A stretch of 64,000 nucleotides of DNA, taken from Candidatus Omnitrophota bacterium. GTDB lineage: Bacteria > Omnitrophota > Gorgyraeia > Pluralincolimonadales > Pluralincolimonadaceae. Both the position numbers and the translations under genes were made by a program. The stretch covers positions 409,476 through 473,475 of the forward strand of contig JAQUPL010000001.1 of the NCBI GenBank assembly GCA_028716565.1, in the 5' to 3' direction. Positions 1 to 64,000 of this stretch are shown piece by piece (position 1 is the stretch's first letter; each line of letters begins with the position of its first letter). Below the pieces are notes generated by a model. The model saw nothing but the letters and a program-made list of their open reading frames with translations, did not search any database and had not been told where the DNA came from.

Positions 1-688
1 CTTCGGCGGCGGCGCTGCGCTCATCTTCTCCGCCGACCAAAACGGCTTTTATCCGGAACGCGTCGATCATCTTATCGCAGACTTGGGCGAATCTTTCGGC
101 CGGCCATAATTTTTCCGGGTTGCTTGTGCCCGGATGGACGGCTGCGAAACCGCCTCCGGTGATGCCGTTCCGCGCTAATATTTCCGCCGCGGCGCGTTCA
201 TCCGTCTCTGCCAAAGGAAAACAGAGTTTTTTGCTTAAGATCACGGCACCTGCGGCCTTCGCAAGGTCGAGGTTATATTCGACCTCGTGTTTCTCGCAAA
301 GGTATTTTTTGTCTTCGATCGAACGCGTAAGCAGGAACCCGAGTTTCCTGTCGTAACCTACCCTTACGGGTATCCCTGCGAGAAAGGCGGCGACATTAAA
401 AAACTTGCTCGGATTGAAGATGACGACCATATCGAACCCCGACACCCTCAGGAAGCGGATAAATCTCAAGCGCTTTGCAAACGAATCGAGATCGGGAACG
501 GGATCGAGCTTGACGATGGAATCGAAGCAGGGATTCCCCTCGACCACAGGCGAAGAAGAAGGTTTTACCAGGAGCGTAATTTTGGCGCCGGGGAAACTCT
601 CTCGTACCGAGCCGAACGCCGGGGTAGTAAGCAACAACTCTCCAATCCTGTCCGTCCTGACGAGAAGTATCCTGCGGGGCTTTAACAA
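1..688 (-). CDS. glycosyltransferase family 9 (ADP-heptose:LPS heptosyltransferase-like), C-terminal part cut by window edge
   Basis: Manual translation of the minus strand from about 688 downward gives LLKPRRILLVRTDRIGELLLTTPAFGSVRESFPGAKITLLVKPSS..., the hallmark N-terminus of GT9 heptosyltransferases. There is no ATG; the probable start is TTG at 688-686, immediately after the upstream stop at 698-696. It is absent from the ORF track because it runs off the window. Confidence 0.6.
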   Translation of the reverse strand, partial: MLKPRRILLVRTDRIGELLLTTPAFGSVRESFPGAKITLLVKPSSSPVVEGNPCFDSIVKLDPVPDLDSFAKRLRFIRFLRVSGFDMVVIFNPSKFFNVAAFLAGIPVRVGYDRKLGFLLTRSIEDKKYLCEKHEVEYNLDLAKAAGAVILSKKLCFPLAETDERAAAEILARNGITGGGFAAVHPGTSNPEKLWPAERFAQVCDKMIDAFRIKAVLVGGEDERSAAAE

Positions 689-695
689 ATTGGAC

Positions 696-2159
696 CTACT
701 CAGGCTGAACCCTTGCGACCGCGAGTCCGCACATCGACCAAAAAAGGACCGCCAGCGGAAGGGAATAGAGGTTGGTATCGACGAAACTATTGACGAGGGT
801 AGCTATTATACATGCGACCGCACCTATTGCGGCAGCTTTCAAGAACTTATCGGAAGTACCCGTAAATTTTGAGATGCCCCGGATAAAAACACTCACGCAG
901 AACCACAAAAAGACCAGAAGGCCTATTATCCCTGTCTCGGCGGCTATCTGGAGGAAACAATTATGGGCATAAACGATCCATTCATAACTAGCGGGTTTAT
1001 ATTTCTCGAATACGCTCATGAATGTATTTAACCCATGGCCGAATAAAGGCCTGTCTAAAAACATCTTCCAGCCTGTCTTCCATATTAAAAATCTGTCCAT
1101 CGAAGAGAGGTCGCTCCCTAATTTAGATAAGGAGCCCAACTGGGCCTTGATATCCGGAGGCGCGATCAACGCAGTTAATGAGACCAGTAAAGCCACTATT
1201 ATGAGCGCGGCAACGAGACGTTTCCAGCCGGTAAAGATAAGAAGAAATAAAAACCCGGCAACGAATCCCAGCCATGCGCCTCTCGCGAAAGTAAGCAGCA
1301 AACAGGCCGCAAGGACCAGGGATATCACTAAAAGCCCGATTTTTTTCTTCCAATTCATCACGCTAAAGGCAATGAGCGCAAGCGGCAAAGGCAACATTGT
1401 CGCTACATAAGTGCCGAAATCATTCGGGGCTTTGAACGCCGCGGTTATTTTCATGTCAGCGAACATGGGGAACTTCCGGAAAAGGTCATAGCCGGCCAAT
1501 CTCTGGTATATGCCGTCTATTCCGGAAAAAAAGGCGGCGATTAAAAAAGAAGAAACAAGATTAAAGACCCTCCTCGGCGTGTTAATTACATCCGCCATTA
1601 TCAGGAATATCAGAAGATATTCCATGGTCTTGAAGAGGAACGCTTCGGCGCTCATCCCAAGCCGCTGGCTTGTGAAGGCAGAGGTTATCAGGCTTACGGC
1701 CATAAAGGATAAGGTTGATGCCTTAAGGCTGAACCCATGATTTGACCTTGCGACCGCCAGGGCTACTATAAAAAAAAGTATGTTCAGGAATATGGCAAAT
1801 AGGGTTATCGGGAGGAAGACCCCGGTCACGAACAGGTCTCCTTCAATATCAAAATGGTGAGAGATGACCGCCAGGGAGATCATGATCGATGAATATACGA
1901 GGAGGACCGCCAGGATACCCACAGGAACGAGGATCTTCAATACATCGTAAGTCGATGCGGGGGGGACAAATGATTTCATCTTCCCTAGCGTCCATTCCCA
2001 TGCTTTGAGGCCGTTTTTATAAAGCCAGATCATTATCGACAATGTGGCAAAGACCTCGACCACGCTCTTGGAGGTGGGAATGAAGAAGACGAGGGTATAA
2101 AGCATATACTCGACGACCTTGTCGCAGGCCGCATAGAGTCTTTGCCTGTCGGCACTCAT
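696..2159 (-). CDS. O-antigen ligase / Wzy_C-family membrane protein (WaaL-type ligase or PglL-type O-oligosaccharyltransferase)
   Basis: 487 aa polytopic membrane protein with the Wzy_C signature YAHNCFLQIAAETGIIGLLVF. Its stop overlaps the downstream start by 4 nt. Confidence 0.7.
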   Translation of the reverse strand: MSADRQRLYAACDKVVEYMLYTLVFFIPTSKSVVEVFATLSIMIWLYKNGLKAWEWTLGKMKSFVPPASTYDVLKILVPVGILAVLLVYSSIMISLAVISHHFDIEGDLFVTGVFLPITLFAIFLNILFFIVALAVARSNHGFSLKASTLSFMAVSLITSAFTSQRLGMSAEAFLFKTMEYLLIFLIMADVINTPRRVFNLVSSFLIAAFFSGIDGIYQRLAGYDLFRKFPMFADMKITAAFKAPNDFGTYVATMLPLPLALIAFSVMNWKKKIGLLVISLVLAACLLLTFARGAWLGFVAGFLFLLIFTGWKRLVAALIIVALLVSLTALIAPPDIKAQLGSLSKLGSDLSSMDRFLIWKTGWKMFLDRPLFGHGLNTFMSVFEKYKPASYEWIVYAHNCFLQIAAETGIIGLLVFLWFCVSVFIRGISKFTGTSDKFLKAAAIGAVACIIATLVNSFVDTNLYSLPLAVLFWSMCGLAVARVQPE

Positions 2160-3946
2160 CTCAGGTATATCCCGCTTACTTGATGGTACTGCGCTCCGCT
2201 CTCCCTGCAGATCGCCTCTATATCCTCTTTTGTCTTGTTATCCGCTGAAGGTATGGCGATGATCACCTCGTCTATCGAGTGTACCTCAACCAACCGCGGG
2301 ATATCGGACCTTACTCCTAATACCGAGACTCCCTGGATCCTCCTGCCCTGCTTCGACGGATCGTCGTCTACAAATCCCACCGGCCAGTAATTAAAGGCCT
2401 TGTTCTTGCGCACCTCGCGAAGGAAGGCATCGCCGGTATCCCCCGCTCCGAAGATCAATATCTTCTTCCCTTTCGCGTCCAGCGAAACGAATATCTGCTC
2501 CTTGAAGAGCCTGAAGGCGACCCTTACCGCGGACATGAGGATCAGCAGGATCATTGCGTCCAGCAGGAATATCATCCTTGAGAAACCCTCGAACCTGAAC
2601 GCTACCACAAGCGCAGTAGCCGAAACCACGGTTCCCAGTATAACGCCTTTGACTATATTCAATATCTCGTTGAGCCCTATATATCTCCAGATATTCCCGT
2701 AAACGCCGGTGATCGAAAAAGCAAGCAGGTTTACCACTATCATTATCGGGAGTGATTTCGCTATCAGTTTAAAATTAAAGGGATCTATTACGCCGTCATA
2801 GCGGATTATATAACTGGAAAAATAAGCGATACAGATCAGACAGAGGTCGCATACTACCTCGAAAATGACCCTCTTATATTTTATCAGGGCGTCGATAAGC
2901 TCGGACTGGTTCTTGTAATATGAAACGCTGCGAGGCAATGTAGCGGCGGTTGCATCCTCTTCCCTGCGGGTCATCTTATTGAGGAACACGCCTAGCGAGA
3001 AGACTACTATGAGGAGCAGCGTCACTACCGTAATGCTTACATATGCCTTCATATACAAAGAAGCGTAGGCCGCAAGCCCGAAGAGGAGCGATATTAAATA
3101 CAGGACCGTGACCGCTTTCCTTTCGTGCCAACCGAGAAAAACCATCCTGTGGGAGGTGTGGTCTTTCCCTCCCTTTGCTACCGACCTCCCGTCTATCGTC
3201 CTGGTCACCGTGACGAAGATCGTATCGAAGATCGGGACCGCGAGCGCCAATACGGGTATAAGCAAGACGAGAAATAGGTGCGAGGCTTCTTTCCATGTCC
3301 CCATGACCGTGATCGAGGCTAGGGTAAAACCCAGGAACATCGCGCCGCAATCTCCCATAAATATCTTAGCCGGATAGAAATTATGCGGCAGGAAGCCAAG
3401 GGCCGCGCCACTCAGTATAAGCGCGAACATGGCCATTTCATGATTATTGAGCGCCAGAGCGCAGGCGAAAACAGTGAGCGAAGCGATCGCGGCAACTCCT
3501 GACGATAAGCCATCCATATTATCGAGCAGGTTAAAGGAATTGGTTATTCCGACGATCCACAGTATAGTCAACGGTATGGCCAACGCCGAAGGTATTATAT
3601 TTATCGAGACCCCCGAAATGACGGTCAGGGAAGCGCAAACTATCTGCCCGACAAGCTTGGACTGAGGGGTCAACCCCTTTAGGTCATCCGCTACTCCGAG
3701 CAAAAATATGGAGGTGCCTCCGATAAGAAGCCCAAACCCTCCCTTTAGGTCCCTGAGATAAACCAGATAGGTTAATATGAACGCGGCATATATCGCCACT
3801 CCGCCCATAATCGGTATGACGTTCTTGTGCCACCTGTCCTCTTTTGGCCTGGCCACAATACCCGCGCGGCCGGCAATCGCTTTTACCAGCGGTGTAAGGA
3901 GGAAACTGATCAAAAATGCCGTCAAAAACAAGTACAAGAATTTCAA
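2156..3946 (-). CDS. polyprenyl-phosphate HexNAc-1-phosphate transferase (WecA/MraY family) fused to a C-terminal 4-TM plus CoA_binding_3-like Rossmann module
   Basis: The N-terminal half carries the conserved NSFNLLDNMDGLSSG and FMGDCGAMFLGF motifs of WecA/WbpL/MraY. The C-terminal roughly 250 aa carry KKILIFGAGDTGDAFLREV...VGFVDDDPSKQGRRIQGVSVLG...VIIAIPSA, which normally forms the N-terminus of WbaP/PglF/CapD proteins. Confidence 0.7.
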   Translation of the reverse strand: MKFLYLFLTAFLISFLLTPLVKAIAGRAGIVARPKEDRWHKNVIPIMGGVAIYAAFILTYLVYLRDLKGGFGLLIGGTSIFLLGVADDLKGLTPQSKLVGQIVCASLTVISGVSINIIPSALAIPLTILWIVGITNSFNLLDNMDGLSSGVAAIASLTVFACALALNNHEMAMFALILSGAALGFLPHNFYPAKIFMGDCGAMFLGFTLASITVMGTWKEASHLFLVLLIPVLALAVPIFDTIFVTVTRTIDGRSVAKGGKDHTSHRMVFLGWHERKAVTVLYLISLLFGLAAYASLYMKAYVSITVVTLLLIVVFSLGVFLNKMTRREEDATAATLPRSVSYYKNQSELIDALIKYKRVIFEVVCDLCLICIAYFSSYIIRYDGVIDPFNFKLIAKSLPIMIVVNLLAFSITGVYGNIWRYIGLNEILNIVKGVILGTVVSATALVVAFRFEGFSRMIFLLDAMILLILMSAVRVAFRLFKEQIFVSLDAKGKKILIFGAGDTGDAFLREVRKNKAFNYWPVGFVDDDPSKQGRRIQGVSVLGVRSDIPRLVEVHSIDEVIIAIPSADNKTKEDIEAICRESGAQYHQVSGIYLR

Positions 3947-3948
3947 GT

Positions 3949-4914
3949 CTAAGCCTTTTCCTTTGTATACATAACAACGTCTTCGATGATAGTCTTTAGA
4001 TCCGCGGTGGGCTTGAACCCTATCAGGTCGCGTATCTTCGTCGTGTCAGGTACCCTCCTCTCCATGTCCTCGAAGCCCTCCTCATAGGCCTTTTCGTAAG
4101 GTATGCGGACTACCTTTGAGCGGCTGCCTGTTATCTCTATGACCTTTTGGGCAAGCCCTTCGATCGTGATCTCTTCCTGGCTCCCGATATTGAAGACCTG
4201 CCCGTAGGCTTTTTGGTTTTCAATGACTTTCGGAAGGGCATTCACAACGTCTTTTACGTGCAGGAAACACCTTGATTGTTTCCCGGAACCGTAAACGGTT
4301 ATATCCCTATTCTCGAGAGCCTGTTTCACGAACCTCGGGACTACCATACCGTATGCCCCCGACTGGCGGGGCCCTACGGTATTAAAAAGCCTGACGATCG
4401 TGGCCGGGACGTTCTTCTCTTTCCAATATACGTAGGCAAGCATCTCGTCCACCGCCTTGGCGGTCGAATAGCTCCATCTCGATTTAAGGGGCGAACCGAG
4501 TATCCTGTCCTGGTCCTCCTTCAGCGGCCCCTGCGTATTCTTACCGTAAATCTCGGACGTGGACGTAATGAGGACCTTTTTATGATAGCGATACGCCATC
4601 TCCAGGACGGTCTCGCTTCCTTTGATATTCGTCGTAAGGGATTCGAGGGGATGATTTACGATAAGCTCGACCCCGACTGCGGCCGCGAGATGGAATATGG
4701 CGTCGCAGCGTTCGGCCAGCTTGTCCACGAGGGATTGATTAAGGATCGTCCCCACAACAAGCTGGAAAGAGGGATTGCTCTCGAGATGTTTCACGTTTTC
4801 TATCTTCCCGGTAGAAAGATCGTCAAGGACGGTCACCTTGTGTCCCTCTCCTACCAGCTTGTCCGACAGATGGGAGCCGATAAAACCGGCCCCTCCCGTG
4901 ATCAGGTAATTCAC
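3949..4914 (-). CDS. NAD-dependent epimerase/dehydratase, UDP-glucuronate decarboxylase (UXS / ArnA C-domain)-like
   Basis: GGAGFIGSH Rossmann motif, ITSTSEIYG, YSTAK (YxxxK), RLFNTVGPRQ and ITVYGSGKQSRCFLHVKDVV match the UXS/ArnA decarboxylase family. GTG start at 4914-4912 is preceded by GGAGA. Confidence 0.6.
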   Translation of the reverse strand: MNYLITGGAGFIGSHLSDKLVGEGHKVTVLDDLSTGKIENVKHLESNPSFQLVVGTILNQSLVDKLAERCDAIFHLAAAVGVELIVNHPLESLTTNIKGSETVLEMAYRYHKKVLITSTSEIYGKNTQGPLKEDQDRILGSPLKSRWSYSTAKAVDEMLAYVYWKEKNVPATIVRLFNTVGPRQSGAYGMVVPRFVKQALENRDITVYGSGKQSRCFLHVKDVVNALPKVIENQKAYGQVFNIGSQEEITIEGLAQKVIEITGSRSKVVRIPYEKAYEEGFEDMERRVPDTTKIRDLIGFKPTADLKTIIEDVVMYTKEKA

Positions 4915-4940
4915 GAATTTATCTCCTTTTGTAAGACTCT

Positions 4941-4969
4941 ATTATAAGTTATCTGATACGATTTTGCAA
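4941..4969 (-). promoter_or_regulatory. sigma70-like promoter (TTGCAA-17 nt-TATAAT) with downstream Shine-Dalgarno GGAGA for the epimerase gene
   Basis: On the minus strand, TTGCAA (plus-strand 4964-4969) is followed by a 17-nt spacer and TATAAT (plus-strand 4941-4946). GGAGA at 4926-4922 lies 7 nt before the GTG start at 4914. This is the only gap over 50 nt in the window. Confidence 0.45.
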
Positions 4970-4975
4970 TATGCC

Positions 4976-6154
4976 TCAATCCCTTTGGCGAAGCGCCTCT
5001 TCGTAAAGGGCTTTCATATCCTTCACAAGGCGCTCTTTGGAATATTTCTGCAGGACTTTCCGGCGGCCGTTCCTGCCGAATTCGTCCCGTTTTTCAGGAT
5101 CCACGGCCAGCTCAAGGAGGCGTTTTGCGAAACCCGCGGCATCTCCCGAAGCGACGAGACAGCCATTTATCCCGTCATCCACTACATCCTTCACGCCGCC
5201 CACATCGGTCGATACGACAGGCCTGCCGGCAGCGAGCGCCTCTATCAAAGCTACGGGAGTGCCTTCATTAAACGATGTCAGGGCGATGATATCCAGGTCC
5301 GCATATACATCGGCCATCTCCTCTTTCCATCCGTGAAAGACGATCTTCTCGCGGATCCCTGACTTCTCCGCATATCCTTCAAGCCCTGCTCTCTCTTCCC
5401 CGTCACCGATCACGATGCACTTTATATCCCGTCCGCCTGCCTTATCAAATAATTTCTTGCAGGCATCCAAAAACATCCTGTGGTTCTTGACCGGAACGAG
5501 CCTTCCGATTATCCCTATCAGGACGCAGTCATTGCCGATACCCAGCTCATTCCTGAGCTTCCCTTCCCTCGACCCGATCGAAGATAACACATCCAACTCC
5601 AGGCCTAAGGGCACTACTTTTACTTTTTCATCGCCGGTTATCTTATATTTTTTAATTATCTCTTTTTTCTGCGTCTCGCTGACTACCACTATATATTTGG
5701 AAAAAAAAGCCAGGGATCTCTCTATGAAAAGAAAGACACCGGCAGAGAAACTATTGAAATAACTCTCAAATATATGCCCGTGGAAAGTGTGTATCCTGAC
5801 CGGGATCCCCGCCAAAATTGCCGCGGCCCTTCCCAATGCACCGGCCTTGGCTGTATGGGTATGCACTATATCCGGCCTCTCCCGCCGCATGATCAAGTAC
5901 ATCTTCCATAGCGCTATGAGATCGTTTACCGGATCGATCCTTCGCCCCAATTCCGGGATGATAAGCGGTTCTACGCCTTTTCCCCTGGCCAAATAGCCCA
6001 TATCCTTTTCATCGATACCGACCCTGCCCGTAACCAGGATAGACCTGTAATATTCGTCATTTAAGGCTTGCGTCAAGAGGATGGTGTGAATGGCCGGGCC
6101 GCCTACATTCAGGCGGGCGATGATCCTGAGGACCTTCAGTTTTTTTGGGGTCAT
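4976..6154 (-). CDS. glycosyltransferase family 4 (GT-B)
   Basis: 392 aa with the EGTPVALIEALAAGRPVVSTDVGG (E-x7-E) GT4 motif. Confidence 0.7.
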   Translation of the reverse strand: MTPKKLKVLRIIARLNVGGPAIHTILLTQALNDEYYRSILVTGRVGIDEKDMGYLARGKGVEPLIIPELGRRIDPVNDLIALWKMYLIMRRERPDIVHTHTAKAGALGRAAAILAGIPVRIHTFHGHIFESYFNSFSAGVFLFIERSLAFFSKYIVVVSETQKKEIIKKYKITGDEKVKVVPLGLELDVLSSIGSREGKLRNELGIGNDCVLIGIIGRLVPVKNHRMFLDACKKLFDKAGGRDIKCIVIGDGEERAGLEGYAEKSGIREKIVFHGWKEEMADVYADLDIIALTSFNEGTPVALIEALAAGRPVVSTDVGGVKDVVDDGINGCLVASGDAAGFAKRLLELAVDPEKRDEFGRNGRRKVLQKYSKERLVKDMKALYEEALRQRD

Positions 6155-6501
6155 TTAAAAATTTTACTTAAAATAAAACTGTTCTTCTTGATCTCCTGCC
6201 AGCCGGTTTCGCAGGAAAATCCGCCCAGGCATAAAATTAAGACTGCGCTTTTTATTATCATATCAAGTAAACTCATTTCCTTGTGAAGCGCTAAATCCAA
6301 AAAAATATTCACCATGACCGCCGTAAATATAAAAATAGACGCCGATCTGACCGCTTTATTGAAAAAGCCTTGTTTGATCCTTGATAACAAGACCGCTGTT
6401 TTGCTGTTTTTTATTAAATCCCCGATGATCGACCGCGATTCACCGTAGAAACCGGACAGCCACGCCGCGACCTTGCTTTCCTCTGTCACTCTTTGGTTCA
6501 T
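6151..6501 (-). CDS. small hypothetical membrane protein
   Basis: 116 aa, two hydrophobic segments, AT-rich. It has 4-nt overlaps with both neighbours, which suggests translational coupling. Confidence 0.35.
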   Translation of the reverse strand: MNQRVTEESKVAAWLSGFYGESRSIIGDLIKNSKTAVLLSRIKQGFFNKAVRSASIFIFTAVMVNIFLDLALHKEMSLLDMIIKSAVLILCLGGFSCETGWQEIKKNSFILSKIFK

Positions 6502-7028
6502 TTATTCCCTTTTTTCTCCGCTAAGTGCGCATTGTCAAAATCTATTATCACGCCCTGGAAATTATAACTATCAGTACTTAATACTACACTATTACCTATT
6601 TTCACGGCGTAATTGTTAAAAAATAAAACCCCTCTCTCTTCCGTGCAATTTACATCAAATAAACACACGACATCCCTGCCGCTCGGGTTCGGGACTAAAA
6701 AATAATCGTTGTTCCTCAGGTTGAACTGGTTTATAGTGATGATCTCCGAAGGTACGTTGCTGATGATCTTCTTTAAGACCCCTATCGTATTGCCTTCGTT
6801 ATCCTTGACTATATCCCCTTCGCGGAAAAAACCCGCTAATTCGGGCATGACACTGGCGCATTTGATCTTTATAGAGATTTTTTTATAATCTTTAACAGCC
6901 CATTTATGCGTCAATGCCTTATTCCCTAAATAAAATACCGGCGTAAGGCCCAGCAAGAACAGGATCACCAGAAAATCAATAAGGTTGATCCTGCCGAATA
7001 TTTTCCCTTTCTCATCGATAAACTTCAT
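6498..7028 (-). CDS. hypothetical protein with N-terminal TM anchor, DUF4330-like
   Basis: N-terminus MKFIDEKGKIFGRINLIDFLVILFLLGL resembles the DUF4330 family from memory. 176 aa. Confidence 0.4.
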   Translation of the reverse strand: MKFIDEKGKIFGRINLIDFLVILFLLGLTPVFYLGNKALTHKWAVKDYKKISIKIKCASVMPELAGFFREGDIVKDNEGNTIGVLKKIISNVPSEIITINQFNLRNNDYFLVPNPSGRDVVCLFDVNCTEERGVLFFNNYAVKIGNSVVLSTDSYNFQGVIIDFDNAHLAEKKGNK

Positions 7029-7056
7029 TTTCCTTCTCCTTTGTTTGGCATCCTGT

Positions 7057-8931
7057 TTAAATATAACCGTTCAACCAATAATAAAAGATGGCCAGATATT
7101 CACGGAATATGCCCTCTATCTGCGCAAAGCTGATCTGCTTCCAACTCCCCCCGGCATAAAAATCATCCGTCCTGTGCTTATAAAATGAATTTTTTTTCAC
7201 CGGGGTATAGGCCACTTCCAGCCCCTTGCCGGTCTTTTTAAATACAAGCGAGACCCGCCGCATATGATACGGGGAGCTTACCACGAGGATCTTGTTCCAT
7301 CCCTTATTTTTCAATATCTCCTCTGAAAATACGACATTTTGATAAGTGCTCATCGCCTTGTCTTCCAGGATGATCGCATCTTCGGGCACTCCCAGTGAAA
7401 CGGCGATGACTTTCATCATGACAGGCTCTTTGAAAATATACATATATCCCGAAGAAAAAATGATATTCTTAGCGAAACCAGCCTTATATAGCTCGACCGC
7501 GTATTCGGTCCTTTCCAGGTAACCTTGGCCTACCTTCCCCGATTCGCCTACGCCCCCGGCAAATACCACAATTGCGTCAGCCTTGCGCGGAACATCGGTT
7601 ATCTTGAGCGGCCCCGCCAAAAACCAGACAAGCGGGGTGTAAAAGATGATGAGGTAAATAAACGCTACGGCTACGGCGAGGCGCGCCAGGCGCTTTTGCG
7701 CCTTCCGGTAAAAGGCGAGCAGGTTCTCTTTCCAGCCGGCCTCGTTCCGGGCCATCTTTTCTTCAACGGCTCCCTCTATAAGCCGGCTCATCTCCTCGAT
7801 CCGGTTCTTCCAGCTGTTCTTTTGGGCATAGGCGACCCGCTTCTCTATCATACTGCTGTCATCTTCGCCCAAGGCCTTATCGATACAGGCGCTGAACTCT
7901 TCCTTATTTTCCGCTATATAAATTATGTTCCCGTATGTTTTTTTCACATGCCTGAGCTCGGGCAGGCCCGTAGAAACGACGCTTTTGCCCAACGCCAGAT
8001 ACTCGTTCAGCTTTGCCGGATAGATGCATTCGGTGAACTCGTTTATGAGATACGGTATGACCGCCACATCAAAATTATTCACGTAATTCGGCAACTCGTC
8101 GTGGGATTTCTGCCCCAGGAAATATATGTTTTTCAGCCGCGCAAGCTCCCCGACGTCCATCTGCAAAGGCCCTACAAACACAAAGGAATATTCAGGGTGC
8201 GACTCGGCCAGGTATTTGATCAACTCCTTGTCCAGCCACTTCCTCACCCCGCCCGAAAAGCCGATCACCGGCCTCCTGATGCCCTTCATGTCTACGGGCA
8301 AATCAGCCGCGCCCGTCTTACCCCTGTCGAATTTATCTATATTTACGGTGAACGGGAATTTATAGACCATTTCGTTAAACTGCGAGCAGTACGAGTAAAG
8401 CTTGTCCGCCGTAACGAATACCAGGTCGCTCATCCCAATGACCTTTTTCTCGTATTGCTCTACTTTTTTCGCCGTAGATGAGACCAGCTTAAGGTTATCA
8501 AGGCAGTAGTATATTAGTAATTTCCTGTCGATCCCGTTGATAAGGTCAAGGGTAAGGGCGGTGGGCAGAAAAACCCAGATTATGGGGTTTGTGAAATTTA
8601 GCGCCTTCATCCATTTTTTCAGGACGGATAAGATCATTATCCTGTTGATCCATCGGGCAGGCCTGAAATACGGGAAAGGCACGACCAGCGGCGAAAGGAT
8701 ATAGAGATTCGCGGATTCCTTTCTCACTCCTTTTACTCCCCTGAACCAGTTCTTGAACCTCTTTTTTATGCGCGAGATGTCCCTCACTCCCGGCATCCGC
8801 ACCCCGGTGTTCTCTATGAAAAACACCTTATTGCCGTTCTTGGCCAAAGTCAGCATTATCTCTTGATGCCCCTGCCAGATGAAATCCCAGTCTATGCTGG
8901 ATATGCAGATAATATTTTCGTTTTTGATCAT
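7057..8931 (-). CDS. GT-B glycosyltransferase fused to C-terminal DUF218 (YdcF/ElyC/SanA-like) domain
   Basis: N-terminal ICISSIDWDFIWQGHQEIM and a GT1/GT4-like core. C-terminal ADAIVVFAGGVGESGKVGQGYLERTEYAVELY...VVSSPYHMRRV matches DUF218. Confidence 0.6.
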   Translation of the reverse strand: MIKNENIICISSIDWDFIWQGHQEIMLTLAKNGNKVFFIENTGVRMPGVRDISRIKKRFKNWFRGVKGVRKESANLYILSPLVVPFPYFRPARWINRIMILSVLKKWMKALNFTNPIIWVFLPTALTLDLINGIDRKLLIYYCLDNLKLVSSTAKKVEQYEKKVIGMSDLVFVTADKLYSYCSQFNEMVYKFPFTVNIDKFDRGKTGAADLPVDMKGIRRPVIGFSGGVRKWLDKELIKYLAESHPEYSFVFVGPLQMDVGELARLKNIYFLGQKSHDELPNYVNNFDVAVIPYLINEFTECIYPAKLNEYLALGKSVVSTGLPELRHVKKTYGNIIYIAENKEEFSACIDKALGEDDSSMIEKRVAYAQKNSWKNRIEEMSRLIEGAVEEKMARNEAGWKENLLAFYRKAQKRLARLAVAVAFIYLIIFYTPLVWFLAGPLKITDVPRKADAIVVFAGGVGESGKVGQGYLERTEYAVELYKAGFAKNIIFSSGYMYIFKEPVMMKVIAVSLGVPEDAIILEDKAMSTYQNVVFSEEILKNKGWNKILVVSSPYHMRRVSLVFKKTGKGLEVAYTPVKKNSFYKHRTDDFYAGGSWKQISFAQIEGIFREYLAIFYYWLNGYI

Positions 8932-9752
8932 TTGCTCTTATGCCCCCAGCAAACCCAACCGGCCGTATCCTTCATTCTCGAAATTTTTGTCCCTGTAAAC
9001 CCGGCTTCCTCCAAAAGGCCCAGTAATTCAGACCTGCCAAACCTATGCTCGATGGGCGCGCCGAATCTATCGTAAAGGTCGCCCCTCAACGAGAATGGCC
9101 CCTTTCCAAAATTAAAAGGGACATTCTCGGCTATCTTTTCCGTTGTTTTAAACATTCCCAATATTTTTGAAGGGACGGTAAAAAATAAATAAATGACCGG
9201 CGAAAGCGCATAACACAATAAATAAAGGACCCTCTTGGGAACCCTTGTCGTGAGCATCCTTAGAAGGTTGATCAATTTGATGGCCATATATTTAAAAAAA
9301 TTCTCGGAATGGTCTTCATAGAGATACAGGAAAATAGGCGCGTCTTTCTTTAAAATCCGCGCGATCTCGGCCAAGCCTTTCTTAGGTTCCGGGGTATGGT
9401 GCAAAACGCCGAATGAATAGGCGAAATCGAATATCCCGCCGTTTAAAGGGATCTCTAAAGCGGAACCCTTGATAATCTCAACATTATTAAGCCCGGCTGT
9501 GATCTTTTTTTCCGTAAATACCCCGTCCGAAATATCCATGCTGACTATCCGGACAGAGGGATTGTCCCTTGCCATGATGAAACTGTCAAAACCGCAGCCT
9601 GAGCCCACATCTATGCCGATCTCCCCCCTTACTATCGGCTCATCTATTACGTCCTGCATCCTGTCAAAATGCCATTTTTCTACCGGCTTTAAGACATTCG
9701 GCCTTGTCCATAGAAACCCGTAAGTCCTCCCCGTTATTCCGGACTTATCCAT
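8928..9752 (-). CDS. class I SAM-dependent methyltransferase
   Basis: IDVGSGCGFDSFIMA motif I and Methyltransf_11-like layout. Confidence 0.7.
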   Translation of the reverse strand: MDKSGITGRTYGFLWTRPNVLKPVEKWHFDRMQDVIDEPIVRGEIGIDVGSGCGFDSFIMARDNPSVRIVSMDISDGVFTEKKITAGLNNVEIIKGSALEIPLNGGIFDFAYSFGVLHHTPEPKKGLAEIARILKKDAPIFLYLYEDHSENFFKYMAIKLINLLRMLTTRVPKRVLYLLCYALSPVIYLFFTVPSKILGMFKTTEKIAENVPFNFGKGPFSLRGDLYDRFGAPIEHRFGRSELLGLLEEAGFTGTKISRMKDTAGWVCWGHKSK

Positions 9753-9754
9753 CT

Positions 9755-11260
9755 TTAGGCGGTAAGGTAGGGTTCCAGTAATTTTGTCACAGGACCCAGA
9801 TCCCTGCTATCATAATACCGGTCAACCATTTCGTTTATATCTTTCTTGTTTACTTTCTCTTCCAGGGCCAGGAAAGAGATATACATTGCCAAACGGTTAA
9901 TAAAAGAAACGTCGTTGTCCCTCCCGTCGATATTTACTTTATAATATTGCACGCCTTCGGGCGGTTTATAAAAATCATCTGTATCGGCTTCTGTGATGAA
10001 CCCGCGCTCCAGGGCCATATTGGTTATTTCTGTCTTTGGAAAATATTTTAAAGAAAACAGGTTAAGGTAGAACGGCTGGGGCAGCTCCAGGATAAGCTTG
10101 ATGCTTTCAAGCGAATCTTCGAATGTTTCGAACGGGTTATCGAAAATGAAGTCGTATTTCACATTTATGCCGTATTCCTTGAATACTTCCGCCTGTTTCA
10201 GGACTTTTTCATTCGGGTAAAACCTTTTGAAGATATCCCTCCTTATCCTCTCGGACCCCGATTGTACTCCGAGCCAGACCCCGTTCAGCATTGCTCCCTT
10301 CAACGCTTTTGCCGTCTCCCTTGAGCATGTCCCGGGATAGAAAAAACAGTAAAAAGGCAGGGCAACCTCTTTCAGATACTTGCCGCAAAATTCCTCCAAC
10401 CATGCCTTGTCCGGGATAAAGACTTCATCCAGGAAATCTATCCTTTCTATTTTCGGGAATCTCGCCTTGATCTCGGACAGTTCCGACAGCACGTGGCTGA
10501 CGCTCCTGTGCCTCGTCTTAGACCAGTCCCGGTGATAGACCTTGTTTGCCATGTATTCATTGGAGCAATATGTGCATTTATAGGGGCAACCCCTGCTGGC
10601 CATGATGCCGTACCGGACATTATTCACAAAAGGCTCTCCCGGGATCAAACTGCCGTCTTCGATGGAATATACGGTCTCATCATTAAAAACCGGTACGGGA
10701 TTGTTGTTTAGGTCCTTAACCAGAGGCCGCACGCCATTTTTTACCGTAGCCCCGGCTTTATTGACCCATAAATTCTGCAAATGGTCGATCGGCCGGCCGT
10801 TGAACAAGCTGTCAACGACCTCGGATATGGTTTCGTCTCCCTCGCCGATACATAACGCATCGCAATATTGTATGGTATGCTCGGGGTTAAGGGATGCCTG
10901 CCAGCCCCCTATTATAATGGTAAAATCGCCGAGGCCGCGGATCTTGCTATATATTTTCTTATAAAGCTCAAAGTTCGATGATACCAGGCTGAATGCTATT
11001 ACATCGGGTTTATAATCTACGACGAAATCCGCAAAGATCTGTAATTCAGTATCTGTCAATTCATTCGGTTCGTGTAAAAACGACTTTTTCAGGTACTCTT
11101 GTCCTCTCTGGTTCCTTATGGGGAATTTCTTGATAAAGACCATCCGGGCATCGTAACCTTTATGGTAGACGATCGAATGCAACAGCCTTATATTCAAGGC
11201 CTCATCGTTAAACAGCGAGGCGAACAGGACGCGGAATTGTTTTTTATCTTTCATATCCAT
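9755..11260 (-). CDS. B12-binding (class B) radical SAM protein
   Basis: N-terminal cobalamin-binding-like Rossmann region followed by RGCPYKCTYCSNEY (CxxxCxxC). Confidence 0.75.
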   Translation of the reverse strand: MDMKDKKQFRVLFASLFNDEALNIRLLHSIVYHKGYDARMVFIKKFPIRNQRGQEYLKKSFLHEPNELTDTELQIFADFVVDYKPDVIAFSLVSSNFELYKKIYSKIRGLGDFTIIIGGWQASLNPEHTIQYCDALCIGEGDETISEVVDSLFNGRPIDHLQNLWVNKAGATVKNGVRPLVKDLNNNPVPVFNDETVYSIEDGSLIPGEPFVNNVRYGIMASRGCPYKCTYCSNEYMANKVYHRDWSKTRHRSVSHVLSELSEIKARFPKIERIDFLDEVFIPDKAWLEEFCGKYLKEVALPFYCFFYPGTCSRETAKALKGAMLNGVWLGVQSGSERIRRDIFKRFYPNEKVLKQAEVFKEYGINVKYDFIFDNPFETFEDSLESIKLILELPQPFYLNLFSLKYFPKTEITNMALERGFITEADTDDFYKPPEGVQYYKVNIDGRDNDVSFINRLAMYISFLALEEKVNKKDINEMVDRYYDSRDLGPVTKLLEPYLTA

Positions 11261-11350
11261 CTTCGACGTATATGTTCCGTTTTATCTACTTTTGTGATAA
11301 AATGTTTCCATTAACAGAATAAATTAACAAGACTTAGACTAGGTATACTG

Positions 11351-12481
11351 ATGAAGATATTATTTATTGCAGAGCCTTTGACCTCACATACCCAAAAGTG
11401 GCTGCGTTTTTTGGGCGAAGCGGGACATCAAATTTATGTGTTATCTTATCATAACAGGTATGCCAATACAATTAAAAATGTCTCTGAAATAGCCCATTTT
11501 GAGCCCGTCAATAAGAACCCTTTCATTTTCTTAAAATACCTCCTCGAACTTAAAAAGATCGCAAAAAGAATAAAGCCGGATGCGCTGACATGCCACTATG
11601 CCCTTGGAACGCCAGGCTTATTAGCGGCGCTCTCCAGTTTCCATCCCCAAATGATAACTATTTTGGGGGGCATAGACATATACGGCCATAGATCTACGAA
11701 TTGGCTAAGATATTTAATACATAATAAACTAATGGCGAAATTTATCTTCAAAACAAGCGATATGATAATCGTCGGCTGTAAAGACCACAAACAACATTTG
11801 CTTGAAAACGGCGTACCCGGCGAAAAAATAGTCGTTATCATGGGCGATATCGGCTTAGGCGTTGACTTAAAGATGTTCAATAACAGGTACGATACCACAC
11901 AGATAAAAAGAGACCTGGATCTAACGGGTAAATTCGTGGTTTTTTGCCCCAGAAGGCTGGTTGCCTATACCAATGTGGAGCTGCTGGTAAAGTCGATCCC
12001 GTTATTAAAGGACAAAATACCCAATATCGTTTTAATGTTGCATACTTATGTCGCAGACGCCAAATATCTGGACTATATCAAAGAGCTTACCCGTAAGACC
12101 GGGATTGAAAACAATGTGGTCTTCACGGAAGAAAGGGCTTATGAAGAAATGCCCCTTCTTTATTGCGCCTCGGATTGTACCGTATCTATCTCCTCTTTCG
12201 ACGGCACGCCCTCAAGCATAGCAGAATCGATGGCCTGCAGAATCCCGGTAATAGCCTATGATATCACTTCTATCCGCGAATGGATAAAAGACGGCCAAAG
12301 CGGGATACTCATCAAAAAACTGGATCCGGAAGAGCTATCTAATGCCATTCTCAAGATCTATTCCGATAAAAAGGAGACGGAAAAAATCATTGAAAATGCG
12401 GCAAACTTTGTAGAGAAAAATCTGGACATGGAAAAATGCAAAAAAACTCTCCTGGATATATACCAAAAGATAAAGGCCTAA
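11351..12481 (+). CDS. glycosyltransferase family 4 (only plus-strand gene in the window)
   Basis: 376 aa, GT-B GT4-like, with a C-terminal E-x7-E-like region. Confidence 0.6.
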   Translation: MKILFIAEPLTSHTQKWLRFLGEAGHQIYVLSYHNRYANTIKNVSEIAHFEPVNKNPFIFLKYLLELKKIAKRIKPDALTCHYALGTPGLLAALSSFHPQMITILGGIDIYGHRSTNWLRYLIHNKLMAKFIFKTSDMIIVGCKDHKQHLLENGVPGEKIVVIMGDIGLGVDLKMFNNRYDTTQIKRDLDLTGKFVVFCPRRLVAYTNVELLVKSIPLLKDKIPNIVLMLHTYVADAKYLDYIKELTRKTGIENNVVFTEERAYEEMPLLYCASDCTVSISSFDGTPSSIAESMACRIPVIAYDITSIREWIKDGQSGILIKKLDPEELSNAILKIYSDKKETEKIIENAANFVEKNLDMEKCKKTLLDIYQKIKA

Positions 12482-13191
12482 TCCTCGGCAACCGGTTTTT
12501 TCATGAAATACATAAATCTCCTAAGCGGAGATTGGATCGCGCCCCTGCTTAGCCTCCATTTCTGAAAGTTTATAGAATCCAAATTTTTGAAAAATTTTTC
12601 ATAGTTACCGGGGATATCTCTTTTAATGCCGCTGACGGCTTTCCAGTCTCCCCCGGATAAGTCTGAAATGCCGGCTATCTGGCCTTTTTTGTTCACGAAA
12701 TAGACGCCGTTATAGACGTCAAAAACGGCCCACGTACCCCTTAAGTTCACGAACGACAAAGGTTTCCTCCCCTCCCCCGTTTCTGAATATACGTCATAAA
12801 AGAAGGAATTGACGTTTGCGTAGTTACAGAGGGTGGTAAAAACGTCCTGGAACTGGTCGTCGACCGCGTATCCCCTTATAATGATATGCCAGACATGATC
12901 GTCTATTATGGGTAATTCCTTCGGATTGTCCTTTAAGTTTGCGCGTGTCCATTCAAATATCTTCATCGCCTTATCTTCGTCGCTTTTGGCGCCCGAGACT
13001 ATCTTCTTCGCCAGGACCCCATAATTATAATGCCTGTCAAAGAAATCCAGTAATTTAAGATATAAAGGCAGCTTGACGGCATGGACTTTATAATTTACTC
13101 CCTGCAGGGTCGTGACCTCCAGGTTAAGGAGGAGCGCCGTTACGGCCAAAGCGGCGATACAGCCCAGCAACCCGTATCTGTATTTTTTCAT
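12478..13191 (-). CDS. hypothetical exported or membrane-anchored protein (last gene of the long minus-strand unit)
   Basis: N-terminal hydrophobic signal/anchor LLGCIAALAVTALLL; no confident family assignment. Confidence 0.45.
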   Translation of the reverse strand: MKKYRYGLLGCIAALAVTALLLNLEVTTLQGVNYKVHAVKLPLYLKLLDFFDRHYNYGVLAKKIVSGAKSDEDKAMKIFEWTRANLKDNPKELPIIDDHVWHIIIRGYAVDDQFQDVFTTLCNYANVNSFFYDVYSETGEGRKPLSFVNLRGTWAVFDVYNGVYFVNKKGQIAGISDLSGGDWKAVSGIKRDIPGNYEKFFKNLDSINFQKWRLSRGAIQSPLRRFMYFMKKPVAED

Positions 13192-15089
13192 ATCGCGGTA
13201 TCCATGAATTTTTTATGCCACAATTCGAGCATCAAGATCGCCCATAACTGGAATGCGTAATCTTTTTTCCCGGAGGTATGGTCTTCGACCATCCTCTTTA
13301 TCGCGCCGGGTTTAAAATACCCCCTTTTAAGAGAGGGCGCGGAAAGCACCGTGTCGCATAAGAAACCCTTGAGTTCCCCCCTGAACCATTGCCCGACCGG
13401 CATTCCGAACCCCATCTTTCTCCTGCGGATATTCTCTTCCGGAAGCAGCCCTTTGACGGCCTTTCGCAGGATGTATTTCTTTGTGCCCCGCCTGATCTTA
13501 AAATCGGAAGGCAGCTTTGCGGCAAACTCGATGAGTTTATGGTCGAGGAACGGAGACCTCGCTTCGAGGGAGTTAGCCATACTGGCTATATCAACCTTGA
13601 CCAGCAGGTCATCGGGCAGGTACGTCGAGGTATCGGCCAAAAGAAGGCGGTCCAGCAGATCCGGTTTGCCGGGGCGATTTAAGTAAGGTTCCAGGATAGC
13701 TAAAGGACCGGATGAACGGGTCTCTTTTAAAAACTCGTCCGAATACAACTCATCCGGGCGGACCTCCCCCAGGATACCGGCCCACCTTAGGTACCTCTCT
13801 CCCGCCGGCAGCCCCGCGCTGCCTAAAAATCTCTTTAACCGCCTGAGCGTATCTTTTTGATTGACAGAATCGGGAAGGATGCCCGCTAACCCGCTTATCA
13901 TGTTTCTTAAGTATATGGGTAATTTTTGCAGGTTTTCCGAGATCAGCATTGCCTGGTATCTCTCGTACCCTCCGAATGCCTCGTCGCCGCCGTCGCCGTT
14001 CAAGGCTACCGTCACGAATCGCCTTGTCTCCCGGCAGACGTAATAAGTAGGTATACAGGAGGAGTCGGCATAAGGTTCCCCGTACCTTTCTACCAACAAA
14101 GGAAGGATCTCAAGCGCGTTCGGTTTCACGATAAACTCGTGATGTTCCGTCGCGAATTTTCCCGCGACCATCCTTGCGTATTTAAGCTCGTTGTAATCGG
14201 ATTCCTCAAAACCTATTGAAAAAGTCTTTACTTTAGCGCCGGATACCTGGCTCATCAGGCCTACTACCGCGCTTGAGTCGATTCCTCCGCTTAAGAAAGC
14301 CCCCAAAGGCACATCGCTGTATAACCTGATTTTTACCGCTTCTTTGAGCAATCTTAAGACTTCCTCCGAGGCTTCTTCTTCCGAAATATTTATTTTGCCG
14401 GAATAATCAACCTGCCAGTACCGTTCCAGGCGGATATTTCCGTCTTTCAATGTCAAGGTATGCGCCGCCGGAAGCTTAAAGACGCCGTTATAGATCGTGA
14501 ACGGGGCCGGCACATAACCGAAATTCATATAATAATCAACCGCCTTGAGATTTATACTTTTATTGATTAAGCCGCTTGCCAAAATTGATGAAAATTCAGA
14601 CGCAAAACAAAAAATATTCCCCGATCGGCAATAGAGAAGCGGCTTTTTCCCTACCCTGTCTCTCCCCAAAAAAAGGTTTTTCTTTTTTTCATCCCATACC
14701 GCAAATGCAAACATGCCGCGGAGATGCCTTACGCACTCCTCTCCGTAAGTTTCGTAAAGATGTACCATGACCTCGGTGTCTGAATCAGACTTGAATATAT
14801 GCCCTCTCATTTTCAGTTCATCTTTTAGATCTTTGTAATTATATATCTCTCCGTTAAAGACCAGCTGGACCGACCCGTCCTCATTGCTCATTGGCTGGTG
14901 GCCTGCCTGGGACAGATCAATGATGCTTAGTCTCCTATGGCCCAGGGCTACGGAAGGAATCCCGTTGTTCAGATAAATACCCCCGTCATCCGGGCCCCTG
15001 TGCCTCAATTCCCTGCACATATCCTTTATCGTCTTTTCTCCCGCAATACCGCTCCCTATATGATCGACGATCCCGCAAACACCGCACAT
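13188..15089 (-). CDS. asparagine synthase (glutamine-hydrolysing) family amidotransferase (WbpS-like)
   Basis: MCGVCGI N-terminal nucleophile Cys and SGGIDSS PP-loop; 633 aa. Confidence 0.8.
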   Translation of the reverse strand: MCGVCGIVDHIGSGIAGEKTIKDMCRELRHRGPDDGGIYLNNGIPSVALGHRRLSIIDLSQAGHQPMSNEDGSVQLVFNGEIYNYKDLKDELKMRGHIFKSDSDTEVMVHLYETYGEECVRHLRGMFAFAVWDEKKKNLFLGRDRVGKKPLLYCRSGNIFCFASEFSSILASGLINKSINLKAVDYYMNFGYVPAPFTIYNGVFKLPAAHTLTLKDGNIRLERYWQVDYSGKINISEEEASEEVLRLLKEAVKIRLYSDVPLGAFLSGGIDSSAVVGLMSQVSGAKVKTFSIGFEESDYNELKYARMVAGKFATEHHEFIVKPNALEILPLLVERYGEPYADSSCIPTYYVCRETRRFVTVALNGDGGDEAFGGYERYQAMLISENLQKLPIYLRNMISGLAGILPDSVNQKDTLRRLKRFLGSAGLPAGERYLRWAGILGEVRPDELYSDEFLKETRSSGPLAILEPYLNRPGKPDLLDRLLLADTSTYLPDDLLVKVDIASMANSLEARSPFLDHKLIEFAAKLPSDFKIRRGTKKYILRKAVKGLLPEENIRRRKMGFGMPVGQWFRGELKGFLCDTVLSAPSLKRGYFKPGAIKRMVEDHTSGKKDYAFQLWAILMLELWHKKFMDTAI

Positions 15090-16180
15090 TATATTTGACC
15101 CTGCCTGTTTTTCTTATAAGCTTCTTTTAAAACAGCTATAAATTTAGGCGCATTTACCTTAACCGAGTATCTTTCTTCCACCGTCTTTTTCGCTTCAATC
15201 CCCATTCTCTTCCTAAGCCCGGAGTCTTCGATCAATAGGGTGAGTTTTTTTAGCCATTGATCTTCGTCAGAAGCCAAGAAACCGTTAACCCCGTCCGCTA
15301 TTATCTCCTTGTTCATGCCCACCGGAGAGCATACAGAAGGTATTGCCATGCTCATGTACAGGATAGCCTTGAACCCGCATTTTCCTCTTGTCCATTCGTT
15401 ATCCGGCATGGGCATTATCCCTATATCAAACGTCCTCAATTGGCCTAATTCTTCTTCAAGCGACCATGGCACGCAGATCACGCCCGGAATTTTACCGTTA
15501 TCGAGATCCCCTCCGACTATCTTAAATTCGATATTGGGAAAGCGCTCCGATAACTTCGCAAATACGCCCGTCATCGGTTTTAAGAAATCCATCGTTGTGA
15601 CGCTGCCTATCCAGCCAACGACCACTTTTTCCCGGATGTCCCCGGCGGCCGGATAATACTTATCCAGATCGACGGGAGTAGGTATCACGGAAACACACCG
15701 GTTATGGCGCAGCGCAAATTCGGCCAGATAGTCGTTTCCTGCTATCACGTAGTCGCTAAGTTCCACTATCTTGGCTATTTTCTGCGGTTTTTTGTATTTT
15801 TCTATAAAATTATTCTGAGGGCTGGTAAAAGGCAGGAATATTGCGTCATCAAAATCGAATATTACCGGTTTTCTGACAAAACTCACAACCGATTCGAAGA
15901 AACAGCTGCCGAGCGGAAAAGCCTCTCTGTGTACAAAAACGACGTCATACCCCGATAACTGAAATATGTCCAGAAAACGCGAGGCGACCCCTAATAAAAA
16001 AAAGAATACCTTTTTAAAATAGTTCCCCTTTTCATATAAAACCTTAAAGGCGGCGCTACTCCAAAAAGGGTGAAGAGCGGCAGATATGCCTTCCTTTTCT
16101 AAATAAGGGAGGTATTGCTCTATCCTATACCTGTTGCTTGCGCCCTCGTGCGGATACGGGACCCAGAATAATACTTTCAT
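15089..16180 (-). CDS. glycosyltransferase family 4-like
   Basis: EWTRGKCGFKAILYMSMAIPSVCSPVGMNKEII region resembles the GT4 donor-binding motif. Confidence 0.6.
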   Translation of the reverse strand: MKVLFWVPYPHEGASNRYRIEQYLPYLEKEGISAALHPFWSSAAFKVLYEKGNYFKKVFFFLLGVASRFLDIFQLSGYDVVFVHREAFPLGSCFFESVVSFVRKPVIFDFDDAIFLPFTSPQNNFIEKYKKPQKIAKIVELSDYVIAGNDYLAEFALRHNRCVSVIPTPVDLDKYYPAAGDIREKVVVGWIGSVTTMDFLKPMTGVFAKLSERFPNIEFKIVGGDLDNGKIPGVICVPWSLEEELGQLRTFDIGIMPMPDNEWTRGKCGFKAILYMSMAIPSVCSPVGMNKEIIADGVNGFLASDEDQWLKKLTLLIEDSGLRKRMGIEAKKTVEERYSVKVNAPKFIAVLKEAYKKNRQGQI

Positions 16181-16181
16181 C

Positions 16182-17378
16182 TCAGGTCAGCCTTCGGTAG
16201 ATCATGCTGTATTTATCGATCCCCTGCTCAAGCGAAAAATATTCTTTCGCGGAGGAGACACACTTCTTCCTGAGGCCTTCACTTACAGGTAATAATCCCG
16301 ATGCCTTCACTGCGGCTTCTTCGATCCCTCCGGGGCCTGAAAGATCGGCGACCACGCCTACGTTTTCCCTGTTTATCACCTCTTCCGTATCGCCGATGCC
16401 GGAATTGATCACTACCGGCAGGCCGCAGGATAAGCTTTCGGCAAATTTTATGGGGGAGCAGCCCGCCGAGGAGAGCCGGCGCTTATAGAACATTATTGAC
16501 AGGGCCGAGGAGGATAAGGCAAGCGGAATATCCTTGCGGGATAGACCGGTTACCGCAAAATCATGCCTGTCTATGCCGTGTCCCAAAATAACGCCCTCGA
16601 CCTCCCCGGCCGCGGAATTCGTGACCAGCCAGAAATAGGCGCCGCGGATCTTTTCCTTTAAGGCCTTAAAAAAAAGCGCCATCCCATCCAGGTCGTAAAA
16701 CGTCCCGGTGCTTCCTAAATATATTAAAACGGGCCTGTTCATTGCGTCACCGGGCAGGATATCCCCCCGCGGTTTCGGACCAAAGAACCCGGTATCAACG
16801 CAGCACGGGATGACCGTGATCGCGGCCCCGGGGAAATCCTTCTTCAGGGACCTCTCCGCCGACCCGGCCAGGACGACTATCTCATCGCTTCCTTTTATAA
16901 GCATCCTCTCTATCTTCTTGAATAACGCATAGACCGGGCTGCCTTTCTCCCAGGCACCTGCGTCGACTTTTTCGTCCGGCCAAAAACCCCTCATGTCAAA
17001 TATTAATCTTTTCCCGGCCACCCGCTTAAGAAAGAGCCCTATCAGCGCAGGGATATATCCCCTTGCGTGCACGGCCCCGACATCGCCCTTTCGTATACTT
17101 GATAACGCCGAACAAGAACCCTTTATAATGTCATAAACAGTGGCCGGGATCGCGGGTGACCTGTGGTATTTTAACGGTCCCCAGGTTATGCCGTTCTTTT
17201 CCAGCTCCGCCTTGACCTCCTCCCGGCCCTTCCCTGCGCCCATTCTTTCCTTCTTCTCGAAACTGATGACGGAGATGCCGAATCCCCTGTTTGACAATCC
17301 CTTGAGATACGGCAAGACCTGAGATTGGGCTACCGGGTCCATCAGGCCGTCATAAGTGATATACAGGATCTTCTTCAT
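16182..17378 (-). CDS. glycosyltransferase family 4
   Basis: 398 aa, GT-B, Glyco_trans_4 N-domain and GT1-type C-domain. Confidence 0.65.
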   Translation of the reverse strand: MKKILYITYDGLMDPVAQSQVLPYLKGLSNRGFGISVISFEKKERMGAGKGREEVKAELEKNGITWGPLKYHRSPAIPATVYDIIKGSCSALSSIRKGDVGAVHARGYIPALIGLFLKRVAGKRLIFDMRGFWPDEKVDAGAWEKGSPVYALFKKIERMLIKGSDEIVVLAGSAERSLKKDFPGAAITVIPCCVDTGFFGPKPRGDILPGDAMNRPVLIYLGSTGTFYDLDGMALFFKALKEKIRGAYFWLVTNSAAGEVEGVILGHGIDRHDFAVTGLSRKDIPLALSSSALSIMFYKRRLSSAGCSPIKFAESLSCGLPVVINSGIGDTEEVINRENVGVVADLSGPGGIEEAAVKASGLLPVSEGLRKKCVSSAKEYFSLEQGIDKYSMIYRRLT

Positions 17379-18802
17379 GAACCCCGGTTATCTGCCCGTT
17401 GTCTTGTAAGGGCGTACGCCGCAAATATAAAAGCGACGGGTATGAACATGTCTTTATGCCGGAAAGCCGTCCCGATATTGCTTTCGAAAAGAGCGGCAGG
17501 CAGGATAAGCACCAAGAGTAAAGCCGTGAGCGTAAGCGAGGTATACTTATCCTTCTTCAGGAAAAGCAACCATCCCGTTACGGTAAACGGGGCCATTAAA
17601 TACCAATAAATGACCTGCGGATAAAAAGGCAGGAAGCTCAGGCTCCAGTTCCCGAACGGGAACGGTGCAAAGAAAAAATACAAGATCGCTTTTAGGATAG
17701 TCGCAAGGTATCCGAAAGAAAAGACATCTCCGGGCGACAGCTTACCCTGCTGGTAGACCAGATCCGAGTATATCCTGTAATTTGTCTGAGAAGGATGGTA
17801 TGCCCCGCCCGAAACTACCTGGGCAAGGTTAATTCGGGCAATGAAATTAGCGGTATTTACGATCTTTGAGGTTATTGTCGTCCTATCCGCAAATACAAAC
17901 GCTAAGATAAAATATACGGCGAAGATCAAAGATACCCTTAGGATAGTGCTTTTCCCTACCTTAAGCGCTTTTAGAAGGGCGAATACAGAAACCACGCCCA
18001 ATCCTGCCAACAATGATATTGATAACTTAGTCCTGAAGAGGTTCGATAGATATATAAAAAGCAGGGCCCAGAATATATATTTAAACTTCTTTTCCGTGAT
18101 CAGCTTGACAAGGAATAATAAATAAGCCAAAAGCAAAAAATTACTGACGCTGTCGCGCAAGCCGGTGACAGACCAGTAGAAAATAGACGGGAAGAACGCA
18201 AAAATTACGGCGGCGATACGCGAGGGCTTCTCCTCTCCAAAGAGCCGGCGGGAGATCAAATACACAAGAATAATGCTTAAGCAGCAAATAAGGCTGTTGG
18301 TCATTTTAGCCGCGACCGGCGCATAACCGAGCCACGCATAAAAAACGCCCAACCCAAAAACATTACTGTCGAATTGGTATCCCCCGAGGTCGGGCAGCCG
18401 GTTGTCATGGAAGTACCGCGTCTTATCAAGCATCCTGTCCAAGAACGGGTCCCTGGCCCTGGCAAGGTTTTCTTCCGCGGGATTATCCTTCAACAAATGA
18501 GAGATATAAAAGGCGTTAACATTGTAGACTGCGGCGTCAGGCTGGGTATCTCCTCCCCAGAAAGGAGGCTCGAGGCCTACATTATAATTGACCAGGCACA
18601 TTGCCGCCCTGAGGATAAAACTTATGATGAAAAGTTTTATCAGGAAACTTGAGGATTCTTTTTTAAAAAATAGTTTTATTGCGAGCAGGGACGCCAAAAA
18701 AAGGGACAGGACGAATAAACCGGCGGTATAGAACGTCAAAATAAAGCCGAGGACGATCCCCAGTAAAATATATGAGAATACCGCTATTTTATTCAAGATC
18801 AT
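17375..18802 (-). CDS. polytopic membrane protein, GT-C (ArnT/PMT, GT39/83)-like or Wzy-like
   Basis: At least 10 TM segments. YLISRRLFGEEKPSRIAAVIFAFFPSIFYWS resembles the ArnT/PMT loop region. Confidence 0.4.
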   Translation of the reverse strand: MILNKIAVFSYILLGIVLGFILTFYTAGLFVLSLFLASLLAIKLFFKKESSSFLIKLFIISFILRAAMCLVNYNVGLEPPFWGGDTQPDAAVYNVNAFYISHLLKDNPAEENLARARDPFLDRMLDKTRYFHDNRLPDLGGYQFDSNVFGLGVFYAWLGYAPVAAKMTNSLICCLSIILVYLISRRLFGEEKPSRIAAVIFAFFPSIFYWSVTGLRDSVSNFLLLAYLLFLVKLITEKKFKYIFWALLFIYLSNLFRTKLSISLLAGLGVVSVFALLKALKVGKSTILRVSLIFAVYFILAFVFADRTTITSKIVNTANFIARINLAQVVSGGAYHPSQTNYRIYSDLVYQQGKLSPGDVFSFGYLATILKAILYFFFAPFPFGNWSLSFLPFYPQVIYWYLMAPFTVTGWLLFLKKDKYTSLTLTALLLVLILPAALFESNIGTAFRHKDMFIPVAFIFAAYALTRQRADNRGS

Positions 18803-19755
18803 TTGCCCTTTGCTTTATAGAGCGAGATTATTTCCGCATCCGTCACGGTTTTATCGCTTTTTCTCCCGAGAAAATAAAACCCTCCCGCCGCGTCGCCGGA
18901 AGATGCCTTTTTTACGAGGTAAAAATCTAAGTATTTGATCCAAAAGAACGCGAAAATAGATAACGTACTTAATATCTTCTTGATGAACGGGGAATCGGTA
19001 AAACTCATGAAAAAATACCTGAGGCTCCACGCCAAGGCGCTGGCAGGCCCGCCGGCTACGCCCCTTTTTATCTCCTCGAAATTCCTGAAAAGCCTCCTGT
19101 GCCCCAAATCAGTGAACCTCGTAAAATCATACCTGCCCATATGGACTTGCTGCATAAAAGGGACTTCGCTATACACAAGCCCTTTCGGTCTCAAGATGCG
19201 GTATATCTCGCTTACGCATCTGTGAGGGTCCGTGACATGTTCGAGCACGGCCTGCGCAATTATCCCGTCAAGGGAAGAATCGGCGAACGGCAGGTTGTGC
19301 GCGTCGCAAATTATTTGCGTCCGCGGGCCGAAAGAAACGTCGCTCTCGATGAGCATTATTTTGTCATTTTTGGCGATCTCCGCCAGGCCCGAGCCCAAAA
19401 CTCCTCCCCCGATGACCAATATCGCGGGCCTCGCCGCGGAATTACATGCCTCCTTGATGAATTTTTTGAAATTCCTTTTGCTGTAAATATTGAGAGTAAG
19501 CTCCGGGGTGACCCTGCTCCATATCTTCCTCAGGAACCCTTTATTAAAGCCGCTTAATTCGATGGTAGTCGAAGATCTGCCCAGAAAATCCTTTATCCTG
19601 AATAAACTTTTGTCCTCATTTATCAGTACCGGGATGCCGTCGACCACCGGGTATTTCCTGTGGCACTTATTACAAGTAAAGTCCCCTTCGCCGAATGACA
19701 GGTCCCCCAAACAGCCCGGGCAAGCCAATTTATCCCTCAACTCTTCATTTAACAT
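18799..19755 (-). CDS. SAM-dependent methyltransferase with N-terminal Trm112-like zinc ribbon
   Basis: CPGC...CNKC zinc ribbon followed by VIGGGVLGSG and a Methyltransf_11-like core. Confidence 0.6.
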   Translation of the reverse strand: MLNEELRDKLACPGCLGDLSFGEGDFTCNKCHRKYPVVDGIPVLINEDKSLFRIKDFLGRSSTTIELSGFNKGFLRKIWSRVTPELTLNIYSKRNFKKFIKEACNSAARPAILVIGGGVLGSGLAEIAKNDKIMLIESDVSFGPRTQIICDAHNLPFADSSLDGIIAQAVLEHVTDPHRCVSEIYRILRPKGLVYSEVPFMQQVHMGRYDFTRFTDLGHRRLFRNFEEIKRGVAGGPASALAWSLRYFFMSFTDSPFIKKILSTLSIFAFFWIKYLDFYLVKKASSGDAAGGFYFLGRKSDKTVTDAEIISLYKAKGK

Positions 19756-21063
19756 CTACCAAAGCCCTATCTTTTGGAATATGGACCTGAAGAACACTTT
19801 TGTTTCATATGAGGCCGCATAAAAACATACGTTCAACATAAAGTAACCGCTTATCAATAGGCCGGGAAAAATCTTATTCCTGGACCTGCGGATAAAATGG
19901 AAAATGCCTGCGGCGCCGATCATGATAATATACGGTTCAATAGGCAGGCGGAACCTCGGCGAACCGTAGAACACCAAAGAAACGCAAAAAGAATAGATAA
20001 TAGGCAGATAGACAGGAGCCAACTCCCAGGACCTTTTGGAATTAACAAATATGCCTAAGATGAAAAACGGCATAATGAACGCATACATGTAATTATACAC
20101 GCCGTTACCCAGGATCTCCCAATCGAAGACGCTCCAGAAATAAACGGTCTTTAATACCTCCAGTTTTAGGACACGCAGCGGGTTGTTTTTTATATATTTT
20201 AGCGCCTCTTTTGCCAGGAAATCGCTTTGCGCAGCCTCGGATCCTAATGACCTGGACTTTTCCACGACTTCATCACTGGCGATAAAGCCGTATAATTTCC
20301 CCTCTCTGGGCACATATGAGCTATAAAGCCCTATTCCCATCGTGGTGGAAATGGGGATAAAACGATGGGTCACTTTCCAGTTCCTGACGGTCCAGGGAGC
20401 TATCGGCAGTATAAAAAAAGTCAGCAGGATGGCCGCACTTATAATATACTTTTTGACGCTGCGGGCATGGGAGAGAAAGATCTTTCCCATCACCAGAAGG
20501 ATAAAAAAGGGAAGCAGGACTATAACAGAGCGCGTGAGCGAAGCTATCCCCAACGCGGCCCCGCAAAAGGCCAAATTCCCATAACCGCCGTTCTGGATAA
20601 ACCTTAAAAGGAAGAATATGATCGAGATAAGCAAAAAGGTATAGAGGAGCTCAGTTATCATAAGCCCGGTGGTCCTGATAAATGCCGGGTAAAAACAACA
20701 GATCAACGCGCCCAAAACGGCTGTTTTGGCGTCGAATAATCGCCTTGCTGTCATAAAAATTATTACGCATGTCAACGCGCCTATGATCGCCTGGATAACT
20801 TTAACGGCCGCGTAGTTATTGCCGAATATATGATATAGCGACGCCAGGAAAAAAGGATAAAACGGCTCTTTGAAAGTAGTAGGCTTCCCGTCCACGCTGA
20901 ATCCCTTGCCCTCGAGGATGTTCCCGGCAAGGCCGTTGTAATAAAGGGAATCCGGCGTAAGGACCTGTCCTTCGGAAAGGGCTGCATAGAGCCGCGGCAG
21001 CAGAGCCACGGCAAAGATCGCCAGGGCGATCAATATTGTTCTTTTCATTTCATGATAACCCAA
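19756..21063 (-). CDS. GT-C family membrane glycosyltransferase (GT39/GT83, ArnT/PMT-like)
   Basis: MTARRLFDAKTAVLGALICCFYPAFI motif, multi-TM. Probable start MKRTIL at about 21048. Confidence 0.6.
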   Translation of the reverse strand: MGYHEMKRTILIALAIFAVALLPRLYAALSEGQVLTPDSLYYNGLAGNILEGKGFSVDGKPTTFKEPFYPFFLASLYHIFGNNYAAVKVIQAIIGALTCVIIFMTARRLFDAKTAVLGALICCFYPAFIRTTGLMITELLYTFLLISIIFFLLRFIQNGGYGNLAFCGAALGIASLTRSVIVLLPFFILLVMGKIFLSHARSVKKYIISAAILLTFFILPIAPWTVRNWKVTHRFIPISTTMGIGLYSSYVPREGKLYGFIASDEVVEKSRSLGSEAAQSDFLAKEALKYIKNNPLRVLKLEVLKTVYFWSVFDWEILGNGVYNYMYAFIMPFFILGIFVNSKRSWELAPVYLPIIYSFCVSLVFYGSPRFRLPIEPYIIMIGAAGIFHFIRRSRNKIFPGLLISGYFMLNVCFYAASYETKVFFRSIFQKIGLW

Positions 21064-22436
21064 TGGAAGAACCTCTTCAGGAGGAACTTGAAATGCCGCG
21101 GAGACTTGATCGCCAATATGTTCTTTATCATTATTCCCGGCCGCATATAAAATCTTAAGAAAGCTTCACGTTGCAAAGATTTGACCTGTTTTTGGTTCAA
21201 GCCGTCTCCCGCGTACGGGGCGCTCATAAAATAAAACCTGTCCCAGTCAACACCGCCCAATTTCCCCTCTGAAGCCAACTCCTTATAACTGGCCGTGCCG
21301 GGAAAAGGCAGGTACGTAAAATAATTCGCCCTGATCAAACCCAGATCAAGCGAAAAACGGATCGTTTTCCTGATGTCCTCTTCTTTCTCGCCCGGGAAGC
21401 CAACGATAAAAAATCCCGCCACATCTATCTTAAACCGGCGGATCATGTCTATCCCCTTCCGTATCTTATCGGTGGTGGTCCCTTTCTTCATTAAGGCAAG
21501 TACCCTGTCTGAGCCTGATTCTATCCCTAATGAAATAAGGTAAAGGCCGCTTTTTTTCATCAGCACAAGCATTTCTTCGTCCAGGCAGTCTATGCGGACC
21601 CCGTTCGGGGTCGCCCAGCTTATACCCAAGTGCAAATCGGCGAGTTTCCGCAGCAATTCCTTTGCGTAGGCCCTGTCAAAAGTAAAGTTATCGTCTATAA
21701 TATGGAACTCACGTATGCCATGCCTATCATACAGATACTTGATCTGCCCTAGGATGAAATCTACGCTGTGCTTCCGTATCTTCTTCCCCCCTATTATGTT
21801 ACCCGCGCAAAACGTGCAGGAGAAAGGGCAACCGCGGGTGACTATTATAGGCGCTATGGGGAACTTCCTGAAAACGGCGCCGTGCTGGCATTCGGGATAT
21901 TCCTCGGGCCGGATAAGGTCCCATGCCGGCATTCCCAAGCTGTCCAGGTCTTCGACGAATATCTGGGGATTTATGCGCACACGGCCGTTCTCCCTCCACC
22001 CTAACCCGGGGATATCCGAAAGGTCCCGGGGTCCTTTTTTCCCAAGCCTGTCGAGCAGAATAGGCAGGCCTTTTTCGGCTTCCCCGACGAAGATGAAGTC
22101 CAAAGGAGCGCCGAAATACTTAATGCTCTCTTCGGGGGCGGCAGAAGGATGCGGCCCGCCCAGGACAGTTATCAAGCCCGGCTCCAGGTTTTTGCATCCT
22201 TCCAGGGCCTCCTTGACGAATTTCAGGTCGAACGTATAGCACTGGAAACCGACGACATCGGGCTTTGCCTCTTTGACCATACGGATCAAGGCATCCGCCT
22301 TCATGCCTTTTTTAATGCAATCAAGTATCGTCACATTATGCCCTGCCTTCCTGCACGACTCGGCCAAATAGCCCAGGCCCAGGGAAGGCTGGATATGATC
22401 GCTGAGGTTATAAGGTTTTACCAGTAAGATGTTCAT
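21045..22436 (-). CDS. B12-binding (class B) radical SAM protein
   Basis: RGCPFSCTFCAGN CxxxCxxC and an N-terminal B12-binding-like domain. Confidence 0.75.
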   Translation of the reverse strand: MNILLVKPYNLSDHIQPSLGLGYLAESCRKAGHNVTILDCIKKGMKADALIRMVKEAKPDVVGFQCYTFDLKFVKEALEGCKNLEPGLITVLGGPHPSAAPEESIKYFGAPLDFIFVGEAEKGLPILLDRLGKKGPRDLSDIPGLGWRENGRVRINPQIFVEDLDSLGMPAWDLIRPEEYPECQHGAVFRKFPIAPIIVTRGCPFSCTFCAGNIIGGKKIRKHSVDFILGQIKYLYDRHGIREFHIIDDNFTFDRAYAKELLRKLADLHLGISWATPNGVRIDCLDEEMLVLMKKSGLYLISLGIESGSDRVLALMKKGTTTDKIRKGIDMIRRFKIDVAGFFIVGFPGEKEEDIRKTIRFSLDLGLIRANYFTYLPFPGTASYKELASEGKLGGVDWDRFYFMSAPYAGDGLNQKQVKSLQREAFLRFYMRPGIMIKNILAIKSPRHFKFLLKRFFHWVIMK

Positions 22437-22440
22437 CTGT

Positions 22441-23913
22441 TTATGTCCACAGGTAATTCCAATGGGATTTCACGAACATGACTAAAGATTCCTTGATGCG
22501 TATATAGGCATTCCTGGGAACGGAAAGGAACGGTATAGAGATGATCCTAGTGAAGCCGTTGATAGGCATCCTCTTGATCACGGGGTGCAAAAACGCCGGC
22601 ATCCTGGTGAGAAAAGGGATCAATACTTGCAACCTCAAGGCCTCTTTCTCGTCTATATCCCTGATAAGCGACCCCTGTTTATACCCTCCCTCGCCGTTAC
22701 AGATCTTTTCGTATTCGCCTTCCTTTATGAACCCGCGTTCAGCGCAGAAATCCGCCAACTCTGTTTTCGGGAACGGATAAAAAATCGACACGATGGTCCC
22801 GTCAGGTTTTATCTTCCTGTTCAACTCGTAAGTCTCCCACATCTGTTCGGTCGTCTCCGTCGGGAAACCCACTATGTTCAATGTGCAGAACTTGATCCCT
22901 GCCTCTTTCAGGACCTTGGCCGTATCAATAATATCGTCGTTGCTCATGTTCCTTTTTAATAATTTATACCTTACGTCCTCGCTCCCCGACTCCAGGCCGA
23001 TATCCACATAGATACACCCCGCCTCCTTCAGGAGCAGCATAATGTCTTTCTTGACATTCTTTGGGTGCACCAGGACCTTAAAAGGCAAGTTTATCTCCTT
23101 CTTATACCTGCCGGCAAAGTCCCTGATCCAAGCGTCGTTTATCGTAAATACATCGTCGTAAAAGAAGACCTCCTTGATGCGGTACCTGGACTTGAAATAT
23201 TTAAGCTCCTCTATCACCCTTCCGACGCTCCTGCGGCGGGTATAGGAATGGCCCGGCTGGTTCAACAGTTTCCTGTAGTAAGAATTAAAACAATACGTGC
23301 ATTGGTACGGGCATCCCCTGCCGGTCATGACATAAAGCCTGTCCGAAAAACATCCGTACCTCCTGAACATATCCTTGTCCGGGAAAGGCAGGGAGTCCAG
23401 GTCCTGCATCAGGGGCCTGGACGGGTTCCGGACGATCTCCCCGTCCTTCTTGAACCAGATGTTCTTTATCGAGTGATCGATCTTCCCATTTTGCATGCTA
23501 TTCGCCAATTCTACCAGGGCCTCTTCGCCTTCGCCGACGCAAATCATGTCTATATCCGGGTTTTTTATGACGAACTCGGGCAGAATGGTGGGATGGAGGC
23601 CTCCCACAATGATAGGCACGGCCATTTCTTTTTTCAGCAGGGAAGCCATTTTGGAGACCCAAGGGTATAAATTGGTCAAACAAGAGAACGCTATGAGGTC
23701 GGGTTTATACGCCTTCGCCTTTTTTATCATTTTACCGGAAACGTCGAAATACCTTTCAATGATATTAAATTTATACTCCACGTCACCCGAACCGGGGTCG
23801 AAGAGCAGCTCGGTGTCGTGCCCCGCCCTCTTCAGGGAGCTAGAAAGATATTCGATCCCCATCCATTCCGCGTTCCTGTGGAAAAATAAGACCTTCATCC
23901 CCTCTTCCTGCAT
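22441..23913 (-). CDS. B12-binding (class B) radical SAM protein
   Basis: RGCPYQCTYCFNSYY. Probable start MKVLFF at 23898, forming an ATGA overlap with the upstream stop. Confidence 0.75.
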   Translation of the reverse strand: MQEEGMKVLFFHRNAEWMGIEYLSSSLKRAGHDTELLFDPGSGDVEYKFNIIERYFDVSGKMIKKAKAYKPDLIAFSCLTNLYPWVSKMASLLKKEMAVPIIVGGLHPTILPEFVIKNPDIDMICVGEGEEALVELANSMQNGKIDHSIKNIWFKKDGEIVRNPSRPLMQDLDSLPFPDKDMFRRYGCFSDRLYVMTGRGCPYQCTYCFNSYYRKLLNQPGHSYTRRRSVGRVIEELKYFKSRYRIKEVFFYDDVFTINDAWIRDFAGRYKKEINLPFKVLVHPKNVKKDIMLLLKEAGCIYVDIGLESGSEDVRYKLLKRNMSNDDIIDTAKVLKEAGIKFCTLNIVGFPTETTEQMWETYELNRKIKPDGTIVSIFYPFPKTELADFCAERGFIKEGEYEKICNGEGGYKQGSLIRDIDEKEALRLQVLIPFLTRMPAFLHPVIKRMPINGFTRIISIPFLSVPRNAYIRIKESLVMFVKSHWNYLWT

Positions 23914-24596
23914 ATCAATATGATAGATAGGCCTATAGGAGGCCCTATCAGGTTCTCGAAAAAATCCAGCAACGGAGTCAAGAAATTAAACATGCTCAAC
24001 AGCCTGGTGGAGATCTTTTCTTTTTTCAAGACCTTCCCGTTGAAAAACCACCCGATCAGTCCGAAAAAATTAAAATACATCTTTTTGTCGATGGTAAAAC
24101 CGCATTTTTCTATCATTTCCGATACCTCTGACAGGCTGTACCTCCTGTAGTGACCTGCCGCCCTGTCAAGGCTGCAGTATAAAGATTGGAAGGCGGGTAC
24201 CAACAAGATAAGGGTGCCCTCTTTGTTTAATATAGAGTTGAAATTATTCAAAACCGCCTCGTCATCCTTTATGTGTTCGAGGGTATTGACGCAAACGACC
24301 GTATCCAGGTTATTTCCCGAAAGCTTTGTTATCGACGGGTCGGTTAAGTCGTATCTTAGGAATTTTACGTTCGGATTATCCGAAAACCTGCTCCTGCATT
24401 CATCCAGCATGTCGGAGTCATTGTCTACTGCCAGCACCAGCTGTTTGCCCGACATGTAAGAAGTCAGGTTCCCGGTCCCGCATCCCGCCTCCAGGATCCT
24501 CTCTCCGAGGTATGGCTCGATCTTTTTGTAAAACCAGGACTTCAAACGCTCGAGCCTTGACATGAAAGTAAGCGTATCAAAAACGACTTTGGGCAT
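23895..24596 (-). CDS. class I SAM-dependent methyltransferase
   Basis: ILEAGCGTGNLTSYM motif I. Confidence 0.7.
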   Translation of the reverse strand: MPKVVFDTLTFMSRLERLKSWFYKKIEPYLGERILEAGCGTGNLTSYMSGKQLVLAVDNDSDMLDECRSRFSDNPNVKFLRYDLTDPSITKLSGNNLDTVVCVNTLEHIKDDEAVLNNFNSILNKEGTLILLVPAFQSLYCSLDRAAGHYRRYSLSEVSEMIEKCGFTIDKKMYFNFFGLIGWFFNGKVLKKEKISTRLLSMFNFLTPLLDFFENLIGPPIGLSIILICRKRG

Positions 24597-25292
24597 TTAT
24601 TTCCCTACCCTGTATTTTACGAGCACGTATAATGCCTTTAAGCCATCCCGCCATGAGATCTTTTTGCCTTCCTGGTAATCTCTCGGAACATAGGAAATAG
24701 GGACCTCGTATATTTTTACCCCTTTTCTCAACAATTTTGCGGTTATTTCAGGCTCTATTTCGAACCCCCTGGCAGATAAGTCTATTCCGTCCAATATCTC
24801 TTTTTTGATGACCTTATAACAAGTCTCCATATCTGTAAGCCTTGCCCCGTAAAGAAGCATCACCATAAAATTAAGAAATTTATTTCCTATAAAATGCGTC
24901 AGATAAAATACCTTTTTGCAATGGAAAAGGTCTTTTCTGTTCAGGAACCTCGAACCATATACAACATCCGCTTTGCCTTCTTTGATGGGTTTCACGAGCT
25001 CCGGATAATCCCCCGGATCATATTCTAAGTCCGCATCCTGGAAGATTATTATGTCGCCGGACGCATTTTTGAGGCCTGTACGGATAGCCGCGCCCTTTCC
25101 GCGGTTTTTATCATGAGAATATACCTTCACCCCTTTAAGGGATAGGCTTTCCAGGATCTTCATGGTATCGTCCTTAGAAAAATCATCGACGATGATTATC
25201 TCGTCGACGACATCGCTATCCGTGACTTTTTTCAAGATCTCTTTTATTGTCCTTGCTTCGTTATAAACAGGGATAATGACGGATACCTTCAT
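24597..25292 (-). CDS. GT2 polyprenyl-phosphate glycosyltransferase (DPM1/ArnC/GtrB-like)
   Basis: VSVIIPVYNEARTI, DDFSKDDT, QDADLEYDP (DxD) and 231 aa, typical of the Dpm1/ArnC family. Confidence 0.75.
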   Translation of the reverse strand: MKVSVIIPVYNEARTIKEILKKVTDSDVVDEIIIVDDFSKDDTMKILESLSLKGVKVYSHDKNRGKGAAIRTGLKNASGDIIIFQDADLEYDPGDYPELVKPIKEGKADVVYGSRFLNRKDLFHCKKVFYLTHFIGNKFLNFMVMLLYGARLTDMETCYKVIKKEILDGIDLSARGFEIEPEITAKLLRKGVKIYEVPISYVPRDYQEGKKISWRDGLKALYVLVKYRVGK

Positions 25293-25293
25293 T

Positions 25294-26472
25294 TCAATCC
25301 ATGCCTCCGCGGTATATCGATTCTATTTCCGGGATAAGTTTCCCGGAGGAATATCTCTCCGTGAACCGGTTGATCGCTGCCTCAGCGAATCTCTTCCTCA
25401 TTTGCGGATCCCCGGCAAGCTTAAGTATGGCATCAGCCAATGCCTCAGGGTCTTTAGGAGCGACCAAAAAACCTGTTTTGCCTTCAACTACCAGTTCACT
25501 TACTCCCCCCACATCGGCGGCTACTACAGGTTTGCCGTAAGCCATACCTTCAAGCAGGACCAATGGCGCGCCCTCTGTCAGGGAAGAAAGCACAAGTATA
25601 TCGATGCGGCACATGATATCGGATATATCCTTAAACGCGCCGGTCAACTCTGTATTTGCGGCCAGGCCGTTTATTTCGATGAGGCTGATTAGCTCGTTTT
25701 TCAGATAGCCCTGGCCCGCGATAATGAATTTGATATTACTGCGTCGTTTATTTATCAACTCCGCGGCCTTTAAAAAAAATACGTGCCCCTTTTCCGGGGT
25801 AAGCCTGCCGACGATGCCTACGCTTACATCCCCCTTCCCCTCAACGGGCACTATTGCATTCTTTCCGGGAGAAGGGAGCATGGTCGGTACGACGTATAGC
25901 TTGTCCGTAACCGCGGCGCCGAGGCCTACCATGTGCCGTTTCATAGATTCCGAGAGGGCTATTATAGCATCACATCGCCTCCAGAAAAACCTCATAACCG
26001 ACAACTGGGAAGGCGAAAGCCAATCCCCGATAAGGGACGTTTCGGTGTAGATTATCCTTTTTACGCCGGCCATCCTGCCGGCAAGGACAGCCATCTTGGT
26101 CTGGTTCTGGTATAGATGGACGACATCCGGCCTTTTTTTCGCAAAGGCGGCAAATAATTTTAAAGCCGCCAGGCATTCGTTAGCCAGCCGCCTTAACCTG
26201 TCGACGGCATCGCCGCTTTTCCTGAAAACGCCGGCCTCTTCCGCGGGCCCGCCGACTTTTTTCCTCGGACCGTCCCCGGTGACGGCCCGGTTATATAGCC
26301 TATGGACCTTTATCCCTTTTCCGGCCAACCTGTCCGCTATCGGGCCGTCGTCGAAGAAACAATAGACTCTTACCGAGTGCCCGTTGCCGGCCAACCCTGA
26401 CGCCAGAAATTCAACCTGCCTCTCCCCGCCGCCGTAATTCAGCGCGGGAGTCACTATAGCTATATCCATCAC
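25294..26472 (-). CDS. glycosyltransferase family 4
   Basis: EGAPLVLLEGMAYGKPVVAADVGG motif. Confidence 0.7.
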   Translation of the reverse strand: MMDIAIVTPALNYGGGERQVEFLASGLAGNGHSVRVYCFFDDGPIADRLAGKGIKVHRLYNRAVTGDGPRKKVGGPAEEAGVFRKSGDAVDRLRRLANECLAALKLFAAFAKKRPDVVHLYQNQTKMAVLAGRMAGVKRIIYTETSLIGDWLSPSQLSVMRFFWRRCDAIIALSESMKRHMVGLGAAVTDKLYVVPTMLPSPGKNAIVPVEGKGDVSVGIVGRLTPEKGHVFFLKAAELINKRRSNIKFIIAGQGYLKNELISLIEINGLAANTELTGAFKDISDIMCRIDILVLSSLTEGAPLVLLEGMAYGKPVVAADVGGVSELVVEGKTGFLVAPKDPEALADAILKLAGDPQMRKRFAEAAINRFTERYSSGKLIPEIESIYRGGMD

Positions 26473-27401
26473 GGCGTATTAAGGTACATATCCATAAGGG
26501 ATGTGCTTATCGGGATCTCCGGTTTCCATCCCGTCAATGCCTTGATCTTGGTAATATCCGCTGTCTGCGCCGGTATGTCTTTCTTCATGACCTTGTCTTT
26601 TCGCTGCTCGACCGAAAATTTCCTCCCGCAAAGGCCGGAAAGTATCTTTACGATCTCCCGCACCGAATGCGGTTTTCCGCTGCCTACGTTAAATATCTCT
26701 CCCGCGACCGGTTTTTTGCATGCCATAAGCATCCAATAAGCCCTGACCGCGTCCCTAACATCTATAAAATCCCTGCTCGTATGAAGGTTTCCTATCAGCA
26801 ACCTGCCTTTCCTGCTCCCCTGCAGACCCATATCCTTGATCTGGTTGATGATCGAACCGCAAACCAGTTGTGATGTCTGGCCCGGCCCTATCAGGTTAAA
26901 AGGCCGCGCGACGACTATGTCCAAGCCGGATCCTTGATGGTATTGCAACGCCAAAAGCGTCTGAGCCGCCTTACTGAGGCCGTAAGCCGTTATAGGCGCC
27001 AAAGGGCCTGTCTCTTTCAATGGTATATTCCGTCTGCTTATCCCATATTCGCCGGAAGTGCCGATAACCAGTATCCGCGGAGATAACCCATTCTCGATCA
27101 CAGCGTCAAAGATGTTCTTCGTCGCAAGTACGTTATATCTCAGCAGGTCTTCATGATCCTTGCTGAAAAGCAATGCCGACAGGTGCAAAATATAATCGGG
27201 GCGGATATCGCCTATGATCTTCGAGATCTTCCCCTTGTCGAGTAGGTCTGACTTTATGAATTTAAAATCCTCCGGACTTCCCGGGAAACACTTTTTATCT
27301 ACCCCGAAGATCCTTACCGTCCCGGGCCTCATCTTGCCGGCGAAATCGACAAAATACCTTCCCGTAAAACCGCTGACTCCCGTGACTAAGATTTTTTTCA
27401 T
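26469..27401 (-). CDS. NAD-dependent epimerase/dehydratase (GDP-4-keto-6-deoxyhexose reductase-like SDR)
   Basis: VTGVSGFTGRY Rossmann motif and YGLSKAAQ (YxxxK). Confidence 0.6.
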   Translation of the reverse strand: MKKILVTGVSGFTGRYFVDFAGKMRPGTVRIFGVDKKCFPGSPEDFKFIKSDLLDKGKISKIIGDIRPDYILHLSALLFSKDHEDLLRYNVLATKNIFDAVIENGLSPRILVIGTSGEYGISRRNIPLKETGPLAPITAYGLSKAAQTLLALQYHQGSGLDIVVARPFNLIGPGQTSQLVCGSIINQIKDMGLQGSRKGRLLIGNLHTSRDFIDVRDAVRAYWMLMACKKPVAGEIFNVGSGKPHSVREIVKILSGLCGRKFSVEQRKDKVMKKDIPAQTADITKIKALTGWKPEIPISTSLMDMYLNTP

Positions 27402-28366
27402 GTATTTACCTTCCTTCGGATGTGCCTGATACGCAGCCGGACCCTTGATGCCAGTTTAATGAATATTCCCCTAAGGTGCGCATAAGCGGGTGACACGAAA
27501 ACATACAAAATGAAGGACGGAAATCCCGACACTTTCAATGCGGACTTGAAATTTTCCCGCGCTTTCCCCGGGTCATTCCTGCGTAAATGCCTTCTTCCTA
27601 AAATAACATGGAACCTCGACAACTCCCCTCTCCCCCTCCTGTCGATGAGGCCGTTGAGATCCGGGTAATCCGCGATAACGCCCTTAAGGGTATTTACGAT
27701 ATTGGTAAAAGTCCTTACGTCGTCCTTTCGGAATGTGGCGGCGTGGTCCCTGTACCTGACTAAAGGCCTGTCGATAAAATCAACCTCGTAAAAAGCCGCG
27801 ATCCTCAGCCATCTGTCGTAGTCCTCTATCGGGACAAGCGCTGAATTGAAGAGGCCGACTTTGCTAAAACACTCTTTTCGCGCCATCACCGAAGATGTTG
27901 GAATGAAATTTTGCGCAAACAGGTATTTGAAGACTTTTCCCCTGTGCGGGGGCCTGAATTGAAAAGTCCTCAAGTTCCCGGGGCCGTAATCGTTAAAAGA
28001 ACCGTCTTTTAACATGTATTCATCGGCATACACAAGGCCCAACGACCCCTTCTTCTCAAAAAGATCGACCTGCATTCCCAGCTTATCGGGCAACCACGCG
28101 TCATCCTGGTCCAAAAATGCCACATACTCCCCCTCCGCGGCTAAAACTCCCGCGTTCCTGGCATTTGCCGGGCCCCCGTTCTTTTGGGATATATAGGTGA
28201 TCCTGGAACGAAATCCGGAAAGGGCATTTTCCGTGGAATCCGTCGAGCCGTCATTCACGACGATCAATTCGTAATCTTTATAAGACTGCCCCAGCACGCT
28301 ATTGACGGCGGCAGCTATGAACCTTTCGCAGTTATATGCGGGTATAACGACGCTTACCTTTGGCAT
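27398..28366 (-). CDS. glycosyltransferase family 2
   Basis: VSVVIPAYNCERFI, VVNDGSTDST and DQDDAW motifs. Confidence 0.7.
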   Translation of the reverse strand: MPKVSVVIPAYNCERFIAAAVNSVLGQSYKDYELIVVNDGSTDSTENALSGFRSRITYISQKNGGPANARNAGVLAAEGEYVAFLDQDDAWLPDKLGMQVDLFEKKGSLGLVYADEYMLKDGSFNDYGPGNLRTFQFRPPHRGKVFKYLFAQNFIPTSSVMARKECFSKVGLFNSALVPIEDYDRWLRIAAFYEVDFIDRPLVRYRDHAATFRKDDVRTFTNIVNTLKGVIADYPDLNGLIDRRGRGELSRFHVILGRRHLRRNDPGKARENFKSALKVSGFPSFILYVFVSPAYAHLRGIFIKLASRVRLRIRHIRRKVNT

Positions 28367-28367
28367 A

Positions 28368-29300
28368 TCATCCTTGGGCTGATTTCTTCATTAATTCCAG
28401 CCCTTCTTTTACGGTCAAAAGCTTTATCTTCAGTTCTCTTTCGATCTTGGCGGTGTTATAGCTCGTGTTGCTCGGACGAGGCGCCAAATCTTTGAATGCG
28501 GCGCTTGAAACGGAGCTGATGAGGGCGCGGTTTAACCCAAAGATATCCGCCACAAGAAGGGCAAACTCATACCGGTTCAAGATATCTTTCCCGGCTATAT
28601 GATAAAGCCCCTCCTTGCCCGATCTTATAAGGGCCCATATTATCTCGGCGCAACTGGTATTTAACAACGGATTTTCAAAGACATCGTTCACCATCTTCAC
28701 CCCTTCGCCGCGGCCAAGCTTCTGGATCAACCAGGTAACGGGATTAGACCGCTCATTTTTGTTATTCCAGCCATACATCAGTATCGGCCTGACGATGAGG
28801 TGCTTCAAGCCGCTCTCCCTGACGATCTTTTCCCCTTCCAGTTTCATCTCGCCGTATTTGTTGATGGGCGAGGGCTTATCGTCCTCCGAATAGGGGGCGG
28901 ACTTGCCGTCAAAAACCGCGTTTGTGGATATGAAGGCCATCTCCGAGCCGTATTCCCTGCATAATTCCGTAATGACCTGCGTGCCGAATACGTTTGAATT
29001 CCGGGCAACATCGTAATTTCGCTCGCAATAATCTACGCTTGCGGCGCCGGCCGTGTGTATGACGACCTGGGGCCTTGCCTTGTCAAAGAGACTGCGCATT
29101 TCGTCCTTTTTGCAGATATCGGCCTTATGGTAGGCGACATTTGCCCCGTCTTGCATGTTATAGGCGCCGATATAGGCGGCACCTATCTTGGCATCCCCGC
29201 CGGTCTCGATAAGCGCTTTTCCCAGCAATCCCGTGCCGCCGGTGATCAATATCCTGTTTTTTCCCATTATCCTTCCCTTAACCCGTACCATGCGTAACAT
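28368..29300 (-). CDS. dTDP-4-dehydrorhamnose reductase (RmlD)-like SDR
   Basis: ILITGGTGLLG, VVIHTAGAASVDYCE, NAVFDG...PYSEDD...NKYGEMK are RmlD-like. Probable true start MGKNRIL at about 29267. Confidence 0.6.
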   Translation of the reverse strand: MLRMVRVKGRIMGKNRILITGGTGLLGKALIETGGDAKIGAAYIGAYNMQDGANVAYHKADICKKDEMRSLFDKARPQVVIHTAGAASVDYCERNYDVARNSNVFGTQVITELCREYGSEMAFISTNAVFDGKSAPYSEDDKPSPINKYGEMKLEGEKIVRESGLKHLIVRPILMYGWNNKNERSNPVTWLIQKLGRGEGVKMVNDVFENPLLNTSCAEIIWALIRSGKEGLYHIAGKDILNRYEFALLVADIFGLNRALISSVSSAAFKDLAPRPSNTSYNTAKIERELKIKLLTVKEGLELMKKSAQG

Positions 29301-31005
29301 GCTTTAAGAAGACTAAATAATCCGGCGGGGAGAAAAATTCCTTAATATTAAATTCGGGGTACTCCTTAGTCCCAAGCGCGGCAACAAGCTTCTCCTTGAA
29401 ATCGTCCGCAAAAGAAACCTCTAAATAGTCCCTTATAAAATACTCGAGCCCCAAAGAAATACCCTCGGGGATGTAATACAGCGTTTTAACGCCCAGTGAG
29501 AGGGCTTCAAACACTACCGTTGACGCGGAGGTGACCAGCAAAAAACAATCCTCCAGCAGTCCACTCATGTCTTTTCCGGTAAATTCGCAATTTTCATATC
29601 CGGAGAACTCTTTGGCAAGTAAGACTGAGCCCCATGAATACGGGTGGGGCTTGATAAGGAACTTATATCCGTTGAATTCACCGCTAGCCAGGCACGCGAG
29701 GACCTGCCTTTGTAAAGATACTGTTACCTCGGGGAAAATAGGAAGGGCAACGACGATATTATTCGTCTTCCTCCCGTTACGGTCCTTGCCGCGAAGAAAG
29801 AGGTGCTGAAGCCGGGTAGCGCCGGCCTCCTCCACCCGGCAGGCCCTATAGCGATCTTTTAAAAAATCGAGCCACTTCTTCCCGGCAGCCAGTATCACCT
29901 CCGGCAGGGGCGCATCCTTCTCGAAAACCGAAACGTGGTAATCCAGCCAATTGACCGGAATCGTCATATGCTGGTAGGCGATCTTCTTTACCTTCTCACC
30001 GAAAGCAAGGTTGAGCATCTTCTCCCACGGCTGGTTCTCGAACGGATATATCATAGAAGTCCCCGGAGCCAGCTTTTTTGCAAGGTTCCTGTAACAGTAA
30101 TAATAGAAAAGGTACGCCTGGAAGCCGTTCGTCTCGTTCTCGTTCTTTTCTTCGTTCTTCAGGAGAAAATCCAGCAATTCCTTGTCTTTGATACCGCTGT
30201 CTTCGGAGGGCCCGCAGTCAATAGACATCCTGGTAAAGAATACGCGCAAAAAGTCTGCCAATCTTAAATATGGCAGGAGAAGCGCGATATCCTTAAAATT
30301 TTTTTTCAATTCAATCGCGTGTTTACGCTCTACAAAAAGCGGCGTTACCCTGAAGACACCACGGCCGTTCTTTCTTAAAAAACTTTCCAACCCCCCGAAG
30401 TATGGGTCATTGTACTCCGGAAGCCGCGAGAAGACCCTGTCGTCGATAAAGCTGTGCAGCAAGGTATCGCCGGCTTTAGGCCCGGCGGAAGTAAAGAACA
30501 ACCTGAAAAATAGCCAATGGAAAAATATGTCAAAGAACGCCCGGGCGCCCTTGATCTTTTTCAGGGCCGTCTTTAGATAGTCCGGAGCCACCGGCCCGCA
30601 GACCTCTGTATTCGGAAGCCGGAGCCGCTTAAGATTCGCCAAAAGCCGGATGTCGTCCGCCAAAAATACATGGCTGCCTTTGGAAGCCGCATAGGATCCT
30701 ATGAGCTTGATATATACATATTGGTGGAACATGGCCATCTGGGAAGTCGACTTAGATGCCACCCTGCTCGAATACCACAGTACCCTGTCCTTTTGGAGCG
30801 TCGAGACCTTTCCTATATAGTCGATGTAATTATCCCTGACCAGAGAGACAATCCGTTCTATCCCCTTGCCCACAAATACCCTTTTCTGCCTGCCGAGGAC
30901 GGCCTCGGCCGGGCAAGATCCTTTATCGACGCCCAGGTAAGACCAGGACAAGCCTTTTAATTTTTCTATATTACGTCTATCTTCCGGAAAGACAATGTAT
31001 ACCAT
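29278..31005 (-). CDS. hypothetical GT-B-like protein with KPHP motif (TagF/Glyphos_transf or KpsC/KpsS Capsule_synth-like)
   Basis: 575 aa. FLIKPHPYSWG followed by LLVTSASTVVFEALSLGVKT, the pattern shared by CDP-glycerol glycerophosphotransferases and capsule beta-Kdo transferases. Confidence 0.35.
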   Translation of the reverse strand: MVYIVFPEDRRNIEKLKGLSWSYLGVDKGSCPAEAVLGRQKRVFVGKGIERIVSLVRDNYIDYIGKVSTLQKDRVLWYSSRVASKSTSQMAMFHQYVYIKLIGSYAASKGSHVFLADDIRLLANLKRLRLPNTEVCGPVAPDYLKTALKKIKGARAFFDIFFHWLFFRLFFTSAGPKAGDTLLHSFIDDRVFSRLPEYNDPYFGGLESFLRKNGRGVFRVTPLFVERKHAIELKKNFKDIALLLPYLRLADFLRVFFTRMSIDCGPSEDSGIKDKELLDFLLKNEEKNENETNGFQAYLFYYYCYRNLAKKLAPGTSMIYPFENQPWEKMLNLAFGEKVKKIAYQHMTIPVNWLDYHVSVFEKDAPLPEVILAAGKKWLDFLKDRYRACRVEEAGATRLQHLFLRGKDRNGRKTNNIVVALPIFPEVTVSLQRQVLACLASGEFNGYKFLIKPHPYSWGSVLLAKEFSGYENCEFTGKDMSGLLEDCFLLVTSASTVVFEALSLGVKTLYYIPEGISLGLEYFIRDYLEVSFADDFKEKLVAALGTKEYPEFNIKEFFSPPDYLVFLKHVTHGTG

Positions 31006-31011
31006 TAAATA

Positions 31012-31653
31012 TTATAAGGATCCCAGGATAGAAGACAATCCGGACAGGTCGTTTATCTTCAGGCAATCTACCGCCGCGAAAATACCGGTATTGCCGTTTA
31101 TCCGCGCGATGAACCTGACGCCGTTATCTTTTGCCGCCGAATAATCGCTCATCGCGTCGCCGACGTACACCGCCTCGCCGGGCGATAACCGGTTTCCGCT
31201 TAAGATATCTTTTACGATGGCCGATTTCGATTTGGGCGCGCCGTAAATACCCGCAAAATACCGGGCCATCTTCCTCTTCTGCGCTATCTCTTCGATCTCC
31301 TCCTGCGGGGTAGCGGACGCGATAAAGCATTTGTATCCGGCGCTGTAAGCTTCAAGGAATTCCCTGCCGCCTTTGACATAAGGGGCGTTTACGACTTCTT
31401 CGAGGACAAGGCCGGAGAAACGCTCGCAGAGTTCCTTGAACCTGCGTTCCGTAAGCTCCTTCTTAAGGAGCGTCTTGTAAAAATATTTTATCTTATCGAA
31501 CCTTGATACGCCGGTATGCCTCACATGATAATCGACGACCTGCTTGACGATCTCAGGGCCTTCATCCTCAAACAGCCTGGCGAACGCGTTTGTCTTTATA
31601 TCGACCGATTCAACGAGGACGCCGTCGAAGTCGAATACTATCGCCTTAATCAC
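31012..31653 (-). CDS. HAD-superfamily hydrolase (subfamily IA phosphatase/phosphomutase-like)
   Basis: IVFDFDGVLVES motif I and VGDAMSDYSAAKDNG motif IV. Confidence 0.7.
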   Translation of the reverse strand: MIKAIVFDFDGVLVESVDIKTNAFARLFEDEGPEIVKQVVDYHVRHTGVSRFDKIKYFYKTLLKKELTERRFKELCERFSGLVLEEVVNAPYVKGGREFLEAYSAGYKCFIASATPQEEIEEIAQKRKMARYFAGIYGAPKSKSAIVKDILSGNRLSPGEAVYVGDAMSDYSAAKDNGVRFIARINGNTGIFAAVDCLKINDLSGLSSILGSL

Positions 31654-32311
31654 TAAAACCTCCTATGATAGTGCATGGCGCGCTGTCTGCTCCCTCAACC
31701 CTAAGCGGCGAGACCGTCGCTTCGGACAGGCCCTTTAGGTCGCACGATAAGTCCATATCTTCTATTATAAGGACGGGGTTGTTCTCGCCCTCCGGGTCCA
31801 GGAATGCCTTGTGGGCCTGCCTGCCGATAGGACGGGCGCAGAACGGGGAAACGGATATCCAGTCGATCCCCACGGCCCTTATGTTAGGCAGCTTCTTCCT
31901 TATATACATCCCCACGTCAGGGTGTATCCCCGGGTTCTCCTTGCAGTACAATTCCTTGTCCCTGTGCCTTGTCCAGCCGGACTTCAAAAGCAGGATGTCC
32001 TTCGACCCGTCTATCTTCTCCAGCCACTTGCCGGCGCTCAAAAGCTCCGAAGGGGCCAGCGTGACGTCAATGGCCTGGGGAGCCCTGAAGACCCAAAATT
32101 CGGGCGGATAATCCGCGGCCTTCTTCCCGGCCTCAAAAAAATGATTGGGCGCATCTACGTGGGTACCCCAATGGCTTCCCATCGAAAACCGGTAGATGTT
32201 AGCCGAGCCGCCCCCTGAGATAGAACCTGTCTTGGCCATATCGAGGGAGTGTCCGCCGCCGTACGCGGGCAATTTATCCGTTAAGAGATGGGATAAAAAC
32301 CTGTATATCAT
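31646..32311 (-). CDS. cyclase-family metal hydrolase (kynurenine formamidase-like, PF04199-type)
   Basis: SHWGTHVDAPNHF (HxGTHxDAPxH) motif. Confidence 0.6.
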   Translation of the reverse strand: MIYRFLSHLLTDKLPAYGGGHSLDMAKTGSISGGGSANIYRFSMGSHWGTHVDAPNHFFEAGKKAADYPPEFWVFRAPQAIDVTLAPSELLSAGKWLEKIDGSKDILLLKSGWTRHRDKELYCKENPGIHPDVGMYIRKKLPNIRAVGIDWISVSPFCARPIGRQAHKAFLDPEGENNPVLIIEDMDLSCDLKGLSEATVSPLRVEGADSAPCTIIGGFSD

Positions 32312-33225
32312 TTTCCGGCTTTCTTTTTAGCTGCTTTTACGGCATGATCCGCGCGCGGGCTGAATTGCTTGTGCATTTCATAAATGCTGTCCAGGATCCC
32401 CTGGCTCAGGTCGAGATAAGTCTTGCTCGCCAGCCTCTTGCCTATCCTGGGCTTAAACGAATAAGGCGTTATCTCGTAGTGGCCGCTCTCCCTCGGGGAC
32501 AGGAATTCGATATCTATCTTGTTATCGAACATCTCGCGTATCATGACGAGGAGGTCTTTTATCCTCATCTGCTGGTTCCCGGTGAGGATCACGTGCTGGT
32601 TGGAGAACTCCTTCGCGAGTATTTCAACACTTCCTTTGGAGGCGTCGAATACGTGTATATATTCCCTTAATTCTTCCCCGTCGCCGTACCGCCTTATCTT
32701 GCCTTCGGTCAGGGCCTCTCTTATTATCCTGTGGATGAAATTGCCTTTATCCGACCGCGGGCCGTAAAGGGACCCGTAACGCAGGATCGTATAGGGAAGG
32801 CCGTACACTTCGTGGTAGTCCTCGATCAAGAACTCGCATGCCTGTTTAGCGCTCCTGTAGAACGAACCGGCCTTGCTGTAGACGTAAAGGGAGCTGGCAA
32901 ATACGAACCTTTTGATGCCGGCTTTCCTTGCGGCTTCCAGCAGCACGGAATTGCCGAGTATATTGGCCTTCACGGTATCGATAGGCCGCTTGCTCGCTTC
33001 CTCTATGTCCGCAATTCCGGCAAAATTATAGACGACCTCGCACCCCTTCATGCTCTTTGACACCAATTCCTCGTCCAGCACGTCGCCTACGATCATCTTT
33101 TGCCCCTTCTTGAGATATTGTGAGCGGACAAGGTCATAAACTATGACATCGTGCCCGGCATCGGTCAGGGCGTCCGCCACATGACTGCCGAGGAATCCCG
33201 AACCGCCAAAGACTATGACTTTCAT
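32308..33225 (-). CDS. NAD-dependent epimerase/dehydratase (SDR)
   Basis: VFGGSGFLGSH Rossmann motif and YRSAK (YxxxK). Confidence 0.65.
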   Translation of the reverse strand: MKVIVFGGSGFLGSHVADALTDAGHDVIVYDLVRSQYLKKGQKMIVGDVLDEELVSKSMKGCEVVYNFAGIADIEEASKRPIDTVKANILGNSVLLEAARKAGIKRFVFASSLYVYSKAGSFYRSAKQACEFLIEDYHEVYGLPYTILRYGSLYGPRSDKGNFIHRIIREALTEGKIRRYGDGEELREYIHVFDASKGSVEILAKEFSNQHVILTGNQQMRIKDLLVMIREMFDNKIDIEFLSPRESGHYEITPYSFKPRIGKRLASKTYLDLSQGILDSIYEMHKQFSPRADHAVKAAKKKAGK

Positions 33226-34145
33226 TTAACGTCCTCCAGTCCTTTTAACAGATTCTTCACCGCTTCCACCTCCATCTGTATCCTTGCCTCCCTGGCATAA
33301 GAACCGATGTGCGGCGTAAGTATGACATTTTCCATCTCTTTTAAAGGCCCCTGGTAGGGCTCCTGCTCAAAGACATCCATTGCCGCCCCTGACAGGCTGC
33401 CGTCTTTCAAGGCGCGGCATAAGGCCGCTTCGTCGACCATTCCTCCGCGCGACACATTGACGACCCACGCAAGTTTCTTCATCTTCTTAAGCTCGTTCTC
33501 CCCCAGCAGGTATCCTTCTTTTGTCTTGGAGACGTGTATCAGAACTATATCGGACGTACTTAATAATTCGTCGAGCCCGGTCTTTTTGGCGCCTGCGGCC
33601 GGCTGCCCGGCGGCATCCTTTATGTCATAATATGACAATTCGCATTTAAACGGGCCCAATAACTCCGCCACTTTCCTTCCTATGCGGCCAAAACCGATTA
33701 TGCCGACCCGTTTCCCGCTCAGGAGGCTTCCCATCCTTTTTTTCCATTTCCCGCCGCGGATCTCCCTGTCCATCTGGGACGTCCTTCTCAACAGGCTTAA
33801 CAATAATCCCACGGTAAGCTCAGCCACGGCGAGCGTCGGGGCGTCGGGCGTATTAAAGACGCGTATGCCTAACTCCGCGGCTGCCTTCAGGTCCACATTA
33901 TCCATCCCGGCTCCGCAGCGTGATATGACTTTAAGGCCGGGAAGGCGGGCCAAGTTATCCCTGTCGAGCGGCTCGGTCCCGGCGACGATGCCTACCGCAC
34001 CCGAAGCGAGCTTGGCTATCTCGTCTTTTGCCAGGCTCCTGCCGTTCGTGTTCAGGCCGGCCTCATAACCTGCCTCTTTGAGCAGGTCAAGCGGCGCGCG
34101 GTCAAATTCCCCAAAACTCGATGTCGAAATAAATATTTTTTTCAT
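33222..34145 (-). CDS. D-isomer-specific 2-hydroxyacid dehydrogenase (phosphoglycerate dehydrogenase-like)
   Basis: VGIIGFGRIGRKVAELL NAD-binding motif and a conserved R/E/H catalytic-region layout. Confidence 0.75.
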   Translation of the reverse strand: MKKIFISTSSFGEFDRAPLDLLKEAGYEAGLNTNGRSLAKDEIAKLASGAVGIVAGTEPLDRDNLARLPGLKVISRCGAGMDNVDLKAAAELGIRVFNTPDAPTLAVAELTVGLLLSLLRRTSQMDREIRGGKWKKRMGSLLSGKRVGIIGFGRIGRKVAELLGPFKCELSYYDIKDAAGQPAAGAKKTGLDELLSTSDIVLIHVSKTKEGYLLGENELKKMKKLAWVVNVSRGGMVDEAALCRALKDGSLSGAAMDVFEQEPYQGPLKEMENVILTPHIGSYAREARIQMEVEAVKNLLKGLEDVK

Positions 34146-34155
34146 GGGCTCCTCG

Positions 34156-35649
34156 TTAGAAATACTTCTTTTGGTATTCTTCGCTCAATTTCTTGAATAT
34201 CGCTTCGCTTCCCGGTTCAAGATTCTCAACTTTTTCGATATCAGGCCACATCGCTTCCGGGAACTTCACATAGAGACAGAATGTCTTGAGGAGCTGGTTG
34301 AGGCGCTCCTTTGTAATATTCTTGTTCTTTATGACACTATTCTGCAGGAGCGAGGCATTCGTGACAGAGCGGTCGATAAGGCCGTCCTTTACGCAAAGGT
34401 CATATAATCTCGTCCCGGTATAGGGATAGAATATGAAAACGCTCACCGTATCCGACCTTACCTTCCTGTTCAATCTTATGGTGTCAAAGATGAGTTCGCG
34501 CGTCTCATAGGGGAACCCTATGATATTGTTGACGCTCAGGGGGACGCCCACTTTATTGATGGTCTCGGTGGCCCTGATAAATTGATCGTTGGTAAAGTTC
34601 TTCCTTATTATCTTTCTCCTGAATTCCTCGTTGCCGTGTTCGAGCCCGACGGTGATACGGTCGCAGCCGCAATCCTTAAGCAGCCGCACCTTATCTTCGC
34701 TTATCGTCTCCACCCGCGACTGGCACCAGAAAGGAAGGCCGACCTCGTCCCTTATCCTCGACATCAACTTCACTAATACATCATCTCGGAGCGTCAGGAA
34801 AGTGTCGCTGTTAAAATAAAGGTACTCGAGACGGTATTTTTCCGCCATCTCTTTCATCTCTTCGATTATCTTCCCGGGGTCCTTCTTCCTGAAATAGCAT
34901 CCGCCGTTCTGCTCCCGGTACCAGTTCCGGTAAGCGGGCGAGGCACAAAAACTGCAGTCATAAGGGCATCCCCTGTCAAAGTCTACAGGCAGCATCCTGT
35001 ACATCTTTCCCTGCATGGGGCTGTGCAGCCTCTTTGGGTCAAAAAGCGAATAGTCGGGGGTAGGCAGCTTGTCCAGGTCGACCAGCGGCCTGACCTTGTT
35101 CTTGACGACCTCGCTGCCGCGCCTAAAGCATAAGTTTTGGACGTCCGAGTGATCCAGGCCGTTTTGCATCCTTTCGCATAATTCCACCAAAGCGCCTTCG
35201 CCTTCGCCGAGGCAGATGGAATCTATCTCCTTATTCTCAAACGCCTTCTCCTTGAGGTAAGAGATATAAATGCCGCCGAAGATGGTCGGCGGCCTGTCCT
35301 TACCCAACGATCCTATCAGCCTTAAAGCTAGCGGCATCGTGTCTTCCACGACCGTAACGCCTATCAGGTCGGGCTTGAATTCAGCGACCTTTTTTTTGAA
35401 ATCTTCGGTAACATCCGTTTTTTTGATGGATATCCCGTAATCCTGGGCGTCATAGCTCCTTACCTGCAGGTACGACTTCCGGATCTCGTCCGGGTTCTCC
35501 ATGTCGGTGCAGTAATATGTGGTATCGAACAACCCGACTTCAAAACCCTTCTGCTTAAGGCAAGCCGTGAGCAGCCCTATGGACGGGGGAAGCAGGTTCT
35601 TCATCATCATGTTCGGATATACCAACAGCGCTTTTATGTTATTCTTCAT
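34156..35649 (-). CDS. B12-binding (class B) radical SAM protein
   Basis: RGCPYDCSFCASPAY and an N-terminal B12-binding-like domain. Confidence 0.75.
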   Translation of the reverse strand: MKNNIKALLVYPNMMMKNLLPPSIGLLTACLKQKGFEVGLFDTTYYCTDMENPDEIRKSYLQVRSYDAQDYGISIKKTDVTEDFKKKVAEFKPDLIGVTVVEDTMPLALRLIGSLGKDRPPTIFGGIYISYLKEKAFENKEIDSICLGEGEGALVELCERMQNGLDHSDVQNLCFRRGSEVVKNKVRPLVDLDKLPTPDYSLFDPKRLHSPMQGKMYRMLPVDFDRGCPYDCSFCASPAYRNWYREQNGGCYFRKKDPGKIIEEMKEMAEKYRLEYLYFNSDTFLTLRDDVLVKLMSRIRDEVGLPFWCQSRVETISEDKVRLLKDCGCDRITVGLEHGNEEFRRKIIRKNFTNDQFIRATETINKVGVPLSVNNIIGFPYETRELIFDTIRLNRKVRSDTVSVFIFYPYTGTRLYDLCVKDGLIDRSVTNASLLQNSVIKNKNITKERLNQLLKTFCLYVKFPEAMWPDIEKVENLEPGSEAIFKKLSEEYQKKYF

Positions 35650-36461
35650 TTTCCAGGCTTCCGATCCGGGGATCCCTTGGCGGTAAACGCTTCTTTAATT
35701 ACCTTGTAAATCTGTCCGTGTCCTAATCCGGTGTAATGGACGCCGTCGTAGGAAAGTTTTTCGGGCCTATAAGCGGCCCCCTCAAAAGGATAGAGATATT
35801 CGATCCTGCCGCTCATCCCGCAGATTCCGGCTAAAAATCTGTTAGAATCTTTCAGTTTTGTAAAAAACTCTTTCGGCCGATTCCTTTTGATCTTTATTCC
35901 CTGGCTTACTTCTAACGTGCCCATGAGTATCGCGTTTCCCGAATGGCGTTCGATGCAATCCGCTATCTCCTTCTTGAACCTCTCCCGGTTAAAATCTATG
36001 GAGTAGAGATCCTTGATTTCGCCGTTCGATAGCAGGTATTTGCTTAATCTTTCAACCCGGAACCGCGCTTTTTTAAAATAGACGGCCTTTTGGTCCAGTA
36101 TATCGTTTATTATTTCAATCTTTTTCGGAGTAAAGTCGACGAGCCCGATCTCGGTGATCAAATGCTTAAAATAGAGTTTGTTCGACTCCAGGAAATTTAC
36201 CAGCGTCAAAAAGACCGTGCATTCCTTGGGACGGACCACAAGCATTACTGACATCTTCTTGTCCTTAAAATAACGGAACATCCTCATGCTCCAGCTGTCA
36301 TTGATAGATTTGATGTTGGAGCTCCTTGAATCGGAAAATATCAATACGTCTATCGCGCCTTTTTTCGGAAGGTTGCAGCATTTGAATACAAAGTCCCTGT
36401 TCGGGTTATCCCTGCCCGGCCCGAATTTCAGTCCTGCCTGTTTTTTCCCGCTTCTCGCCAT
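35646..36461 (-). CDS. SGNH/GDSL-type hydrolase-like protein
   Basis: DVLIFSDSRS near the N-terminus and DGVHYT (DxxH) near the C-terminus fit the SGNH blocks I and V. Confidence 0.4.
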   Translation of the reverse strand: MARSGKKQAGLKFGPGRDNPNRDFVFKCCNLPKKGAIDVLIFSDSRSSNIKSINDSWSMRMFRYFKDKKMSVMLVVRPKECTVFLTLVNFLESNKLYFKHLITEIGLVDFTPKKIEIINDILDQKAVYFKKARFRVERLSKYLLSNGEIKDLYSIDFNRERFKKEIADCIERHSGNAILMGTLEVSQGIKIKRNRPKEFFTKLKDSNRFLAGICGMSGRIEYLYPFEGAAYRPEKLSYDGVHYTGLGHGQIYKVIKEAFTAKGSPDRKPGK

Positions 36462-36471
36462 TTCCGGTATC

Positions 36472-37089
36472 TCAGCCCCTGCAATCCGCCTTTATTACCT
36501 TTGCGGGAACCCCGCAAGCCAGGGCCCCCGGCGGTATATCGCGGTTCACGACTGCGCCGGCGCCTATGACGGCTCCTTTACCTATCGTCACATTGCGCAG
36601 CACGACCGCATTTGCGCCTATCCAGACATCATCCTCCACGACTATCCTGCCTCCGGTATGGCCTTGTTTGTTGATAGGGATATCCTTGCGTCCGTATATG
36701 TGGTTGCTCGCGCGAATGACGACATTCGGCCCGATCGCCACGTTGTCGCCCAGGATTATTTCGCCGTCGTTTGCGGCCCCTATTATCACGTTGCTGTTCA
36801 TGTTGACCCCGTTGCCGATCTTGATGGTCCCGTTATCATTGGCATAAAGGCAGCAGTTGTGCATTATATTCACGCGATCGCCCATAGTGATGCCTTTCGG
36901 GTTCGTGACCCTGCAGCCGTATGAGATAATGAAGGAACGGCACCGGAGGAATTGCGGCGACCAGTATAAGCGCCGCGCCAATATCCCTATCCTTCCCGGA
37001 AGATAAGCGATAAACAACCTCTCGAACCACTCCCTGCACTCGGCGACCACCGTTCCTGCGGCGCGTTTCATGTTTCCTATCAAGCTCAT
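36472..37089 (-). CDS. hexapeptide-repeat (left-handed beta-helix) sugar O/N-acetyltransferase (WcaF/WbbJ-like)
   Basis: Tandem hexapeptide repeats IGNGVNMNSNVIIGAANDGEIILGDNVAIGPNVVI...IGANAVV. Confidence 0.7.
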   Translation of the reverse strand: MSLIGNMKRAAGTVVAECREWFERLFIAYLPGRIGILARRLYWSPQFLRCRSFIISYGCRVTNPKGITMGDRVNIMHNCCLYANDNGTIKIGNGVNMNSNVIIGAANDGEIILGDNVAIGPNVVIRASNHIYGRKDIPINKQGHTGGRIVVEDDVWIGANAVVLRNVTIGKGAVIGAGAVVNRDIPPGALACGVPAKVIKADCRG

Positions 37090-38078
37090 GACAAGGGCCC
37101 TTTCTTCCTGGCTATTATCCGCATATGGGAACTGAGATCGTTACTTGCGATCCAATCCTGCAACCCTTCCTTGCACACGTCAGTGCCGGAACGCGCTACC
37201 ATCTCCCATAGCCTGCCGGCTTTTACGCCTTCATCCTTTATCATCCCTTCGACTATATCCCAGTCAAGCTTGCCCGGCGTCGAGACCTCTTCCGCCTCGA
37301 AACCGATCCTCTCCATCAAATATCTCAATGAATGGGGATTAAAGAAATTAAGGTGGTGGGGCGGCGAAATACTCTTTGACTTTTCCCATAACAGCAGTAT
37401 GTCAAAGCCCATCCCGTTCAAGGTGGTCGCGAACAGCCGTCCGCCCGGCTTCAAGAGCGAGTGGGCCTTCTTGAAAAAGGAAAACGGGTCATGCAGGTGC
37501 TCGGCCAGTTCAAAAATGCTGAGCACATCGAATGAGCCGTCCAGGCCGGTTATATCTTCCATGCATGCGCATTCCACCTCAAGGCCGTTCTTTTTGCAGA
37601 TATCGGCCATTTCCAATGACGGCTCTACCGCAATATACTTGTTCCCGGAGGCAATATCCCTCAATTCTTCAAGGAAGATCCCGAACCCGGCCCCTATGTC
37701 CCCTATGACAAGCTCCCCGCTTTTACCGAGCATCTTGGCCAGATATTCCGCCCTCGGCCTGAATATCTTTTCCCTCCTGGCCGCGGCTACCGGCTTAAAG
37801 AACTCGTTTACCCAATAACTCGTCGAAGGCGAGTTTGAGTAAAATTCCTTCAATTTATTGAACGGCGGCCTCGGATTCACGAACAGGGTTGAACATTTCT
37901 TGCATGACACATACTTAAAACCCGCCTTTTCAAACTCGAAGGTGTGCTCTGCGCCGCCGCAGGACGGGCACCCGGCCGCGGCAAACGAAGCCGGGTCAAA
38001 GAATTCCCGCGCGTCTTTTTCGACCAACTCGAGATACTTATTGAATGTACTGCGTTTTCTTATATCGTTTTCTTTCAT
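37086..38078 (-). CDS. SAM-dependent methyltransferase with N-terminal Cys4 zinc ribbon (sugar C/O-methyltransferase-like)
   Basis: CPSCGG...CKKCS zinc ribbon, then IGDIGAGFGIF motif I. Confidence 0.6.
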   Translation of the reverse strand: MKENDIRKRSTFNKYLELVEKDAREFFDPASFAAAGCPSCGGAEHTFEFEKAGFKYVSCKKCSTLFVNPRPPFNKLKEFYSNSPSTSYWVNEFFKPVAAARREKIFRPRAEYLAKMLGKSGELVIGDIGAGFGIFLEELRDIASGNKYIAVEPSLEMADICKKNGLEVECACMEDITGLDGSFDVLSIFELAEHLHDPFSFFKKAHSLLKPGGRLFATTLNGMGFDILLLWEKSKSISPPHHLNFFNPHSLRYLMERIGFEAEEVSTPGKLDWDIVEGMIKDEGVKAGRLWEMVARSGTDVCKEGLQDWIASNDLSSHMRIIARKKGPLS

Positions 38079-38088
38079 GGTATCCCGC

Positions 38089-38874
38089 CTAACGGTATCC
38101 CTTCATCAAACGGTCCTTAAGCATCAGGTTCTCGACCTTGCGGAGGTCTTCTTCGGTATCCACGCTGTATGTGTCGTATTTCGTCCGGACCATCTTTACC
38201 TTATAGCCGTGCTCCAGGACCCTGAGCATGTCTACGGATTCCACGACCTCAAGCGGCGTCATCTTCAGCTTATTGAACTTGATGAGGAAATCCCTCCTGA
38301 AAGGGATTATGCAGACCTGCTTATACATCGGGACCTCCTTTGCGCCTTTCTTCCAGGACGGGATAGGCTCACGCGAAAAATACAGGGCCGAACCTTCCAG
38401 GTCCGTCACTACTTTTACCGCATTGGGGTCTCCCTGCTCTTCCTGCGATTTCAGGGGCGCCATAAGGTTGACTATCTGGACGTCCTTATCCTTCAACATC
38501 GGCCTTATCGATTCCTGGATCATCTCGGGATAGATCATGGGCTCATCGCCCTGTATCATGACCACTATGTCCAGCCTCTTTCCGGTCTTCTTCTCTATCT
38601 TCAGCATCGCTTCAGCTGCCCTGTCGGATGCGCGCTCGTGCGTATCTTTGGTCATGACCGCATTCATGCCGTTTTTTTCGCAATACTCCTTTATCTCCTC
38701 ATCGCATGTGGCGATATATACGTCCTTAAGGGACTTCGCCAGCTTACTCCTTAGGTATACATGGCCCACCATCGGGATGCCGCAGATCCCGGCCATCGGT
38801 TTCCCCGGAAAGCGCGATGATGCCATGCGGGCCGGGATGATGCCTGCGATATTGATACTATGTTTTTTGTTCAC
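38089..38874 (-). CDS. kdsB: 3-deoxy-manno-octulosonate cytidylyltransferase (KdsB, CMP-Kdo synthetase) family
   Basis: IIPARMASSRFPGKPM, VVMIQGDEPMI, NAVKVVTDLEGSALYFSREPIP and LRVLEHG track KdsB closely. Confidence 0.7.
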   Translation of the reverse strand: MNKKHSINIAGIIPARMASSRFPGKPMAGICGIPMVGHVYLRSKLAKSLKDVYIATCDEEIKEYCEKNGMNAVMTKDTHERASDRAAEAMLKIEKKTGKRLDIVVMIQGDEPMIYPEMIQESIRPMLKDKDVQIVNLMAPLKSQEEQGDPNAVKVVTDLEGSALYFSREPIPSWKKGAKEVPMYKQVCIIPFRRDFLIKFNKLKMTPLEVVESVDMLRVLEHGYKVKMVRTKYDTYSVDTEEDLRKVENLMLKDRLMKGYR

Positions 38875-39626
38875 CTCAGCTCTCCTGTCACTTCAAGGCA
38901 TTTCCTGCCGAGATACAGGGAATCCAGCCCTACCGCCAGGAATTTATAACCTTTTTGCTTCAATTCCTTTGCCCTTTTTATATCCGGCTCTACCACATGG
39001 AATCCCATCGGCTTCTTCATCTTCCTGCAGACATCCTCATAACGCTTGATCGCTTTTTTGACTTCGGGCCTGTCAAATCGACCGGGATACCCAAGCGAAC
39101 CGGATAGGTCATACGGCCCTATTATCGAGCCGTCGATCCCGTCAACGGCAAGGATCTCCTCCAGGTTATCAACGCTTTCTATGTGTTCTACTTGGGCTAT
39201 GATTATGCTTTTCTCTCGCAGCCATTTCTTGTAACGCTCGAACCCAAAACCGTACCCCTGGGCCCTTGCCAGTCCTACGCCCCTTGTCCCTTTCGGCGGA
39301 TAATTCACCGCCTTTACCGCCGCCTCGGCGTCAAACCTCGTATTTACCATCGGGACTACCACGCCGTGGGCGCCCGCGTCCATCACTCTTTTTATAAGGC
39401 ATGGGTCATTTTCCCCTACCCGGACAAGAGGGACGACCCCGGACAACTCAATGGTCCGGATCAATTCCTGCGCCTCAGGCAAAGTCATGGCGGAGTGCTC
39501 CATATCCACAACAAGCCAGTCGAAGCCCGCCCTTGCCATTATCTCGGCGACGGCGGTATCCCCGATAGTAATCCAGGAACCTACGCTGTATTCATTCCTT
39601 CCCAATTTCTTTTTCAGGTCAACCAT
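38871..39626 (-). CDS. HpcH/HpaI-family class II (metal-dependent) pyruvate aldolase
   Basis: 251 aa (beta/alpha)8 protein with the DWLVVDMEHS, AHGVVVPMV and IAQVEHIESVDNLEEI family signatures. Overlaps the kdsB-like start by 4 nt. Confidence 0.7.
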   Translation of the reverse strand: MVDLKKKLGRNEYSVGSWITIGDTAVAEIMARAGFDWLVVDMEHSAMTLPEAQELIRTIELSGVVPLVRVGENDPCLIKRVMDAGAHGVVVPMVNTRFDAEAAVKAVNYPPKGTRGVGLARAQGYGFGFERYKKWLREKSIIIAQVEHIESVDNLEEILAVDGIDGSIIGPYDLSGSLGYPGRFDRPEVKKAIKRYEDVCRKMKKPMGFHVVEPDIKRAKELKQKGYKFLAVGLDSLYLGRKCLEVTGELR

Positions 39627-41445
39627 TATCGCCTCCCTCTGATTTTTGCCTCGCTATCCTTTTGAATGCCTCGGATCCTTTGGAGAGGTCCGAAAAAGTC
39701 CCTTCATCGACGATTTTCCCGCCGTCAATGACATAAATATGGTCGGCGTGCTCAAGCGTATGCAGCCGGTGCGTAACTATGATGACCGTCATCTTCCTTC
39801 CGAGGTTTTTCAGCGCATTATATACCTTCTCCTCGGTATTGCCGTCCAGCGCCGATGTGGCCTCGTCGAGGACCAGTATCTCCGGGTCCCTGTAGAGCGC
39901 CCTCGCGATGCCTATCCGCTGCTTTTGGCCTCCCGATATCCGCACACCTTTTTCGCCGACATGGGTATCGACCCCTGCGGGCAATTCTTTCACAAAATCT
40001 TCGAGCTGGGAGACCCTGATGACCTGCCGCAGCTTCTCAGCATCGACCTTTTCAGCGGGGACCCCGAATGCGATATTGGACGAGATACTCTCATCGGTAA
40101 GGAATATATTCTGGGGGATATACCCTATCGACCGGCGGTATTGCAGCATATTGCCCTTGTCAAGCGCCTGGTCCCGGTAAAAGATTTTGCCCTGGTCCGC
40201 GCCCAACAGGCCTACAATTATATCTACCAGGGTGCTCTTTCCCGCGCCTGTCTCGCCTGCAATAGCTACCGTGCTGCCCAGTGGGATGGAAATATTCAGG
40301 CCTTTAAAGATGGGCTGGGCCGCGGCCTTGTAGCGGAACGTGACATCATCCAGCCGCAAGGTCCTGGCTCCCGGCCCGGCACGCAGGGCCCTGCTACCGG
40401 CAGGCGCTGCCTCCAAATCTTCGATCTCATCCTTGAGTATTTCATGCACTATATTCAAACTGTTGAAACCGTATTGGAGATAGCTGATGCTTGAATATAT
40501 CTTGGTAAATGACGGAAGGAGCCTTAACGCTGCCACCGCGAGGACAACTAACACCGGTATTACCTCTGCGGGCGTCCTATGCATGTACGAACTGGCCAAT
40601 ATCATGGAAAGTATAAAAGCGAACAATATGAGTTCGAATATGTAACGCGGCAACCCCGAAAGGACCGAGAACTTCACGAACCCGTCCGCATATTTCCTGG
40701 TCACGTCATAATATTTTGATATGAAAAACTGCTGGGCGTTATAAAGTTTTATTTCCTTGATCGCGCCTAAAGATTCTAAAGCCACCTTGAACATCTTTCC
40801 GTTGAATAACTCCCGCTGGCTCGCATACCCATTTATGCGCTTTTTGAAAAAAATGTTCACCCATATGGCAACGATACCCACTACGGAAACAAGTATTACC
40901 ATCAACAGCGGATACAGGGCTAATAAGAACAGGGATATGCCTATGATTATTATGCTCTCCGAGACCACCGAGACGACCGGGTTCAGGAAATAATATACGA
41001 CGTTCGAGACCTCGGTGGAGACGTTCTTAAAGAGTGCGGCTGAATTGCTGTCGAGATAAAATGCGTAAGGTTTGGTCAAATATGCCCTTAAGGTCTCACT
41101 GCTAAGGCGGGAATATATGACTCCCATTACCTTCTGCTGATAGTAGAGCATTGCAGCCGAGTAAAGCGACTTAAATAAGAATATCAGGAATGCTGCGGCG
41201 ACCAGGATGGTAAGGAAAGACACTTCGTCCTTCGCGCCTGACATGACATAAAGGTCCGACAGTATCTTTGAAGAGTGTATCTTCTCCGGCGCAAGGAAGA
41301 GCCCCAGCACAGGGATCAGGATCCCTATGCTGAATATCTCCGATACCGATAATACGCACGCGCCGAGAGACAAGCCTAAAAGCTTCAGCTTCTCGCCCTT
41401 GGTCAGCATCCCCCTTATCTTAGTCAACGATCCTGTCTTTGGCAT
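39619..41445 (-). CDS. ABC transporter, fused permease/ATPase (MsbA/PglK-like exporter)
   Basis: N-terminal 6-TM domain, Walker A GETGAGKST, signature LSGGQKQR and Walker B ILVLDEATSALD. Confidence 0.8.
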   Translation of the reverse strand: MPKTGSLTKIRGMLTKGEKLKLLGLSLGACVLSVSEIFSIGILIPVLGLFLAPEKIHSSKILSDLYVMSGAKDEVSFLTILVAAAFLIFLFKSLYSAAMLYYQQKVMGVIYSRLSSETLRAYLTKPYAFYLDSNSAALFKNVSTEVSNVVYYFLNPVVSVVSESIIIIGISLFLLALYPLLMVILVSVVGIVAIWVNIFFKKRINGYASQRELFNGKMFKVALESLGAIKEIKLYNAQQFFISKYYDVTRKYADGFVKFSVLSGLPRYIFELILFAFILSMILASSYMHRTPAEVIPVLVVLAVAALRLLPSFTKIYSSISYLQYGFNSLNIVHEILKDEIEDLEAAPAGSRALRAGPGARTLRLDDVTFRYKAAAQPIFKGLNISIPLGSTVAIAGETGAGKSTLVDIIVGLLGADQGKIFYRDQALDKGNMLQYRRSIGYIPQNIFLTDESISSNIAFGVPAEKVDAEKLRQVIRVSQLEDFVKELPAGVDTHVGEKGVRISGGQKQRIGIARALYRDPEILVLDEATSALDGNTEEKVYNALKNLGRKMTVIIVTHRLHTLEHADHIYVIDGGKIVDEGTFSDLSKGSEAFKRIARQKSEGGDNG

Positions 41446-41464
41446 ATCCCCTCTGCGTTAAATA

Positions 41465-43327
41465 TTAATTGCGTAGGTATTCGATTATCCTGCTGCCGGC
41501 ATTCCCGTCGAGTTTCCCCATGTATTTGGCCGCGTGTTTCCCGAGGAAATCCTCCAGGAACCGGTTAAGATCTTCAGGGTCATCCAGGTTTTTCATTATG
41601 ATATCCATCAGCTCTTTCCCGGTTGACACCCTTAACACCTCTTCTCCGTTGATCCCGTTTAGCGGCGGGAGCAGGGTTTCGGGGTTGAAATAAGGCTCGA
41701 GGAAGACTGTCGGCACGCCCGCCGCCTGCGCTTCATAAAAACAGCTGGTTACGTTGGAGACAACCAGGTCCATGTCGTACACGACCCTGGAGAAAGGCGT
41801 GTCTTCAATATATACGAACTTCGATGTATCCACCTTGAAAAAATCAAAAAGATATTCAAAATACTTTTTTTCATAACCCGGATGGGGCTTGAAATAGACC
41901 TTCACATTACGGGAATTGAGCTCGCCGAATATAGAGAAGATCTCCTCGTAATACTTTTCCTGGTATGCGAACCGGTCCAAGTGGCTGTAAAAACCGTCCT
42001 CAAAGCTCAGGAACATTACGTTCCTGATCGAACTTACGTGCTTGACCTTGTCGGGGGTATAAATATCCAAAGACGGGTTTCCCAGCGCAACGTACCGGCT
42101 CGTGCCCGTGCCCTGCGAACGGTAGTAACCGGTAAAGAATTCTCCGGAACAGATGACCAGGTCGGACCTGCCCCTGTCGCATACTTTTTGGGCGTGGTTG
42201 CTCCCCTGGATACCGTGGTCTACCCATACTGACATGATGCCTGCCGACCTGCATGCGGCAATGACCGCCTGGAATTGTTCGTCGATCTCTTCAAATATTA
42301 TCATCTTCGAGATACCGAACTGCCTTACCGCTTTTCTCACCTTTCCCGCATACTCCATCAAACCGGGTATCACGCTGCGCACCAGGTCCTTGACCGCGGG
42401 GTAATATAAGAAACGGTAGTCTATGCCGTTGAATACAAAAAAGCCGTCGAGATATGCTCCTGCCCCTTCAACCAGGTATTTATTTTCGATCGACTCCAGA
42501 AATCTTCTTTCATCTTTATCAAGATTATATGAAACATCGTCGAACTGGAGAAAACGCGGATTCAGGAAACGGCGCGGGTTTAATACGTTCGAGCCGGACC
42601 CGCTAACTATGAACTTATCCGTCATGTGTTCCAGGATGCTGTTTATATTAAAATAGGAAAAGAAATATATGTTACCGCGTGACCCGGTTAGCGCGCTAAT
42701 GAGCGCGCTAACTTCTATCAACATGCCTTTTACGGCATCCTTTAGGCCGCGTACCAGAGTCTTACGGCTGCCTGCCTGCTTAAAAGATACGCATAGGGAC
42801 GGGATGTGAGTGGCCGGGACGATCGGGACGCATTCGCGTTCCAACTGCCTGCACACCTGCTCGACAAGGCGCACTTTATTAAAGAACCTTCCCTTGTCAT
42901 CGCCGCGAAGATAGAAACTGTTACTTGAAACAGAAAGGTCAAAGTAGACCTTTTGCGCTTCCGGCCAGCGCCTTATCGCTTTCCGGACGGCTTCACCGTA
43001 CTTCAGCAAGACCGTTAACATGTATTTCCGTGAAAATGTGATCCTTGCCATATCCCCGTAAGATATCCCCCCGTAGACGGAATGGTCTGTTCCGTCCCTC
43101 CGATACCAATCAAGCGCGAAATGGTCCGTGGCCGAATGGAGCGACTTATAATCAGCCGGGGTGAACAGGTCTTCGATAAAATAAAAAATATGCTTCCCGC
43201 CTTCTCTCTTCAGGCGCAGGTAGGCCAGGTAGTTGAAGCAGACCGTCACGTCGCTGCCCTCACGATATGCTGCGGACCCTTTGAAGGAATCTAGGGTGCG
43301 GTCATTTTCGACAAGGAACAAGTTCAT
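41465..43327 (-). CDS. hypothetical GT-B-like protein with KPHP motif (TagF or KpsC/KpsS-like), paralogous in layout to 29278..31005
   Basis: 620 aa. VYFKPHPGYEKKY followed by LVVSNVTSCFYEAQAAGVPTVFL. Confidence 0.35.
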   Translation of the reverse strand: MNLFLVENDRTLDSFKGSAAYREGSDVTVCFNYLAYLRLKREGGKHIFYFIEDLFTPADYKSLHSATDHFALDWYRRDGTDHSVYGGISYGDMARITFSRKYMLTVLLKYGEAVRKAIRRWPEAQKVYFDLSVSSNSFYLRGDDKGRFFNKVRLVEQVCRQLERECVPIVPATHIPSLCVSFKQAGSRKTLVRGLKDAVKGMLIEVSALISALTGSRGNIYFFSYFNINSILEHMTDKFIVSGSGSNVLNPRRFLNPRFLQFDDVSYNLDKDERRFLESIENKYLVEGAGAYLDGFFVFNGIDYRFLYYPAVKDLVRSVIPGLMEYAGKVRKAVRQFGISKMIIFEEIDEQFQAVIAACRSAGIMSVWVDHGIQGSNHAQKVCDRGRSDLVICSGEFFTGYYRSQGTGTSRYVALGNPSLDIYTPDKVKHVSSIRNVMFLSFEDGFYSHLDRFAYQEKYYEEIFSIFGELNSRNVKVYFKPHPGYEKKYFEYLFDFFKVDTSKFVYIEDTPFSRVVYDMDLVVSNVTSCFYEAQAAGVPTVFLEPYFNPETLLPPLNGINGEEVLRVSTGKELMDIIMKNLDDPEDLNRFLEDFLGKHAAKYMGKLDGNAGSRIIEYLRN

Positions 43328-44676
43328 CCGGCTGCGCGCCCGTCTTTATTGGCAAGGAAATATTTTGCGATATGGAGCATCTTATAATCATCATATTTTT
43401 TCGCCGCGACCTGCAAGCCGAAAGGCAATCCGTTCGGGCCCGTAAATGCCGGTATGTTCAAGACAGGGTAACCGAGGAATGTCCAGATCAGGCAGGTATC
43501 CGGCTTTTCCCTCTCGTCGATAAGGGGAGGCTCTCCGGAAGTGGACAGTGTCAACACCGCATCGTATCCCGCCAGTTCCTTCCCTATCCTTGCGCCGATC
43601 CGGACTTGCTCTCCTAACGCATCGGCATATTCGGCGCCTGTGATCCGGTTGCCCCGCTCTATTATCTCATACATCAATTCACTGATAAGCGTGTGCTGTT
43701 TAAACTCATCCTTGAAATAATAGGACAGTGTCTTGTCGTAGATCGTCGAGTGGATGTCATGTATCTTATTAAAATCTGCGGAGGGCTTGATCTTGACAAG
43801 CTCGACCTGCCCCTTCCCCTTCAGGCCGCGGATATACGAATCGAACGCATCCATCGCGTATTTTTCGAACTTATTAAAGACATGTATCCCGCCGGAAATG
43901 AAACCGACTTTGATCTTCCTGGAAAGTCTTATTGGGGAATTCCGGTCAAGGGTCGCGTTGACGAAAGGATAATTGCTCCCCCTCACCCTGATGACGTCAA
44001 AAAGCAGCTTGACGTCATCGACGGTCCTGGCCAGCAATCCGACCGTATCCAATGAATCCGTCGTCTTGAGCATGGCCGTCCTCGGGACCGTCCCGAACGT
44101 CGGCTTAAAACCGTATACCCCGCAATAGCTCGCCGGCCTTATTATCGAACCCGCGGTCTGGGTGCCTAAAGCTAACGGCACCATATACGAAGCGACGGCC
44201 GCAGCCGAACCGCTCGATGAAGTGCCGGGGGAATAACGGGGATCGTGCGGGTTAACCGTCTTATTCTTAGGCAGGTAATGGACTGCGAACTCTGCGCTGA
44301 CGGTCTTGCCCAGGACCAGCCCGTCCTGCATCCGGATAGAATGGACTACCCTTGCGTCGTTGCCGGGCGTAAAACCCTTCCATAAGGGGCTCCCCATAGC
44401 GGTAGGCATATCGCTGGTATTGAATATATCCTTCACTCCTACCGGGACCCCGGCCAATGACCCTAATTCCTTCTTCTTGTCAAGGCGCTTCGCATGCCTT
44501 ATTGCCGATTCCGGGTCTATATATTCCCAGGCCTTGACTACAGGGTCTTTTTCCGAGACCGCTTCCAGACAGTCGCGGCAGGCCTCTTCGACGCTTACTT
44601 TTTTACTCTTGATTTTCTTGATCAGCTCTGTCGCAGAAAGAAGGTTTAATTTCATATTTTTACCTTTTCGTATCAC
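43324..44676 (-). CDS. amidase-signature family enzyme
   Basis: GGSSSGSAAAVAS amidase signature. Confidence 0.7.
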   Translation of the reverse strand: MIRKGKNMKLNLLSATELIKKIKSKKVSVEEACRDCLEAVSEKDPVVKAWEYIDPESAIRHAKRLDKKKELGSLAGVPVGVKDIFNTSDMPTAMGSPLWKGFTPGNDARVVHSIRMQDGLVLGKTVSAEFAVHYLPKNKTVNPHDPRYSPGTSSSGSAAAVASYMVPLALGTQTAGSIIRPASYCGVYGFKPTFGTVPRTAMLKTTDSLDTVGLLARTVDDVKLLFDVIRVRGSNYPFVNATLDRNSPIRLSRKIKVGFISGGIHVFNKFEKYAMDAFDSYIRGLKGKGQVELVKIKPSADFNKIHDIHSTIYDKTLSYYFKDEFKQHTLISELMYEIIERGNRITGAEYADALGEQVRIGARIGKELAGYDAVLTLSTSGEPPLIDEREKPDTCLIWTFLGYPVLNIPAFTGPNGLPFGLQVAAKKYDDYKMLHIAKYFLANKDGRAAG

Positions 44677-45824
44677 GGGAGCAGCTTCGCCTTTTTGTCG
44701 CGCTTATCTTTCAGTATCTTCTCAAACTCCTTTTCGCTGTAACCCGTAATTTTAAGGTAGTAATCGAGCGATTTCGAGGGCCTTTGGGCGTCATGTTTCT
44801 TCGCCAGCTCAAAACCTTCCTCCCGCGTCAATAGCCCGGTGCGGACGTCGATCGAGGCGTGGTCGGTGCCCCTGCCGAATCCCCTCTTGATGAATTTGGA
44901 ATAATCGTGCATCCCTGCCATCCTGCATTCGGCGCTTTTGTATCCCTTGTAAGTCCCCTCGATCTTATCTTCGCGCCAGCCGAAATTGTCGCGGACGAAC
45001 TCTGTCTGTCTTTCGTCGTCCCAGAACATGTAGTCCCCAAGGTAGATACCTACGATGCCCGCCTTCTCGACCTCTTCTTTCGAAGGAAGGACATACCCGA
45101 GGACATCGCTTAAGGATATGTTTTTGTCTACCACCTCTTCCGCGTAGTATCTTGCCGATATCTTGGTGAAATAATCGCGGTCATACGGGATGGGATCGAA
45201 ATACGTAGCGCGGCCGTGATTCTCCCCGCCCGGCTCGCCCCATATCAGCAGCTTTATTTTGTATTTCACCGCTATCTGCAAAGGGAACGCCCCCACGCCG
45301 GCATGGCAATGCCAGCACGTGTCCCCTATAAGCTGCAGGGATTTCTTCGCCAGTTTATTGACCGCCGACCTTTTGGGCGTGAACATGATGTGGTCCACAT
45401 CAAATCTCTCTAGCGCGTTCTCGAGGTTATATTTGCCGGTCTCGCTGTACCAGTTATGGTTGAAGGTGACAGCCAAAGGGTTCAATTTGTATACCTGCGT
45501 CACAACATACAGCTGGAAGGTGCTGTCCTTTCCGCCGCTTATAGGGACGATACAGTCGTAATTGCTCCCGTCCTTTGAACGGTATTTCTCAAGGATCTTC
45601 CTCAGCTTCGCCTCCCTCTCCTTCCAGTTTATGTGTATCTTCTGTTCGGAAGAACGGCAGGGCTGGCAGATACCCATTTCGTCGAATGCCAGGCCTTCGG
45701 CCGTCTCCGGCATGCAGCAGCGGACACAGTATCTTATCTTCCCGTGAAAGAGCGGTTTGCCGTATCCGGCCTTTTTGGCCAACCGTTCGTAACGCGTCTG
45801 CTTAACGCGCTTTTTATCGCCCAT
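44673..45824 (-). CDS. N-acetyl sugar amidotransferase (WbpG/PseA/WbuX family PP-loop ATPase)
   Basis: CxxC zinc ribbon at the N-terminus and CIVPISGGKDST PP-loop. Confidence 0.7.
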   Translation of the reverse strand: MGDKKRVKQTRYERLAKKAGYGKPLFHGKIRYCVRCCMPETAEGLAFDEMGICQPCRSSEQKIHINWKEREAKLRKILEKYRSKDGSNYDCIVPISGGKDSTFQLYVVTQVYKLNPLAVTFNHNWYSETGKYNLENALERFDVDHIMFTPKRSAVNKLAKKSLQLIGDTCWHCHAGVGAFPLQIAVKYKIKLLIWGEPGGENHGRATYFDPIPYDRDYFTKISARYYAEEVVDKNISLSDVLGYVLPSKEEVEKAGIVGIYLGDYMFWDDERQTEFVRDNFGWREDKIEGTYKGYKSAECRMAGMHDYSKFIKRGFGRGTDHASIDVRTGLLTREEGFELAKKHDAQRPSKSLDYYLKITGYSEKEFEKILKDKRDKKAKLLP

Positions 45825-45830
45825 TTCCCG

Positions 45831-46388
45831 TCACCTCGCCTTCTTTCTTCTCATATACTCATCGCGCAATATGCCGTATTCTATGATATCCTGGTAGGCG
45901 CCGTCCTTTAAGAACGCCTGGCGCCTGCGGCCTTCCTTTTTCATCCCCATGTGGGCGGCCAGTCCTTGCATCGCGATATTTTTCTCGTTGGTCCCGCAGT
46001 AGACCCTGTGCAAATTAAGCGCCAGGAAAGCGTGCCGCAATAACAGGCCCGACGCTTCCTTGGCTATTCCCCTGCCCCAATACTTCTTCTCCCCGATGAT
46101 TATGGCAAATTCCCCATTTCTCGCTATCCAGTCGATCCCGTGCAATGCAATATTCCCGATATGCCGGTCGTTCTTTTTGGACACTATCGCGAGCACAAGG
46201 TCAGAGCCGCTGTTATTCACCCTGTCTACGTAACTTTCCGCCTTGGCGGCCGAGTTCGGGAAGCGCCCATGGGCGTTGTTGCGGCATACTTCCCGGTCGT
46301 TAAGCCACTGAGGATAATTGCCTTTAACATCACCCTTCTCAATAGCTCTGAGATAGATCTGTTTTCCTTCCAAAAATACGGATCTCAT
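45831..46388 (-). CDS. GNAT-family N-acetyltransferase
   Basis: RGRGIAKEASGLL acetyl-CoA binding motif; 185 aa. Confidence 0.65.
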   Translation of the reverse strand: MRSVFLEGKQIYLRAIEKGDVKGNYPQWLNDREVCRNNAHGRFPNSAAKAESYVDRVNNSGSDLVLAIVSKKNDRHIGNIALHGIDWIARNGEFAIIIGEKKYWGRGIAKEASGLLLRHAFLALNLHRVYCGTNEKNIAMQGLAAHMGMKKEGRRRQAFLKDGAYQDIIEYGILRDEYMRRKKAR

Positions 46389-47749
46389 GCGCTACTCCTT
46401 CTTTTTAGTTCGGAACGGTTCTCCCAGACTTTTTCGAAGGCTCTCACGACATCATCCAGGTCATTCTTCTTCATCCCGGCATGCATCAGGTCGTTTATAA
46501 AAAGTTCCGACCCGTACATCCGCTCTGCGACAGGACAGGACCCTTTCGAATAATCGGCCTTCCCTTTATAGAACTTCCTGCCAAACGGCAGGCCGGACCT
46601 GCCGTAGGCGATCCTCTTTTGGTACATCGGCTGCATATATAAGGGCCTGACGTATCCGCCCCATATGCGGACGCCAAGGTCTTCGGACTTTTCGGTAGGC
46701 GCAAGCTCGGCGCGGACCGCGTCGAGGAACAAGTCCCGCCCTACGCCTGCGGCCTCTTTATCGAATTTGAACGGTTGTATATAATACGCGTGCTCGCAAT
46801 GCGGCCTCTTGGGCGGGACGACTATCGCCGGTACGGCGCCCAGTTTTGATTCCAGGTACCGGCAATTATTCTGCCGGATCCCCAGCAGGCCCTTAAGCTT
46901 TTTCAACTGGCATATGCTTACCGCCGCTTCAAGCTCGGTCATCCTGAAATTGTAGCCTATCATGTTCACGAGGTTTTTTTGTTTTTTGTCTCCTACGACC
47001 GCTTCGGCGTGGTTACGGATAAGCCGCACCCGGTCGGCCAATTCATCGTTGTCCGTGACTACTATACCGCCTTCCCCACACTGGATATGCTTATGACAAT
47101 TCAAGGAGAATACGCCGATATCGGCCAGGGTCCCTGCGTACTTTCTTTTGTATCTTGCTCCGGGTGCCTGGGCGGCATCCTCTATTACTGCCAGCTTATG
47201 GCGCCGGGCTATCGCATTTATCCTGTCCGCGTCATAGGGTTGGCCGAATATATCGACAACTATTATAGCCCTGGTCCTGGACGTTATGCGCTCTTCCACC
47301 GATACCGGGTCGAGGCAAAAGTAATCTTCCTCTATATCGGCAAAGACCGGGACGCCCTGGAAAATAACGGCCGCCGTGGCCGAGGCTGACATGGTATAGG
47401 GTGAAACTATTACCTCGTCCCCAAGGCTTATCCCCGCTGCGCCTGCCGCGCAATAAAGTCCCGACGTACAGGAATTGACCGCAACAGCGTGCTTCACGCC
47501 GAAGTATTTTGCCCATTCACCTTCAAGCCGGCGCACCCCGGGACCGCCGAAAAAATACTTCTCATCCCATGATCCCAGGAATTCCGAAAGTACCCCGGAA
47601 TCTATGACTCCGCAAAGCGCCTTCTTCTCTTCCTTTCCTACTGTCCTATAAAAAGGAAAAAGCCTCTTGCGGACCGGCTTTCCGCCGTAAATCGCCAATC
47701 TGCTCATCTTCGCCCCTTCCTGGTTAATTCCGCCTTCGCGATCCCGCAA
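46385..47749 (-). CDS. DegT/DnrJ/EryC1/StrS-family PLP-dependent sugar aminotransferase
   Basis: DAAQAPGA...GVFSLNCHKHIQCGEGG with the PLP lysine. Probable true start MSRLAIYGG at about 47710. Confidence 0.8.
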   Translation of the reverse strand: MRDREGGINQEGAKMSRLAIYGGKPVRKRLFPFYRTVGKEEKKALCGVIDSGVLSEFLGSWDEKYFFGGPGVRRLEGEWAKYFGVKHAVAVNSCTSGLYCAAGAAGISLGDEVIVSPYTMSASATAAVIFQGVPVFADIEEDYFCLDPVSVEERITSRTRAIIVVDIFGQPYDADRINAIARRHKLAVIEDAAQAPGARYKRKYAGTLADIGVFSLNCHKHIQCGEGGIVVTDNDELADRVRLIRNHAEAVVGDKKQKNLVNMIGYNFRMTELEAAVSICQLKKLKGLLGIRQNNCRYLESKLGAVPAIVVPPKRPHCEHAYYIQPFKFDKEAAGVGRDLFLDAVRAELAPTEKSEDLGVRIWGGYVRPLYMQPMYQKRIAYGRSGLPFGRKFYKGKADYSKGSCPVAERMYGSELFINDLMHAGMKKNDLDDVVRAFEKVWENRSELKRRSSA

Positions 47750-48837
47750 AATGTCTTGAAAAAATTCTCCCGCGGCATCTCATAGCGTTTCTGGGCAAGC
47801 CGGGCCTTCCTGACGAATTTTTCGTCGGTCAACAGGCTGCGAACCAGGCCCGGGAACTGGGAATACGCGTTCGCCGAAGGGCAGTATCCTGCCATCTTCA
47901 AAAAAGGTATGCCCGGGATATCAACGCCCGGCAGGAAAGATGAGACAAGCCTTCCTCTCATCATCGCCTCGAACAGGGGCGTCGTATTCATGCCCCAGAC
48001 ATAGTCTGAGCTTGCTATCAGTTCGCTGGCATTATATTTTTTCTTCACCATCCTGACGTTGATATTCCCGGCCAGCTTCTCTTTGGCTATACGGCCGTAA
48101 CGCCTGTAAATATCCTCTTTCTCGCCGTTAGGGTGGAACTTTACGATCAGGTTCAGGCTCTTGCCGTATCCGGCGGAAACCTTTGACAGCTCGCCCGCTA
48201 CCCGTTCAAAGATCTTAAATTGGTTGTATTCTACCGGCGGTTCGGTCGGCTCGGCAAGATATAATATTGTCTTTGTGCCCGGATCCAGCGACAACTGCCT
48301 TAGCATACGCTTTCTAATATTGCCAAGGCCTCTCAAAGGGGCTGTTGCCGATGAAAAATACGGGTTCCCTGTGCGGACTATCCTTGCCCGATTGCCGAAA
48401 TATTTGCGGCATAAACCTTCCGCTATGCCGTCGACCACGCAGATCCAGTCGGGGACGCAGGTCTCGCCGGTCTTAGAATAAATGAACCTCTTTTCGAAAT
48501 TTGTCCACCAATCTATGAAAGATACGACCGGAACCCCGCAGGCCTTTCCGGCCTTTATATAATCCCTCTCGAGGTCATCGTTTATGCTCGTGCCGGTCAC
48601 GATCAGGTCCGGCCTTTCGGCCCGGACAAAATCACATATGTACGGATAACCGCTCTGCGCCTGCCTGCGCACGTCTGGTCCGGTGCCCGCTTCTACGGCC
48701 AGGGGAAATCCCGGCCCCCGGGCCGCTACGCAGACATTTGCGCCGAGCTTTTTCAACGGCCGGTACAAGAGCAGCACCGCCTGCGATGCGCCGGGGTCGC
48801 GGATAGCCATTATTATCTTTTTCCCATTTAAATCCAT
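47704..48837 (-). CDS. TagF/Glyphos_transf-like GT-B protein (ILYLAEPT and KFHP motifs)
   Basis: TILYLAEPTEPP resembles the TagF ILYAPTWR block; LIVKFHPNGEK and IASSDYVWGMNTT resemble the HP and DYSS blocks. Confidence 0.4.
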   Translation of the reverse strand: MDLNGKKIIMAIRDPGASQAVLLLYRPLKKLGANVCVAARGPGFPLAVEAGTGPDVRRQAQSGYPYICDFVRAERPDLIVTGTSINDDLERDYIKAGKACGVPVVSFIDWWTNFEKRFIYSKTGETCVPDWICVVDGIAEGLCRKYFGNRARIVRTGNPYFSSATAPLRGLGNIRKRMLRQLSLDPGTKTILYLAEPTEPPVEYNQFKIFERVAGELSKVSAGYGKSLNLIVKFHPNGEKEDIYRRYGRIAKEKLAGNINVRMVKKKYNASELIASSDYVWGMNTTPLFEAMMRGRLVSSFLPGVDIPGIPFLKMAGYCPSANAYSQFPGLVRSLLTDEKFVRKARLAQKRYEMPRENFFKTFCGIAKAELTRKGRR

Positions 48838-48844
48838 ATGTTTC

Positions 48845-49807
48845 TTACGGCCTTCTTGCCTTGCGCCAGATCTCCGACGCCAGCCTGATTATTTCCATTT
48901 CATTCTTCAAGGGCCCGTGGTCTATAGACTGCGCGCGGAAGGCCTTCACGATACCGGAGACGGAATTTTTCATTGCCTTCGAGATCGTTGAAGGATAACG
49001 ACGGGCAGGTGCCAACTCCTGAAAATCCGGATACACACATGATCTCCTTACCTTAAAGATATCGACCTCGCCCTGATCGCCTATTCTCACACGCGCCTTT
49101 TTGTAAAACAGGTCCAGCTCAAGATAAGGGTAGTCTTTCCCGTCTACCCAGCTGAAGAATACCGGTTTCCCGTCCTTCGTTTTTAAAAGGATTGAAGCGC
49201 CAAAATCGTCTTTGTAAAGCTTGACTATTGACGCGATCAGCGAAAAATCCGGCTTGTGCCCGAACAATAAAAGTAGGTCGACAAGGTGAACCGCATTTTG
49301 CAGGAAACCGCCGTAATAGACCGCCCGGCCGGCTTGGAAACCTCCGAACTCACCCCCGATTATGCGTCCTTTAACCCTGTTTATCGATTCATCCCAGCGA
49401 CGGAGGTAATTTACGGCGATATAAGCGCCTTTCTTTTTAGCTAAATCGGCGAGTTCCGCGGTCTGGGAGATCTTGTAAGTAAGCGGTTTTTCCGCCAGGA
49501 TATACCTGACCCCCGAATTCTCCAGGATCCATTTTATTATATTATAGTGGGCCGATGTCGTGGCGCAGACGCTGACGACGTCAAGGCGCTCCTTCCTGAA
49601 CATTTCCCTGTAATCCCTGTATGGGATAACCCCCGGATAAACGCGGGCCATTTCACGCGCCCGGTCGAATATGATATCGCTGCAGGAGACCAGCCTCGCA
49701 GACGGCTCATTAAAGTACGATTTGGCGTGCGTATTATAATGCGGCCCTTTTGGGTTGTCCCATTTAAACGCTATATTCCCGCAACCAATTATCCCTGCTC
49801 TGACCAT
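48845..49807 (-). CDS. Gfo/Idh/MocA-family NAD(P)-dependent oxidoreductase (WbpB-like sugar dehydrogenase)
   Basis: AGIIGCGNIAFKW Rossmann motif and the EKP motif ILAEKPLTY. Confidence 0.7.
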   Translation of the reverse strand: MVRAGIIGCGNIAFKWDNPKGPHYNTHAKSYFNEPSARLVSCSDIIFDRAREMARVYPGVIPYRDYREMFRKERLDVVSVCATTSAHYNIIKWILENSGVRYILAEKPLTYKISQTAELADLAKKKGAYIAVNYLRRWDESINRVKGRIIGGEFGGFQAGRAVYYGGFLQNAVHLVDLLLLFGHKPDFSLIASIVKLYKDDFGASILLKTKDGKPVFFSWVDGKDYPYLELDLFYKKARVRIGDQGEVDIFKVRRSCVYPDFQELAPARRYPSTISKAMKNSVSGIVKAFRAQSIDHGPLKNEMEIIRLASEIWRKARRP

Positions 49808-49808
49808 G

Positions 49809-50588
49809 TTATTTTATACCTGTCCTGTTTATGGAACGGCCTTTTAAAGGCTCCAATATCCCGGGCTCATCATCAAGCAACTTGATGATGTCGCCGGTAT
49901 CGAATAATTTGTTCACCGGGTAAAGCCGCCCGTATATCCTCCTCATGACCTCAAGGTCCGCCTCGGTATCGAGGGCAAGATGGATATCCGGCCGGTTAAA
50001 TTTTGCCGGGGCCGGATACCGGTACGACGAAAATAACTCCGGGTGGCTTTTAATGAAATAATTTGTGTGCTCGAAATTATTGCTGTCCGAATTGTAAGGG
50101 GCGCGGCACGCCGTCTCATGCGCCCTGGATAACGCGGAAAATCCGGCCACCTGCATATCTATGCCTACGGGATAAGAGTCCTCCAGGCAATTCGATACCA
50201 GGTCATACGCATTCTTGAAGAAGAAATCGACGCCTTCATCTATTAACGAAGGAGAGATGCATGAGCAATCGCCGGTGACCAAAACAAGCGCCTTCGCGGC
50301 TGCGACCGTCCCCGCTCCCACTACCCTTCCCAGGACATCCGTTTCGCTGCCCCGGTAGCATCCGGCCCCGAACCTTTTCGCGATCGGCAGCAGCCGGTCG
50401 TCGCTGTCTTTTTCGGTCGTCGCTACCACCACCCCTTTGACATTTTTACACGCCGAAAGCCTTTCTATGACCGCCCCCAAAGCGGGAAGCCCCGGGTACA
50501 GGTCAAGCGCCATCTTTCCGGGAAGGCGCGTAGACCCCATCCTGGCCTCTATCACGGCGTATACCTCTTTCGCGGTTTTCATGGTCAA
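49809..50588 (-). CDS. CTP_transf_3 cytidylyltransferase (SpsF/PseF-like CMP-nonulosonate synthetase)
   Basis: AVIEARMGSTRLPGKM nucleotide-binding motif. Confidence 0.65.
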   Translation of the reverse strand: MTMKTAKEVYAVIEARMGSTRLPGKMALDLYPGLPALGAVIERLSACKNVKGVVVATTEKDSDDRLLPIAKRFGAGCYRGSETDVLGRVVGAGTVAAAKALVLVTGDCSCISPSLIDEGVDFFFKNAYDLVSNCLEDSYPVGIDMQVAGFSALSRAHETACRAPYNSDSNNFEHTNYFIKSHPELFSSYRYPAPAKFNRPDIHLALDTEADLEVMRRIYGRLYPVNKLFDTGDIIKLLDDEPGILEPLKGRSINRTGIK

Positions 50589-51502
50589 ATAAACCTGTCG
50601 CCTTTTGCGAAATCACGGGCCGGCCTTCCGCCCTCAGCTGCCACATCGCTTATCCATATAGCCCTATCCCCGGCAGACACCAAAAACGAGCGTTTATTGC
50701 CCTTCTTTCGCACCGACAGTATTTCACCGGCATCTCCGGCCGCCCTCCGGGAGCCGCCGATCTTCGCGCTCCAAACAAAATACTTTACGCCCTTGCTATA
50801 TGTGAACGCGCCGGGATAAGGACGGGTCAGGGCCCGTATCCAGTTGTAAACATCGATAGCCGGGGCGTTCCAGTTGATGCGCCCGTCTTCCGGCCGCCGC
50901 TTCGGCCAAAACTTACGGTTCCCGGAAACATTCTTTATCCTGCGCGCGCGCCCCGCCTCGATCTCAGGCAGGTGCCTGCTGATCAAACGGCACACCGCCG
51001 ACGCGGCCTTGTCGTATACCGTAGCGCAAGTGTCCTTAATACTTATCGGAAAACTCATTTGGGCAATTATATCCCCGGTGTCCGCCTGAGGGTCGCAGTA
51101 GAACATGGTAACACCGGTCTTCTTCTCTCCGTTTATTATCGCCCAGTTCACGGGCGCGCGGCCCCTGTATTTTGGCAGCAATGAAGAATGGAAACCTATC
51201 GCGCCTTTGCCGGGGATCTTCAATATCTCCGCGCAGACCAATCTTTGCCAGCCGCATATCACTATCAATTCCGGTCCCATCTTTTTAATGCGCGAGATAT
51301 TCGCAGGATCGTTGAGGTCCTTTACCCTGTACAGCGGTATGCCGTGTTTCCTGGCGACCGCAGAGAAATCCGAGAACCCCGAGGTCCTGCCGGCATATTT
51401 CCGGGAGAGGGTAAATATGGCCGCAACATCGCCGCCGTCTTTTATCACCTGCCTCAGGCATTTCATTCCAATCTCGACGCAACCTATAAAAACTATCCTC
51501 AT
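50585..51502 (-). CDS. formyltransferase (Fmt/ArnA N-domain family; sugar N-formyltransferase-like)
   Basis: HSSLLPKYRGRAPVNWAI (HxSLLPxxxG) and MFYCDPQADTGDII motifs. Confidence 0.75.
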   Translation of the reverse strand: MRIVFIGCVEIGMKCLRQVIKDGGDVAAIFTLSRKYAGRTSGFSDFSAVARKHGIPLYRVKDLNDPANISRIKKMGPELIVICGWQRLVCAEILKIPGKGAIGFHSSLLPKYRGRAPVNWAIINGEKKTGVTMFYCDPQADTGDIIAQMSFPISIKDTCATVYDKAASAVCRLISRHLPEIEAGRARRIKNVSGNRKFWPKRRPEDGRINWNAPAIDVYNWIRALTRPYPGAFTYSKGVKYFVWSAKIGGSRRAAGDAGEILSVRKKGNKRSFLVSAGDRAIWISDVAAEGGRPARDFAKGDRFI

Positions 51503-51504
51503 CC

Positions 51505-52179
51505 CTATTTTCGCACTTCCCTTATAAGCCTGAACGGCTCGGCATATTTAATGCCCGCCGAGATCCCCCAGTAATTCGCGTAAGCCTTTATGGCTTCGGG
51601 GCTCCTGGGATGCGGGTACGGCCTGGCTTCGCTTTCGTACCGCGACATCGCCGCCGTCTTCACCCCGATCTCGCCGGCGATATCGAGAAATATATTAGGT
51701 ATGAACAGGTCCTCTTTTTCCATGGAGTTCCATTCGGTAGTGGAAGCCACATTATACGTGAAAAGCCTTTTTATCTTCTGCCCGGGGATGGGCCTAGCGG
51801 CGGTTATCGACGCCTCGTATACTATCCGGTGGTCCTTGTTCAGGTCCGCGGCGTGGTGGGTATACAGGCTGTCCGCATCCAGCCGCGATATATATTTTTC
51901 TATGCACCCGATGATATCTGAAAGCGCGATGGTATCGAACTTCTGGTTCGGGAAATCCTCGAAAAAGACTTTCTTGGTTCCGACCTTCTTATTCGCCTCA
52001 AGGGCGTTCTTCCTGAGCGCCGCAGCCTGCCGCGGCGAATACCTGCCCTTTGCGCCGTCCGTCAGGATCACGACGTATGAATCGATGCCGCATTTCTTTT
52101 GCTTGGCGATCAGGCCTCCGCATCCCAATATCTCGTCATCGGGGTGCGCCGCGATTATCAAGTTTTTCATCGGCTCCAC
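51505..52179 (-). CDS. PIG-L/LmbE-family N-deacetylase
   Basis: IIAAHPDDEILGCGG motif. Confidence 0.7.
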   Translation of the reverse strand: MEPMKNLIIAAHPDDEILGCGGLIAKQKKCGIDSYVVILTDGAKGRYSPRQAAALRKNALEANKKVGTKKVFFEDFPNQKFDTIALSDIIGCIEKYISRLDADSLYTHHAADLNKDHRIVYEASITAARPIPGQKIKRLFTYNVASTTEWNSMEKEDLFIPNIFLDIAGEIGVKTAAMSRYESEARPYPHPRSPEAIKAYANYWGISAGIKYAEPFRLIREVRK

Positions 52180-53009
52180 CTGTGTAATATGGTCCTGGTT
52201 TTTTCGATCACGGAAAACCCGTTCCTGATGTAAAAATTCATAGCCGCAATATTCCCGATCTGCGTTTCAGTCACCATTTCAAAACGCCTAAAATGCCTGA
52301 TAACATGCCGTATCAACGCGGTGCCCACGCCTGCGCCCGCGAACTTTGCCGCTACCGCCACATAGGCCAAAAAGACCTTTTTCTTCCGCGCATCCTTATG
52401 GCACAGGATTACTCCCGCAGCTTCACCGCCGATTCGCGCGGCGAAGAGAGACCGCGTTGCGGAAGGTTTGAAATTTTTTAAATAACTGATCCAAAGCAGG
52501 TCTGCTTTTTCTTTCCGTATATGCCGATCGGTATGGAAACGGTCGCATGTGAATACCGAGCCCAGTCTGGAATACGGCAGGCCCTCATTCGTTTCCAGCT
52601 TTTCTATCTTACAACCAAGCGCTCCTCTCTTGGCGTGCGCAGCCATAGACCTCCCGGCGCAGCATTCCCTATCCTGATATTTAAGGGTTACTTCGGTATT
52701 AATGTATTTAAAACCGGCAGAATACAAAAAATCTAATACCTTTATTCCGGTCGCCGTGTCGATCTTGGCGGTAATAAATGTATCCTTAAAGGATCTCCTG
52801 AACTTTTCGTCAAGCTCGGAGGACGGCGTCAATTCCAGCCTGCCGGCATCCAGCAGAAAAGAAGGCCTTCCGAAAAAACCGGTGTCCCACGACAAAAATT
52901 TCAGGCGGATCTTCGCGCCGGCCGCCTTAAGCGTGATGTCTTTCATATATTTCATCCACTGCCTCCCTGATAGAGTCTGTCCTCGGGAAAATGCCCGGGT
53001 CCACGGCAA
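52167..53009 (-). CDS. GNAT-family N-acetyltransferase (PseH/WecD-like position after the PseG-like gene)
   Basis: C-terminal VAVAAKFAGAGVGTALI acetyl-CoA motif. Likely internal start MKYMKDI at about 52955. Confidence 0.5.
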   Translation of the reverse strand: MPWTRAFSRGQTLSGRQWMKYMKDITLKAAGAKIRLKFLSWDTGFFGRPSFLLDAGRLELTPSSELDEKFRRSFKDTFITAKIDTATGIKVLDFLYSAGFKYINTEVTLKYQDRECCAGRSMAAHAKRGALGCKIEKLETNEGLPYSRLGSVFTCDRFHTDRHIRKEKADLLWISYLKNFKPSATRSLFAARIGGEAAGVILCHKDARKKKVFLAYVAVAAKFAGAGVGTALIRHVIRHFRRFEMVTETQIGNIAAMNFYIRNGFSVIEKTRTILHRWSR

Positions 53010-53931
53010 CGCTGCGGCGCAGCGCCTCTTTTACCATTACGGGATCGATCGTCCGGAATCCCATATAACGGGCGTATCTTTTCTTATCAAAATATTCGCA
53101 CCTCGTGACTTGATGTTCATACACCGCCGTCAGTAAAGCCGGCGTACGCGTACAGACCAGTTCATACGCGGTAAGCCCCCCCGCGGAGATAGCAAGGTCG
53201 CAATTCATATATTCCTGGAACATGCTCGCAATATTCTGTTTTAATTCATACTTTAGCGCCAGGTCACCGAGCCTGCGCTTCAGCGTTTCCCTGTATCTAT
53301 AACCCGAGCCCAGGATAATATGCAATTCCAGCGAGGTATCGAGGCCTGCCAGCGCCTCTACCGCCTTTTTTGTGAGGTCAAATTCATCGGCTCCGCCTAG
53401 CGTTATCAATACAGTCCTGACCGTCTCTTTATCCTTCCTTTCGCGTATACGATCGAATTGAAAGTCGGCCGGCAGGATCACATACTGCGGCCCAAGGAGG
53501 AAACGCGCCCTGCCTGCCGCGCGCCCTCTAAAGGTCTCCTCAGCCGATACATCCCAGTTCACGACCAGGTCGAAATCGTCCGGCACGGCGCCGTCAAAGC
53601 ACACACACGCCTTTATCGCTTCAGGCGTTATCCCGCGGTAATCAGCCAGCGGCCTTTCAGTGATCTCAAAGAAGGCCGCGTCGATACCGTTCTTCTTTAT
53701 ATACCTGTTTATGTTGTCCACCTCTTCTTCGATGCCGCTGTCCGGGTCGATCACGCTCAGGTTCTTTAACGCGTGTTTTTCTGCCAGCGCTAGGCCCAGG
53801 TCATACCCCCTGATGATAAAATGCGCTCTCCAGCCCTCCTTCTCAAAATACCTGGACAGGTGTATCAGGGAGACCAGGTCACCCGTGCCGATACAGGTTT
53901 TAGCGTCTGCCCTGAATACTATGTTCTTCAT
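52927..53931 (-). CDS. PseG-like UDP-sugar hydrolase (pseudaminic acid biosynthesis-associated, MurG-like fold)
   Basis: MKNIVFRADAKTCIGTGDLVSLIHL N-terminus and C-terminal LITLGGAD...CDLAISAGGLTAYEL resemble PseG. Confidence 0.5.
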   Translation of the reverse strand: MKNIVFRADAKTCIGTGDLVSLIHLSRYFEKEGWRAHFIIRGYDLGLALAEKHALKNLSVIDPDSGIEEEVDNINRYIKKNGIDAAFFEITERPLADYRGITPEAIKACVCFDGAVPDDFDLVVNWDVSAEETFRGRAAGRARFLLGPQYVILPADFQFDRIRERKDKETVRTVLITLGGADEFDLTKKAVEALAGLDTSLELHIILGSGYRYRETLKRRLGDLALKYELKQNIASMFQEYMNCDLAISAGGLTAYELVCTRTPALLTAVYEHQVTRCEYFDKKRYARYMGFRTIDPVMVKEALRRSVAVDPGIFPRTDSIREAVDEIYERHHA

Positions 53932-55001
53932 CTCAAAATGTCCGCCCAGGTAAGAGGTTCGCCTGACGGAATATCCCTTTTAGCGGTGACCCTGTGATCC
54001 TCGAATAAGCTCATATATTCCGGCGCAAGCCCATGCGCCTTTTTGCCGGGCCTGAGGACGGCGATGTGCGAGGGCTTTATTGCCTTCCCTTTCTTAATGT
54101 CCCTGCGCGCAAAAAGGCTCATGAAGGCAAAATCCCTCAGGTAACGTTCATGGGGAAATGTCACCTTGGCCGTCGTGCCGTACAAAAGTTTATCGATAGT
54201 GAAATTTTTACGCTTATGCGCGGTTTCTGCCGACCTGACATCCTTTACCATCTTTTCAATCTCATCCGGTTCCAACGCAAAGAAATGGTCAGGACCCGCC
54301 ATTTTTCTGTCCAGGGTAATGTGTTTTTCTATGATAGAAGCGCCGAGATAGACCGCCTGTACCGCGGCGTCGGAGACCTCTGCGGTGTGGTCGGAGAATC
54401 CGACCGCGATGCCCGAAAAAGCCAGCTTCAAGGTCTCTATCACCCCAAGGTTGCAGTCCTTGAGCGGCGTCGGATACTTCAACGAGCAATGTAAGAGCGC
54501 TATTTTATCATGATAACGTTTAACGGTAAAAACTGCCTTTTCAACCTCGCCCAGGCTCGCTCCGCCCGTGGAGATGATTACCGGAAGCCCGGTCTGCGCG
54601 CACTGTTGGAGCAACGGCAGGTTTGTAATCGAATACGAAGCGATCTTGATCCGTTTCAGTCCCTTCTCAACCATTGTCCTGAGCCCGCGCGCGTCGAAAA
54701 CAGAGGCGAGGAAATCTATCTTCTTCCCTGCGCAATGGCGCATGAGCCGCGTAATCCACGCTTCGGGCATTTCAAACCGCTTTGCCGCATCGAAGATATC
54801 GTAAGAATATGCCCCTTTGGCGTCTTTCCAGTCCAGTTTGCCCGCCGTCTCCGGATAAAGATATTTCGCTTTGAAATGCTGGAACTTCGCGGCATTACAG
54901 CCCGCGGCTGCGGCGGCGTCGATCATCTCCAGGCAGTTATCGAGAGAGCCGTTATGGTTGATGCCTATTTCCGCTATTACATAGACCGGCCTGTCAGGCA
55001 C
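53928..55001 (-). CDS. NeuB/PseI-family nonulosonic acid synthase with C-terminal SAF domain
   Basis: VIAEIGINHNGSLDNCLEMIDAAAAAGCNAAKFQ TIM-barrel motif and a C-terminal SAF-like region. Confidence 0.8.
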   Translation of the reverse strand: MPDRPVYVIAEIGINHNGSLDNCLEMIDAAAAAGCNAAKFQHFKAKYLYPETAGKLDWKDAKGAYSYDIFDAAKRFEMPEAWITRLMRHCAGKKIDFLASVFDARGLRTMVEKGLKRIKIASYSITNLPLLQQCAQTGLPVIISTGGASLGEVEKAVFTVKRYHDKIALLHCSLKYPTPLKDCNLGVIETLKLAFSGIAVGFSDHTAEVSDAAVQAVYLGASIIEKHITLDRKMAGPDHFFALEPDEIEKMVKDVRSAETAHKRKNFTIDKLLYGTTAKVTFPHERYLRDFAFMSLFARRDIKKGKAIKPSHIAVLRPGKKAHGLAPEYMSLFEDHRVTAKRDIPSGEPLTWADILR

Positions 55002-56019
55002 TCCTTAACCTTCCCACCATATTGATATTCCTTGCCAGGTGGTTCTTGTAGATCAGTTCCGGTGTAAGAAAATCCAGGGCATCGGCATTATCGCCGAAAT
55101 AGGGGTCCTTGTAGCTAAGGTAATTCTTGATCACCCCGATCTCCGTGATTATCGTTTCGTGCTCCAGGACCTCAAACCCCGCTTTTTCAAAAAGCATGGA
55201 AAGGGTCTCCCTGCTAAAGAACTGGATATGAGAATGCCCCGCAAAAACGCCTGCTTTTTCATGCATGATCCGGTTGACAAGCGCATCCATGCAAGGGACT
55301 GAAATAAAAATTATGCCTTTTGGTTTTAATATCTTCTTTACCTCCAGCACTGTCTCTAAGGGCTCCCTCAAGTGCTCAAGGGTGTTCAATAAAAAGATGC
55401 AATCAAACCTACGCTTGATCTCTTGCTTAAGCGGGAAAAAATCGCCTATATAATCTATTTCTTTTTCCGTTAAAAATTTATGGCAGCGCCGGTTAGGTTC
55501 GACGCCAAAAGCGTAGTATCCCCTCTTTTTTGCTTCGCCAAGTAATGTGCCCGGCCCGCAGCCCACATCGCAAATACCTATATCACTTTTTTCCTTACTG
55601 TCGAAATAAAACTCGGCGATATCCAGGCTGTACCTTGCCTCCAGGGCCTGCATCTTTATCTGCTCCGCGCTTTCCAAAACAGCCTCCCAGGAATCCTCGG
55701 CGCTCCAGAGTTTCTTGTATTCATCATTATTCAGGATCCGGTTTACATATACCAACCCGCAGCTCTTGCACTTTACATGAGGGAACCCATACTTTACAAA
55801 AACCGCATCGTGGTCTCCTGACTTGCACAACGGACAGGCTCTCTTCTCGGCGAACTTATCATAAATAAGCCCGGTACCGGGATCGGTCCATTGGTCATCA
55901 TGGGTCTCCCTGTAAGCGAGGTGGTCATCGCGCTTGGTCAACAGGTTGAACTTGCGAGTGCCATAGACTATACTGGCATCAAACTCATTCCTTCTTTTTA
56001 CTCGTTCCTCAAAATTCAT
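54994..56019 (-). CDS. SAM-dependent methyltransferase with N-terminal Cys4 zinc ribbon
   Basis: CPLCKS...CKSCG zinc ribbon and ICDVGCGPGTLL motif I. Same architecture as 37086..38078. Confidence 0.6.
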   Translation of the reverse strand: MNFEERVKRRNEFDASIVYGTRKFNLLTKRDDHLAYRETHDDQWTDPGTGLIYDKFAEKRACPLCKSGDHDAVFVKYGFPHVKCKSCGLVYVNRILNNDEYKKLWSAEDSWEAVLESAEQIKMQALEARYSLDIAEFYFDSKEKSDIGICDVGCGPGTLLGEAKKRGYYAFGVEPNRRCHKFLTEKEIDYIGDFFPLKQEIKRRFDCIFLLNTLEHLREPLETVLEVKKILKPKGIIFISVPCMDALVNRIMHEKAGVFAGHSHIQFFSRETLSMLFEKAGFEVLEHETIITEIGVIKNYLSYKDPYFGDNADALDFLTPELIYKNHLARNINMVGRLRSA

Positions 56020-56041
56020 TTTTCACTCCCGTGTTTGCATG

Positions 56042-57154
56042 TCAGCGTAAGGGGTATCGCAATTGCCACTTCCCGCCCTCTTTCTTCCAGATCTCGGGAT
56101 TCCTGTGCTTATCCACTATCTCATGGAAATCTTTTTCTGTAAGATCCAGGTATTCCAGCATATCCTTGAAATAATACGCCGGGAATTCATCGTCGTATTT
56201 TTTTGCCAATTCCAGGCCCTGCTCCCTGGTGAGCTGCTTATTCTGGATCATCCTGCTGGCATCCCTCACCGCCCTGCCGAAACCGAACTTTATGAACTGC
56301 ATGTAATAGTAAAGGTTGTCGGACTTGTCATCGAGGCTGTCGAAATCGGTGTAGGTCCCTTCCGACCTTCCGGTGGGGCATGTCTTGAAGTCGAATTTTT
56401 CCTTTATGTACAGGAAGTTCTCGTAACTGCTCCATTTGAAGAAATAACCGAAGTAAAGCGCCTTTACTCCCACCTTCCTGACTTCCTCCAGGCCGGGATA
56501 GAGGTAAGGATTGAGGTCCTTCGCCGTGATTTTGTCGTCTACCCAGTTCCTGGGATCGTCGCCTATCTGGTGCTCTATGACCTCGGTAAAGTCCCGCAGT
56601 TTCTTCGACTCCTCTTTCAGGACCTTCCCCCCGTATTCGCTCTCCCCGTGTTCGGCGTAAAAGACCAGCGGCACCTTGTAATTCACCGCGGCCTGGACGG
56701 GTATCGTATTGACGCCGGCGTCCCATGCTACCTTATGGTTGCCGCGTTCTATAAAGAACCTGCGCGACAGCCGACGGTGTATGCGCTGGTTGGGGCGGAA
56801 GAAAAGATGGTCGAAACCAAGTTGGACCATCATCTCGCGGTTGTAGTTTCCCACATCAGTAGGCAGCTGCGGGGAGAATGTCGTCATGAGCGGGTTCATC
56901 CCGAACTCATATTTCAACTTGTATGCCACGGCGCTGCTGTCCTTTCCGCCGCTCCACGGTACGATACAGTCCCATGACCCGTTTTCGGACCGATATTGCC
57001 CCAGGAGGTCGAGGAATTCCTTTTTTCTGGCCTGCCAATCTATGCCTTCCCATTTATTCTCGGCATTCCTGCACGCGTTGCAAATACCTTCCTTGTCAAA
57101 AGATATCCTCGGCCTGGTGGAAGGCATGAGGCACCGTTTACAATAAATGACCAT
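56042..57154 (-). CDS. N-acetyl sugar amidotransferase (WbpG/WbuX family), second copy
   Basis: CKRC...CNAC zinc ribbon and CIVPWSGGKDSS PP-loop. Confidence 0.7.
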   Translation of the reverse strand: MVIYCKRCLMPSTRPRISFDKEGICNACRNAENKWEGIDWQARKKEFLDLLGQYRSENGSWDCIVPWSGGKDSSAVAYKLKYEFGMNPLMTTFSPQLPTDVGNYNREMMVQLGFDHLFFRPNQRIHRRLSRRFFIERGNHKVAWDAGVNTIPVQAAVNYKVPLVFYAEHGESEYGGKVLKEESKKLRDFTEVIEHQIGDDPRNWVDDKITAKDLNPYLYPGLEEVRKVGVKALYFGYFFKWSSYENFLYIKEKFDFKTCPTGRSEGTYTDFDSLDDKSDNLYYYMQFIKFGFGRAVRDASRMIQNKQLTREQGLELAKKYDDEFPAYYFKDMLEYLDLTEKDFHEIVDKHRNPEIWKKEGGKWQLRYPLR

Positions 57155-57171
57155 TTTAAATCCTCTCCCGT

Positions 57172-57945
57172 TTATGTCCTGACATCGATACCCGAGTCCT
57201 TCAGGAAATTTTTCGCGCTCTTTATGCTCGTTTCCGTAAAATGGTATATATTCGTGGTGCAGACAGCCGACGCGTGGCCGTCCTTAAAGCCGTCCACAAA
57301 ATCCTGCCATTTCCCCGCGCCTCCGCATACGAGGACCGGTATCCCTACCTCATCGGCGACCATCCTGTTAAGCCCGTTATCGTATCCTTCCAAAGAACCG
57401 TCCTTATCTATGGAAGATATAAATATCTCTCCCGCGCCGAGGCCTTCGGCCCTTTTTGCCCATTCCGCCGGGTCCAGCCCGGATTTCTTCCTGCCAAAAT
57501 CCGTGAAAACTTCGTATTTACCCCGTTCGTCTTTCTTCGCGTCGATGGAGAGGACGACGCATTGCGAGCCGTACAGCTTTGCAGCCTCGCTGATGAACTC
57601 CGGCCGTTCCACCGCCGCAGTATTGATGACCACTTTATCCGCACCCAAACCAAGCAGCGTCTTAAAGTCCTCAATGCACCTTACCCCGCCTCCGGCCGCA
57701 AGAGGGACAAAGCATTTTTCGGCGAAGCGGCCCACGACATCATAAAAATTCTTCCTCTCTCCGGTGCCTGGACGGGTCACGTCCAGGACGACGATCTCAT
57801 CGACCGACCAGGAATCTACGAAATTCAGGGTATAACGGTAATCCGGGCAGAAATCTTTAGTCCGGAAAAGGACCCCGTTATTGAACGTCAGGACGGTTAT
57901 CAGCCTGTTCTTAAGCATGCCGGGCCCCGGCCAAAAAATTCTCAA
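57172..57945 (-). CDS. HisF-like imidazole glycerol phosphate synthase cyclase-subunit homolog (WbuZ/HisF2-like)
   Basis: (beta/alpha)8 HisF motifs VPLAAGGGVR, GADKVVINTAAV and VLVCGGAG. Probable start MLKNRLI at about 57918. Confidence 0.75.
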   Translation of the reverse strand: MRIFWPGPGMLKNRLITVLTFNNGVLFRTKDFCPDYRYTLNFVDSWSVDEIVVLDVTRPGTGERKNFYDVVGRFAEKCFVPLAAGGGVRCIEDFKTLLGLGADKVVINTAAVERPEFISEAAKLYGSQCVVLSIDAKKDERGKYEVFTDFGRKKSGLDPAEWAKRAEGLGAGEIFISSIDKDGSLEGYDNGLNRMVADEVGIPVLVCGGAGKWQDFVDGFKDGHASAVCTTNIYHFTETSIKSAKNFLKDSGIDVRT

Positions 57946-58528
57946 GCATCTTTAACCCGTGGAGCTGGCTCTTCTCCGGATGGAATTGTGTCGCGTATAT
58001 GTTTCCGCGGTTAAGTACGGCGGCGAACCGGTTTCCATATTCGCATTCTCCGATGACATCATCCGGATTGGCGCACCGGATATGATAACTGTGCACATAA
58101 TAAAAAAGTGCGTCCTGCGGGATCCCGTCGAAAAGCATGTTCGCCTTCCGCTGGATAAGGCCGTTCCACCCGACATGGGGGATCCGGACGCCCGGCGCAT
58201 CTATCTTTACCACCGACGCATCGATCCATCCGAGGCCTTTATGGTGGCCGAATTCAAAACTCTCTTTTGCCATCAGTTGCGACCCCAGGCATATACCAAG
58301 GACGGGTTTATGTTCCCTAAGGACCATCCTGTCAAGCGCATCTGCGAGCCCCAACCGGCGCAGGTTCCCGATGCCGTCCCCGAACGCGCCGACTCCGGGT
58401 ATTATGATCTTTTCGCACTTTTCCAGCCCGGCGGGATCGGCGGTGATAAGAGGCTCATAATTCAGTTTCCTGACCGCGCCTGCGACCGAACGGAGGTTGC
58501 CCAGGCCGTAATCGACGATGGCTATCAT
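57911..58528 (-). CDS. HisH-like class I glutamine amidotransferase (WbuY/HisH2-like)
   Basis: MIAIVDYGLGNLRSV N-terminus and catalytic GICLGSQLM. Start at 58528 forms an ATGA overlap with the upstream stop. Confidence 0.75.
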   Translation of the reverse strand: MIAIVDYGLGNLRSVAGAVRKLNYEPLITADPAGLEKCEKIIIPGVGAFGDGIGNLRRLGLADALDRMVLREHKPVLGICLGSQLMAKESFEFGHHKGLGWIDASVVKIDAPGVRIPHVGWNGLIQRKANMLFDGIPQDALFYYVHSYHIRCANPDDVIGECEYGNRFAAVLNRGNIYATQFHPEKSQLHGLKMLENFLAGARHA

Positions 58529-60213
58529 CGGGGACCTGCCGGAGGCACGGTCTCGACATTGAAGACCTTGACCCATTCGTTGAAGACATGCTTCCTGTAT
58601 TCGCTCCTGTCATACTTGCCGTTCTTTCCCCATCCGAACCAGCGGTTCACCGGCGCGCTGAAACCCCTTTTATCGACACGCGCTGCTATTTCGGCCGGGA
58701 TGAACTTCTTCGCTACCCTCTTCAGTATCCATTTGGTGACACCATCCTTGATCTTATACTTGGACGGCATGCTGAATGCGAACTGGATAAGCCGGTAGTC
58801 CAAAAACGGCGCGCGGTTCTCGACATGAAAAGCCATGTTGATCCTGTCGGCGAACTGCAGGAGCTCTTGCATGCTCGTATAGAAATCCGCGAGCCCCATG
58901 GCGTGGATATGGTCGTTATTTATCCTCCCGAAGAAATCCCCTATCGTCTCCTCAAGGTACTTCACGACTTCCTGGTTATATTTGTTCTCACAGCGGTTCA
59001 CGATCCTGGCGTACCTCTCCACCGTGGAACCGTAATAACGGTCTATGAGGTAAGAATACTGTCTGAGGGCCTCCAGCTGCTTTATGCTCTCATCGTGGTT
59101 CAAAAGGTGGTAGCGGTGATACCCGGAAAATATCTCATCCGCCCCGTCCCCGGAAAGGACGACCTTTATATCCCTGCTGGCGCGCTCAAGGAGCATCCAG
59201 AGGCTGAAGCTGGTCCAGGTGCACGGCGTATCAAGATGGTATACGATCTTTCGGTTCGTTCGGCGGAAATCCTCCTGCGTGGGCCTGACCACCACCAGCC
59301 TCTTCTTGATCTTTTTCGCGACAAGCTGGGCATAATGCAATTCGTCATAGTCCTTGGCTATGGGATAATGGCACGTGTAGATGTAATCCGGCTTGGCAAT
59401 GCAGGCGATCAGCGCGCTGTCCACGCCGCCGCTCACGAATGTCCCGAAACGGTGCACGCAATTCTTCGTCCTCAAAAGTATGGAATCGACAAGAAGGTCT
59501 GTCAACCGCGACTCTATCTTCTTAAGGTCATCCGGCATCTCCGTCAGGTTGTCCCATATCTTCCAATATGAGTGTTTCGTCACGTTAAGCGCCCTGTCGA
59601 TCTTCAGGTAGTCGCCAGGCATCAAGCAGTAGATGTCTTTGAACAGGGTCTTCTCGCCGGTGTTGAACTCGAACGCCTCATACGAAAGGCACTCGCGGTT
59701 GTAGATGGGCTTCACCAGTTTAAGCAGCGCTTTGATCTCGCTCGCAAAAGCGAAAAAATCACCGCTGCGTACATAATACAACGGTTTTTCTCCCGCCCTG
59801 TCCCGGACGATATACATCTCTTTATCCCGGCCGTCATAGATAGCGAACGCATACATACCGTTATAATCACGGAACGAAGAAGTTTTTTGTTTCAGGTAAT
59901 GGCAAAGCACAGTCTCCGCATCCGATTGGGTCTTGAACTCATACTCTCCGCGGTATGAACGCCGTATATCTTCGTGGTTATAGATCTCGCCGTTATATAC
60001 GATGACAGCCGAGCCGTCCGGCGCCTCATAGGGTATATCGTGCCTTTCCTTGTCGATGATGCTCAGCCTCACCATCCCCAGCGCCAGGCCCTTACGGGAA
60101 TAGATCCCGGACTGGTCCGGGCCGCGGTGGCTGATCTCCTTCAGCATATCATGCACGATCTGCCGCGGGTCATGTTCGGGGTTGTTCGATATGTAGCCGG
60201 CTATTCCGCACAT
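58525..60213 (-). CDS. asparagine synthase (glutamine-hydrolysing) family amidotransferase, second copy
   Basis: MCGIAGY nucleophile Cys and SGGVDSA PP-loop. Confidence 0.8.
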   Translation of the reverse strand: MCGIAGYISNNPEHDPRQIVHDMLKEISHRGPDQSGIYSRKGLALGMVRLSIIDKERHDIPYEAPDGSAVIVYNGEIYNHEDIRRSYRGEYEFKTQSDAETVLCHYLKQKTSSFRDYNGMYAFAIYDGRDKEMYIVRDRAGEKPLYYVRSGDFFAFASEIKALLKLVKPIYNRECLSYEAFEFNTGEKTLFKDIYCLMPGDYLKIDRALNVTKHSYWKIWDNLTEMPDDLKKIESRLTDLLVDSILLRTKNCVHRFGTFVSGGVDSALIACIAKPDYIYTCHYPIAKDYDELHYAQLVAKKIKKRLVVVRPTQEDFRRTNRKIVYHLDTPCTWTSFSLWMLLERASRDIKVVLSGDGADEIFSGYHRYHLLNHDESIKQLEALRQYSYLIDRYYGSTVERYARIVNRCENKYNQEVVKYLEETIGDFFGRINNDHIHAMGLADFYTSMQELLQFADRINMAFHVENRAPFLDYRLIQFAFSMPSKYKIKDGVTKWILKRVAKKFIPAEIAARVDKRGFSAPVNRWFGWGKNGKYDRSEYRKHVFNEWVKVFNVETVPPAGPR

Positions 60214-60216
60214 AGT

Positions 60217-61566
60217 CTATTTTGAAAGGTCCAGCGACCCGTCTCCCACCTGGTGGTAACGTATGGGATCCCCAAAACGGAGGTGTTCCCATATCCCGTA
60301 ATTATCGATGATCAGCTTCACTTTCTTTTTGGCATTCCTCACCTTTTGCGGGGCTATGCATTTGTACTGGTTGTGGTCGGAGGCGACCACCACGACATCC
60401 GCGGAGAATACCTTGGACGGGAACGATCTCACCGTGACGCCTTTTATGTACCTGCGTATCTCATCCCCGGTGCAGTACGGGTCGCATATGGAGACCTTCA
60501 ACCCGTTTTTTATGAGATAGTCCGCCAACGTAACCGATGGGGAAAGGGTCAGGTCTTTCTGGTTGCCTTTATAAGTTATGCCCAGTATCTCCACGCTCTT
60601 ATAACCGTGCCGGATGATATAGTCCGCATAACTGAGCACTGACGAAATGCCTATATCCTGGAACTCCTTAAGCAGGGTAAGGTTCCCCGGCTTGTCGCTG
60701 CCTTCTATGAGATAGTCTGTCGAGAACGTCATCTTTTCCCCGCCGGTGCCGATGTTCAATTCGCAATCGGCGAGCGAGATATTGCCGAAAAGGGCTTTCG
60801 ACATCTTCTTCATATTCACGAACGGATACCCCATCGCGAGCTGGCGCAGGAAATCTATGGCCATCGCCTGGATGACGTTCATGGAATTTGCGTAGATCTC
60901 GGCATCTTTTATGCTGTCGAGCATTATTACGGGCAGGCCGAGATGTTCAAGGAGCCTGCGTATCGCCTCCGAACCCTTCGGGCAGCACCCCGCAACGGGC
61001 ATCTTGTCCTTTTTACCGATAAATGCCTCCACGCTCCAGTCTGTCCGGAAAAAGACCCCCACATGATAATCCTTTGATACAGTTATCCTCTCCTTACGGA
61101 GCTTGTCTATGAAGTTCTTCTGGATGTTCCCGGGGATGAAAGCCGATTCGAATATCACCAGGGGGACCGTACCGCTCTTTTTTATATTGCGGGCGAAGAT
61201 CACCGCCATCCTGGACGCAATGGTGTCCTTCCCCGTGTTCTTGCGGCTCTCCGGCATCGCGATGATATGCAGGCGGGAATCTTTGAACATCTCCTCCGCG
61301 CTCTTCGCCACCTGGATGGACGGATAATCCAGTTTCGGCAGGAACCCGTTAAGCGACCAGGTCGCCTTTTGGTTGTTGTCGGGATACCTGCCCCCCGTGA
61401 AGGCCTTAAGCTGCCCGGCATTCAGGTCATAGACCTTGACCTTGAACCCGCTCGTCTGCAGCTTGAATATCGTGGTGTATCCCAGATAGCCAAGGCCCCA
61501 GACGGAAACCGTCTTGTTCTTCATGATATTTTCGAATATCATCTTACCCTCCGCTCTTAAGGACAT
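60217..61566 (-). CDS. UDP-glucose/GDP-mannose dehydrogenase-family homolog, divergent in catalytic region
   Basis: VWGLGYLGYTT NAD motif and C-terminal ILGITYKGNQKDLTLSP UDP-binding motif. The expected GGHCxPxD region reads GTGGEKMTFSTD. Probable start MIFENIM at about 61542. Confidence 0.55.
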   Translation of the reverse strand: MSLRAEGKMIFENIMKNKTVSVWGLGYLGYTTIFKLQTSGFKVKVYDLNAGQLKAFTGGRYPDNNQKATWSLNGFLPKLDYPSIQVAKSAEEMFKDSRLHIIAMPESRKNTGKDTIASRMAVIFARNIKKSGTVPLVIFESAFIPGNIQKNFIDKLRKERITVSKDYHVGVFFRTDWSVEAFIGKKDKMPVAGCCPKGSEAIRRLLEHLGLPVIMLDSIKDAEIYANSMNVIQAMAIDFLRQLAMGYPFVNMKKMSKALFGNISLADCELNIGTGGEKMTFSTDYLIEGSDKPGNLTLLKEFQDIGISSVLSYADYIIRHGYKSVEILGITYKGNQKDLTLSPSVTLADYLIKNGLKVSICDPYCTGDEIRRYIKGVTVRSFPSKVFSADVVVVASDHNQYKCIAPQKVRNAKKKVKLIIDNYGIWEHLRFGDPIRYHQVGDGSLDLSK

Positions 61567-62755
61567 CGTTAATGGTCTCGATCACGTAATCAACGTCCGG
61601 ATCAGACATTCCGGGATACATAGGTATGGATACTATCTCCTCGTAAGCGCGGTCCGCCGCGGGAAAGTCCGAATGGATGAGATCCTTATAGAAAGGATGC
61701 TTATGCAGCGGGATAAAATGCACGCTCGTGCCGATATTGCGCGCCCTGAGCTGCTTAATGAATTCGTCCCTGGGGATGATATCCTTGCCGATGCGCATGG
61801 TAAAGAGGTGGTAAATGTGGTAGTGTTCCGGCTTGTCCTCGGAAAAACGGGCGCGCGGATCAAGGCCGGCCCGGTAGAGCGATGCGATGCGCCTCCGCCT
61901 CTCGTTCATCCGGTCCAGTTTTTTAAACTGCTCAAGGCCTATGGCGGCATGGATGCTGTCCATGTTATATTTATAGCCGATCTCCTCTATCTCGTAGAAC
62001 CAATTGCCTTTTTGGGAATAACGGTTGAAGGCTTCCTTGTTGATGCCAAAATAACTTAATTTCCGCATCTTCTCTATCATTTTCTTGTCCCGGGAAACCG
62101 CCATGCCCCCTTCGCCGCATGCCAGGTTCTTGGTAGCGTAGAAACTGAAGACGGAGACATCCCCGAAGCTGCCGATCTTCCTGCCTTTATATTGCGTGCC
62201 GATGGCGTGCGCGGCATCCTCTATGACCGTCAGGCCATGCTCTTTGGCCGCGGAAAGTATCGCATCCATCTCGCACGGATAGCCCGCAAAATGGACCGGC
62301 ATGATTGCCTTGGTCCGCGGATTGATAAGGGACTTCATCTTTTCGACGTCGATATTAAGGGATGACTCATAGACATCGCATAATACGGGTGTTGCTCCGG
62401 TCCATAAGACCACGTGGCCCGTAGCGGCAAATGTCCATGTCGGGACTATCACCTCATCCCCTTTACCGATACCGCAGGCCAATAAGGCCAGGTAGAGGCC
62501 CGCCGTGCAGGAATTCAGGGCTACGGCATTGGCCTGGCCTCCGAGATATCCCGTCACGGCATTTTCAAATTCCGTCACACGCGGCCCGGTAGTCAAATAC
62601 CCGCTCCGGATGACTTCGGCCACCGCCTCGATCTCTTCGGTCCCCATAAACGGCTTTGCCAGCGGCAAAAATTCATTACGCATTTTGTACGGTCTCCCCT
62701 GTTCCCTGGTTGCCGATCTCCGGATACCAGGAATCGCATCCTTTACACACTTCAT
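61544..62755 (-). CDS. DegT/DnrJ/EryC1/StrS-family PLP-dependent sugar aminotransferase, second copy
   Basis: DAAHAIGT...VFSFYATKNLACGEGG. Probable start MRNEFLPLAKP at about 62683. Confidence 0.8.
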   Translation of the reverse strand: MKCVKDAIPGIRRSATREQGRPYKMRNEFLPLAKPFMGTEEIEAVAEVIRSGYLTTGPRVTEFENAVTGYLGGQANAVALNSCTAGLYLALLACGIGKGDEVIVPTWTFAATGHVVLWTGATPVLCDVYESSLNIDVEKMKSLINPRTKAIMPVHFAGYPCEMDAILSAAKEHGLTVIEDAAHAIGTQYKGRKIGSFGDVSVFSFYATKNLACGEGGMAVSRDKKMIEKMRKLSYFGINKEAFNRYSQKGNWFYEIEEIGYKYNMDSIHAAIGLEQFKKLDRMNERRRRIASLYRAGLDPRARFSEDKPEHYHIYHLFTMRIGKDIIPRDEFIKQLRARNIGTSVHFIPLHKHPFYKDLIHSDFPAADRAYEEIVSIPMYPGMSDPDVDYVIETINDVLKSGG

Positions 62756-63542
62756 CGATCAATTCCATCGTTTCGTGCTGCCTCCGCAGGTCCTTATAAG
62801 ACCGGCAATTCCATATCGCTTTGATGGGCGAGGTATTGGCGTCCCCCAGCGGCGAACTGTTCCAATCGTGGTTGCATCTTCCCACTTTACCGTCAAAAAA
62901 TATAAGCATCTCATAGAACGGCATCACGCACCCCACACGCCCGCTCCTCTTCACGCCAAGGGAGCCGAACGTGCCGTTACGGGAATGTTCCTCATATATA
63001 CGTATGCGGTCTACCTTGCCATTCCATATGTTTTTGAAGATCTCCGCGTTCCGGGGCGGCGTCTCCGGTGTTTTTACCATTGAGACCTGGGTTTTAACGC
63101 GGCCTTTATTCATTTTTAAGAACTGCAGTATTGCGGCCTCGACCTTGTCGTATTTCGCCGGCGCGCGCGTCTTGTTGTATACTTCCGGGATATCGAGGCT
63201 GAATGAGATAAAATTTATCGCCTCGATGACCGCCTTTGACTTCGGCCCGTCTAAGAGCGTCGCGTTGGTCGCCATCTGGACTTCCTTGAATTTACCCTTC
63301 ACATACCCGCATATCTCGATGAAATCCGGGTGCAACAAGCTCTCCCCGCGCCTGTGGAGCACGAGGATCGTATCCGGATACGCTGATATCTCATCGATCA
63401 GCCTTTTAAAGAATGAGAGGTCCATGAAACCGCGGAGGTCGTCCACGTACCTGCGCGGGCAATAGGAGCAGCGCAGGTTGCACGAAGCCGCCAACTCGAT
63501 CTCTATCCTCCGGGGGAAATCCCCCGCATCATATTTCTTCAT
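62676..63542 (-). CDS. radical SAM protein with C-terminal Cys-rich SPASM/twitch-like extension
   Basis: ASCNLRCSYC (CxxxCxxC) and additional Cys clusters CVMPF...RCNHDW and CKGCDSW. Confidence 0.65.
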   Translation of the reverse strand: MKKYDAGDFPRRIEIELAASCNLRCSYCPRRYVDDLRGFMDLSFFKRLIDEISAYPDTILVLHRRGESLLHPDFIEICGYVKGKFKEVQMATNATLLDGPKSKAVIEAINFISFSLDIPEVYNKTRAPAKYDKVEAAILQFLKMNKGRVKTQVSMVKTPETPPRNAEIFKNIWNGKVDRIRIYEEHSRNGTFGSLGVKRSGRVGCVMPFYEMLIFFDGKVGRCNHDWNSSPLGDANTSPIKAIWNCRSYKDLRRQHETMELIDEVCKGCDSWYPEIGNQGTGETVQNA

Positions 63543-64000
63543 GCCATAAGCCCGATCGTTTTGTTCCTTACGGTTTCCAGCACCTCTTTTGAAGTGAAGG
63601 CGAGCGGGTCGACCAATTCGCTCACGATAGCGTTAGCCCTTTTCAGGTCGCCGGGTTGGTCGATAGTCAACCTTATCCCATGCAAAAATTCCGGGTTGAG
63701 CCCGGCGTCGATGAATTTTGCCGAAAATTCCTGCGGATGCGACGTTATGTATTTTGTCACGTGCTCCAGGTCTTCTTTTTCCCTGGTCCTCATCGCCGCC
63801 TTCTCCAGGGCTTCCGCGGTTACCGCCTCCGAATAGAAACCGGACGCGCATGTGCTGCGCTCCAATGAAGCATAATCCAGTTTTTCTGCGATGAGCGCCT
63901 TCAGCAGCGTATTGACTAAAGCGGTATCCACGAAAGGGGTATCCGCGCACACGCGGACGACGTATCCGGCGTTCACCGATCCGGCTGCCCGTATGTACCT
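63539..64000 (-). CDS. CTP_transf_3 cytidylyltransferase-like, C-terminal part only (N-terminus beyond window)
   Basis: RLTIDQPGDLKRANAIV resembles the conserved SpsF/NeuA C-terminal block. The reading frame stays open to the window edge. Confidence 0.4.
   Translation of the reverse strand, partial: RYIRAAGSVNAGYVVRVCADTPFVDTALVNTLLKALIAEKLDYASLERSTCASGFYSEAVTAEALEKAAMRTREKEDLEHVTKYITSHPQEFSAKFIDAGLNPEFLHGIRLTIDQPGDLKRANAIVSELVDPLAFTSKEVLETVRNKTIGLMA

What the first reader, a model, noticed from the sequence alone, without database searches (positions are those of the whole stretch)
41465..43327. Two large uncharacterised GT-B-like KPHP proteins (also 29278..31005), candidate ulosonic acid or phospho-alcohol transferases
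Both are about 600 aa with no confident family, but share a K-P-H-P block followed about 30 aa later by S/T-rich and EA(L/Q)..G(V)(K/P)T blocks. That pattern occurs in TagF-type CDP-glycerol glycerophosphotransferases and in KpsC/KpsS capsule beta-Kdo transferases. Given the KdsB-like gene two genes away, a Kdo-type transferase role is attractive but unproven.
Basis: inference. Interest (0 to 1): 0.6.

Follow-up and report, generated by a model that had tools for sequence, protein, structure and literature searches.

The report
Two orphan HP-motif sugar-acid glycosyltransferases
Two unnamed ~600-residue proteins in a giant cell-surface sugar gene cluster of an uncultured Omnitrophota bacterium are distantly related glycosyltransferase-fold enzymes, and each most likely attaches the unusual CMP-activated acidic sugar made by its own neighbouring genes; they are useful candidates for a poorly known enzyme class, not a new kind of system.

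Summary
Both ORFs are real (A 41465-43327, 620 aa; B 29278-31005, 575 aa). Both carry K-P-H-P followed about 40 aa later by S/T...EA..G..T. Neither reaches any Pfam or NCBIfam threshold. The shared motif reflects ancestry, not chance: profile-profile comparison gives 96% probability, E 5e-9. AlphaFold models are confident (pLDDT 89 and 92) and both have a GT-B fold.

Fold and sequence place them about equally far from TarL/TagF, KpsC and UDP-GlcNAc 2-epimerases, so they cannot name the donor. The QXXXD nucleophile that defines KpsC-type retaining transferases is absent. No CDP-alcohol genes occur nearby. Distant relatives of A bridge to the BFO_1060 family, whose Tannerella members are genetically validated nonulosonic acid transferases.

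Conserved gene order is the strongest evidence. B ends an ordered module (HpcH aldolase, KdsB-class cytidylyltransferase, methyltransferase, 2-hydroxyacid dehydrogenase, SDR, cyclase, HAD), and a KdsB-like gene lies within 10 kb in 25 of 36 loci. A ends a different module (divergent CMP-type cytidylyltransferase, GFO, DegT, GNAT, WbuX, amidase; NeuB nearby in some loci). So the KdsB link belongs to B, not A. In family A the HP histidine is present in 24 of 27 members.

Most likely both are inverting CMP-ulosonic-acid transferases (confidence about 0.6).

The parts
41465..43327 (-). Protein A, 620 aa: N-terminal extension (about residues 1-215, no known family) plus an HP-motif GT-B core. Candidate transferase for the modified nonulosonic acid made by the upstream module.
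41879..41890 (-). A: K480-P-H482-P483 motif. Inferred contact with the donor phosphate.
   Evidence: In family A: K/R 27/27, H 24/27, P483 15/27. In 81 superfamily members: K/R 81/81, H 60, R 16, K 2. Coordinates verified.
41708..41758 (-). A: S524...E532-A-Q-A-A-G537-V-P539-T block. Inferred S/T phosphate loop and nucleotide-ribose-binding Glu.
   Evidence: E532 25/27; A536, G537 and P539 27/27. S/T527 79/81 and E/Q532 78/81 in the superfamily.
42212..42220 (-). A: invariant D370-H371-G372 after a strand of the N-terminal Rossmann half of the core. Candidate catalytic base, a possible counterpart of the sialyltransferase D/E-D/E-G motif.
   Evidence: 27/27 each. H371 59/81 and G372 75/81 in the superfamily. 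D370 aligns with invariant D109 of protein C and with the Glu of the epimerase 'HVEAG' motif.
43085..43108 (-). A: W74...D81 signature of the N-terminal extension ('WYRRDGTD').
   Evidence: W74 78/81 and D81 73/81 across the superfamily. No Pfam hit for residues 1-215.
29278..31005 (-). Protein B, 575 aa: N-terminal extension (about residues 1-310, no known family) plus an HP-motif GT-B core. Candidate transferase for the KdsB-activated ulosonic acid of the upstream module.
29641..29652 (-). B: K452-P-H454-P455 motif.
   Evidence: H454 54/54, K452 51/54, P455 52/54. Aligns with the KpsC HP motif.
29482..29532 (-). B: T492-S-A-S-T...E500-A...G505-V-K-T block.
   Evidence: E500 54/54, S495 48/54, G505 49/54.
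30019..30042 (-). B: F-E323-N324-Q-P-W-E328-K block after the first strand of the core N-half. Candidate acceptor/base site.
   Evidence: E323 and N324 54/54; Q325, P326, W327, E328, K329 at 90% or more.
47704..48837 (-). Protein C, 377 aa: core-only paralog of A and B with 'FHP' (H235-P236 invariant) and 'IDWW'. It is either a transferase or a sugar-nucleotide hydrolase/epimerase.
   Evidence: hhalign vs A 85%, E 6e-6; vs B 97%, E 3e-10. NF046086 BFO_1060 E 3.9e-9. CapG 2-epimerase E 1e-3. A C-like gene occurs in 6 of 7 A-family loci.
43324..44676 (-). Amidase-signature enzyme. Its stop codon overlaps A's start codon (ATGA).
   Evidence: PF01425 E 1.8e-71. Junction read. Upstream of A in 7 of 7 loci with enough flank.
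44673..45824 (-). WbuX-type N-acetyl-sugar amidotransferase (acetamidino formation).
   Evidence: TIGR03573 346 bits, above the cutoff of 203. 60-75% identical copies next to the amidase in 7 of 7 A-family loci.
45831..47749 (-). GNAT acyltransferase (45831-46388) and DegT aminotransferase (46385-47749) of the A module.
48845..50588 (-). GFO/IDH/MocA oxidoreductase (48845-49807) and a divergent CMP-sugar-type cytidylyltransferase (49809-50588) of the A module.
   Evidence: PF01408 and PF02348. KdsB models score only 20-46 bits, far below their cutoffs. Conserved with A in 6 of 7 loci.
53928..55001 (-). NeuB/PseI-like nonulosonic acid synthase feeding the A-side pathway.
   Evidence: TIGR03569 292 bits and TIGR03586 224 bits, both below cutoff. 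By tblastn with the window protein, a NeuB homolog lies within 10 kb of A in L003, L091 and L092 (Pfam NeuB).
38089..39626 (-). KdsB-class cytidylyltransferase (38089-38874) and HpcH/HpaI class II pyruvate aldolase (38871-39626): head of the B module.
   Evidence: The cytidylyltransferase passes NF009905 (308 bits, cutoff 255), NF003952 and TIGR00466. PF03328 E 3.6e-39. Co-occurs with B-type genes: KdsB-like 25/36, HpcH 10/36 loci.
31012..38078 (-). Rest of the B module: methyltransferase 37086-38078, hexapeptide acyltransferase 36472-37089, unknown 35646-36461, B12-radical SAM 34156-35649, PGDH-like 2-hydroxyacid dehydrogenase 33222-34145, SDR 32308-33225, cyclase/arylformamidase-like 31646-32311, HAD phosphatase 31012-31653.
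   Evidence: Co-occurrence with B-type genes: SDR 25, HAD 23, rSAM 22, 2-HADH 20, cyclase 10, MTase 9 of 36 loci.
39619..41445 (-). Fused TMD-NBD ABC exporter of MsbA/PglK type (lipid-linked glycan flippase candidate), 19 nt downstream of A.

Best explanation
A and B are soluble, cytoplasmic glycosyltransferases with a GT-B core of the 'HP-motif' clan. That clan also holds bacterial sialyl/nonulosonic-acid transferases, TagF/TarL, KpsC/KpsS and UDP-GlcNAc 2-epimerases. A and B are distant paralogs of each other and of a third, core-only protein (C) in the same cluster.

Each sits at the 3' end of its own conserved operon module, and each module makes a CMP-activated acidic keto-sugar. A follows a nonulosonic-acid module: NeuB-like synthase, a divergent CMP-sugar cytidylyltransferase, GFO oxidoreductase, DegT aminotransferase, GNAT, WbuX amidotransferase and an amidase. 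B follows a different module: HpcH-type pyruvate aldolase, a true KdsB-class cytidylyltransferase, a methyltransferase, a PGDH-like dehydrogenase, an SDR, a cyclase-like hydrolase and a HAD phosphatase.

The most likely function is that each enzyme moves its module's sugar from CMP onto the growing polyprenyl-phosphate-linked surface glycan. That glycan would then be flipped by the adjacent PglK/MsbA-like ABC exporter and ligated by the Wzy_C-type enzyme.

Inferred chemistry: the K/R-x-H-P loop and the S/T loop hold the CMP phosphate. The conserved Glu (A E532, B E500) holds the ribose. A carboxylate or His in the N-half of the core (A D370/H371; B E323/N324/E328/H346) activates the acceptor hydroxyl for a single-displacement, inverting transfer.

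Shown here: the fold, the homology, motif conservation, gene linkage and absence of QXXXD. Inferred: donor identity, acceptor, stereochemistry and residue roles.
For: Fold: AF2 pLDDT 89.3 / pTM 0.89 for A and 92.2 / 0.92 for B. Foldseek gives 92 and 237 PDB matches at E<=1e-3, all among the listed hits being GT-B enzymes such as TarL, WecB-type epimerases, SdgB, polysialyltransferase 5wcn, WaaA, trehalose-6-P synthases and capsule polymerases.

Homology: A vs B hhalign 96%, E 5e-9. C vs A 85%; C vs B 97%.

Motifs: B H454 and E500 are 54/54. A has K/R480 27/27, H482 24/27, E532 25/27, D370-H371-G372 27/27. In the superfamily, K/R480 is 81/81 and H482 is replaced only by R or K in 18 of the 21 exceptions, which fits a phosphate contact.

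Bridge to characterised enzymes: 51 of 81 distant relatives of A match NF046086 BFO_1060 (best E 1.5e-30), 43 match TIGR04396 and 15 match TIGR04326. BFO_1060 is the ortholog of Tanf_01245/TFUB4_00887, whose deletion removes the terminal Pse/Leg derivative from the Tannerella O-glycan and which carry D/E-D/E-G and HP motifs (PMC5420450).

Context for B: in 36 loci of at least 12 kb, a KdsB-like gene lies within 10 kb in 25. HAD is present in 23, SDR in 25, 2-HADH in 20 and NeuB in only 3. The order HpcH-KdsB-MTase-2HADH-SDR-cyclase-HAD-B is fixed at 24-54% B identity.

Context for A: amidase and WbuX are upstream in 7 of 7 loci. DegT is present in 7 of 7. The divergent cytidylyltransferase, GFO, GNAT and a C-like gene are each present in 6 of 7. 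The amidase stop overlaps A's start.

By the scans run here (Pfam lists), A and B are the only module genes with a transferase-type fold, apart from C on the A side.

Both cytidylyltransferases are PF02348 (CMP-ulosonic type) and one passes the KdsB cutoffs. Ulosonic acids have so far been seen only as CMP conjugates (bioRxiv 10.64898/2026.04.20.719630).

The window also encodes a PF00953 initiating transferase, a Wzy_C ligase and an MsbA/PglK-like exporter. Neither protein has a predicted TM segment.
Against: There is no biochemical evidence, and donor class cannot be read from sequence or fold. The superfamily profile is about equally close to TarL (E 1.2e-7, a CDP-ribitol enzyme), KpsC (E 2.3e-7) and UDP-GlcNAc 2-epimerases (E 3.9e-6). 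A's top Foldseek hit is TarL. 16 of 81 relatives hit Glyphos_transf and 14 hit Epimerase_2.

A and B themselves score far below the BFO_1060, TIGR04396 and TIGR04326 cutoffs, so the link to validated NulO transferases is transitive.

In family A the HP histidine is Tyr or Asn in 3 of 27 apparently intact members, one of which sits in a complete operon.

The A module also contains protein C, which could be the actual transferase and would leave A with another role.

The N-terminal 215-310 residues have no assignable function. The co-occurrence counts have only an internal control, not a genome-wide background.
Confidence: 0.6

Rival explanations
1. TagF/TarL-like phosphotransferases. On this view A and/or B transfer an alditol- or sugar-phosphate from a CDP-activated donor and build a phosphodiester-linked (teichoic-acid-like) polymer.
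For: TarL is A's best Foldseek hit (E 9e-9) and the best PDB sequence hit of the superfamily profile (E 1.2e-7). 16 of 81 relatives match PF04464 and 2 match TarB. A has an invariant His (H371) in the N-half, as TagF-type enzymes do. TagF-like capsule polymerases appear among B's Foldseek hits.
Against: Neither A nor B gives any PF04464 hit, even at E<=10. No TagD-type (PF01467), IspD/TarI-type (PF01128) or TarJ-type gene occurs in the 64-kb window. None occurs in the ten Pfam-annotated related loci either, except an HldE-like PF01467+PfkB fusion in L001. The cytidylyltransferases that co-occur are all PF02348, the CMP-ulosonic acid class.
Confidence: 0.13
2. Biosynthetic nucleotide-sugar enzymes rather than transferases. 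On this view A and/or B are hydrolysing 2-epimerases or nucleotide-sugar hydrolases of the NeuC/LegG/PseG/WecB kind, acting inside the sugar pathway.
For: UDP-GlcNAc and UDP-ManNAc3NAcA 2-epimerases are among the best Foldseek hits of both models, with TM on target up to 0.65. The superfamily profile aligns over the whole core with a 2-epimerase, matching HP to 'PVHMNP' and VDHG to 'HVEAG'. 14 of 81 relatives hit PF02350. A-family loci lack a recognisable PseG.
Against: No PF02350 hit for A or B at E<=10. The smaller paralog C (377 aa, epimerase-sized, best PDB hit CapG) is a better candidate for that job, and it co-occurs with A. A and B carry large extra N-terminal domains and sit last in their operons, after the cytidylyltransferase. 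B's module rarely contains a NeuB synthase (3 of 36 loci), so a NeuC/PseG-type step has no obvious place there. If A and B were biosynthetic, each module would lack a dedicated transferase.
Confidence: 0.12
3. Retaining KpsC/KpsS-type (GT107, GT99, GT118, GT140-like) ulosonic acid transferases. These use a double-displacement mechanism with a covalent Asp-sugar intermediate.
For: B's family profile matches solved KpsC chains (E 0.0018-0.043) and the superfamily profile matches KpsC at E 2.3e-7, in both cases over the HP...E...G block. 3 of 81 relatives hit PF05159 and 1 hits KpsS. CMP-Kdo-type donors fit B's context.
Against: The defining QXXXD motif (PMC12887879) is not conserved anywhere in family A, family B or the superfamily. 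In the transitive alignment the KpsC 'QTYGD' loop falls on non-acidic, unconserved positions. No PF05159 hit for A or B.
Confidence: 0.07

Closest known systems
Tannerella forsythia Tanf_01245 / TFUB4_00887 / BFO_1060 (NCBIfam NF046086), the Pse- or Leg-derivative transferases of the general O-glycosylation system (PMC5420450)
   Same: GT-B/TagB-like prediction and an HP motif in the conserved C-terminal half. They are encoded directly beside a CMP-nonulosonic acid biosynthesis locus. 51 of 81 distant relatives of A hit this model (best E 1.5e-30), and paralog C hits it at E 3.9e-9.
   Different: They are about 445 aa, against 575-620 aa here, and lack the N-terminal extensions of A and B. A scores only 12 bits (cutoff 200) and B does not hit at all. 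A has D-H-G where the sialyltransferase motif is D/E-D/E-G. B's linked sugar pathway is KdsB/aldolase-based, not NeuB-based.
NCBIfam TIGR04326 (LIC13510 family) and TIGR04396 'surface carbohydrate biosynthesis proteins' (uncharacterised)
   Same: Similar length (model lengths 602 and 427), the same C-terminal HP...E...G region, and occurrence in surface-glycan loci. B is nearest to TIGR04326 (E 6e-14) and A to TIGR04396 (E 7e-5). Relatives of A hit both families.
   Different: Both proteins are far below the curated cutoffs (51 bits vs 250; 22 bits vs 125), so they are relatives and not members. No function is known for these families, so they add no mechanism.
KpsC / KpsS beta-Kdo transferases (GT107; PDB 6mgb, 8fuw)
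   Same: They use CMP-activated ulosonic acid donors. The HP...E...G nucleotide-binding block is alignable. B is genetically tied to a KdsB-class CMP-Kdo-type synthetase.
   Different: The QXXXD nucleophile motif is absent. There is no PF05159 match. The similarity is confined to about 70-125 residues. The architecture also differs: KpsC has two tandem GT107 modules, whereas A and B have one core plus an unrelated N-terminal domain.
TagF / TarL CDP-alditol phosphotransferases (PF04464; PDB 8va1)
   Same: Best structural and PDB-sequence neighbour of A and its superfamily. They have an N-terminal accessory domain plus a GT-B core, an HP-type His in the C-half and a His in the N-half.
   Different: No PF04464 match for A or B. 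No CDP-glycerol or CDP-ribitol supply genes are nearby. The linked cytidylyltransferases are of the CMP-ulosonic acid class.
Bacterial GT-B sialyltransferases, e.g. polysialyltransferase GT38 (PF07388; PDB 5wcn)
   Same: CMP-nonulosonic acid donor, HP motif, and an inverting mechanism with a carboxylate base in the N-half. A gives a sub-threshold PF07388 hit across the HP motif (E 0.007), and 5wcn is among A's Foldseek hits.
   Different: The PF07388 score is below the Pfam gathering score (16.4 bits vs 23.3). Overall identity is about 11%. These enzymes have no counterpart of the N-terminal extension.

Membership tests
HP-motif GT-B clan (sialyl/NulO transferases, TagF, KpsC/S, Epimerase_2) | Two-Rossmann GT-B fold | tested here: met
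   AF2 pLDDT 89.3 and 92.2. Foldseek probability 1.0 to numerous GT-B structures, with 92 and 237 hits at E<=1e-3.
HP-motif GT-B clan (sialyl/NulO transferases, TagF, KpsC/S, Epimerase_2) | Conserved His-Pro after the second strand of the C-terminal domain, followed by an S/T loop and a Glu-containing helix | tested here: met
   B: H454 54/54, P455 52/54, E500 54/54. A: H482 24/27, P483 15/27, E532 25/27. The block aligns with the HP motifs of KpsC and TarL and with the epimerase His.
BFO_1060 / Tanf_01245 nonulosonic acid transferases (NF046086) | Score above the curated NCBIfam cutoff (200 bits) | tested here: not met
   A 12 bits (E 0.082); B no hit. Paralog C 36 bits. Only distant relatives of A score up to E 1.5e-30.
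BFO_1060 / Tanf_01245 nonulosonic acid transferases (NF046086) | D/E-D/E-G motif plus HP motif (PMC5420450) | tested here: inconclusive
BFO_1060 / Tanf_01245 nonulosonic acid transferases (NF046086) | Encoded next to a CMP-nonulosonic acid biosynthesis locus | tested here: met
   Met for A: NeuB-like synthase, PF02348 cytidylyltransferase and PseC/PseG-like genes lie upstream in the window, and the cytidylyltransferase/DegT/GNAT/WbuX/amidase set is conserved in 6-7 of 7 related loci, with a NeuB homolog in 3 of them. For B the linked locus is KdsB/aldolase-type instead.
KpsC/KpsS GT107 (and GT99/GT118/GT140 retaining ulosonic acid transferases) | QXXXD motif with a nucleophilic Asp (PMC12887879) | tested here: not met
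   No column pair with Q and D/E at +4 reaches 50% in B or the superfamily. A has only a weak, non-equivalent 'QKVCD' at residue 380 (D 44%).
KpsC/KpsS GT107 (and GT99/GT118/GT140 retaining ulosonic acid transferases) | Match to Pfam PF05159 Capsule_synth above its gathering score | tested here: not met
   No PF05159 hit for A or B at E<=10. Only local PDB-profile matches exist: E 0.0018 for B and E 2.3e-7 for the superfamily.
TagF/TarL CDP-alditol phosphotransferases (PF04464) | Match to Pfam PF04464 Glyphos_transf above its gathering score | tested here: not met
   No PF04464 hit for A or B at E<=10. 16 of 81 distant relatives hit it at E<=1e-3.
TagF/TarL CDP-alditol phosphotransferases (PF04464) | CDP-glycerol/ribitol donor, normally supplied by a nearby TagD or TarI/TarJ gene | tested here: not met
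   All sizeable ORFs of the window were scanned and none is TagD- or IspD-type. Ten Pfam-annotated related loci show only PF02348 cytidylyltransferases plus one HldE-like fusion. Actual donor use is not testable here.
TIGR04326 (LIC13510) / TIGR04396 surface carbohydrate biosynthesis proteins | Score above the curated NCBIfam cutoff | tested here: not met
   B vs TIGR04326: 51.3 bits, cutoff 250. A vs TIGR04396: 22.2 bits, cutoff 125.
UDP-GlcNAc 2-epimerase family (PF02350) | Match to the Pfam model above threshold | tested here: not met
   No PF02350 hit for A or B at E<=10. Fold-level similarity only.
Polysialyltransferase GT38 (PF07388) | Match to the Pfam model above its gathering score | tested here: not met
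   A: 16.4 bits vs cutoff 23.3, covering only the 56 residues around HP. B: no hit.
Any CMP-ulosonic acid glycosyltransferase | Transfer of sugar from a CMP donor to an acceptor | not testable with these tools
   Requires enzyme assays or genetics. Only genomic linkage is available.

The most novel reading that the evidence does not exclude
The B module may be an undescribed route to a CMP-activated 3-deoxy-2-ulosonic acid. In this route the carbon skeleton would be made by a class II pyruvate aldolase (HpcH/HpaI type) rather than by a PEP-dependent KdsA/NeuB-type synthase. The sugar would then be tailored (methyltransferase, PGDH-like dehydrogenase, SDR, HAD, cyclase-like hydrolase, B12-radical SAM) and activated by a dedicated KdsB paralog. 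[quoted passage not shown] In parallel, A would found a new family of nonulosonic-acid transferases with a novel conserved N-terminal domain (W74/D81 signature).
Probability: 0.3. Interest if true: 0.7.

Novelty: new variant of a known kind. Interest (0 to 1): 0.45.

Why it matters
Very few transferases for bacterial nonulosonic and other ulosonic acids are known, although these sugars are widespread surface and virulence determinants. The literature itself calls knowledge of these transferases scarce (PMC5420450). This work gives two uncharacterised protein families a testable assignment. Each has confident structural models, named candidate catalytic residues and a strongly conserved partner pathway. 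For B, the conserved pairing with a pyruvate aldolase and a dedicated KdsB paralog points to a possibly new ulosonic acid pathway found in many environmental metagenomes. If confirmed, the enzymes would add new CAZy-type families, tools for chemoenzymatic synthesis of rare sugar acids, and better annotation of glycan loci in candidate phyla such as Omnitrophota.

Tried and rejected
1. Direct family assignment failed. Pfam and NCBIfam scans of A and B gave only sub-threshold hits. Single-family profiles gave nothing significant against PDB sequences for A and only a weak KpsC hit for B.

3. A possible fourth member at 11351-12481(+), picked up by the superfamily HMM (E 2e-7), was rejected. It is an ordinary GT4 enzyme without an HP motif.

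4. The N-terminal extensions of A and B were tested for a relationship to each other, prompted by the shared Trp near residue 75. hhalign probability was below 1%, so the idea was rejected. Neither extension has a Pfam match.

5. No QXXXD motif was found.

6. A species-representative genome scan for family A returned only 2 loci (a Syntrophales MAG and an Omnitrophota MAG). The method is pattern-based, so this shows rarity but does not measure it.

7. Literature searches found nothing for LIC12162, LIC13510 or the TIGR numbers (one irrelevant hit). Searches for Omnitrophota plus nonulosonic and for HpcH aldolase plus cytidylyltransferase or ulosonic acid found nothing describing these proteins or the aldolase module.

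8. The idea that the KdsB-like gene serves A was rejected. In A-family loci a KdsB/HpcH pair is present in only about half the cases, and always downstream. With B-type genes it is upstream, on the same strand and in a fixed order.

Full report
**What is there.** The window is a one-strand array of surface-glycan genes; only one gene, a GT4 at 11351-12481, lies on the plus strand. The two ORFs of the finding are real. A is 41465-43327 (minus strand, 620 aa) and B is 29278-31005 (minus strand, 575 aa). Both contain K-P-H-P (A 480-483, B 452-455). About 40 residues later both have an S/T-rich stretch and EA..G(V)(P/K)T (A 524-540, B 492-508); these coordinates were re-translated. Neither protein reaches a curated threshold in Pfam-A or NCBIfam. 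A gives sub-threshold hits to polysialyltransferase PF07388 (16.4 bits, cutoff 23.3) and TIGR04396 (22 bits, cutoff 125). B gives sub-threshold hits to TIGR04326 (51 bits, cutoff 250) and DUF6716. The closest database relatives are hypothetical proteins of Candidatus Omnitrophota/Omnitrophica MAGs: 91% identity for A, and 100% for B and C on a 625-kb contig. The window therefore comes from an uncultured Omnitrophota genome.

**Is the shared motif more than chance?** Pairwise BLASTP is only suggestive (27% identity over 78 aa, E 0.039). I built family alignments: 27 sequences for A (A1) and 54 for B (A2). Profile against profile, they match with 96% probability and E 5e-9 over 193 columns that include the HP...E...G region. 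A third protein in the cluster, C (47704-48837, 377 aa, 'VKFHPNG...NTTPLFEAMMRG'), is a core-only paralog. It matches A at 85% (E 6e-6) and B at 97% (E 3e-10).

**Motif conservation.** In family B the histidine is invariant (54/54), as is the downstream Glu E500. K452 and P455 are nearly invariant. A second block, F-E323-N324-Q-P-W-E-K, is invariant or nearly so. In family A the histidine is present in 24 of 27 members (Tyr twice, Asn once), P483 in 15 of 27 and E532 in 25 of 27. The strictly invariant residues are D370-H371-G372, A536-G537 and P539. One of the His-less members (P0006) sits in a complete, intact operon. An exhaustive profile search with A1 found 647 cluster representatives at E<=1e-3, mostly about 600 aa and aligned nearly end to end. 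Across 81 of the distant ones, the basic residue two positions before the His is universal (K/R 81/81). The His is H in 60, R in 16 and K in 2. S/T527 is 79/81 and E/Q532 is 78/81. In the N-terminal extension, W74 (78/81) and D81 (73/81) are nearly universal. Replacement of the His mainly by Arg or Lys fits an electrostatic contact with a donor phosphate.

**Fold.** AlphaFold2 models built from the family alignments are confident: A has pLDDT 89.3 and pTM 0.89, B has pLDDT 92.2 and pTM 0.92. Foldseek against the PDB gives 92 matches for A and 237 for B at E<=1e-3, and the listed hits are GT-B enzymes. A's hits include TarL (8va1, E 9e-9), WecB/NeuC-type 2-epimerases, SdgB, BshA, MurG and polysialyltransferase 5wcn. 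B's hits include trehalose-6-phosphate synthases, 2-epimerases, WaaA and TagF-like capsule polymerases. From the secondary-structure maps, the HP motif follows the second strand of the C-terminal Rossmann half, and the S/T loop and Glu helix follow the fourth strand. This is the usual nucleotide-binding layout (my reading). Neither protein has a hydrophobic segment long enough for a membrane span. The N-terminal extensions (A about 1-215, B about 1-310) have no Pfam match and are not detectably related to each other.

**Which subfamily?** Sequence and fold do not decide the donor class. The superfamily profile hits TarL (E 1.2e-7), KpsC (E 2.3e-7) and a UDP-GlcNAc 2-epimerase (E 3.9e-6) about equally, and the HP histidine aligns with the equivalent His in all three. 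B's own profile weakly hits KpsC (E 0.0018) over the HP...E...G block only. I scanned the 81 distant relatives of A one by one. They match NCBIfam BFO_1060 glycosyltransferase (51 of 81, best E 1.5e-30), TIGR04396 (43) and TIGR04326 (15). Fewer match Glyphos_transf (16), Epimerase_2 (14), Capsule_synth (3) and polysialyltransferase (2). BFO_1060 is the strain-92A2 ortholog of Tanf_01245/TFUB4_00887. Deleting those genes removes the terminal pseudaminic or legionaminic acid derivative from the Tannerella forsythia O-glycan, and the proteins carry D/E-D/E-G and HP motifs typical of bacterial sialyltransferases (PMC5420450). So the nearest relatives with any functional evidence are nonulosonic acid transferases, but the link from A and B to them is transitive.

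**Test of the KpsC idea.** Retaining Kdo and Pse transferases (GT99, GT107, GT140, GT118) are defined by a QXXXD motif whose Asp forms the covalent intermediate (PMC12887879). No such conserved motif exists in family A, family B or the superfamily. In the transitive alignment, the KpsC 'QTYGD' loop falls on unconserved, non-acidic positions. Membership in that mechanistic class therefore fails.

**Test of the TagF idea.** Neither protein gives any PF04464 hit, even at E<=10. I scanned essentially every sizeable ORF of the window. The only cytidylyltransferases are two PF02348 proteins, which is the CMP-ulosonic-acid class. One (38089-38874) passes three KdsB models (for example NF009905, 308 bits against a cutoff of 255). 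The other (49809-50588) is divergent. No TagD-, TarI- or TarJ-type gene is present. The same is true of the ten related loci for which Pfam annotations were returned, apart from an HldE-like fusion in L001.

**Gene context is the most informative evidence.** For B, three contigs carrying relatives at 24-38% identity showed the same neighbours. I then fetched 80 metagenome loci encoding B relatives and searched them with the window's proteins (tblastn, E<=1e-5, at least 50% coverage). In the 36 loci of at least 12 kb, a KdsB-like gene lies within 10 kb in 25. The other counts are SDR 25, HAD 23, B12-radical SAM 22, 2-hydroxyacid dehydrogenase 20, HpcH aldolase 10 and cyclase 10. By contrast, a NeuB-like synthase appears in only 3, PseG-like in 0 and A in 0. 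The order HpcH, KdsB-like, methyltransferase, 2-HADH, SDR, cyclase, HAD, B recurs on one strand in loci such as L011, L017, L034, L069, L081 and L087. This matches the order in the window (38871 down to 29278).

For A, nine loci were available. In the 7 with enough upstream sequence, the amidase and a 60-75% identical WbuX amidotransferase lie directly upstream in 7 of 7. DegT is present in 7 of 7. The divergent cytidylyltransferase, GFO, GNAT and a C-like gene are each present in 6 of 7, and a NeuB homolog lies within 10 kb in three of the loci. In the window the amidase stop codon overlaps A's start codon (ATGA). A KdsB/HpcH pair occurs in only about half of the A loci, and always downstream.

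**Most likely function.** Each module makes a CMP-activated acidic keto-sugar. By the scans run here, A and B are the only module genes with a transferase-type fold, apart from C on the A side. Each is encoded last, after the activating enzyme. The window also contains a polyprenyl-phosphate initiating transferase (PF00953, 2156-3946), a Wzy_C ligase/polymerase (696-2159), several GT2/GT4 enzymes and an MsbA/PglK-like ABC exporter next to A. The best-supported reading is that A transfers a modified nonulosonic acid and B a KdsB-activated 3-deoxy-ulosonic acid onto a lipid-linked glycan in the cytoplasm. The inferred residue roles are as follows. K/R-x-H-P and the S/T loop contact the CMP phosphate. 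The Glu contacts the ribose. D370/H371 in A, or E323/N324/E328/H346 in B, acts as the general base. D370 aligns with invariant D109 of C and with the Glu of the epimerase HVEAG motif. Because the QXXXD nucleophile is absent, an inverting single displacement is more likely than a retaining mechanism. These chemical steps are inference and none is shown. I put about 0.6 on 'CMP-ulosonic acid transferases', 0.13 on TagF-like phosphotransferases, 0.12 on nucleotide-sugar epimerase/hydrolase roles and 0.07 on a KpsC-like retaining mechanism.

**Identity of the sugars (low confidence, inference).** The A side has PseC-, PseG- and NeuB/PseI-like genes, two WbuX amidotransferases with HisH/HisF, and a PIG-L deacetylase plus formyltransferase pair. 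A recent preprint shows that such a pair acts at the CMP-sugar level in another organism (10.64898/2026.04.20.719630). This suggests a pseudaminic/legionaminic-type acid carrying amidino and/or formyl groups. The B side combines a class II pyruvate aldolase with a KdsB paralog, a PGDH-like dehydrogenase and a HAD phosphatase. This suggests a 3-deoxy-2-ulosonic acid built by pyruvate aldol addition. I found no paper describing such a route.

**Novelty and verdict.** The kind of enzyme is known: HP-motif GT-B transferases for CMP-activated sugar acids. These two families are uncharacterised, fall below every curated model, carry distinctive N-terminal extensions, and in B's case are tied to an apparently undescribed sugar pathway. 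I rate the finding as a new variant of a known kind with moderate interest (0.45). GT-B fold and an ulosonic-acid role: yes. KpsC-type membership: no. TagF-type role: unsupported. The KdsB link was assigned to the wrong protein. The HP histidine is not strictly conserved in A.

Noticed in passing
window 47704-48837 (-): A third HP-motif GT-B protein (C, 377 aa, no N-terminal extension) lies between the GFO and DegT genes. It is a paralog of A and B. Its best PDB sequence hit is the 2-epimerase CapG (E 1e-3). A C-like gene recurs in 6 of 7 A-family loci, and those loci lack a PseG-like gene. C may be a sugar-nucleotide hydrolase/epimerase or a second transferase.
   Followed up: partly
window 31012-39626 (-); also L011, L017, L034, L069, L081, L087: An ordered module (HpcH class II pyruvate aldolase, KdsB-class cytidylyltransferase, methyltransferase, PGDH-like dehydrogenase, SDR, cyclase/arylformamidase-like, HAD) is conserved across many metagenome loci. 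It may be an undescribed route to a CMP-activated ulosonic acid. No paper describing it was found.
   Followed up: partly
window 9755-11260, 21045-22436, 22441-23913, 34156-35649 (all -): Four B12-binding radical SAM enzymes sit in one glycan cluster, and a homolog lies within 10 kb of B-type genes in 22 of 36 loci. They may C-methylate or otherwise alter sugar skeletons. A 2026 preprint reports unexplained 'higher-carbon' CMP-ulosonic acids in Magnetospirillum without naming the enzymes responsible.
   Followed up: no
window 43324-45824 (-): An amidase-signature (GatA-like) protein and a WbuX amidotransferase form a tightly conserved pair directly upstream of A. WbuX is 60-75% identical across loci in which A is only 38-51% identical. 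The amidase may supply ammonia to WbuX in place of HisH/HisF. The amidase stop codon overlaps A's start codon (ATGA).
   Followed up: partly
window 50585-52179 (-): A PIG-L-type deacetylase and a formyltransferase lie next to the divergent cytidylyltransferase. The same pairing was recently linked to N-formyl / free-amine CMP-nonulosonic acids in Ca. Kuenenia.
   Followed up: no
window 2156-3946 (-) and 7057-8931 (-): Two unusual fusions. One joins a WecA/MraY-type initiating transferase (PF00953) to a C-terminal CoA_binding_3 domain. The other joins a GT4 glycosyltransferase to a C-terminal DUF218 domain.
   Followed up: no
window 1-64000: Essentially the whole 64 kb is one head-to-tail minus-strand array of about 60 glycan genes with many overlapping stop/start codons. 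The only plus-strand gene is a GT4 at 11351-12481. This is a very large investment in surface glycan chemistry for an Omnitrophota genome.
   Followed up: no
L003 2955-4871; L091 11885-13741: Other large (618-638 aa) proteins matching Pfam PF27878 'PFTS_polysacc' sit beside A-family genes. One A-family member (P0022) carries a precomputed hit to the newer Pfam family PF27859 'LIC12162', which could not be scanned here. These may be further branches of the same uncharacterised superfamily.
   Followed up: no

Follow-up and report, generated by a model that had tools for sequence, protein, structure and literature searches.

The question raised by this locus is which nonulosonic acid (NulO) its genes produce, and whether they form a single pathway with recognisable ends. 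In the 64-kb window, meaning the whole stretch of DNA analysed, ten contiguous open reading frames occupy positions 45831-55001 of the minus strand, several of them with start/stop overlaps of 4 nt, as part of a glycan operon of roughly 50-70 kb in a Candidatus Omnitrophota MAG. An earlier note had read them as one Pse/Leg-type module starting at 46385, a start which leaves the final GNAT gene (45831-46388) just outside. The ten-gene module is real and nine of its ten family labels hold, the exception being "TagF-like", for which no Pfam match was obtained; with a NeuB-family synthase, a PseG/SpsG-like protein, GNATs, a DegT protein and a CTP_transf_3 protein all present, its assignment to NulO synthesis also stands. 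The proposed Pse pathway logic is partly supported: the aminotransferase within the region is not PseC/LegC-like, and the suggested comparison with the curated NCBIfam PseB/C/H/G/I/F and LegB/C/I models placed no gene above a cut-off. Nor could a single module with these boundaries be sustained, as comparative synteny resolves two units, the core of which continues upstream out of the region. We favour, at about an even chance of being correct, a two-unit NulO system within a very long surface-glycan operon, in which a formyl-editing core with radical-SAM entry is joined by an Omnitrophota add-on.

The synthase end of the core

The NulO synthase (53928..55001; on the minus strand, as are all genes described below) is a NeuB/SpsE-like protein with NeuB and SAF domains (Pfam, 4e-74 and 9e-11), which scored 292 bits with the NCBIfam NeuB_NnaB model (cut-off 400) and 224 bits with PseI (cut-off 340). 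The nearest solved synthase by far is SpsE of the B. subtilis legionaminic-acid pathway (PDB 1VLI, 271 bits, as compared to 142 for NmNeuB and 112 for CjPseI), and orthologs of 56-62% identity were found in a gammaproteobacterium (L005), a likely Omnitrophota locus (L088), a Sulfurimonas locus (L091) and one locus (L090) of a 4.6-Mb genome which also carries L092. In B. subtilis, CMP-Leg is produced by the sps genes C, D, E, F and G together with an unlinked dehydratase gene, spsM (PMC7439481). The synthase gene is in all compared loci directly followed by that for an SpsG/PseG-like GT-B protein (52927..53931), presumed to be an NDP-sugar hydrolase, which matched Pfam Glyco_tran_28_C weakly and the NCBIfam PseG model at 109 bits, below the cut-off of 153.6, and which matched no PseG structure in the PDB. 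Its N-terminal FRADA..IGxGD motif is kept in six orthologs. The catalytic residue of C. jejuni PseG is His17, at the position of which Asp18 stands here.

The third protein of the core is a WecD/SpsD-like GNAT with an extra N-terminal domain (52167..52955; Pfam Acetyltransf_1, 6e-13; a weak NCBIfam WecD match of 46.7 bits over residues 36-272), which presumably acylates the introduced amine. It shares 39-41% identity with its orthologs in L005 and L091, and its position is occupied in L088 and L092 by a short Formyl_trans_N protein. Directly upstream of NeuB lies a gene for a SAM methyltransferase (54994..56019; Pfam Methyltransf_23, 4e-25), 75% identical to its L088 ortholog, in a position analogous to that of ptmH in C. 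jejuni.

The deacetylase-formyltransferase pair

The GNAT gene is followed by genes for a PIG-L/LmbE-family de-N-acetylase (51505..52170; Pfam PIG-L, 3e-23), in which the AHPDDE motif is intact and whose PDB matches are TT1542 and diacetylchitobiose deacetylase, and for an Fmt/ArnA-N-like formyltransferase (50585..51502; Pfam Formyl_trans_N, 8e-31, and Formyl_trans_C, 2e-21), which scored 244 bits with PRK06988 (cut-off 316) and 161 bits with fmt (cut-off 201). The nearest solved relative of the latter is ArnA, and alignment to it established that Gly103 replaces the catalytic Asn while His105 and Asp141 are retained; formyl transfer is thus not guaranteed, as ArnA, Fmt and GART use this Asn in catalysis. 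The G-x-H variant was present in 45/45 PIG-L-linked Fmt homologs, as compared to N-x-H in 28/28 SDR-linked homologs. Of 80 GTDB loci, 45, spread over many phyla and with a haloarchaeal Leg-type cluster (L021) among them, have the two genes side by side.

This conserved adjacency is in keeping with the acetyl-to-formyl swap proposed previously, an idea which published Halorubrum and Kuenenia chemistry supports. In Halorubrum PV6, 5-N-formyl-Leg is the product of a cluster in which a formyltransferase is predicted, and the glycan retains its 5-N-formyl group alongside a 7-N-acetyl group (PMC6137143), so that deacetylation and formylation would be needed at one nitrogen; L021, with its G-x-H Fmt and PIG-L, mirrors this cluster. 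The CMP-NulOs of Kuenenia, the cluster of which includes a deacetylase and a formyltransferase, bear one formyl group and one free amine (bioRxiv 10.64898/2026.04.20.719630), thereby lending weight to an alternative in which no single nitrogen is stably swapped. PIG-L would then free N5 and the Fmt-like enzyme formylate N7, giving a zwitterionic, Kuenenia-like sugar, or transient formylation would pull the transamination before PIG-L removes the formyl group in the manner of ArnA and ArnD, either case leaving a free amine. In the Arn (Ara4N) pathway an unfavourable transamination is pulled forward by ArnA formylation and subsequent ArnD deformylation, and the relationship to ArnA, the position of the PIG-L/Fmt pair beside a PseC/ArnB-like DegT gene in most loci, and the differing order of the two genes among loci all argue in this direction. 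We nevertheless judge this alternative unlikely: the second amine has an acyltransferase of its own in the cassette, be it a GNAT or a short formyltransferase, the simplest explanation for adjacency in 45 loci is that the two enzymes act in consecutive steps, and the L021 type of cluster matches the 5-N-formyl/7-N-acetyl glycan. A stable swap at one nitrogen is therefore the reading carried forward here.

A cassette extending upstream

The five genes from NeuB to Fmt (50585-55001) make up the 3′ half of a cassette whose gene order several phyla share; NeuB-SpsG-acyltransferase-PIG-L-Fmt was found in L005, L091, L088 and L090/L092 at 39-62% identity. The 5′ half, as delimited by synteny, comprises an SpsF-like cytidylyltransferase, a BtrN-like radical-SAM enzyme, a second DegT protein (DegT2), a UDP-glucose dehydrogenase (UGDH)-like protein without its Cys, and AsnB (58525-63542 and beyond). 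In L092 the 11-gene cassette is flanked by a flagellin gene and motAB and has no SDR gene inside. When metagenomic loci were anchored on the radical-SAM gene and the downstream genes read, DegT2 directly followed in 53/53, while the UGDH-like gene was present in 36/44, AsnB in 33/35 and NeuB in 16/28, the last count being limited by flank length. SDR-like genes were absent within ±10 kb in nine of 18 long loci and lay inside the cassette body in one of the 18. No SDR 4,6-dehydratase belongs to the cassette; the lack of a PseB-like dehydratase, remarked upon in the earlier note, extends to the entire window, where nothing of PseB/PglF/LegB grade was detected and the best SDR (3949-4914) reached 182 bits as compared to the LegB cut-off of 475. 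A gene for such a 4,6-dehydratase could lie at another site in the genome, as spsM does in B. subtilis (PMC7439481).

The radical-SAM gene (62676..63542) heads the cassette and specifies a twitch/SPASM enzyme (Pfam Radical_SAM and SPASM) with BtrN as best PDB sequence match (E 9e-6), the Cys residues of the core and auxiliary clusters being aligned, and with CX3CX2C and C205/C223/C266/C269 invariant among the compared homologs. BtrN was also among the top structural matches of its AF2 model (pLDDT 90), and had the highest identity; peptide-modifying SPASM enzymes, epimerases and diol dehydratases were matched too, and dehydrogenation is thus one option only. The ketone that BtrN produces is then used by a DegT-family aminotransferase, and we propose the radical-SAM enzyme as a candidate keto-group generator. 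DegT2, encoded by the adjoining gene (61544..62683), is PseC/ArnB-like (NCBIfam ArnB 372, PseC 367 bits; cut-off 423.5) and is likely the NulO-pathway aminotransferase, a role previously given to the DegT protein inside the region.

The UGDH-family protein (60217..61542; Pfam UDPG_MGDP_dh_C, with a weak N-terminal domain match) retains GxGxxG, while its alignment to UGDH 3VTF revealed GGEK in place of GGSC and thus the loss of the catalytic Cys, which five orthologs likewise lack. AsnB (58525..60213; Pfam Asn_synthase and GATase_7; asn_synth_AEB 389 bits, above the cut-off of 267) is a glutamine amidotransferase which begins MCGIAG, its N-terminal Cys being present. The HisH-like, HisF/WbuZ-like and WbuX N-acetyl-sugar amidotransferase trio (56042..58528; NCBIfam WbuX 340 bits, above the cut-off of 203, HisH 226, WbuZ 237, AglZ/HisF2 190) is predicted to be acetamidino-forming. 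Just past the window edge, 5′ of the radical-SAM gene, sits a cytidylyltransferase domain; genes for a Maf-like protein and a NeuA/PseF-like cytidylyltransferase lie upstream of the window, so that more than one enzyme could activate the NulO.

The add-on and the proposed route

The remaining SpsF-Gfo-X377-DegT-GNAT genes (45831-50582) are, by comparative synteny, a separable add-on, seen only in Omnitrophota. They are absent from L005, L090 and L091, and the trio of X377, long DegT and GNAT occurs in L089 with no NeuB nearby and stands alone in CP070807.1. The cytidylyltransferase (49809..50582; Pfam CTP_transf_3, 7e-15; L088 ortholog 60% identical), formerly "SpsF/PseF-like", merits the first half of that name (PDB 6OEW, 114 bits) but not the second, as neither PseF nor NeuA was matched in NCBIfam. 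The divergent Gfo/Idh/MocA oxidoreductase (48845..49807; Pfam GFO_IDH_MocA, 3e-16, N-terminal domain only; L088 ortholog 46% identical) matched UDP-GlcNAc 3-dehydrogenase best, though weakly (61 bits, NCBIfam cut-off 450), and DgpA best in the PDB (42 bits), WbpB/WlbA being unmatched. Its description as an unusual extra does not hold, since Leg clusters normally have an oxidoreductase, PtmF, next to the nucleotidyltransferase PtmE (PMC4481668). X377 (47704..48837) is a rare protein without a Pfam family, of which just 11 homologs were found, nearly all from Omnitrophota; only one of the 11 has a precomputed PF04464 match. Its AF2 model (pLDDT 85) has a GT-B fold, for which Foldseek returned MnaA/WecB/NeuC-type epimerases as best matches (TM about 0.6), and its best PDB profile match was the 2-epimerase CapG (E 1e-3, via TGNP and HP motifs), making it UDP-GlcNAc 2-epimerase-like rather than TagF-like.

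The long DegT protein, DegT1 (46385..47707; Pfam DegT, 2e-84), is 71-72% identical to its L088 and L089 orthologs; a PseC or LegC identity was rejected (211 and 182 bits, both far under the NCBIfam cut-offs), and its PDB matches were 8GYH (226 bits), the Kdo8N transaminase KdnA (172) and PseC (113). The final GNAT (45831..46388; Pfam Acetyltransf_3, 2e-23; RimL/PseH-like fold; PseH model 21.8 bits, cut-off 93) presumably acylates the DegT1 product, and is replaced in L088 by a 237-aa N-x-H formyltransferase. Directly after it lies a second WbuX-family N-acetyl-sugar amidotransferase gene (44673..45824; NCBIfam 346 bits, above the cut-off of 203), the product of which is 33% identical to the first copy.

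These relationships bear on whether all ten genes could instead constitute one canonical Pse/Leg-type pathway, with DegT1 as PseC/LegC acting on UDP-4-keto-6-deoxy-HexNAc from an unlinked SDR dehydratase, and with Gfo, the GT-B protein and the second GNAT tailoring the same NulO. The genes are indeed contiguous and translationally coupled, the full ten-gene order is retained in L088, and both the unlinked spsM and the PtmE-PtmF arrangement provide precedents. We regard such a single pathway as improbable, as the best characterised relative of DegT1 is the Kdo8N transaminase, the PseC/ArnB-like protein conserved with NeuB across phyla is DegT2, every relative outside Omnitrophota lacks the second unit, and the X377-DegT-GNAT trio is found away from NeuB. 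The kinship to KdnA, which acts on free ulosonic acid, would also suit late amination after the KdnB and KdnA route to Kdo8N: NeuB would form a Neu/Kdn-type or mono-amino NulO, activated to CMP-NulO, of which a hydroxyl would be oxidised and transaminated by the radical-SAM enzyme with DegT2 and/or Gfo with DegT1, with no 2,4-diamino-6-deoxyhexose involved. The cassette has no dehydratase, and the cytidylyltransferase gene directly 5′ of the radical-SAM gene forms with it a pair present in CP070807.1 without the remaining cassette. Late amination is nonetheless the least probable of the alternatives and very unlikely, as the best named families of DegT2 (ArnB, PseC) act on UDP-4-keto sugars, and the PseG-like nucleotide-sugar hydrolase and WecD-like GNAT fit the hexose level best; reaction order is only weakly indicated by gene order.

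For the favoured two-unit system we infer substrates, step order and product from the families, synteny, co-occurrence and motif changes described above. The radical-SAM enzyme, rather than an SDR 4,6-dehydratase, would place a keto group on a GlcNAc-derived nucleotide sugar, DegT2 would convert it to an amine and the GNAT would acylate this amine, after which PIG-L would remove the original 2-N-acetyl group and the Fmt-like enzyme formylate the freed amine, a position that becomes N5 of the NulO. The SpsG-like protein would then release the nucleotide, NeuB condense the sugar with PEP and an SpsF-like enzyme produce the CMP-sugar, while a remaining N-acetyl group may become an (N-methyl)acetamidino group through the WbuX/HisH/HisF trio and the methyltransferase. 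The second unit would add a further amino or acylamino group, or produce a second amino sugar. This route gives the Cys-less UGDH-like protein and AsnB no explained role. The enzymes encoded in the region are those for a nine-carbon, sialic-acid-like surface sugar, which, be its stereochemistry that of Leg, Pse or another, probably carries a formyl group in place of an acetyl group.

Gene content and typing of the module

The nonulosonic acid (NulO) genes of the window are read here as a variant Sps-like cassette in which a PIG-L deacetylase and a formyltransferase carrying Gly in place of the catalytic Asn (G-x-H Fmt) would exchange the GlcNAc-derived N-acetyl group for formyl, and in which a radical-SAM enzyme and an aminotransferase would install the second amine, with an add-on of Omnitrophota genes located downstream; we consider the chances of this reading to be even. 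The minus-strand gene run to which these genes belong spans approximately 63.5 kb down to 12.5 kb of the window and contains ten contiguous ORFs at 45831-55001, several of which overlap their neighbours by 4 nt. Pfam analysis assigned these ORFs, all on the minus strand, to NeuB with a SAF domain (53928-55001), a weak GT28-C match (52927-53931), GNAT (52167-52955), PIG-L (51505-52170), Formyl_trans_N and Formyl_trans_C (50585-51502, Fmt), CTP_transf_3 (49809-50582), GFO_IDH_MocA (48845-49807, Gfo), no Pfam family (47704-48837, designated X377), DegT (46385-47707, DegT1) and an Acetyltransf_3 GNAT (45831-46388). MAG GCA_028714115.1 and related Logan assemblies carry the same proteins, and close homologs carry the names Candidatus Omnitrophota or Omnitrophica. 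Given these Pfam matches, the 4-nt overlaps and the agreement of public gene calls on the same DNA, the ten-gene list of the earlier note is upheld, subject to three corrections: the last GNAT is encoded just beyond position 46385, where the module had been taken to begin; the cytidylyltransferase at 49809-50582, described as SpsF/PseF-like, is SpsF-like (PDB 6OEW) with the PseF signal absent (NCBIfam); and the TagF-like label for X377 was abandoned, as the protein has no Pfam match, a precomputed PF04464 assignment exists for just one of its 11 homologs, and its structure and profile neighbours are 2-epimerases.

The core had also been matched to the pseudaminic acid (Pse) pathway, a view that was not borne out by the curated NCBIfam models for Pse and legionaminic acid (Leg) synthesis, as no gene of the module reached an equivalog cut-off. 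The synthase scored 224 bits with PseI (TIGR03586, cut-off 340.25) and 292 bits with NeuB_NnaB (TIGR03569, cut-off 399.65), the PseG-like protein 109 bits with PseG (TIGR03590, cut-off 153.55) and both GNATs 21.8 bits with PseH (TIGR03585, cut-off 93.1). DegT2, a further aminotransferase at 61544-62683, came close to the PseC cut-off at 367 bits yet remained below it (TIGR03588, cut-off 423.5; DegT1 211 bits), and the LegC model (TIGR04181, cut-off 420) gave 238 bits for DegT2 and 182 bits for DegT1; with an ArnB model score of 372 bits DegT2 is a PseC/ArnB-like aminotransferase, which DegT1 is not. The PseF model (TIGR03584, cut-off 205.7) returned no match for the SpsF-like protein and 139 bits for a 244-aa cytidylyltransferase upstream of the window. 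Typing of the synthase as Pse, Leg or Neu was consequently rejected, every score being below its cut-off, and the enzyme can be assigned no further than closest to SpsE: among solved structures Bacillus subtilis SpsE scored 271 bits, approximately twice the next, with meningococcal NeuB at 142 bits and Campylobacter jejuni PseI at 112 bits (PDB).

In B. subtilis the aminotransferase SpsC, the acetyltransferase SpsD, SpsG, SpsE and SpsF, together with the unlinked dehydratase SpsM, produce CMP-legionaminic acid from UDP-linked precursors (Dubois et al. 2020, PMC7439481). As the enzyme classes present here, namely a DegT aminotransferase, a large GNAT, a PseG-like GT-B protein, NeuB and an SpsF-type rather than NeuA-type cytidylyltransferase, match this set, 'Sps-type NulO module' is the most precise label that can be defended from the gene content, and it is one that does not fix stereochemistry. 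The B. subtilis pathway differs in that it lacks PIG-L, Fmt, radical-SAM, UGDH-like and AsnB genes. The SpsG/PseG-like protein (52927-53931) and its five orthologs share the motif IGxGD where C. jejuni PseG has IGxGH, with His17 as the catalytic base, so that an Asp occupies this site, and the protein may be a hydrolase employing a different base, or a transferase. Candidates for a NeuC-type or LegG epimerase are X377, which is remotely epimerase-like, and a true Epimerase_2 gene upstream of the window, read at its 3′ end only.

The conserved cassette, its boundaries and its setting

The Fmt relatives with 50-60% identity, from a gammaproteobacterial MAG (L005), a Sulfurimonas MAG (L091), an Omnitrophota-type locus (L088) and a 4.6-Mb genome (L090/L092), all lie in the order NeuB - SpsG-like - acyltransferase - PIG-L - Fmt. 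Upstream of NeuB in these loci the order of the window is likewise kept, comprising a cytidylyltransferase, a radical-SAM/SPASM enzyme (62676-63542), DegT2 (61544-62683), a UGDH-like protein (60217-61542) and AsnB (58525-60213); in the window organism the cytidylyltransferase is the C-terminal SpsF-like domain of an 866-aa protein encoded just past the window end. Of the single unit proposed in the earlier note the NeuB-SpsG-GNAT-PIG-L-Fmt portion (50585-55001) is thus conserved, and the cassette extends upstream of it, whereas SpsF-Gfo-X377-DegT1-GNAT (45831-50582) is separate. In a metagenome scan of 80 loci anchored on the radical-SAM protein, where only loci with enough DNA were counted, DegT2 was located downstream of the radical-SAM gene in 53/53, the UGDH-like gene in 36/44 and AsnB in 33/35, and NeuB and the SpsG-like gene, for which the 10-kb flank was limiting, in 16/28 and 16/27, respectively. 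In L092 (1-9260) eleven cassette genes, no SDR among them, are bordered by motB/motA at one end and by a flagellin gene together with a gene for a 2344-aa TPR protein at the other, an arrangement suggestive of a flagellin glycosylation island with the TPR-rich protein as a candidate glycosyltransferase.

The 10 kb past the window end is covered by locus L085 (window coordinate = 73543 - locus position; 10,989/11,000 nt identical over 53001-64000). A second NulO-like set was observed there (L085 1-10004). Besides the 866-aa protein with the SpsF-like C-terminal domain and a B12 radical-SAM enzyme, it comprises genes for a NeuC-like Epimerase_2, for a second PIG-L and a second Gfo, for a methyltransferase, for a Maf/MptE-like protein and for a NeuA/PseF-like cytidylyltransferase (PseF model 139 bits), as well as a third DegT gene whose product is 40% identical to DegT1.

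The complete add-on (45831-50582) recurs only in Omnitrophota (L088), while the complete genome CP070807.1 carries just the X377-DegT-GNAT trio, with the cytidylyltransferase and radical-SAM pair elsewhere in that genome. A MamI-like magnetosome protein is encoded a few kb from the trio (L089 2936-3112), and the organism may be magnetotactic. X377 has only 11 detectable homologs, nearly all in Omnitrophota; its predicted structure (pLDDT 85) has a GT-B fold with UDP-GlcNAc 2-epimerases as nearest solved structures, and its family profile matches the 2-epimerase CapG through TGNP and HP motifs. A WbpB/WbpE/WbpD/WbpI-type 2,3-diamino-sugar route is a possibility with which the enzyme classes of Gfo-X377-DegT1-GNAT would fit, but it was retained as no more than that, since Gfo has no WbpB/WlbA match (best DgpA, 42 bits) and WbpE ranks midway for DegT1. 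The Gfo oxidoreductase (48845-49807), whose sequence is too divergent for assignment, had been regarded as an extra pointing to a non-standard product, but it is less odd than it looked, since an oxidoreductase, PtmF, adjoining the nucleotidyltransferase PtmE is normal in Leg clusters such as that of C. jejuni (PMC4481668). Among PDB entries DegT1 is most closely related to 8GYH, for which a literature search found nothing, and to the Kdo8N transaminase KdnA. The latter would be in keeping with amination only after the nine-carbon sugar has been built, in the manner of KdnA/KdnB, an alternative that we regard as very improbable.

Further tailoring genes surround the module. The cut-off for the WbuX N-acetyl-sugar amidotransferase was passed by 56042-57154 and by 44673-45824, HisH- and HisF/WbuZ-like subunits and a methyltransferase are encoded directly upstream of NeuB, and C. 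jejuni ptmG/ptmH, responsible for (N-methyl)acetimidoyl Leg, represent a comparable combination of a WbuX-family amidotransferase and a methyltransferase directly upstream of NeuB. The present locus differs from that of C. jejuni in that no core enzyme was matched at curated cut-offs and that HisH/HisF-like subunits accompany WbuX. The two WbuX paralogs are 33% identical and flank the module, and an amidase-family gene (43324-44655) follows the second; by their placement the glycan may carry two acetamidino groups.

Glycan machinery accounts for the remainder of the window, in which many glycosyltransferases and several SDRs are accompanied by four B12-binding radical-SAM enzymes, two ArnT-like GT-C proteins, an ABC exporter, a Wzy_C protein and a WecA-like initiating transferase. 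The WecA-like Glycos_transf_4 enzyme (2156-3946) carries a fused CoA_binding_3 domain, a feature encountered more often in PglC/WbaP-type Bac_transf enzymes. The four B12-binding enzymes belong to a single glycan operon (34156-35649, 22441-23913, 21045-22436 and 9755-11260), and a fifth is encoded immediately upstream of the window. If they are C-methylases, they could give rise to sugars that are branched or have a longer chain; from Magnetospirillum a recent report describes a CMP-activated ulosonic acid whose carbon backbone is elongated. An HpcH/HpaI-type pyruvate aldolase adjoins a KdsB-type cytidylyltransferase (308 bits, cut-off 255) and is accompanied by a hexapeptide acetyltransferase and an SDR, this set occurring in the window (38089-39626, 36472-37089 and 32308-33225), in L005 (17394-20686) and in comparison locus L148, and being 43-59% identical in the gammaproteobacterial locus, which also has the NeuB block. 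The set may serve to make a CMP-activated 2-keto-3-deoxy sugar acid by way of an aldolase. The KdsB-type protein (38089-38874) was rejected as a CMP-NulO synthetase, since passing the KdsB subfamily cut-off and travelling with an HpcH aldolase make a separate ulosonic-acid route more likely.

The absent dehydratase and the radical-SAM enzyme

Neither the window nor the 10 kb upstream of it contains an SDR of PseB, PglF or LegB grade. The SDRs at 32308-33225 and 26469-27401, which the earlier note had put forward as the missing PseB or LegB, scored 96-115 bits with LegB (TIGR04180, cut-off 475) and at most 37 bits with PseB (TIGR03589, cut-off 407.75), far below the cut-offs; the best scores in the window were 182 bits for LegB, from a distant SDR at 3949-4914, and 37 and 33 bits for PseB. 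In the 18 long metagenomic loci an SDR-like gene was absent within ±10 kb in nine and lay inside the cassette body in only one. A single canonical pathway of the kind originally proposed, served by an unlinked dehydratase, would have a precedent in B. subtilis, where the dehydratase is likewise outside the locus, and we consider this explanation unlikely. SpsM is an SDR dehydratase, and no counterpart of it was found in the window or 10 kb upstream. The gene order also differs from that of Candidatus Kuenenia stuttgartiensis, which resembles the present organism in having two legF-like cytidylyltransferases: its cluster has a legG-type epimerase and is arranged legB-legF-legC with a legB dehydratase homolog (bioRxiv 10.64898/2026.04.20.719630), whereas here the order is cytidylyltransferase, radical-SAM, DegT, with the radical-SAM gene in the place of legB.

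The radical-SAM protein (62676-63542) comprises 288 aa with a CX3CX2C motif (Cys21/25/28) and Cys205, Cys223, Cys266 and Cys269, all of which are invariant. Its best PDB sequence match is BtrN (approximately 19% identity), and both the core and the auxiliary-cluster regions of BtrN could be aligned. The predicted structure (pLDDT 90) resembles those of SPASM/twitch enzymes; BtrN ranks near the top of the matches and has the highest identity. With its CX3CX2C motif, a single auxiliary four-Cys cluster, small size and a DegT partner the protein would be of BtrN type. BtrN oxidizes an alcohol to a ketone that is then aminated by a DegT-family aminotransferase; in the butirosin (2-deoxystreptamine) pathway BtrN and BtrS create a 1,3-diamine, and a PIG-L-family deacetylase, BtrD, is present in the same pathway. 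In both systems a small twitch radical-SAM enzyme thus adjoins a DegT-family aminotransferase, and the invariable pairing of the radical-SAM gene with DegT2 suggests, by analogy, that the two enzymes follow the same oxidise-then-aminate logic, although identity to BtrN is low and the BtrN substrate is a cyclitol as opposed to a nucleotide sugar. The enzyme may instead perform epimerase chemistry, or diol-dehydratase chemistry of the BlsE or AprD4 kind, because BlsE, DesII and EpeE are also among the structural matches. A literature search of the library available to us retrieved no paper tying radical-SAM enzymes to NulO synthesis.

The UGDH-like protein (60217-61542) retains the Rossmann motif, and its GGEK aligns to GGSC of 3VTF, with Lys replacing the catalytic Cys, a position at which none of the five orthologs compared has a Cys. 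The GGxC Cys with which UDP-glucose and GDP-mannose dehydrogenases perform the four-electron oxidation of C6 is thereby absent. Its gene is consistently succeeded by one for an AsnB-type amidotransferase, and AsnB has kept its N-terminal Cys.

The deacetylase-formyltransferase pair and its significance

The distribution of the Fmt-like protein was established by a profile scan of one genome per GTDB species, which yielded at least 80 loci from many phyla that were then searched by tblastn with the window proteins. PIG-L directly adjoins the Fmt homolog in 45 of the 80 loci listed (at least 45 in total), while NeuB is nearby in only seven of them; the remainder are mostly ArnA-like, with DegT, Fmt and SDR genes. 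ArnA is the closest solved relative of the window Fmt (172 bits, PDB), and alignment of the two places Gly103-Phe-His105 and Asp141 such that His and Asp are kept and Gly replaces ArnA catalytic Asn102, the Asn of the Asn-x-His...Asp triad of ArnA/Fmt/GART N10-formyl-THF transferases being therefore absent. Among the loci listed (L005-L084), G-x-H was present in 45/45 PIG-L-linked homologs (36 by pattern and nine by eye) and N-x-H in 28/28 SDR-linked ArnA-like homologs. From this split and the adjacency in 45 listed loci the PIG-L/Fmt pair is read as a distinct and widespread two-gene device that extends beyond NulO clusters, and the strict Gly-for-Asn signature appears to be undescribed. A true methionyl-tRNA formyltransferase was rejected as an identity for the window Fmt: the fmt model gave 161 bits (cut-off 201.5), the protein lacks the catalytic Asn and its gene resides in a glycan operon.

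In the window the pair directly follows NeuB-SpsG-GNAT, a layout shared by L005, L088, L090, L091 and the Natrinema locus L021, so that deacetylase and formyltransferase genes lie among NulO genes, as is characteristic of clusters that edit N-acyl groups. NulO N5 is derived from the N-acetyl group of GlcNAc, and a 5-N-formyl group can therefore arise only if that nitrogen is first deacetylated and then formylated. We infer that an acetyl-to-formyl swap, as already suggested in the earlier note, is the simplest reading of so tightly linked a pair, with the missing Asn a real caveat. The N-glycan of Halorubrum sp. PV6 is capped with 5-N-formyl-legionaminic acid and a predicted formyltransferase is located inside its leg cluster, although that report (PMC6137143) nowhere mentions a deacetylase; in Natrinema, homologs of legC, legB and legF are accompanied by a G-x-H Fmt and a PIG-L adjoining NeuB. 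The haloarchaeal cluster is otherwise unlike the window in having canonical LegB, LegC, LegG, LegF (NeuA-type) and NeuD, and its proteins are only 36-40% identical to those of the window. In Candidatus Kuenenia, where deacetylase and formyltransferase genes are similarly embedded between NulO genes, the CMP-NulOs measured carry a free amine and a single formyl group (SugarBase preprint, bioRxiv 10.64898/2026.04.20.719630), which shows that editing precedes transfer.

A free amine as in Kuenenia, or a merely transient formyl group as in the Arn pathway of Ara4N synthesis, is an alternative outcome to which we assign a low probability. By analogy with ArnA/ArnB/ArnD the locus has an ArnB/PseC-like aminotransferase partner and probably a nucleotide amino sugar as substrate; it is unlike Arn in that Asn102 is replaced by Gly, a PIG-L takes the place of the CE4 deformylase as partner, and no decarboxylase is fused or adjacent, and the formyl group is retained in the Halorubrum product. 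The expected masses are 320.12 Da for a NulO with one formyl and one acetyl group, as an acetyl-to-formyl swap at a single nitrogen would give, and 278.11 Da for one with a formyl group and a free amine. In L088 short formyltransferase-domain proteins (8679-9329 and 15059-15772) fill both GNAT positions of the module, which on gene placement shows these positions to be held by interchangeable N-acyl transferases, so that N-acyl identity seems to be freely swapped between relatives. The same locus carries downstream a second Fmt, of the N-x-H type, paired with a PIG-L (18947-20845).

A bolder proposal, which we consider possible though on balance rather doubtful, is that the cassette as a whole (SpsF-like, BtrN-like radical-SAM, PseC-like, Cys-less UGDH-like, AsnB, NeuB, SpsG-like, acyl/formyl transferase, PIG-L and G-x-H Fmt) represents a widespread amino-NulO route that is started by a radical-SAM enzyme and free of an SDR dehydratase, with the G-x-H Fmt/PIG-L pair as a general 2-formamido-sugar device. 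Should the action of the radical-SAM enzyme be confined to oxidation or dehydration at a vicinal position, and should the UGDH-like protein and AsnB modify the terminal carbon, a new NulO class would result, neither Pse nor Leg, for instance one that is not 9-deoxy or that has a terminal amide, in addition to N5-formyl. The cassette carriers encountered here are uncultured lineages and a Sulfurimonas, which by lineage are likely anaerobes or microaerophiles. The combination of NulO genes with a deacetylase and a formyltransferase has already been published for Kuenenia (2026 preprint) and is implicit for Halorubrum; a pan-phylum cassette in which a BtrN-like enzyme stands where an SDR dehydratase is lacking, and the Cys-less UGDH-like partner, appear to be undescribed.

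Nonulosonic acids cap flagella, S-layers and polysaccharides, where they set surface charge and phage and host recognition, and replacement of acetyl by formyl or a free amine changes both. Homology rules based on Campylobacter Pse and Leg genes miss a cassette that hundreds of environmental genomes carry, among them those of Omnitrophota, Nitrospirota and Campylobacterota, and that in one case forms a putative flagellin glycosylation island. If confirmed, the annotation of surface-glycan loci in uncultured bacteria would be improved by the recognition of PIG-L with a Gly-for-Asn Fmt as an N-acetyl-to-N-formyl editor, of a BtrN-like radical-SAM enzyme with an aminotransferase in place of a 4,6-dehydratase, and of a UGDH-family protein without its catalytic Cys working with AsnB.

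Follow-up and report, generated by a model that had tools for sequence, protein, structure and literature searches.

In Campylobacter jejuni and C. coli, the N-acetyl sugar amidotransferases (NASATs) PtmG (Cj1324) and PseA (Cj1316c) act on CMP-activated nonulosonic acids to give 5-acetamidino derivatives; PtmG converts CMP-Leg5Ac7Ac into CMP-Leg5Am7Ac, which is then N-methylated by the neighbouring methyltransferase PtmH (Cj1325/6) (PMC3766260; preprint 10.64898/2026.04.20.719630). The gene order there is aminotransferase, NASAT, methyltransferase, NeuB (same sources and PMC5378307). ORF28 of the L. pneumophila LPS locus is described as a ptmG homologue. The PP-loop and the tetracysteine motif of the NASAT family, to which WbpG and WbuX belong, were defined in PMC10607449.

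A three-component architecture, in which the NASAT is accompanied by a HisH-type and a HisF-like protein, is found in WbpG/HisH2/HisF2 of P. aeruginosa, WbuX/WbuY/WbuZ of E. coli O145 and MMP1081-1083 (Agl) of M. maripaludis; their substrates are O-antigen or N-glycan sugars of the hexosamine or hexosaminuronic type, and the proposed ammonia route leads from HisH through the HisF-like protein to the NASAT. Ammonia delivery is supported by the physical interaction of HisF2 with WbpG in P. aeruginosa (co-immunoprecipitation; PMC11445079); deletion of MMP1081 resulted in loss of an acetamidino group (PMC2952790).

The window analysed here is a stretch of 64,000 nucleotides (64 kb) from a Candidatus Omnitrophota MAG; both of its NASATs were already named as such by NCBI. 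All genes given below with coordinates lie on the minus strand. The four-gene block that the preliminary description had placed at 56042-60213 (AsnB1, HisH, HisF-like protein and NASAT 1) was recovered in full in an ORF check, each frame at its noted position, and family models and motifs bear out the assignments; E-values of the family matches are far beyond chance. The order of transcription is AsnB1, HisH, HisF-like protein, NASAT 1, methyltransferase, NeuB-like and PseG-like protein; spacing between the block genes is −8 to +22 nt, and AsnB1 and hisH share 4 nt where the one stops and the other starts. AsnB1 is thus adjacent to the triad, as described, but precedes it in the direction of transcription and does not follow it. 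The main block is an ordinary gene set of an architecture already known from other systems; it likely constitutes a three-protein glutamine-dependent amidine synthase in a nonulosonic-acid (pseudaminic/legionaminic type) glycan operon of this Omnitrophota bacterium, which would furnish a sialic-acid-like surface sugar with positively charged acetamidino groups in place of its N-acetyl groups.

NASAT 1 (WbuX1; 56042..57154, 370 aa), a PP-loop N-acetyl sugar amidotransferase and the predicted amidine-forming synthetase, matched TIGR03573 (WbuX) with 339.9 bits (E 2e-101; cutoff 203.2) and had no match in Pfam. The closest solved structure is LpNASAT of L. pneumophila (8WEX, E 2.5e-68), which has in common with it the PP-loop (SGGKDS in NASAT 1) and the zinc tetracysteine (C5-x2-C8...G-x-C25-x2-C28 in NASAT 1); LpNASAT, however, has 468 aa and a long extension at its N-terminus, and its dimer-interface residues are reported not to be conserved across the family. 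Orthologs of NASAT 1 (55–79% identity) occur in many phyla, and same-strand HisH and HisF-like genes adjoin them in 52 of 54 related loci; NeuB is present in 41 of these 54 loci, an AsnB-like gene in 47 and a methyltransferase-like gene in 22. The gene order of the window is repeated on another Omnitrophota contig (L145), including the succession dehydrogenase-like protein, AsnB, HisH; AsnB followed by HisH is also found in L005. The partners are not obligatorily linked, since a close NASAT 1 relative in a complete Omnitrophota genome (L144) is without adjacent HisHF.

The HisH-type class I glutaminase (57911..58528; 205 aa from the called start at 58528, ORF 57911..58576) scored 225.6 bits against TIGR01855 (cutoff 105.4); the Cys of its GICLGSQ motif and the His and Glu of HPEKS align with the catalytic residues of the solved HisH 4GUD. 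The HisF-like barrel (WbuZ/HisF2-like; 57172..57918; 248 aa from the called start at 57918, ORF 57172..57945) matched PF00977 (175 bits); its best NCBIfam match was WbuZ, at 237.1 bits and under the 299.7 cutoff, and it remained below the trusted cutoffs of hisF (220.6 bits) and AglZ/HisF2 (190 bits), so that it differs from WbuZ and AglZ/HisF2 in falling short of both models. Identity to HisF of T. maritima is 38% and to that of E. coli 29%. The cyclase residue Asp11 is replaced by Thr, and R5, E46, K99, E167 and D130 are retained; among 58 NASAT-linked HisF-like homologs, none has Asp at position 11, with R5, E46, K99, E167, D130 and D176 conserved. Because Asp11 is gone while the ammonia gate is kept, the protein is, judged by its residues, a cyclase-inactive ammonia-delivery paralog and not a histidine gene; the barrel is proposed to serve as ammonia conduit and HisH activator.

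It is extremely improbable that the two genes encode the housekeeping imidazole glycerol phosphate synthase and stand in a glycan operon by chance. Such an assignment agrees with the HisH score above the TIGR01855 equivalog cutoff and with the name 'imidazole glycerol phosphate synthase cyclase subunit' that NCBI gives to the HisF-like protein; the window proteins match that enzyme in fold, in the catalytic Cys and His/Glu of HisH, in the residues of the ammonia gate and in the glycines of the phosphate site. It is contradicted by the absence of Asp11 here and in all 58 homologs, by a shorter loop 1, by the sub-cutoff hisF score with alignment at model positions 43-254 only (N-terminal 42 unaligned), by a location outside a his operon, no other his genes being found in the 64 kb by family profile searches, and by the pairing with NASAT, kept in 52/54 loci across phyla. 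The possibility raised at the outset, that these copies are the histidine genes, is thereby answered as far as sequence allows. A triad of PP-loop NASAT, HisH and HisF paralog for the formation of acetamidino groups, as first proposed, is supported by family models, motifs, synteny and the loss of Asp11.

The genes around the triad encode NeuB-, PseG- and PseC-like proteins and a cytidylyltransferase (CMP-transferase). Directly downstream of NASAT 1 is a SAM-dependent methyltransferase (54994..56019; PF13489, 88.8 bits), by analogy to PtmH a candidate N-methylase of the acetamidino group. It is followed by a NeuB-family nonulosonic acid synthase (53928..55001; PF03102, 249.5 bits, plus SAF domain; below the cutoffs of NeuB_NnaB, 292 bits, and PseI, 224 bits) and a PseG-like nucleotide-sugar hydrolase (52927..53931; TIGR03590 PseG, 109 bits, under the 153.55 cutoff). 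On the upstream side are a DegT/PseC-like sugar aminotransferase (61544..62683; PF01041, 421 bits; PseC model 366.8 bits, cutoff 423.5) and a divergent NDP-sugar dehydrogenase-like protein (60217..61542; PF03720, 70 bits), the N-terminal domain of which is under cutoff; its PDB matches are weak, and it has Lys where E. coli Ugd has the catalytic Cys253. The context is that of a nonulosonic-acid cluster of the PseA/PtmG-PtmH type and not of a hexosamine O-antigen sugar; therefore the nearest analogues are PseA, PtmG with PtmH, and ORF28 of L. pneumophila, rather than the hexosamine-modifying WbpG or WbuX. Since the NeuB-, PseG- and PseC-like proteins are below the equivalog cutoffs, the sugar may be Pse, Leg or another. 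The likeness to the Campylobacter genes rests on gene order and published roles; the window differs from them in having AsnB and then HisH and the HisF-like protein immediately upstream of NASAT, and its host is an uncultured Omnitrophota.

The initial comparison with WbpG and WbuX loci consequently holds for the architecture and not for the hexosamine setting, given the NeuB-, PseG- and PseC-like, CMP-transferase and methyltransferase neighbours. Amidination of a hexosamine or hexosaminuronic acid (WbpG: ManNAc3NAmA; WbuX: FucNAm) in place of a nonulosonic acid is unlikely. WbpG and WbuX are members of the same family (PMC10607449), the dehydrogenase-like gene and AsnB lie just upstream of the triad, and peaks consistent with acetimidoyl-modified UDP-HexNAc have been reported (preprint 10.64898/2026.04.20.719630); against this stand the neighbouring genes named above, NeuB in 41/54 related loci, the higher score of the Leg-associated L. 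pneumophila enzyme for NASAT 1 (234 bits) than for NASAT 2 (152 bits), and the catalytic Cys missing from the dehydrogenase-like protein.

For the preferred nonulosonic-acid reading the following course is proposed: glutamine would be hydrolysed by HisH; ammonia would pass through the HisF-like barrel (Asp11 lost, R5/E46/K99/E167 gate kept), docked on NASAT 1; the PP-loop of the latter would cleave ATP to AMP and PPi, activating the carbonyl oxygen of the sugar N-acetyl group; and displacement of the activated oxygen by ammonia would leave an acetamidino group that bears a positive charge. A CMP-activated 5,7-diacetamido nonulosonic acid is the most likely substrate, and the new amidine is probably N-methylated by the downstream methyltransferase, as by PtmH.

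AsnB1 (58525..60213, 562 aa), a glutamine-hydrolysing AsnB-family carboxylate amidotransferase, matched TIGR01536 (389.1 bits, cutoff 267.1) as well as PF00733, GATase_7 and GATase_6; it carries an N-terminal MCG with Cys2 and an SGGVDS motif. From these features it is predicted to be a separate, self-contained glutamine amidotransferase for a carboxylate acceptor. Of the uronic or ulosonic carboxylate first put forward as this acceptor, the uronate option is weakened because the adjacent dehydrogenase-like protein has Lys for the catalytic Cys. A nonulosonic acid on which both AsnB1 and the triad would act, AsnB1 amidating, e.g., its C1 carboxylate, is possible and yet rather doubtful: AsnB-family genes are present in 47/54 NASAT-1 loci, often immediately following NeuB or preceding HisH, the reading frames of AsnB1 and hisH overlap, and the neighbouring dehydrogenase-like protein is without the Cys required for uronate formation; on the other hand, most AsnB-like proteins of these loci belong to another cluster (~633 aa, ~30% identity), the usual proposed role of the AsnB family in glycan loci is uronamide formation, and C1 amidation of a nonulosonic acid has no established precedent known to us. 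The second AsnB-family gene noted earlier was confirmed (AsnB2; 13188..15089; PF00733, 353.6 bits); it lies among glycosyltransferase genes, is 31% identical to AsnB1, and has as best NCBIfam match TIGR03108 (XrtA/PEP-CTERM amidotransferase; 662.9 bits, under the 816.9 cutoff). Multiple amidation sites are a plausible reading.

NASAT 2 (WbuX2; 44673..45824; TIGR03573, 346.3 bits; 8WEX, E 2.9e-43), the second N-acetyl sugar amidotransferase, is 33% identical to NASAT 1 and belongs to an amidase-linked clade. It had been described as lacking HisHF partners; HisHF is indeed absent, but the enzyme is not partnerless. Downstream lies the gene of an amidase-signature protein (43324..44676; PF01425, 242 bits), and such a gene directly follows NASAT in 52/52 NASAT-2-related loci, with HisH/HisF anywhere in the locus in only one. 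In the NASAT 2 cluster of 83 members an adjacent amidase was found in 68 and HisHF in none, whereas none of 56 clade-1 NASATs has an adjacent amidase; the type of partner follows the NASAT clade. Elsewhere NASAT and amidase form single polypeptides (P0364, P0367, P0373). The Lys/cis-Ser/Ser triad of the amidase is invariant in 64/64 NASAT-linked partners; the closest structures are malonamidase E2 (nearest full-length) and then the GatA family. No NCBIfam model names the subfamily and no published description of it was found; apparently, this partner of NASAT 2 is undescribed. Upstream of NASAT 2 is a GNAT N-acyltransferase (45831..46388; PF13302, 84 bits), which probably makes its N-acetyl substrate; the gene recurs upstream of NASAT 2 orthologs, and in P0345 GNAT and NASAT are fused.

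For NASAT 2, the amidase probably acts as an alternative source of ammonia. The NASAT-amidase fusions alone are no proof of ammonia supply, because enzymes of successive pathway steps can be fused as well, P0345 being an example. There is accordingly a serious, if lesser, chance that the amidase is a tailoring hydrolase (N-acyl removal or exchange, or sugar amide hydrolysis) and NASAT 2 uses free ammonium; the nearest full-length structure is a stand-alone amidase and not the glutaminase GatA, and at least one clade-1 NASAT (L144) is without any adjacent glutaminase. The clade-exclusive partner type and the constant adjacency in 52/52 loci argue the other way, as do GatA, an amidase-signature glutaminase, being the second-nearest structural family, and several independent fusions with a synthetase-plus-hydrolase layout. 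A similar layout is found in GMP synthetase and glutamine-dependent NAD synthetase, both of them fused amidotransferases. With GatCAB and other amidase-signature enzymes the NASAT 2 module shares an intact Lys/cis-Ser/Ser hydrolase paired or fused with an ATP-pyrophosphatase-type synthetase; it differs in being without GatB or GatC and in the malonamidase E2 relationship.

With the amidase as donor, NASAT 2 would catalyse the same reaction on a different sugar or at a different position, ammonia coming from the downstream amidase-signature protein and not from HisH/HisF.

About 57 genes for glycan biosynthesis, in one run on the minus strand, fill almost the whole window. The main block consists, in the order of transcription, of AsnB1 (60213..58525, −), HisH (58528..57911, −; longest open reading frame from 58576, the called start overlapping the AsnB1 stop by 4 nt), the HisF-like protein (57918..57172, −) and, last, the PP-loop N-acetyl sugar amidotransferase NASAT 1 (57154..56042, −); the spacing between adjoining genes was −8 to +22 nt. 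Upstream of AsnB1 lie genes for a dehydrogenase-like protein, a PseC-like aminotransferase and a radical SAM/SPASM protein; directly downstream of NASAT 1 lie those for a SAM methyltransferase, a NeuB-family synthase, a PseG-like hydrolase, a GNAT protein, a PIG-L deacetylase, a formyltransferase and a cytidylyltransferase. Promoter-like sites in 53000..64000 were no commoner than in shuffled sequences, and no convincing minus-strand terminator was found between the genes of this region; the result of the scan is consistent with one operon and informative no further.

The assignments of NASAT, HisF-like protein, HisH and AsnB made in the preliminary description were borne out by family-model scores and catalytic motifs. 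NASAT 1 and NASAT 2 (45824..44673, −) scored 339.9 and 346.3 bits, respectively, on TIGR03573 (cutoff 203.2), and NASAT 1 matched the crystal structure of the L. pneumophila NASAT (8WEX) with E 2.5e-68. The marks of the family are the PP-loop SGGxDS and the zinc-binding tetracysteine CxxC-Xn-[GN]xCxxC (PMC10607449); NASAT 1 displays SGGKDS at residues 68–73 together with C5, C8, C25 and C28, and NASAT 2 displays SGGKDS and YCVRCC...GICQPC. Both proteins are already named 'N-acetyl sugar amidotransferase' in the NCBI annotation. HisH was recognized by TIGR01855 (225.6 bits, cutoff 105.4), and its GICLGSQ Cys and HPE His/Glu align with the solved HisH 4GUD; as a his-operon context is absent, this score carries no implied role in histidine synthesis. 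NASAT and AsnB each occur in a real second copy, NASAT 2 and AsnB2 (13188..15089, −), with 33% and 31% identity, respectively, to the first.

The best model for the HisF-like protein was WbuZ TIGR03572 (237.1 bits against a cutoff of 299.7), which was aligned along its full length; AglZ/HisF2 NF038364 gave 190.1 bits (cutoff 310) and hisF TIGR00735 gave 220.6 bits (cutoff 294.55), the latter over model positions 43–254 only. Alignments with HisF proteins of the PDB begin at about residue 32, and a relative of 92% identity bears the NCBI name 'imidazole glycerol phosphate synthase cyclase subunit'. For residue assignment, T. maritima HisF (sequence identical to 2WJZ_A) and E. coli HisF (from the genome) were used as reference. 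Asp11 of T. maritima HisF, essential to the cyclase reaction, is replaced by Thr in the window protein; Asp130 and the phosphate-site glycines are retained. In 58 NASAT-linked HisF-like proteins position 11 was never Asp (0/58) and mostly Thr (51/58); R5, E46, K99 and E167 of the ammonia gate, along with D130 and D176, were almost invariant. The preliminary description would have been refuted had these copies proved to be the genome's only histidine genes; the sequence evidence speaks against the HisF-like gene being one, and housekeeping hisHF was rejected on the loss of Asp11, the sub-threshold hisF score, the finding of no his genes elsewhere within the 64-kb window and the conserved pairing with NASAT. 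The picture, as read from these residues, is of a recognizably cyclase-dead barrel that would keep HisH docking and ammonia passage, and not imidazole glycerol phosphate synthesis.

Conservation of the cassette was followed in one genome per species, giving 54 loci with NASAT-1 orthologs of 55–76% identity (L004–L057) from Omnitrophota, Elusimicrobiota, Woesearchaeota, Nanoarchaeia, Desulfobacterales, Fibrobacterota, many Rhodospirillales, Pelagibacteraceae and Flavobacteriaceae. HisH and the HisF-like gene were adjacent to NASAT and on the same strand in 52 of these loci, as had been described for the window, the NASATs of the other two being placed at a contig end. NeuB was present in 41/54, an AsnB-family gene in 47/54 and a methyltransferase in 22/54. 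The exact order of the window (radical SAM/SPASM, DegT, dehydrogenase-like, AsnB, HisH, HisF-like, NASAT, methyltransferase, NeuB and, further on, PIG-L) was met in the Omnitrophota locus L145. In a complete Omnitrophota genome (CP070797.1; locus L144, 9001-10215) a NASAT 77% identical to NASAT 1 had neither HisH/HisF nor an amidase within 9 kb, its neighbours being a carbamoyltransferase and two methyltransferases; the linkage of NASAT with HisHF is therefore strong, not absolute. At 55–79% amino acid identity the cassette is common to Omnitrophota, Elusimicrobiota, Uhrbacteria, Woesearchaeota, Nanoarchaeia (archaea), Desulfobacterota, Rhodospirillales and Pelagibacteraceae (loci L004–L057, proteins P0001–P0240), a range over candidate-phylum bacteria, archaea of the DPANN group and marine Alphaproteobacteria; this suggests that it has spread widely by horizontal transfer, including across domains. 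At two related loci (L004, 9886-13661; L101, 2797-6666) a single HisH and HisF-like pair is flanked by two different NASATs, an arrangement suggesting that two synthetases can share one such pair for ammonia delivery.

By analogy, the mechanism is most likely that proposed earlier for the family: HisH would release ammonia, the HisF-like barrel would pass it on to NASAT, and NASAT would activate the acetamido oxygen with ATP, the oxygen then being displaced by ammonia. Literature data: deletion of MMP1081 in M. maripaludis led to loss of an acetamidino group (PMC2952790); PtmG transforms CMP-Leg5Ac7Ac into CMP-Leg5Am7Ac and PtmH then N-methylates the product, the L. pneumophila counterparts being ORF28 and ORF8, respectively (PMC3766260); WbpG co-immunoprecipitates with HisF2 (PMC11445079). 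The legC, ptmG, ptmH, neuB layout of C. jejuni is mirrored in the window by aminotransferase, then NASAT, methyltransferase and NeuB, and a counterpart of the deacetylase and formyltransferase pair of the window was described in a legionaminic-acid cluster (preprint 10.64898/2026.04.20.719630). On these likenesses the block is read as the acetamidino module of a nonulosonic-acid pathway, and it probably yields an N-methyl-acetamidino group. The cluster is of nonulosonic-acid type, its sugar being Pse, Leg or another; all four diagnostic models scored below their equivalog cutoffs: PseC 366.8 vs 423.5, PseG 109.1 vs 153.55, PseI 224.4 vs 340.25, NeuB 292.4 vs 399.65. Of the preliminary account, an acetamidino-forming triad of the kind found in WbpG/WbuX O-antigen loci, the core is right; the enzymes are better placed with PseA and PtmG of nonulosonic-acid synthesis than with the hexosamine systems. 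The main block is an ordinary, known NASAT/HisH/HisF-like system, partly auto-annotated already, and it places the standard acetamidino machinery in uncultured Omnitrophota. With acetamidino groups, a sialic-acid-like sugar that is otherwise acidic becomes net-neutral or cationic; in Campylobacter and Legionella these groups alter antigenicity, phage recognition, autoagglutination and colonization.

AsnB1 scored 389.1 bits on TIGR01536 (cutoff 267.1) and bears both the N-terminal nucleophile Cys (MCGIAG) and the PP-loop SGGVDS; being an intact, self-sufficient glutamine amidotransferase, it has no need of HisH. It would either make asparagine or amidate a glycan carboxylate, which may be the uronic or ulosonic one proposed in the preliminary description. 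A uronate made by the upstream dehydrogenase-like gene (60217-61542) was considered as its substrate. That protein scored 105.1 bits on UDP-sugar 6-dehydrogenase TIGR03026 (cutoff 189.8) and carries Lys in place of Cys253 of E. coli Ugd (GTGGEKM vs GYGGYCL); its homolog in L145 has Arg at this position, whereas E. coli Ugd, WecC and distant archaeal relatives keep Cys. Replacement of the catalytic Cys makes a locally produced uronate less likely, so that this proposal is weakened; the gene may be a pseudoenzyme, or have changed its function, inside a conserved block. Extension to AsnB1 of the NeuB/AsnB-like linkage of related loci was found unjustified: most AsnB-like proteins of the NASAT-1/NeuB loci form a separate cluster (about 633 aa; about 30% identical to both AsnBs of the window), often encoded directly after NeuB (L009–L055, e.g., L039, 5724-8600), and close relatives of AsnB1 were met in two Omnitrophota loci only (L005 and L145). 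No role of the 633-aa protein in nonulosonic-acid clusters was described in the literature searched. AsnB2, whose gene has glycosyltransferase genes around it, is similar to the amidotransferases of the XrtA/PEP-CTERM family.

Several further features of the run were recorded. At the operon end (696-3946) are encoded a protein resembling Wzy_C/O-antigen ligases and an initiating GT4 transferase of WecA type that is fused to a CoA-binding domain; with them the cluster has the look of an entire assembly line for a lipid-linked glycan. B12-binding radical SAM proteins are encoded at 9755-11260, 21045-22436, 22441-23913 and 34156-35649, and a fifth just upstream of the window (L001, 1-1019); these five, along with at least six SAM methyltransferases of the same operon, suggest unusually heavy methylation of the glycan. 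At 38089-39626 an HpcH/HpaI-family aldolase adjoins a KdsB-type cytidylyltransferase (above the NF009905 cutoff), after which come a methyltransferase and a hexapeptide acyltransferase; this set may be a third ulosonic-acid module, aldolase- rather than NeuB-based, and the arrangement recurs after a NASAT-amidase pair on a hot-spring-type metagenome contig (L060, 10332-11901). Two proteins of about 600 aa (41465-43327 and 29278-31005) matched no Pfam family above threshold and are candidate nonulosonic-acid transferases; the sole hint for the former was a faint polysialyltransferase-like match (E 0.007). Its gene is placed after the amidase gene, as are genes for 618–620 aa proteins in two related loci (L058 and L062), that of L062 carrying PF27859 (LIC12162).

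The gene of NASAT 2 is followed by an amidase-signature gene (44676..43324, −), stop and start overlapping. The amidase scored 242 bits on PF01425 (gathering cutoff 27); its K82, S153 and S177 align with K62, S131 and S155 of malonamidase E2, and the Lys/cis-Ser/Ser triad was invariant in 64/64 partners. The nearest structures were malonamidase E2, matched over the full length, and GatA, matched over the N-terminal half. On GatA TIGR00132 205.3 bits were obtained against an equivalog cutoff of 481.1, no GatB or GatC was found near the gene, and in the NCBIfam profile comparison no model named the subfamily. The pair was seen on three independent contigs bearing close NASAT-2 relatives, and a metagenome scan gave 52 distinct NASAT-2 loci, counted where enough downstream sequence was available. 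The second WbpG-like copy had been described as lacking HisHF partners; HisHF is indeed absent beside it, but an amidase directly follows NASAT in 52/52 of these loci. HisH/HisF occurred in one of the 52, which holds additional NASATs beside its HisH/HisF. When 146 NASAT ORFs were clustered by sequence, partners were distributed as follows: NASAT-2 cluster (n = 83), amidase 68, undeterminable 15, HisHF 0; NASAT-1 cluster (n = 56), HisHF 53, adjacent amidase 0; six more divergent NASATs, HisHF 6/6. NASAT 2 is one case of a pairing of NASAT with amidase that is widespread.

The two proteins are also joined in single chains. With the window amidase as query, a NASAT-type region N-terminal of the amidase was found in 6 of the best 150 cluster representatives, all 6 being among the best 13; of these fusions, two are fragments truncated at the N-terminus, and in one the PP-loop is degenerate. 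In P0364 (874 aa) NASAT and amidase are directly fused, with SGGKDS and the amidase motif intact, and a 1182-codon ORF of a Desulfobacula MAG (L040, 12868-16413) comprises NASAT, a degenerate NASAT-like domain and amidase. Single polypeptides further include P0366, P0367 and P0373; in some of the set a degenerate second NASAT-like domain lies between the two enzymes. Many close NASAT-2 homologs are tandem proteins of 600–650 aa (P0242, P0244, P0252, P0266), in which an intact NASAT comes after an N-terminal, NASAT-like half with a degenerate PP-loop (for example, VDGSMSN for SGGKDS); the first 30 residues of NASAT 2 resemble the linker between the two domains of these homologs.

Every NASAT needs ammonia, and each clade has one type of partner to the exclusion of the other; most simply, the amidase would then be an alternative subunit that generates ammonia. 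A role as a tailoring hydrolase is the chief rival reading, and the fusions by themselves do not decide against it, because a GNAT-NASAT fusion (P0345), presumably joining consecutive steps, also exists. Between the two, we lean somewhat towards the amidase as the ammonia donor of NASAT 2, one NASAT clade having exchanged the HisH/HisF-like pair for a malonamidase/GatA-related hydrolase. The product of such a replacement, an amidine synthase of two components, or of a single chain in some organisms, is favoured to the same slight degree. Both partner types coexist within the one operon of the window. No description of the NASAT-amidase pairing was found in the literature searched, an absence that is no proof of novelty.

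What is added here to a known system is the recognizably cyclase-dead HisF-like paralog and the widespread NASAT-amidase pairing. Metabolic reconstructions should not assign to histidine biosynthesis a HisF-like gene that encodes Thr11 and lies next to a NASAT, and NASATs without HisHF are worth checking for an amidase partner, the pair being a testable new amidotransferase pairing.
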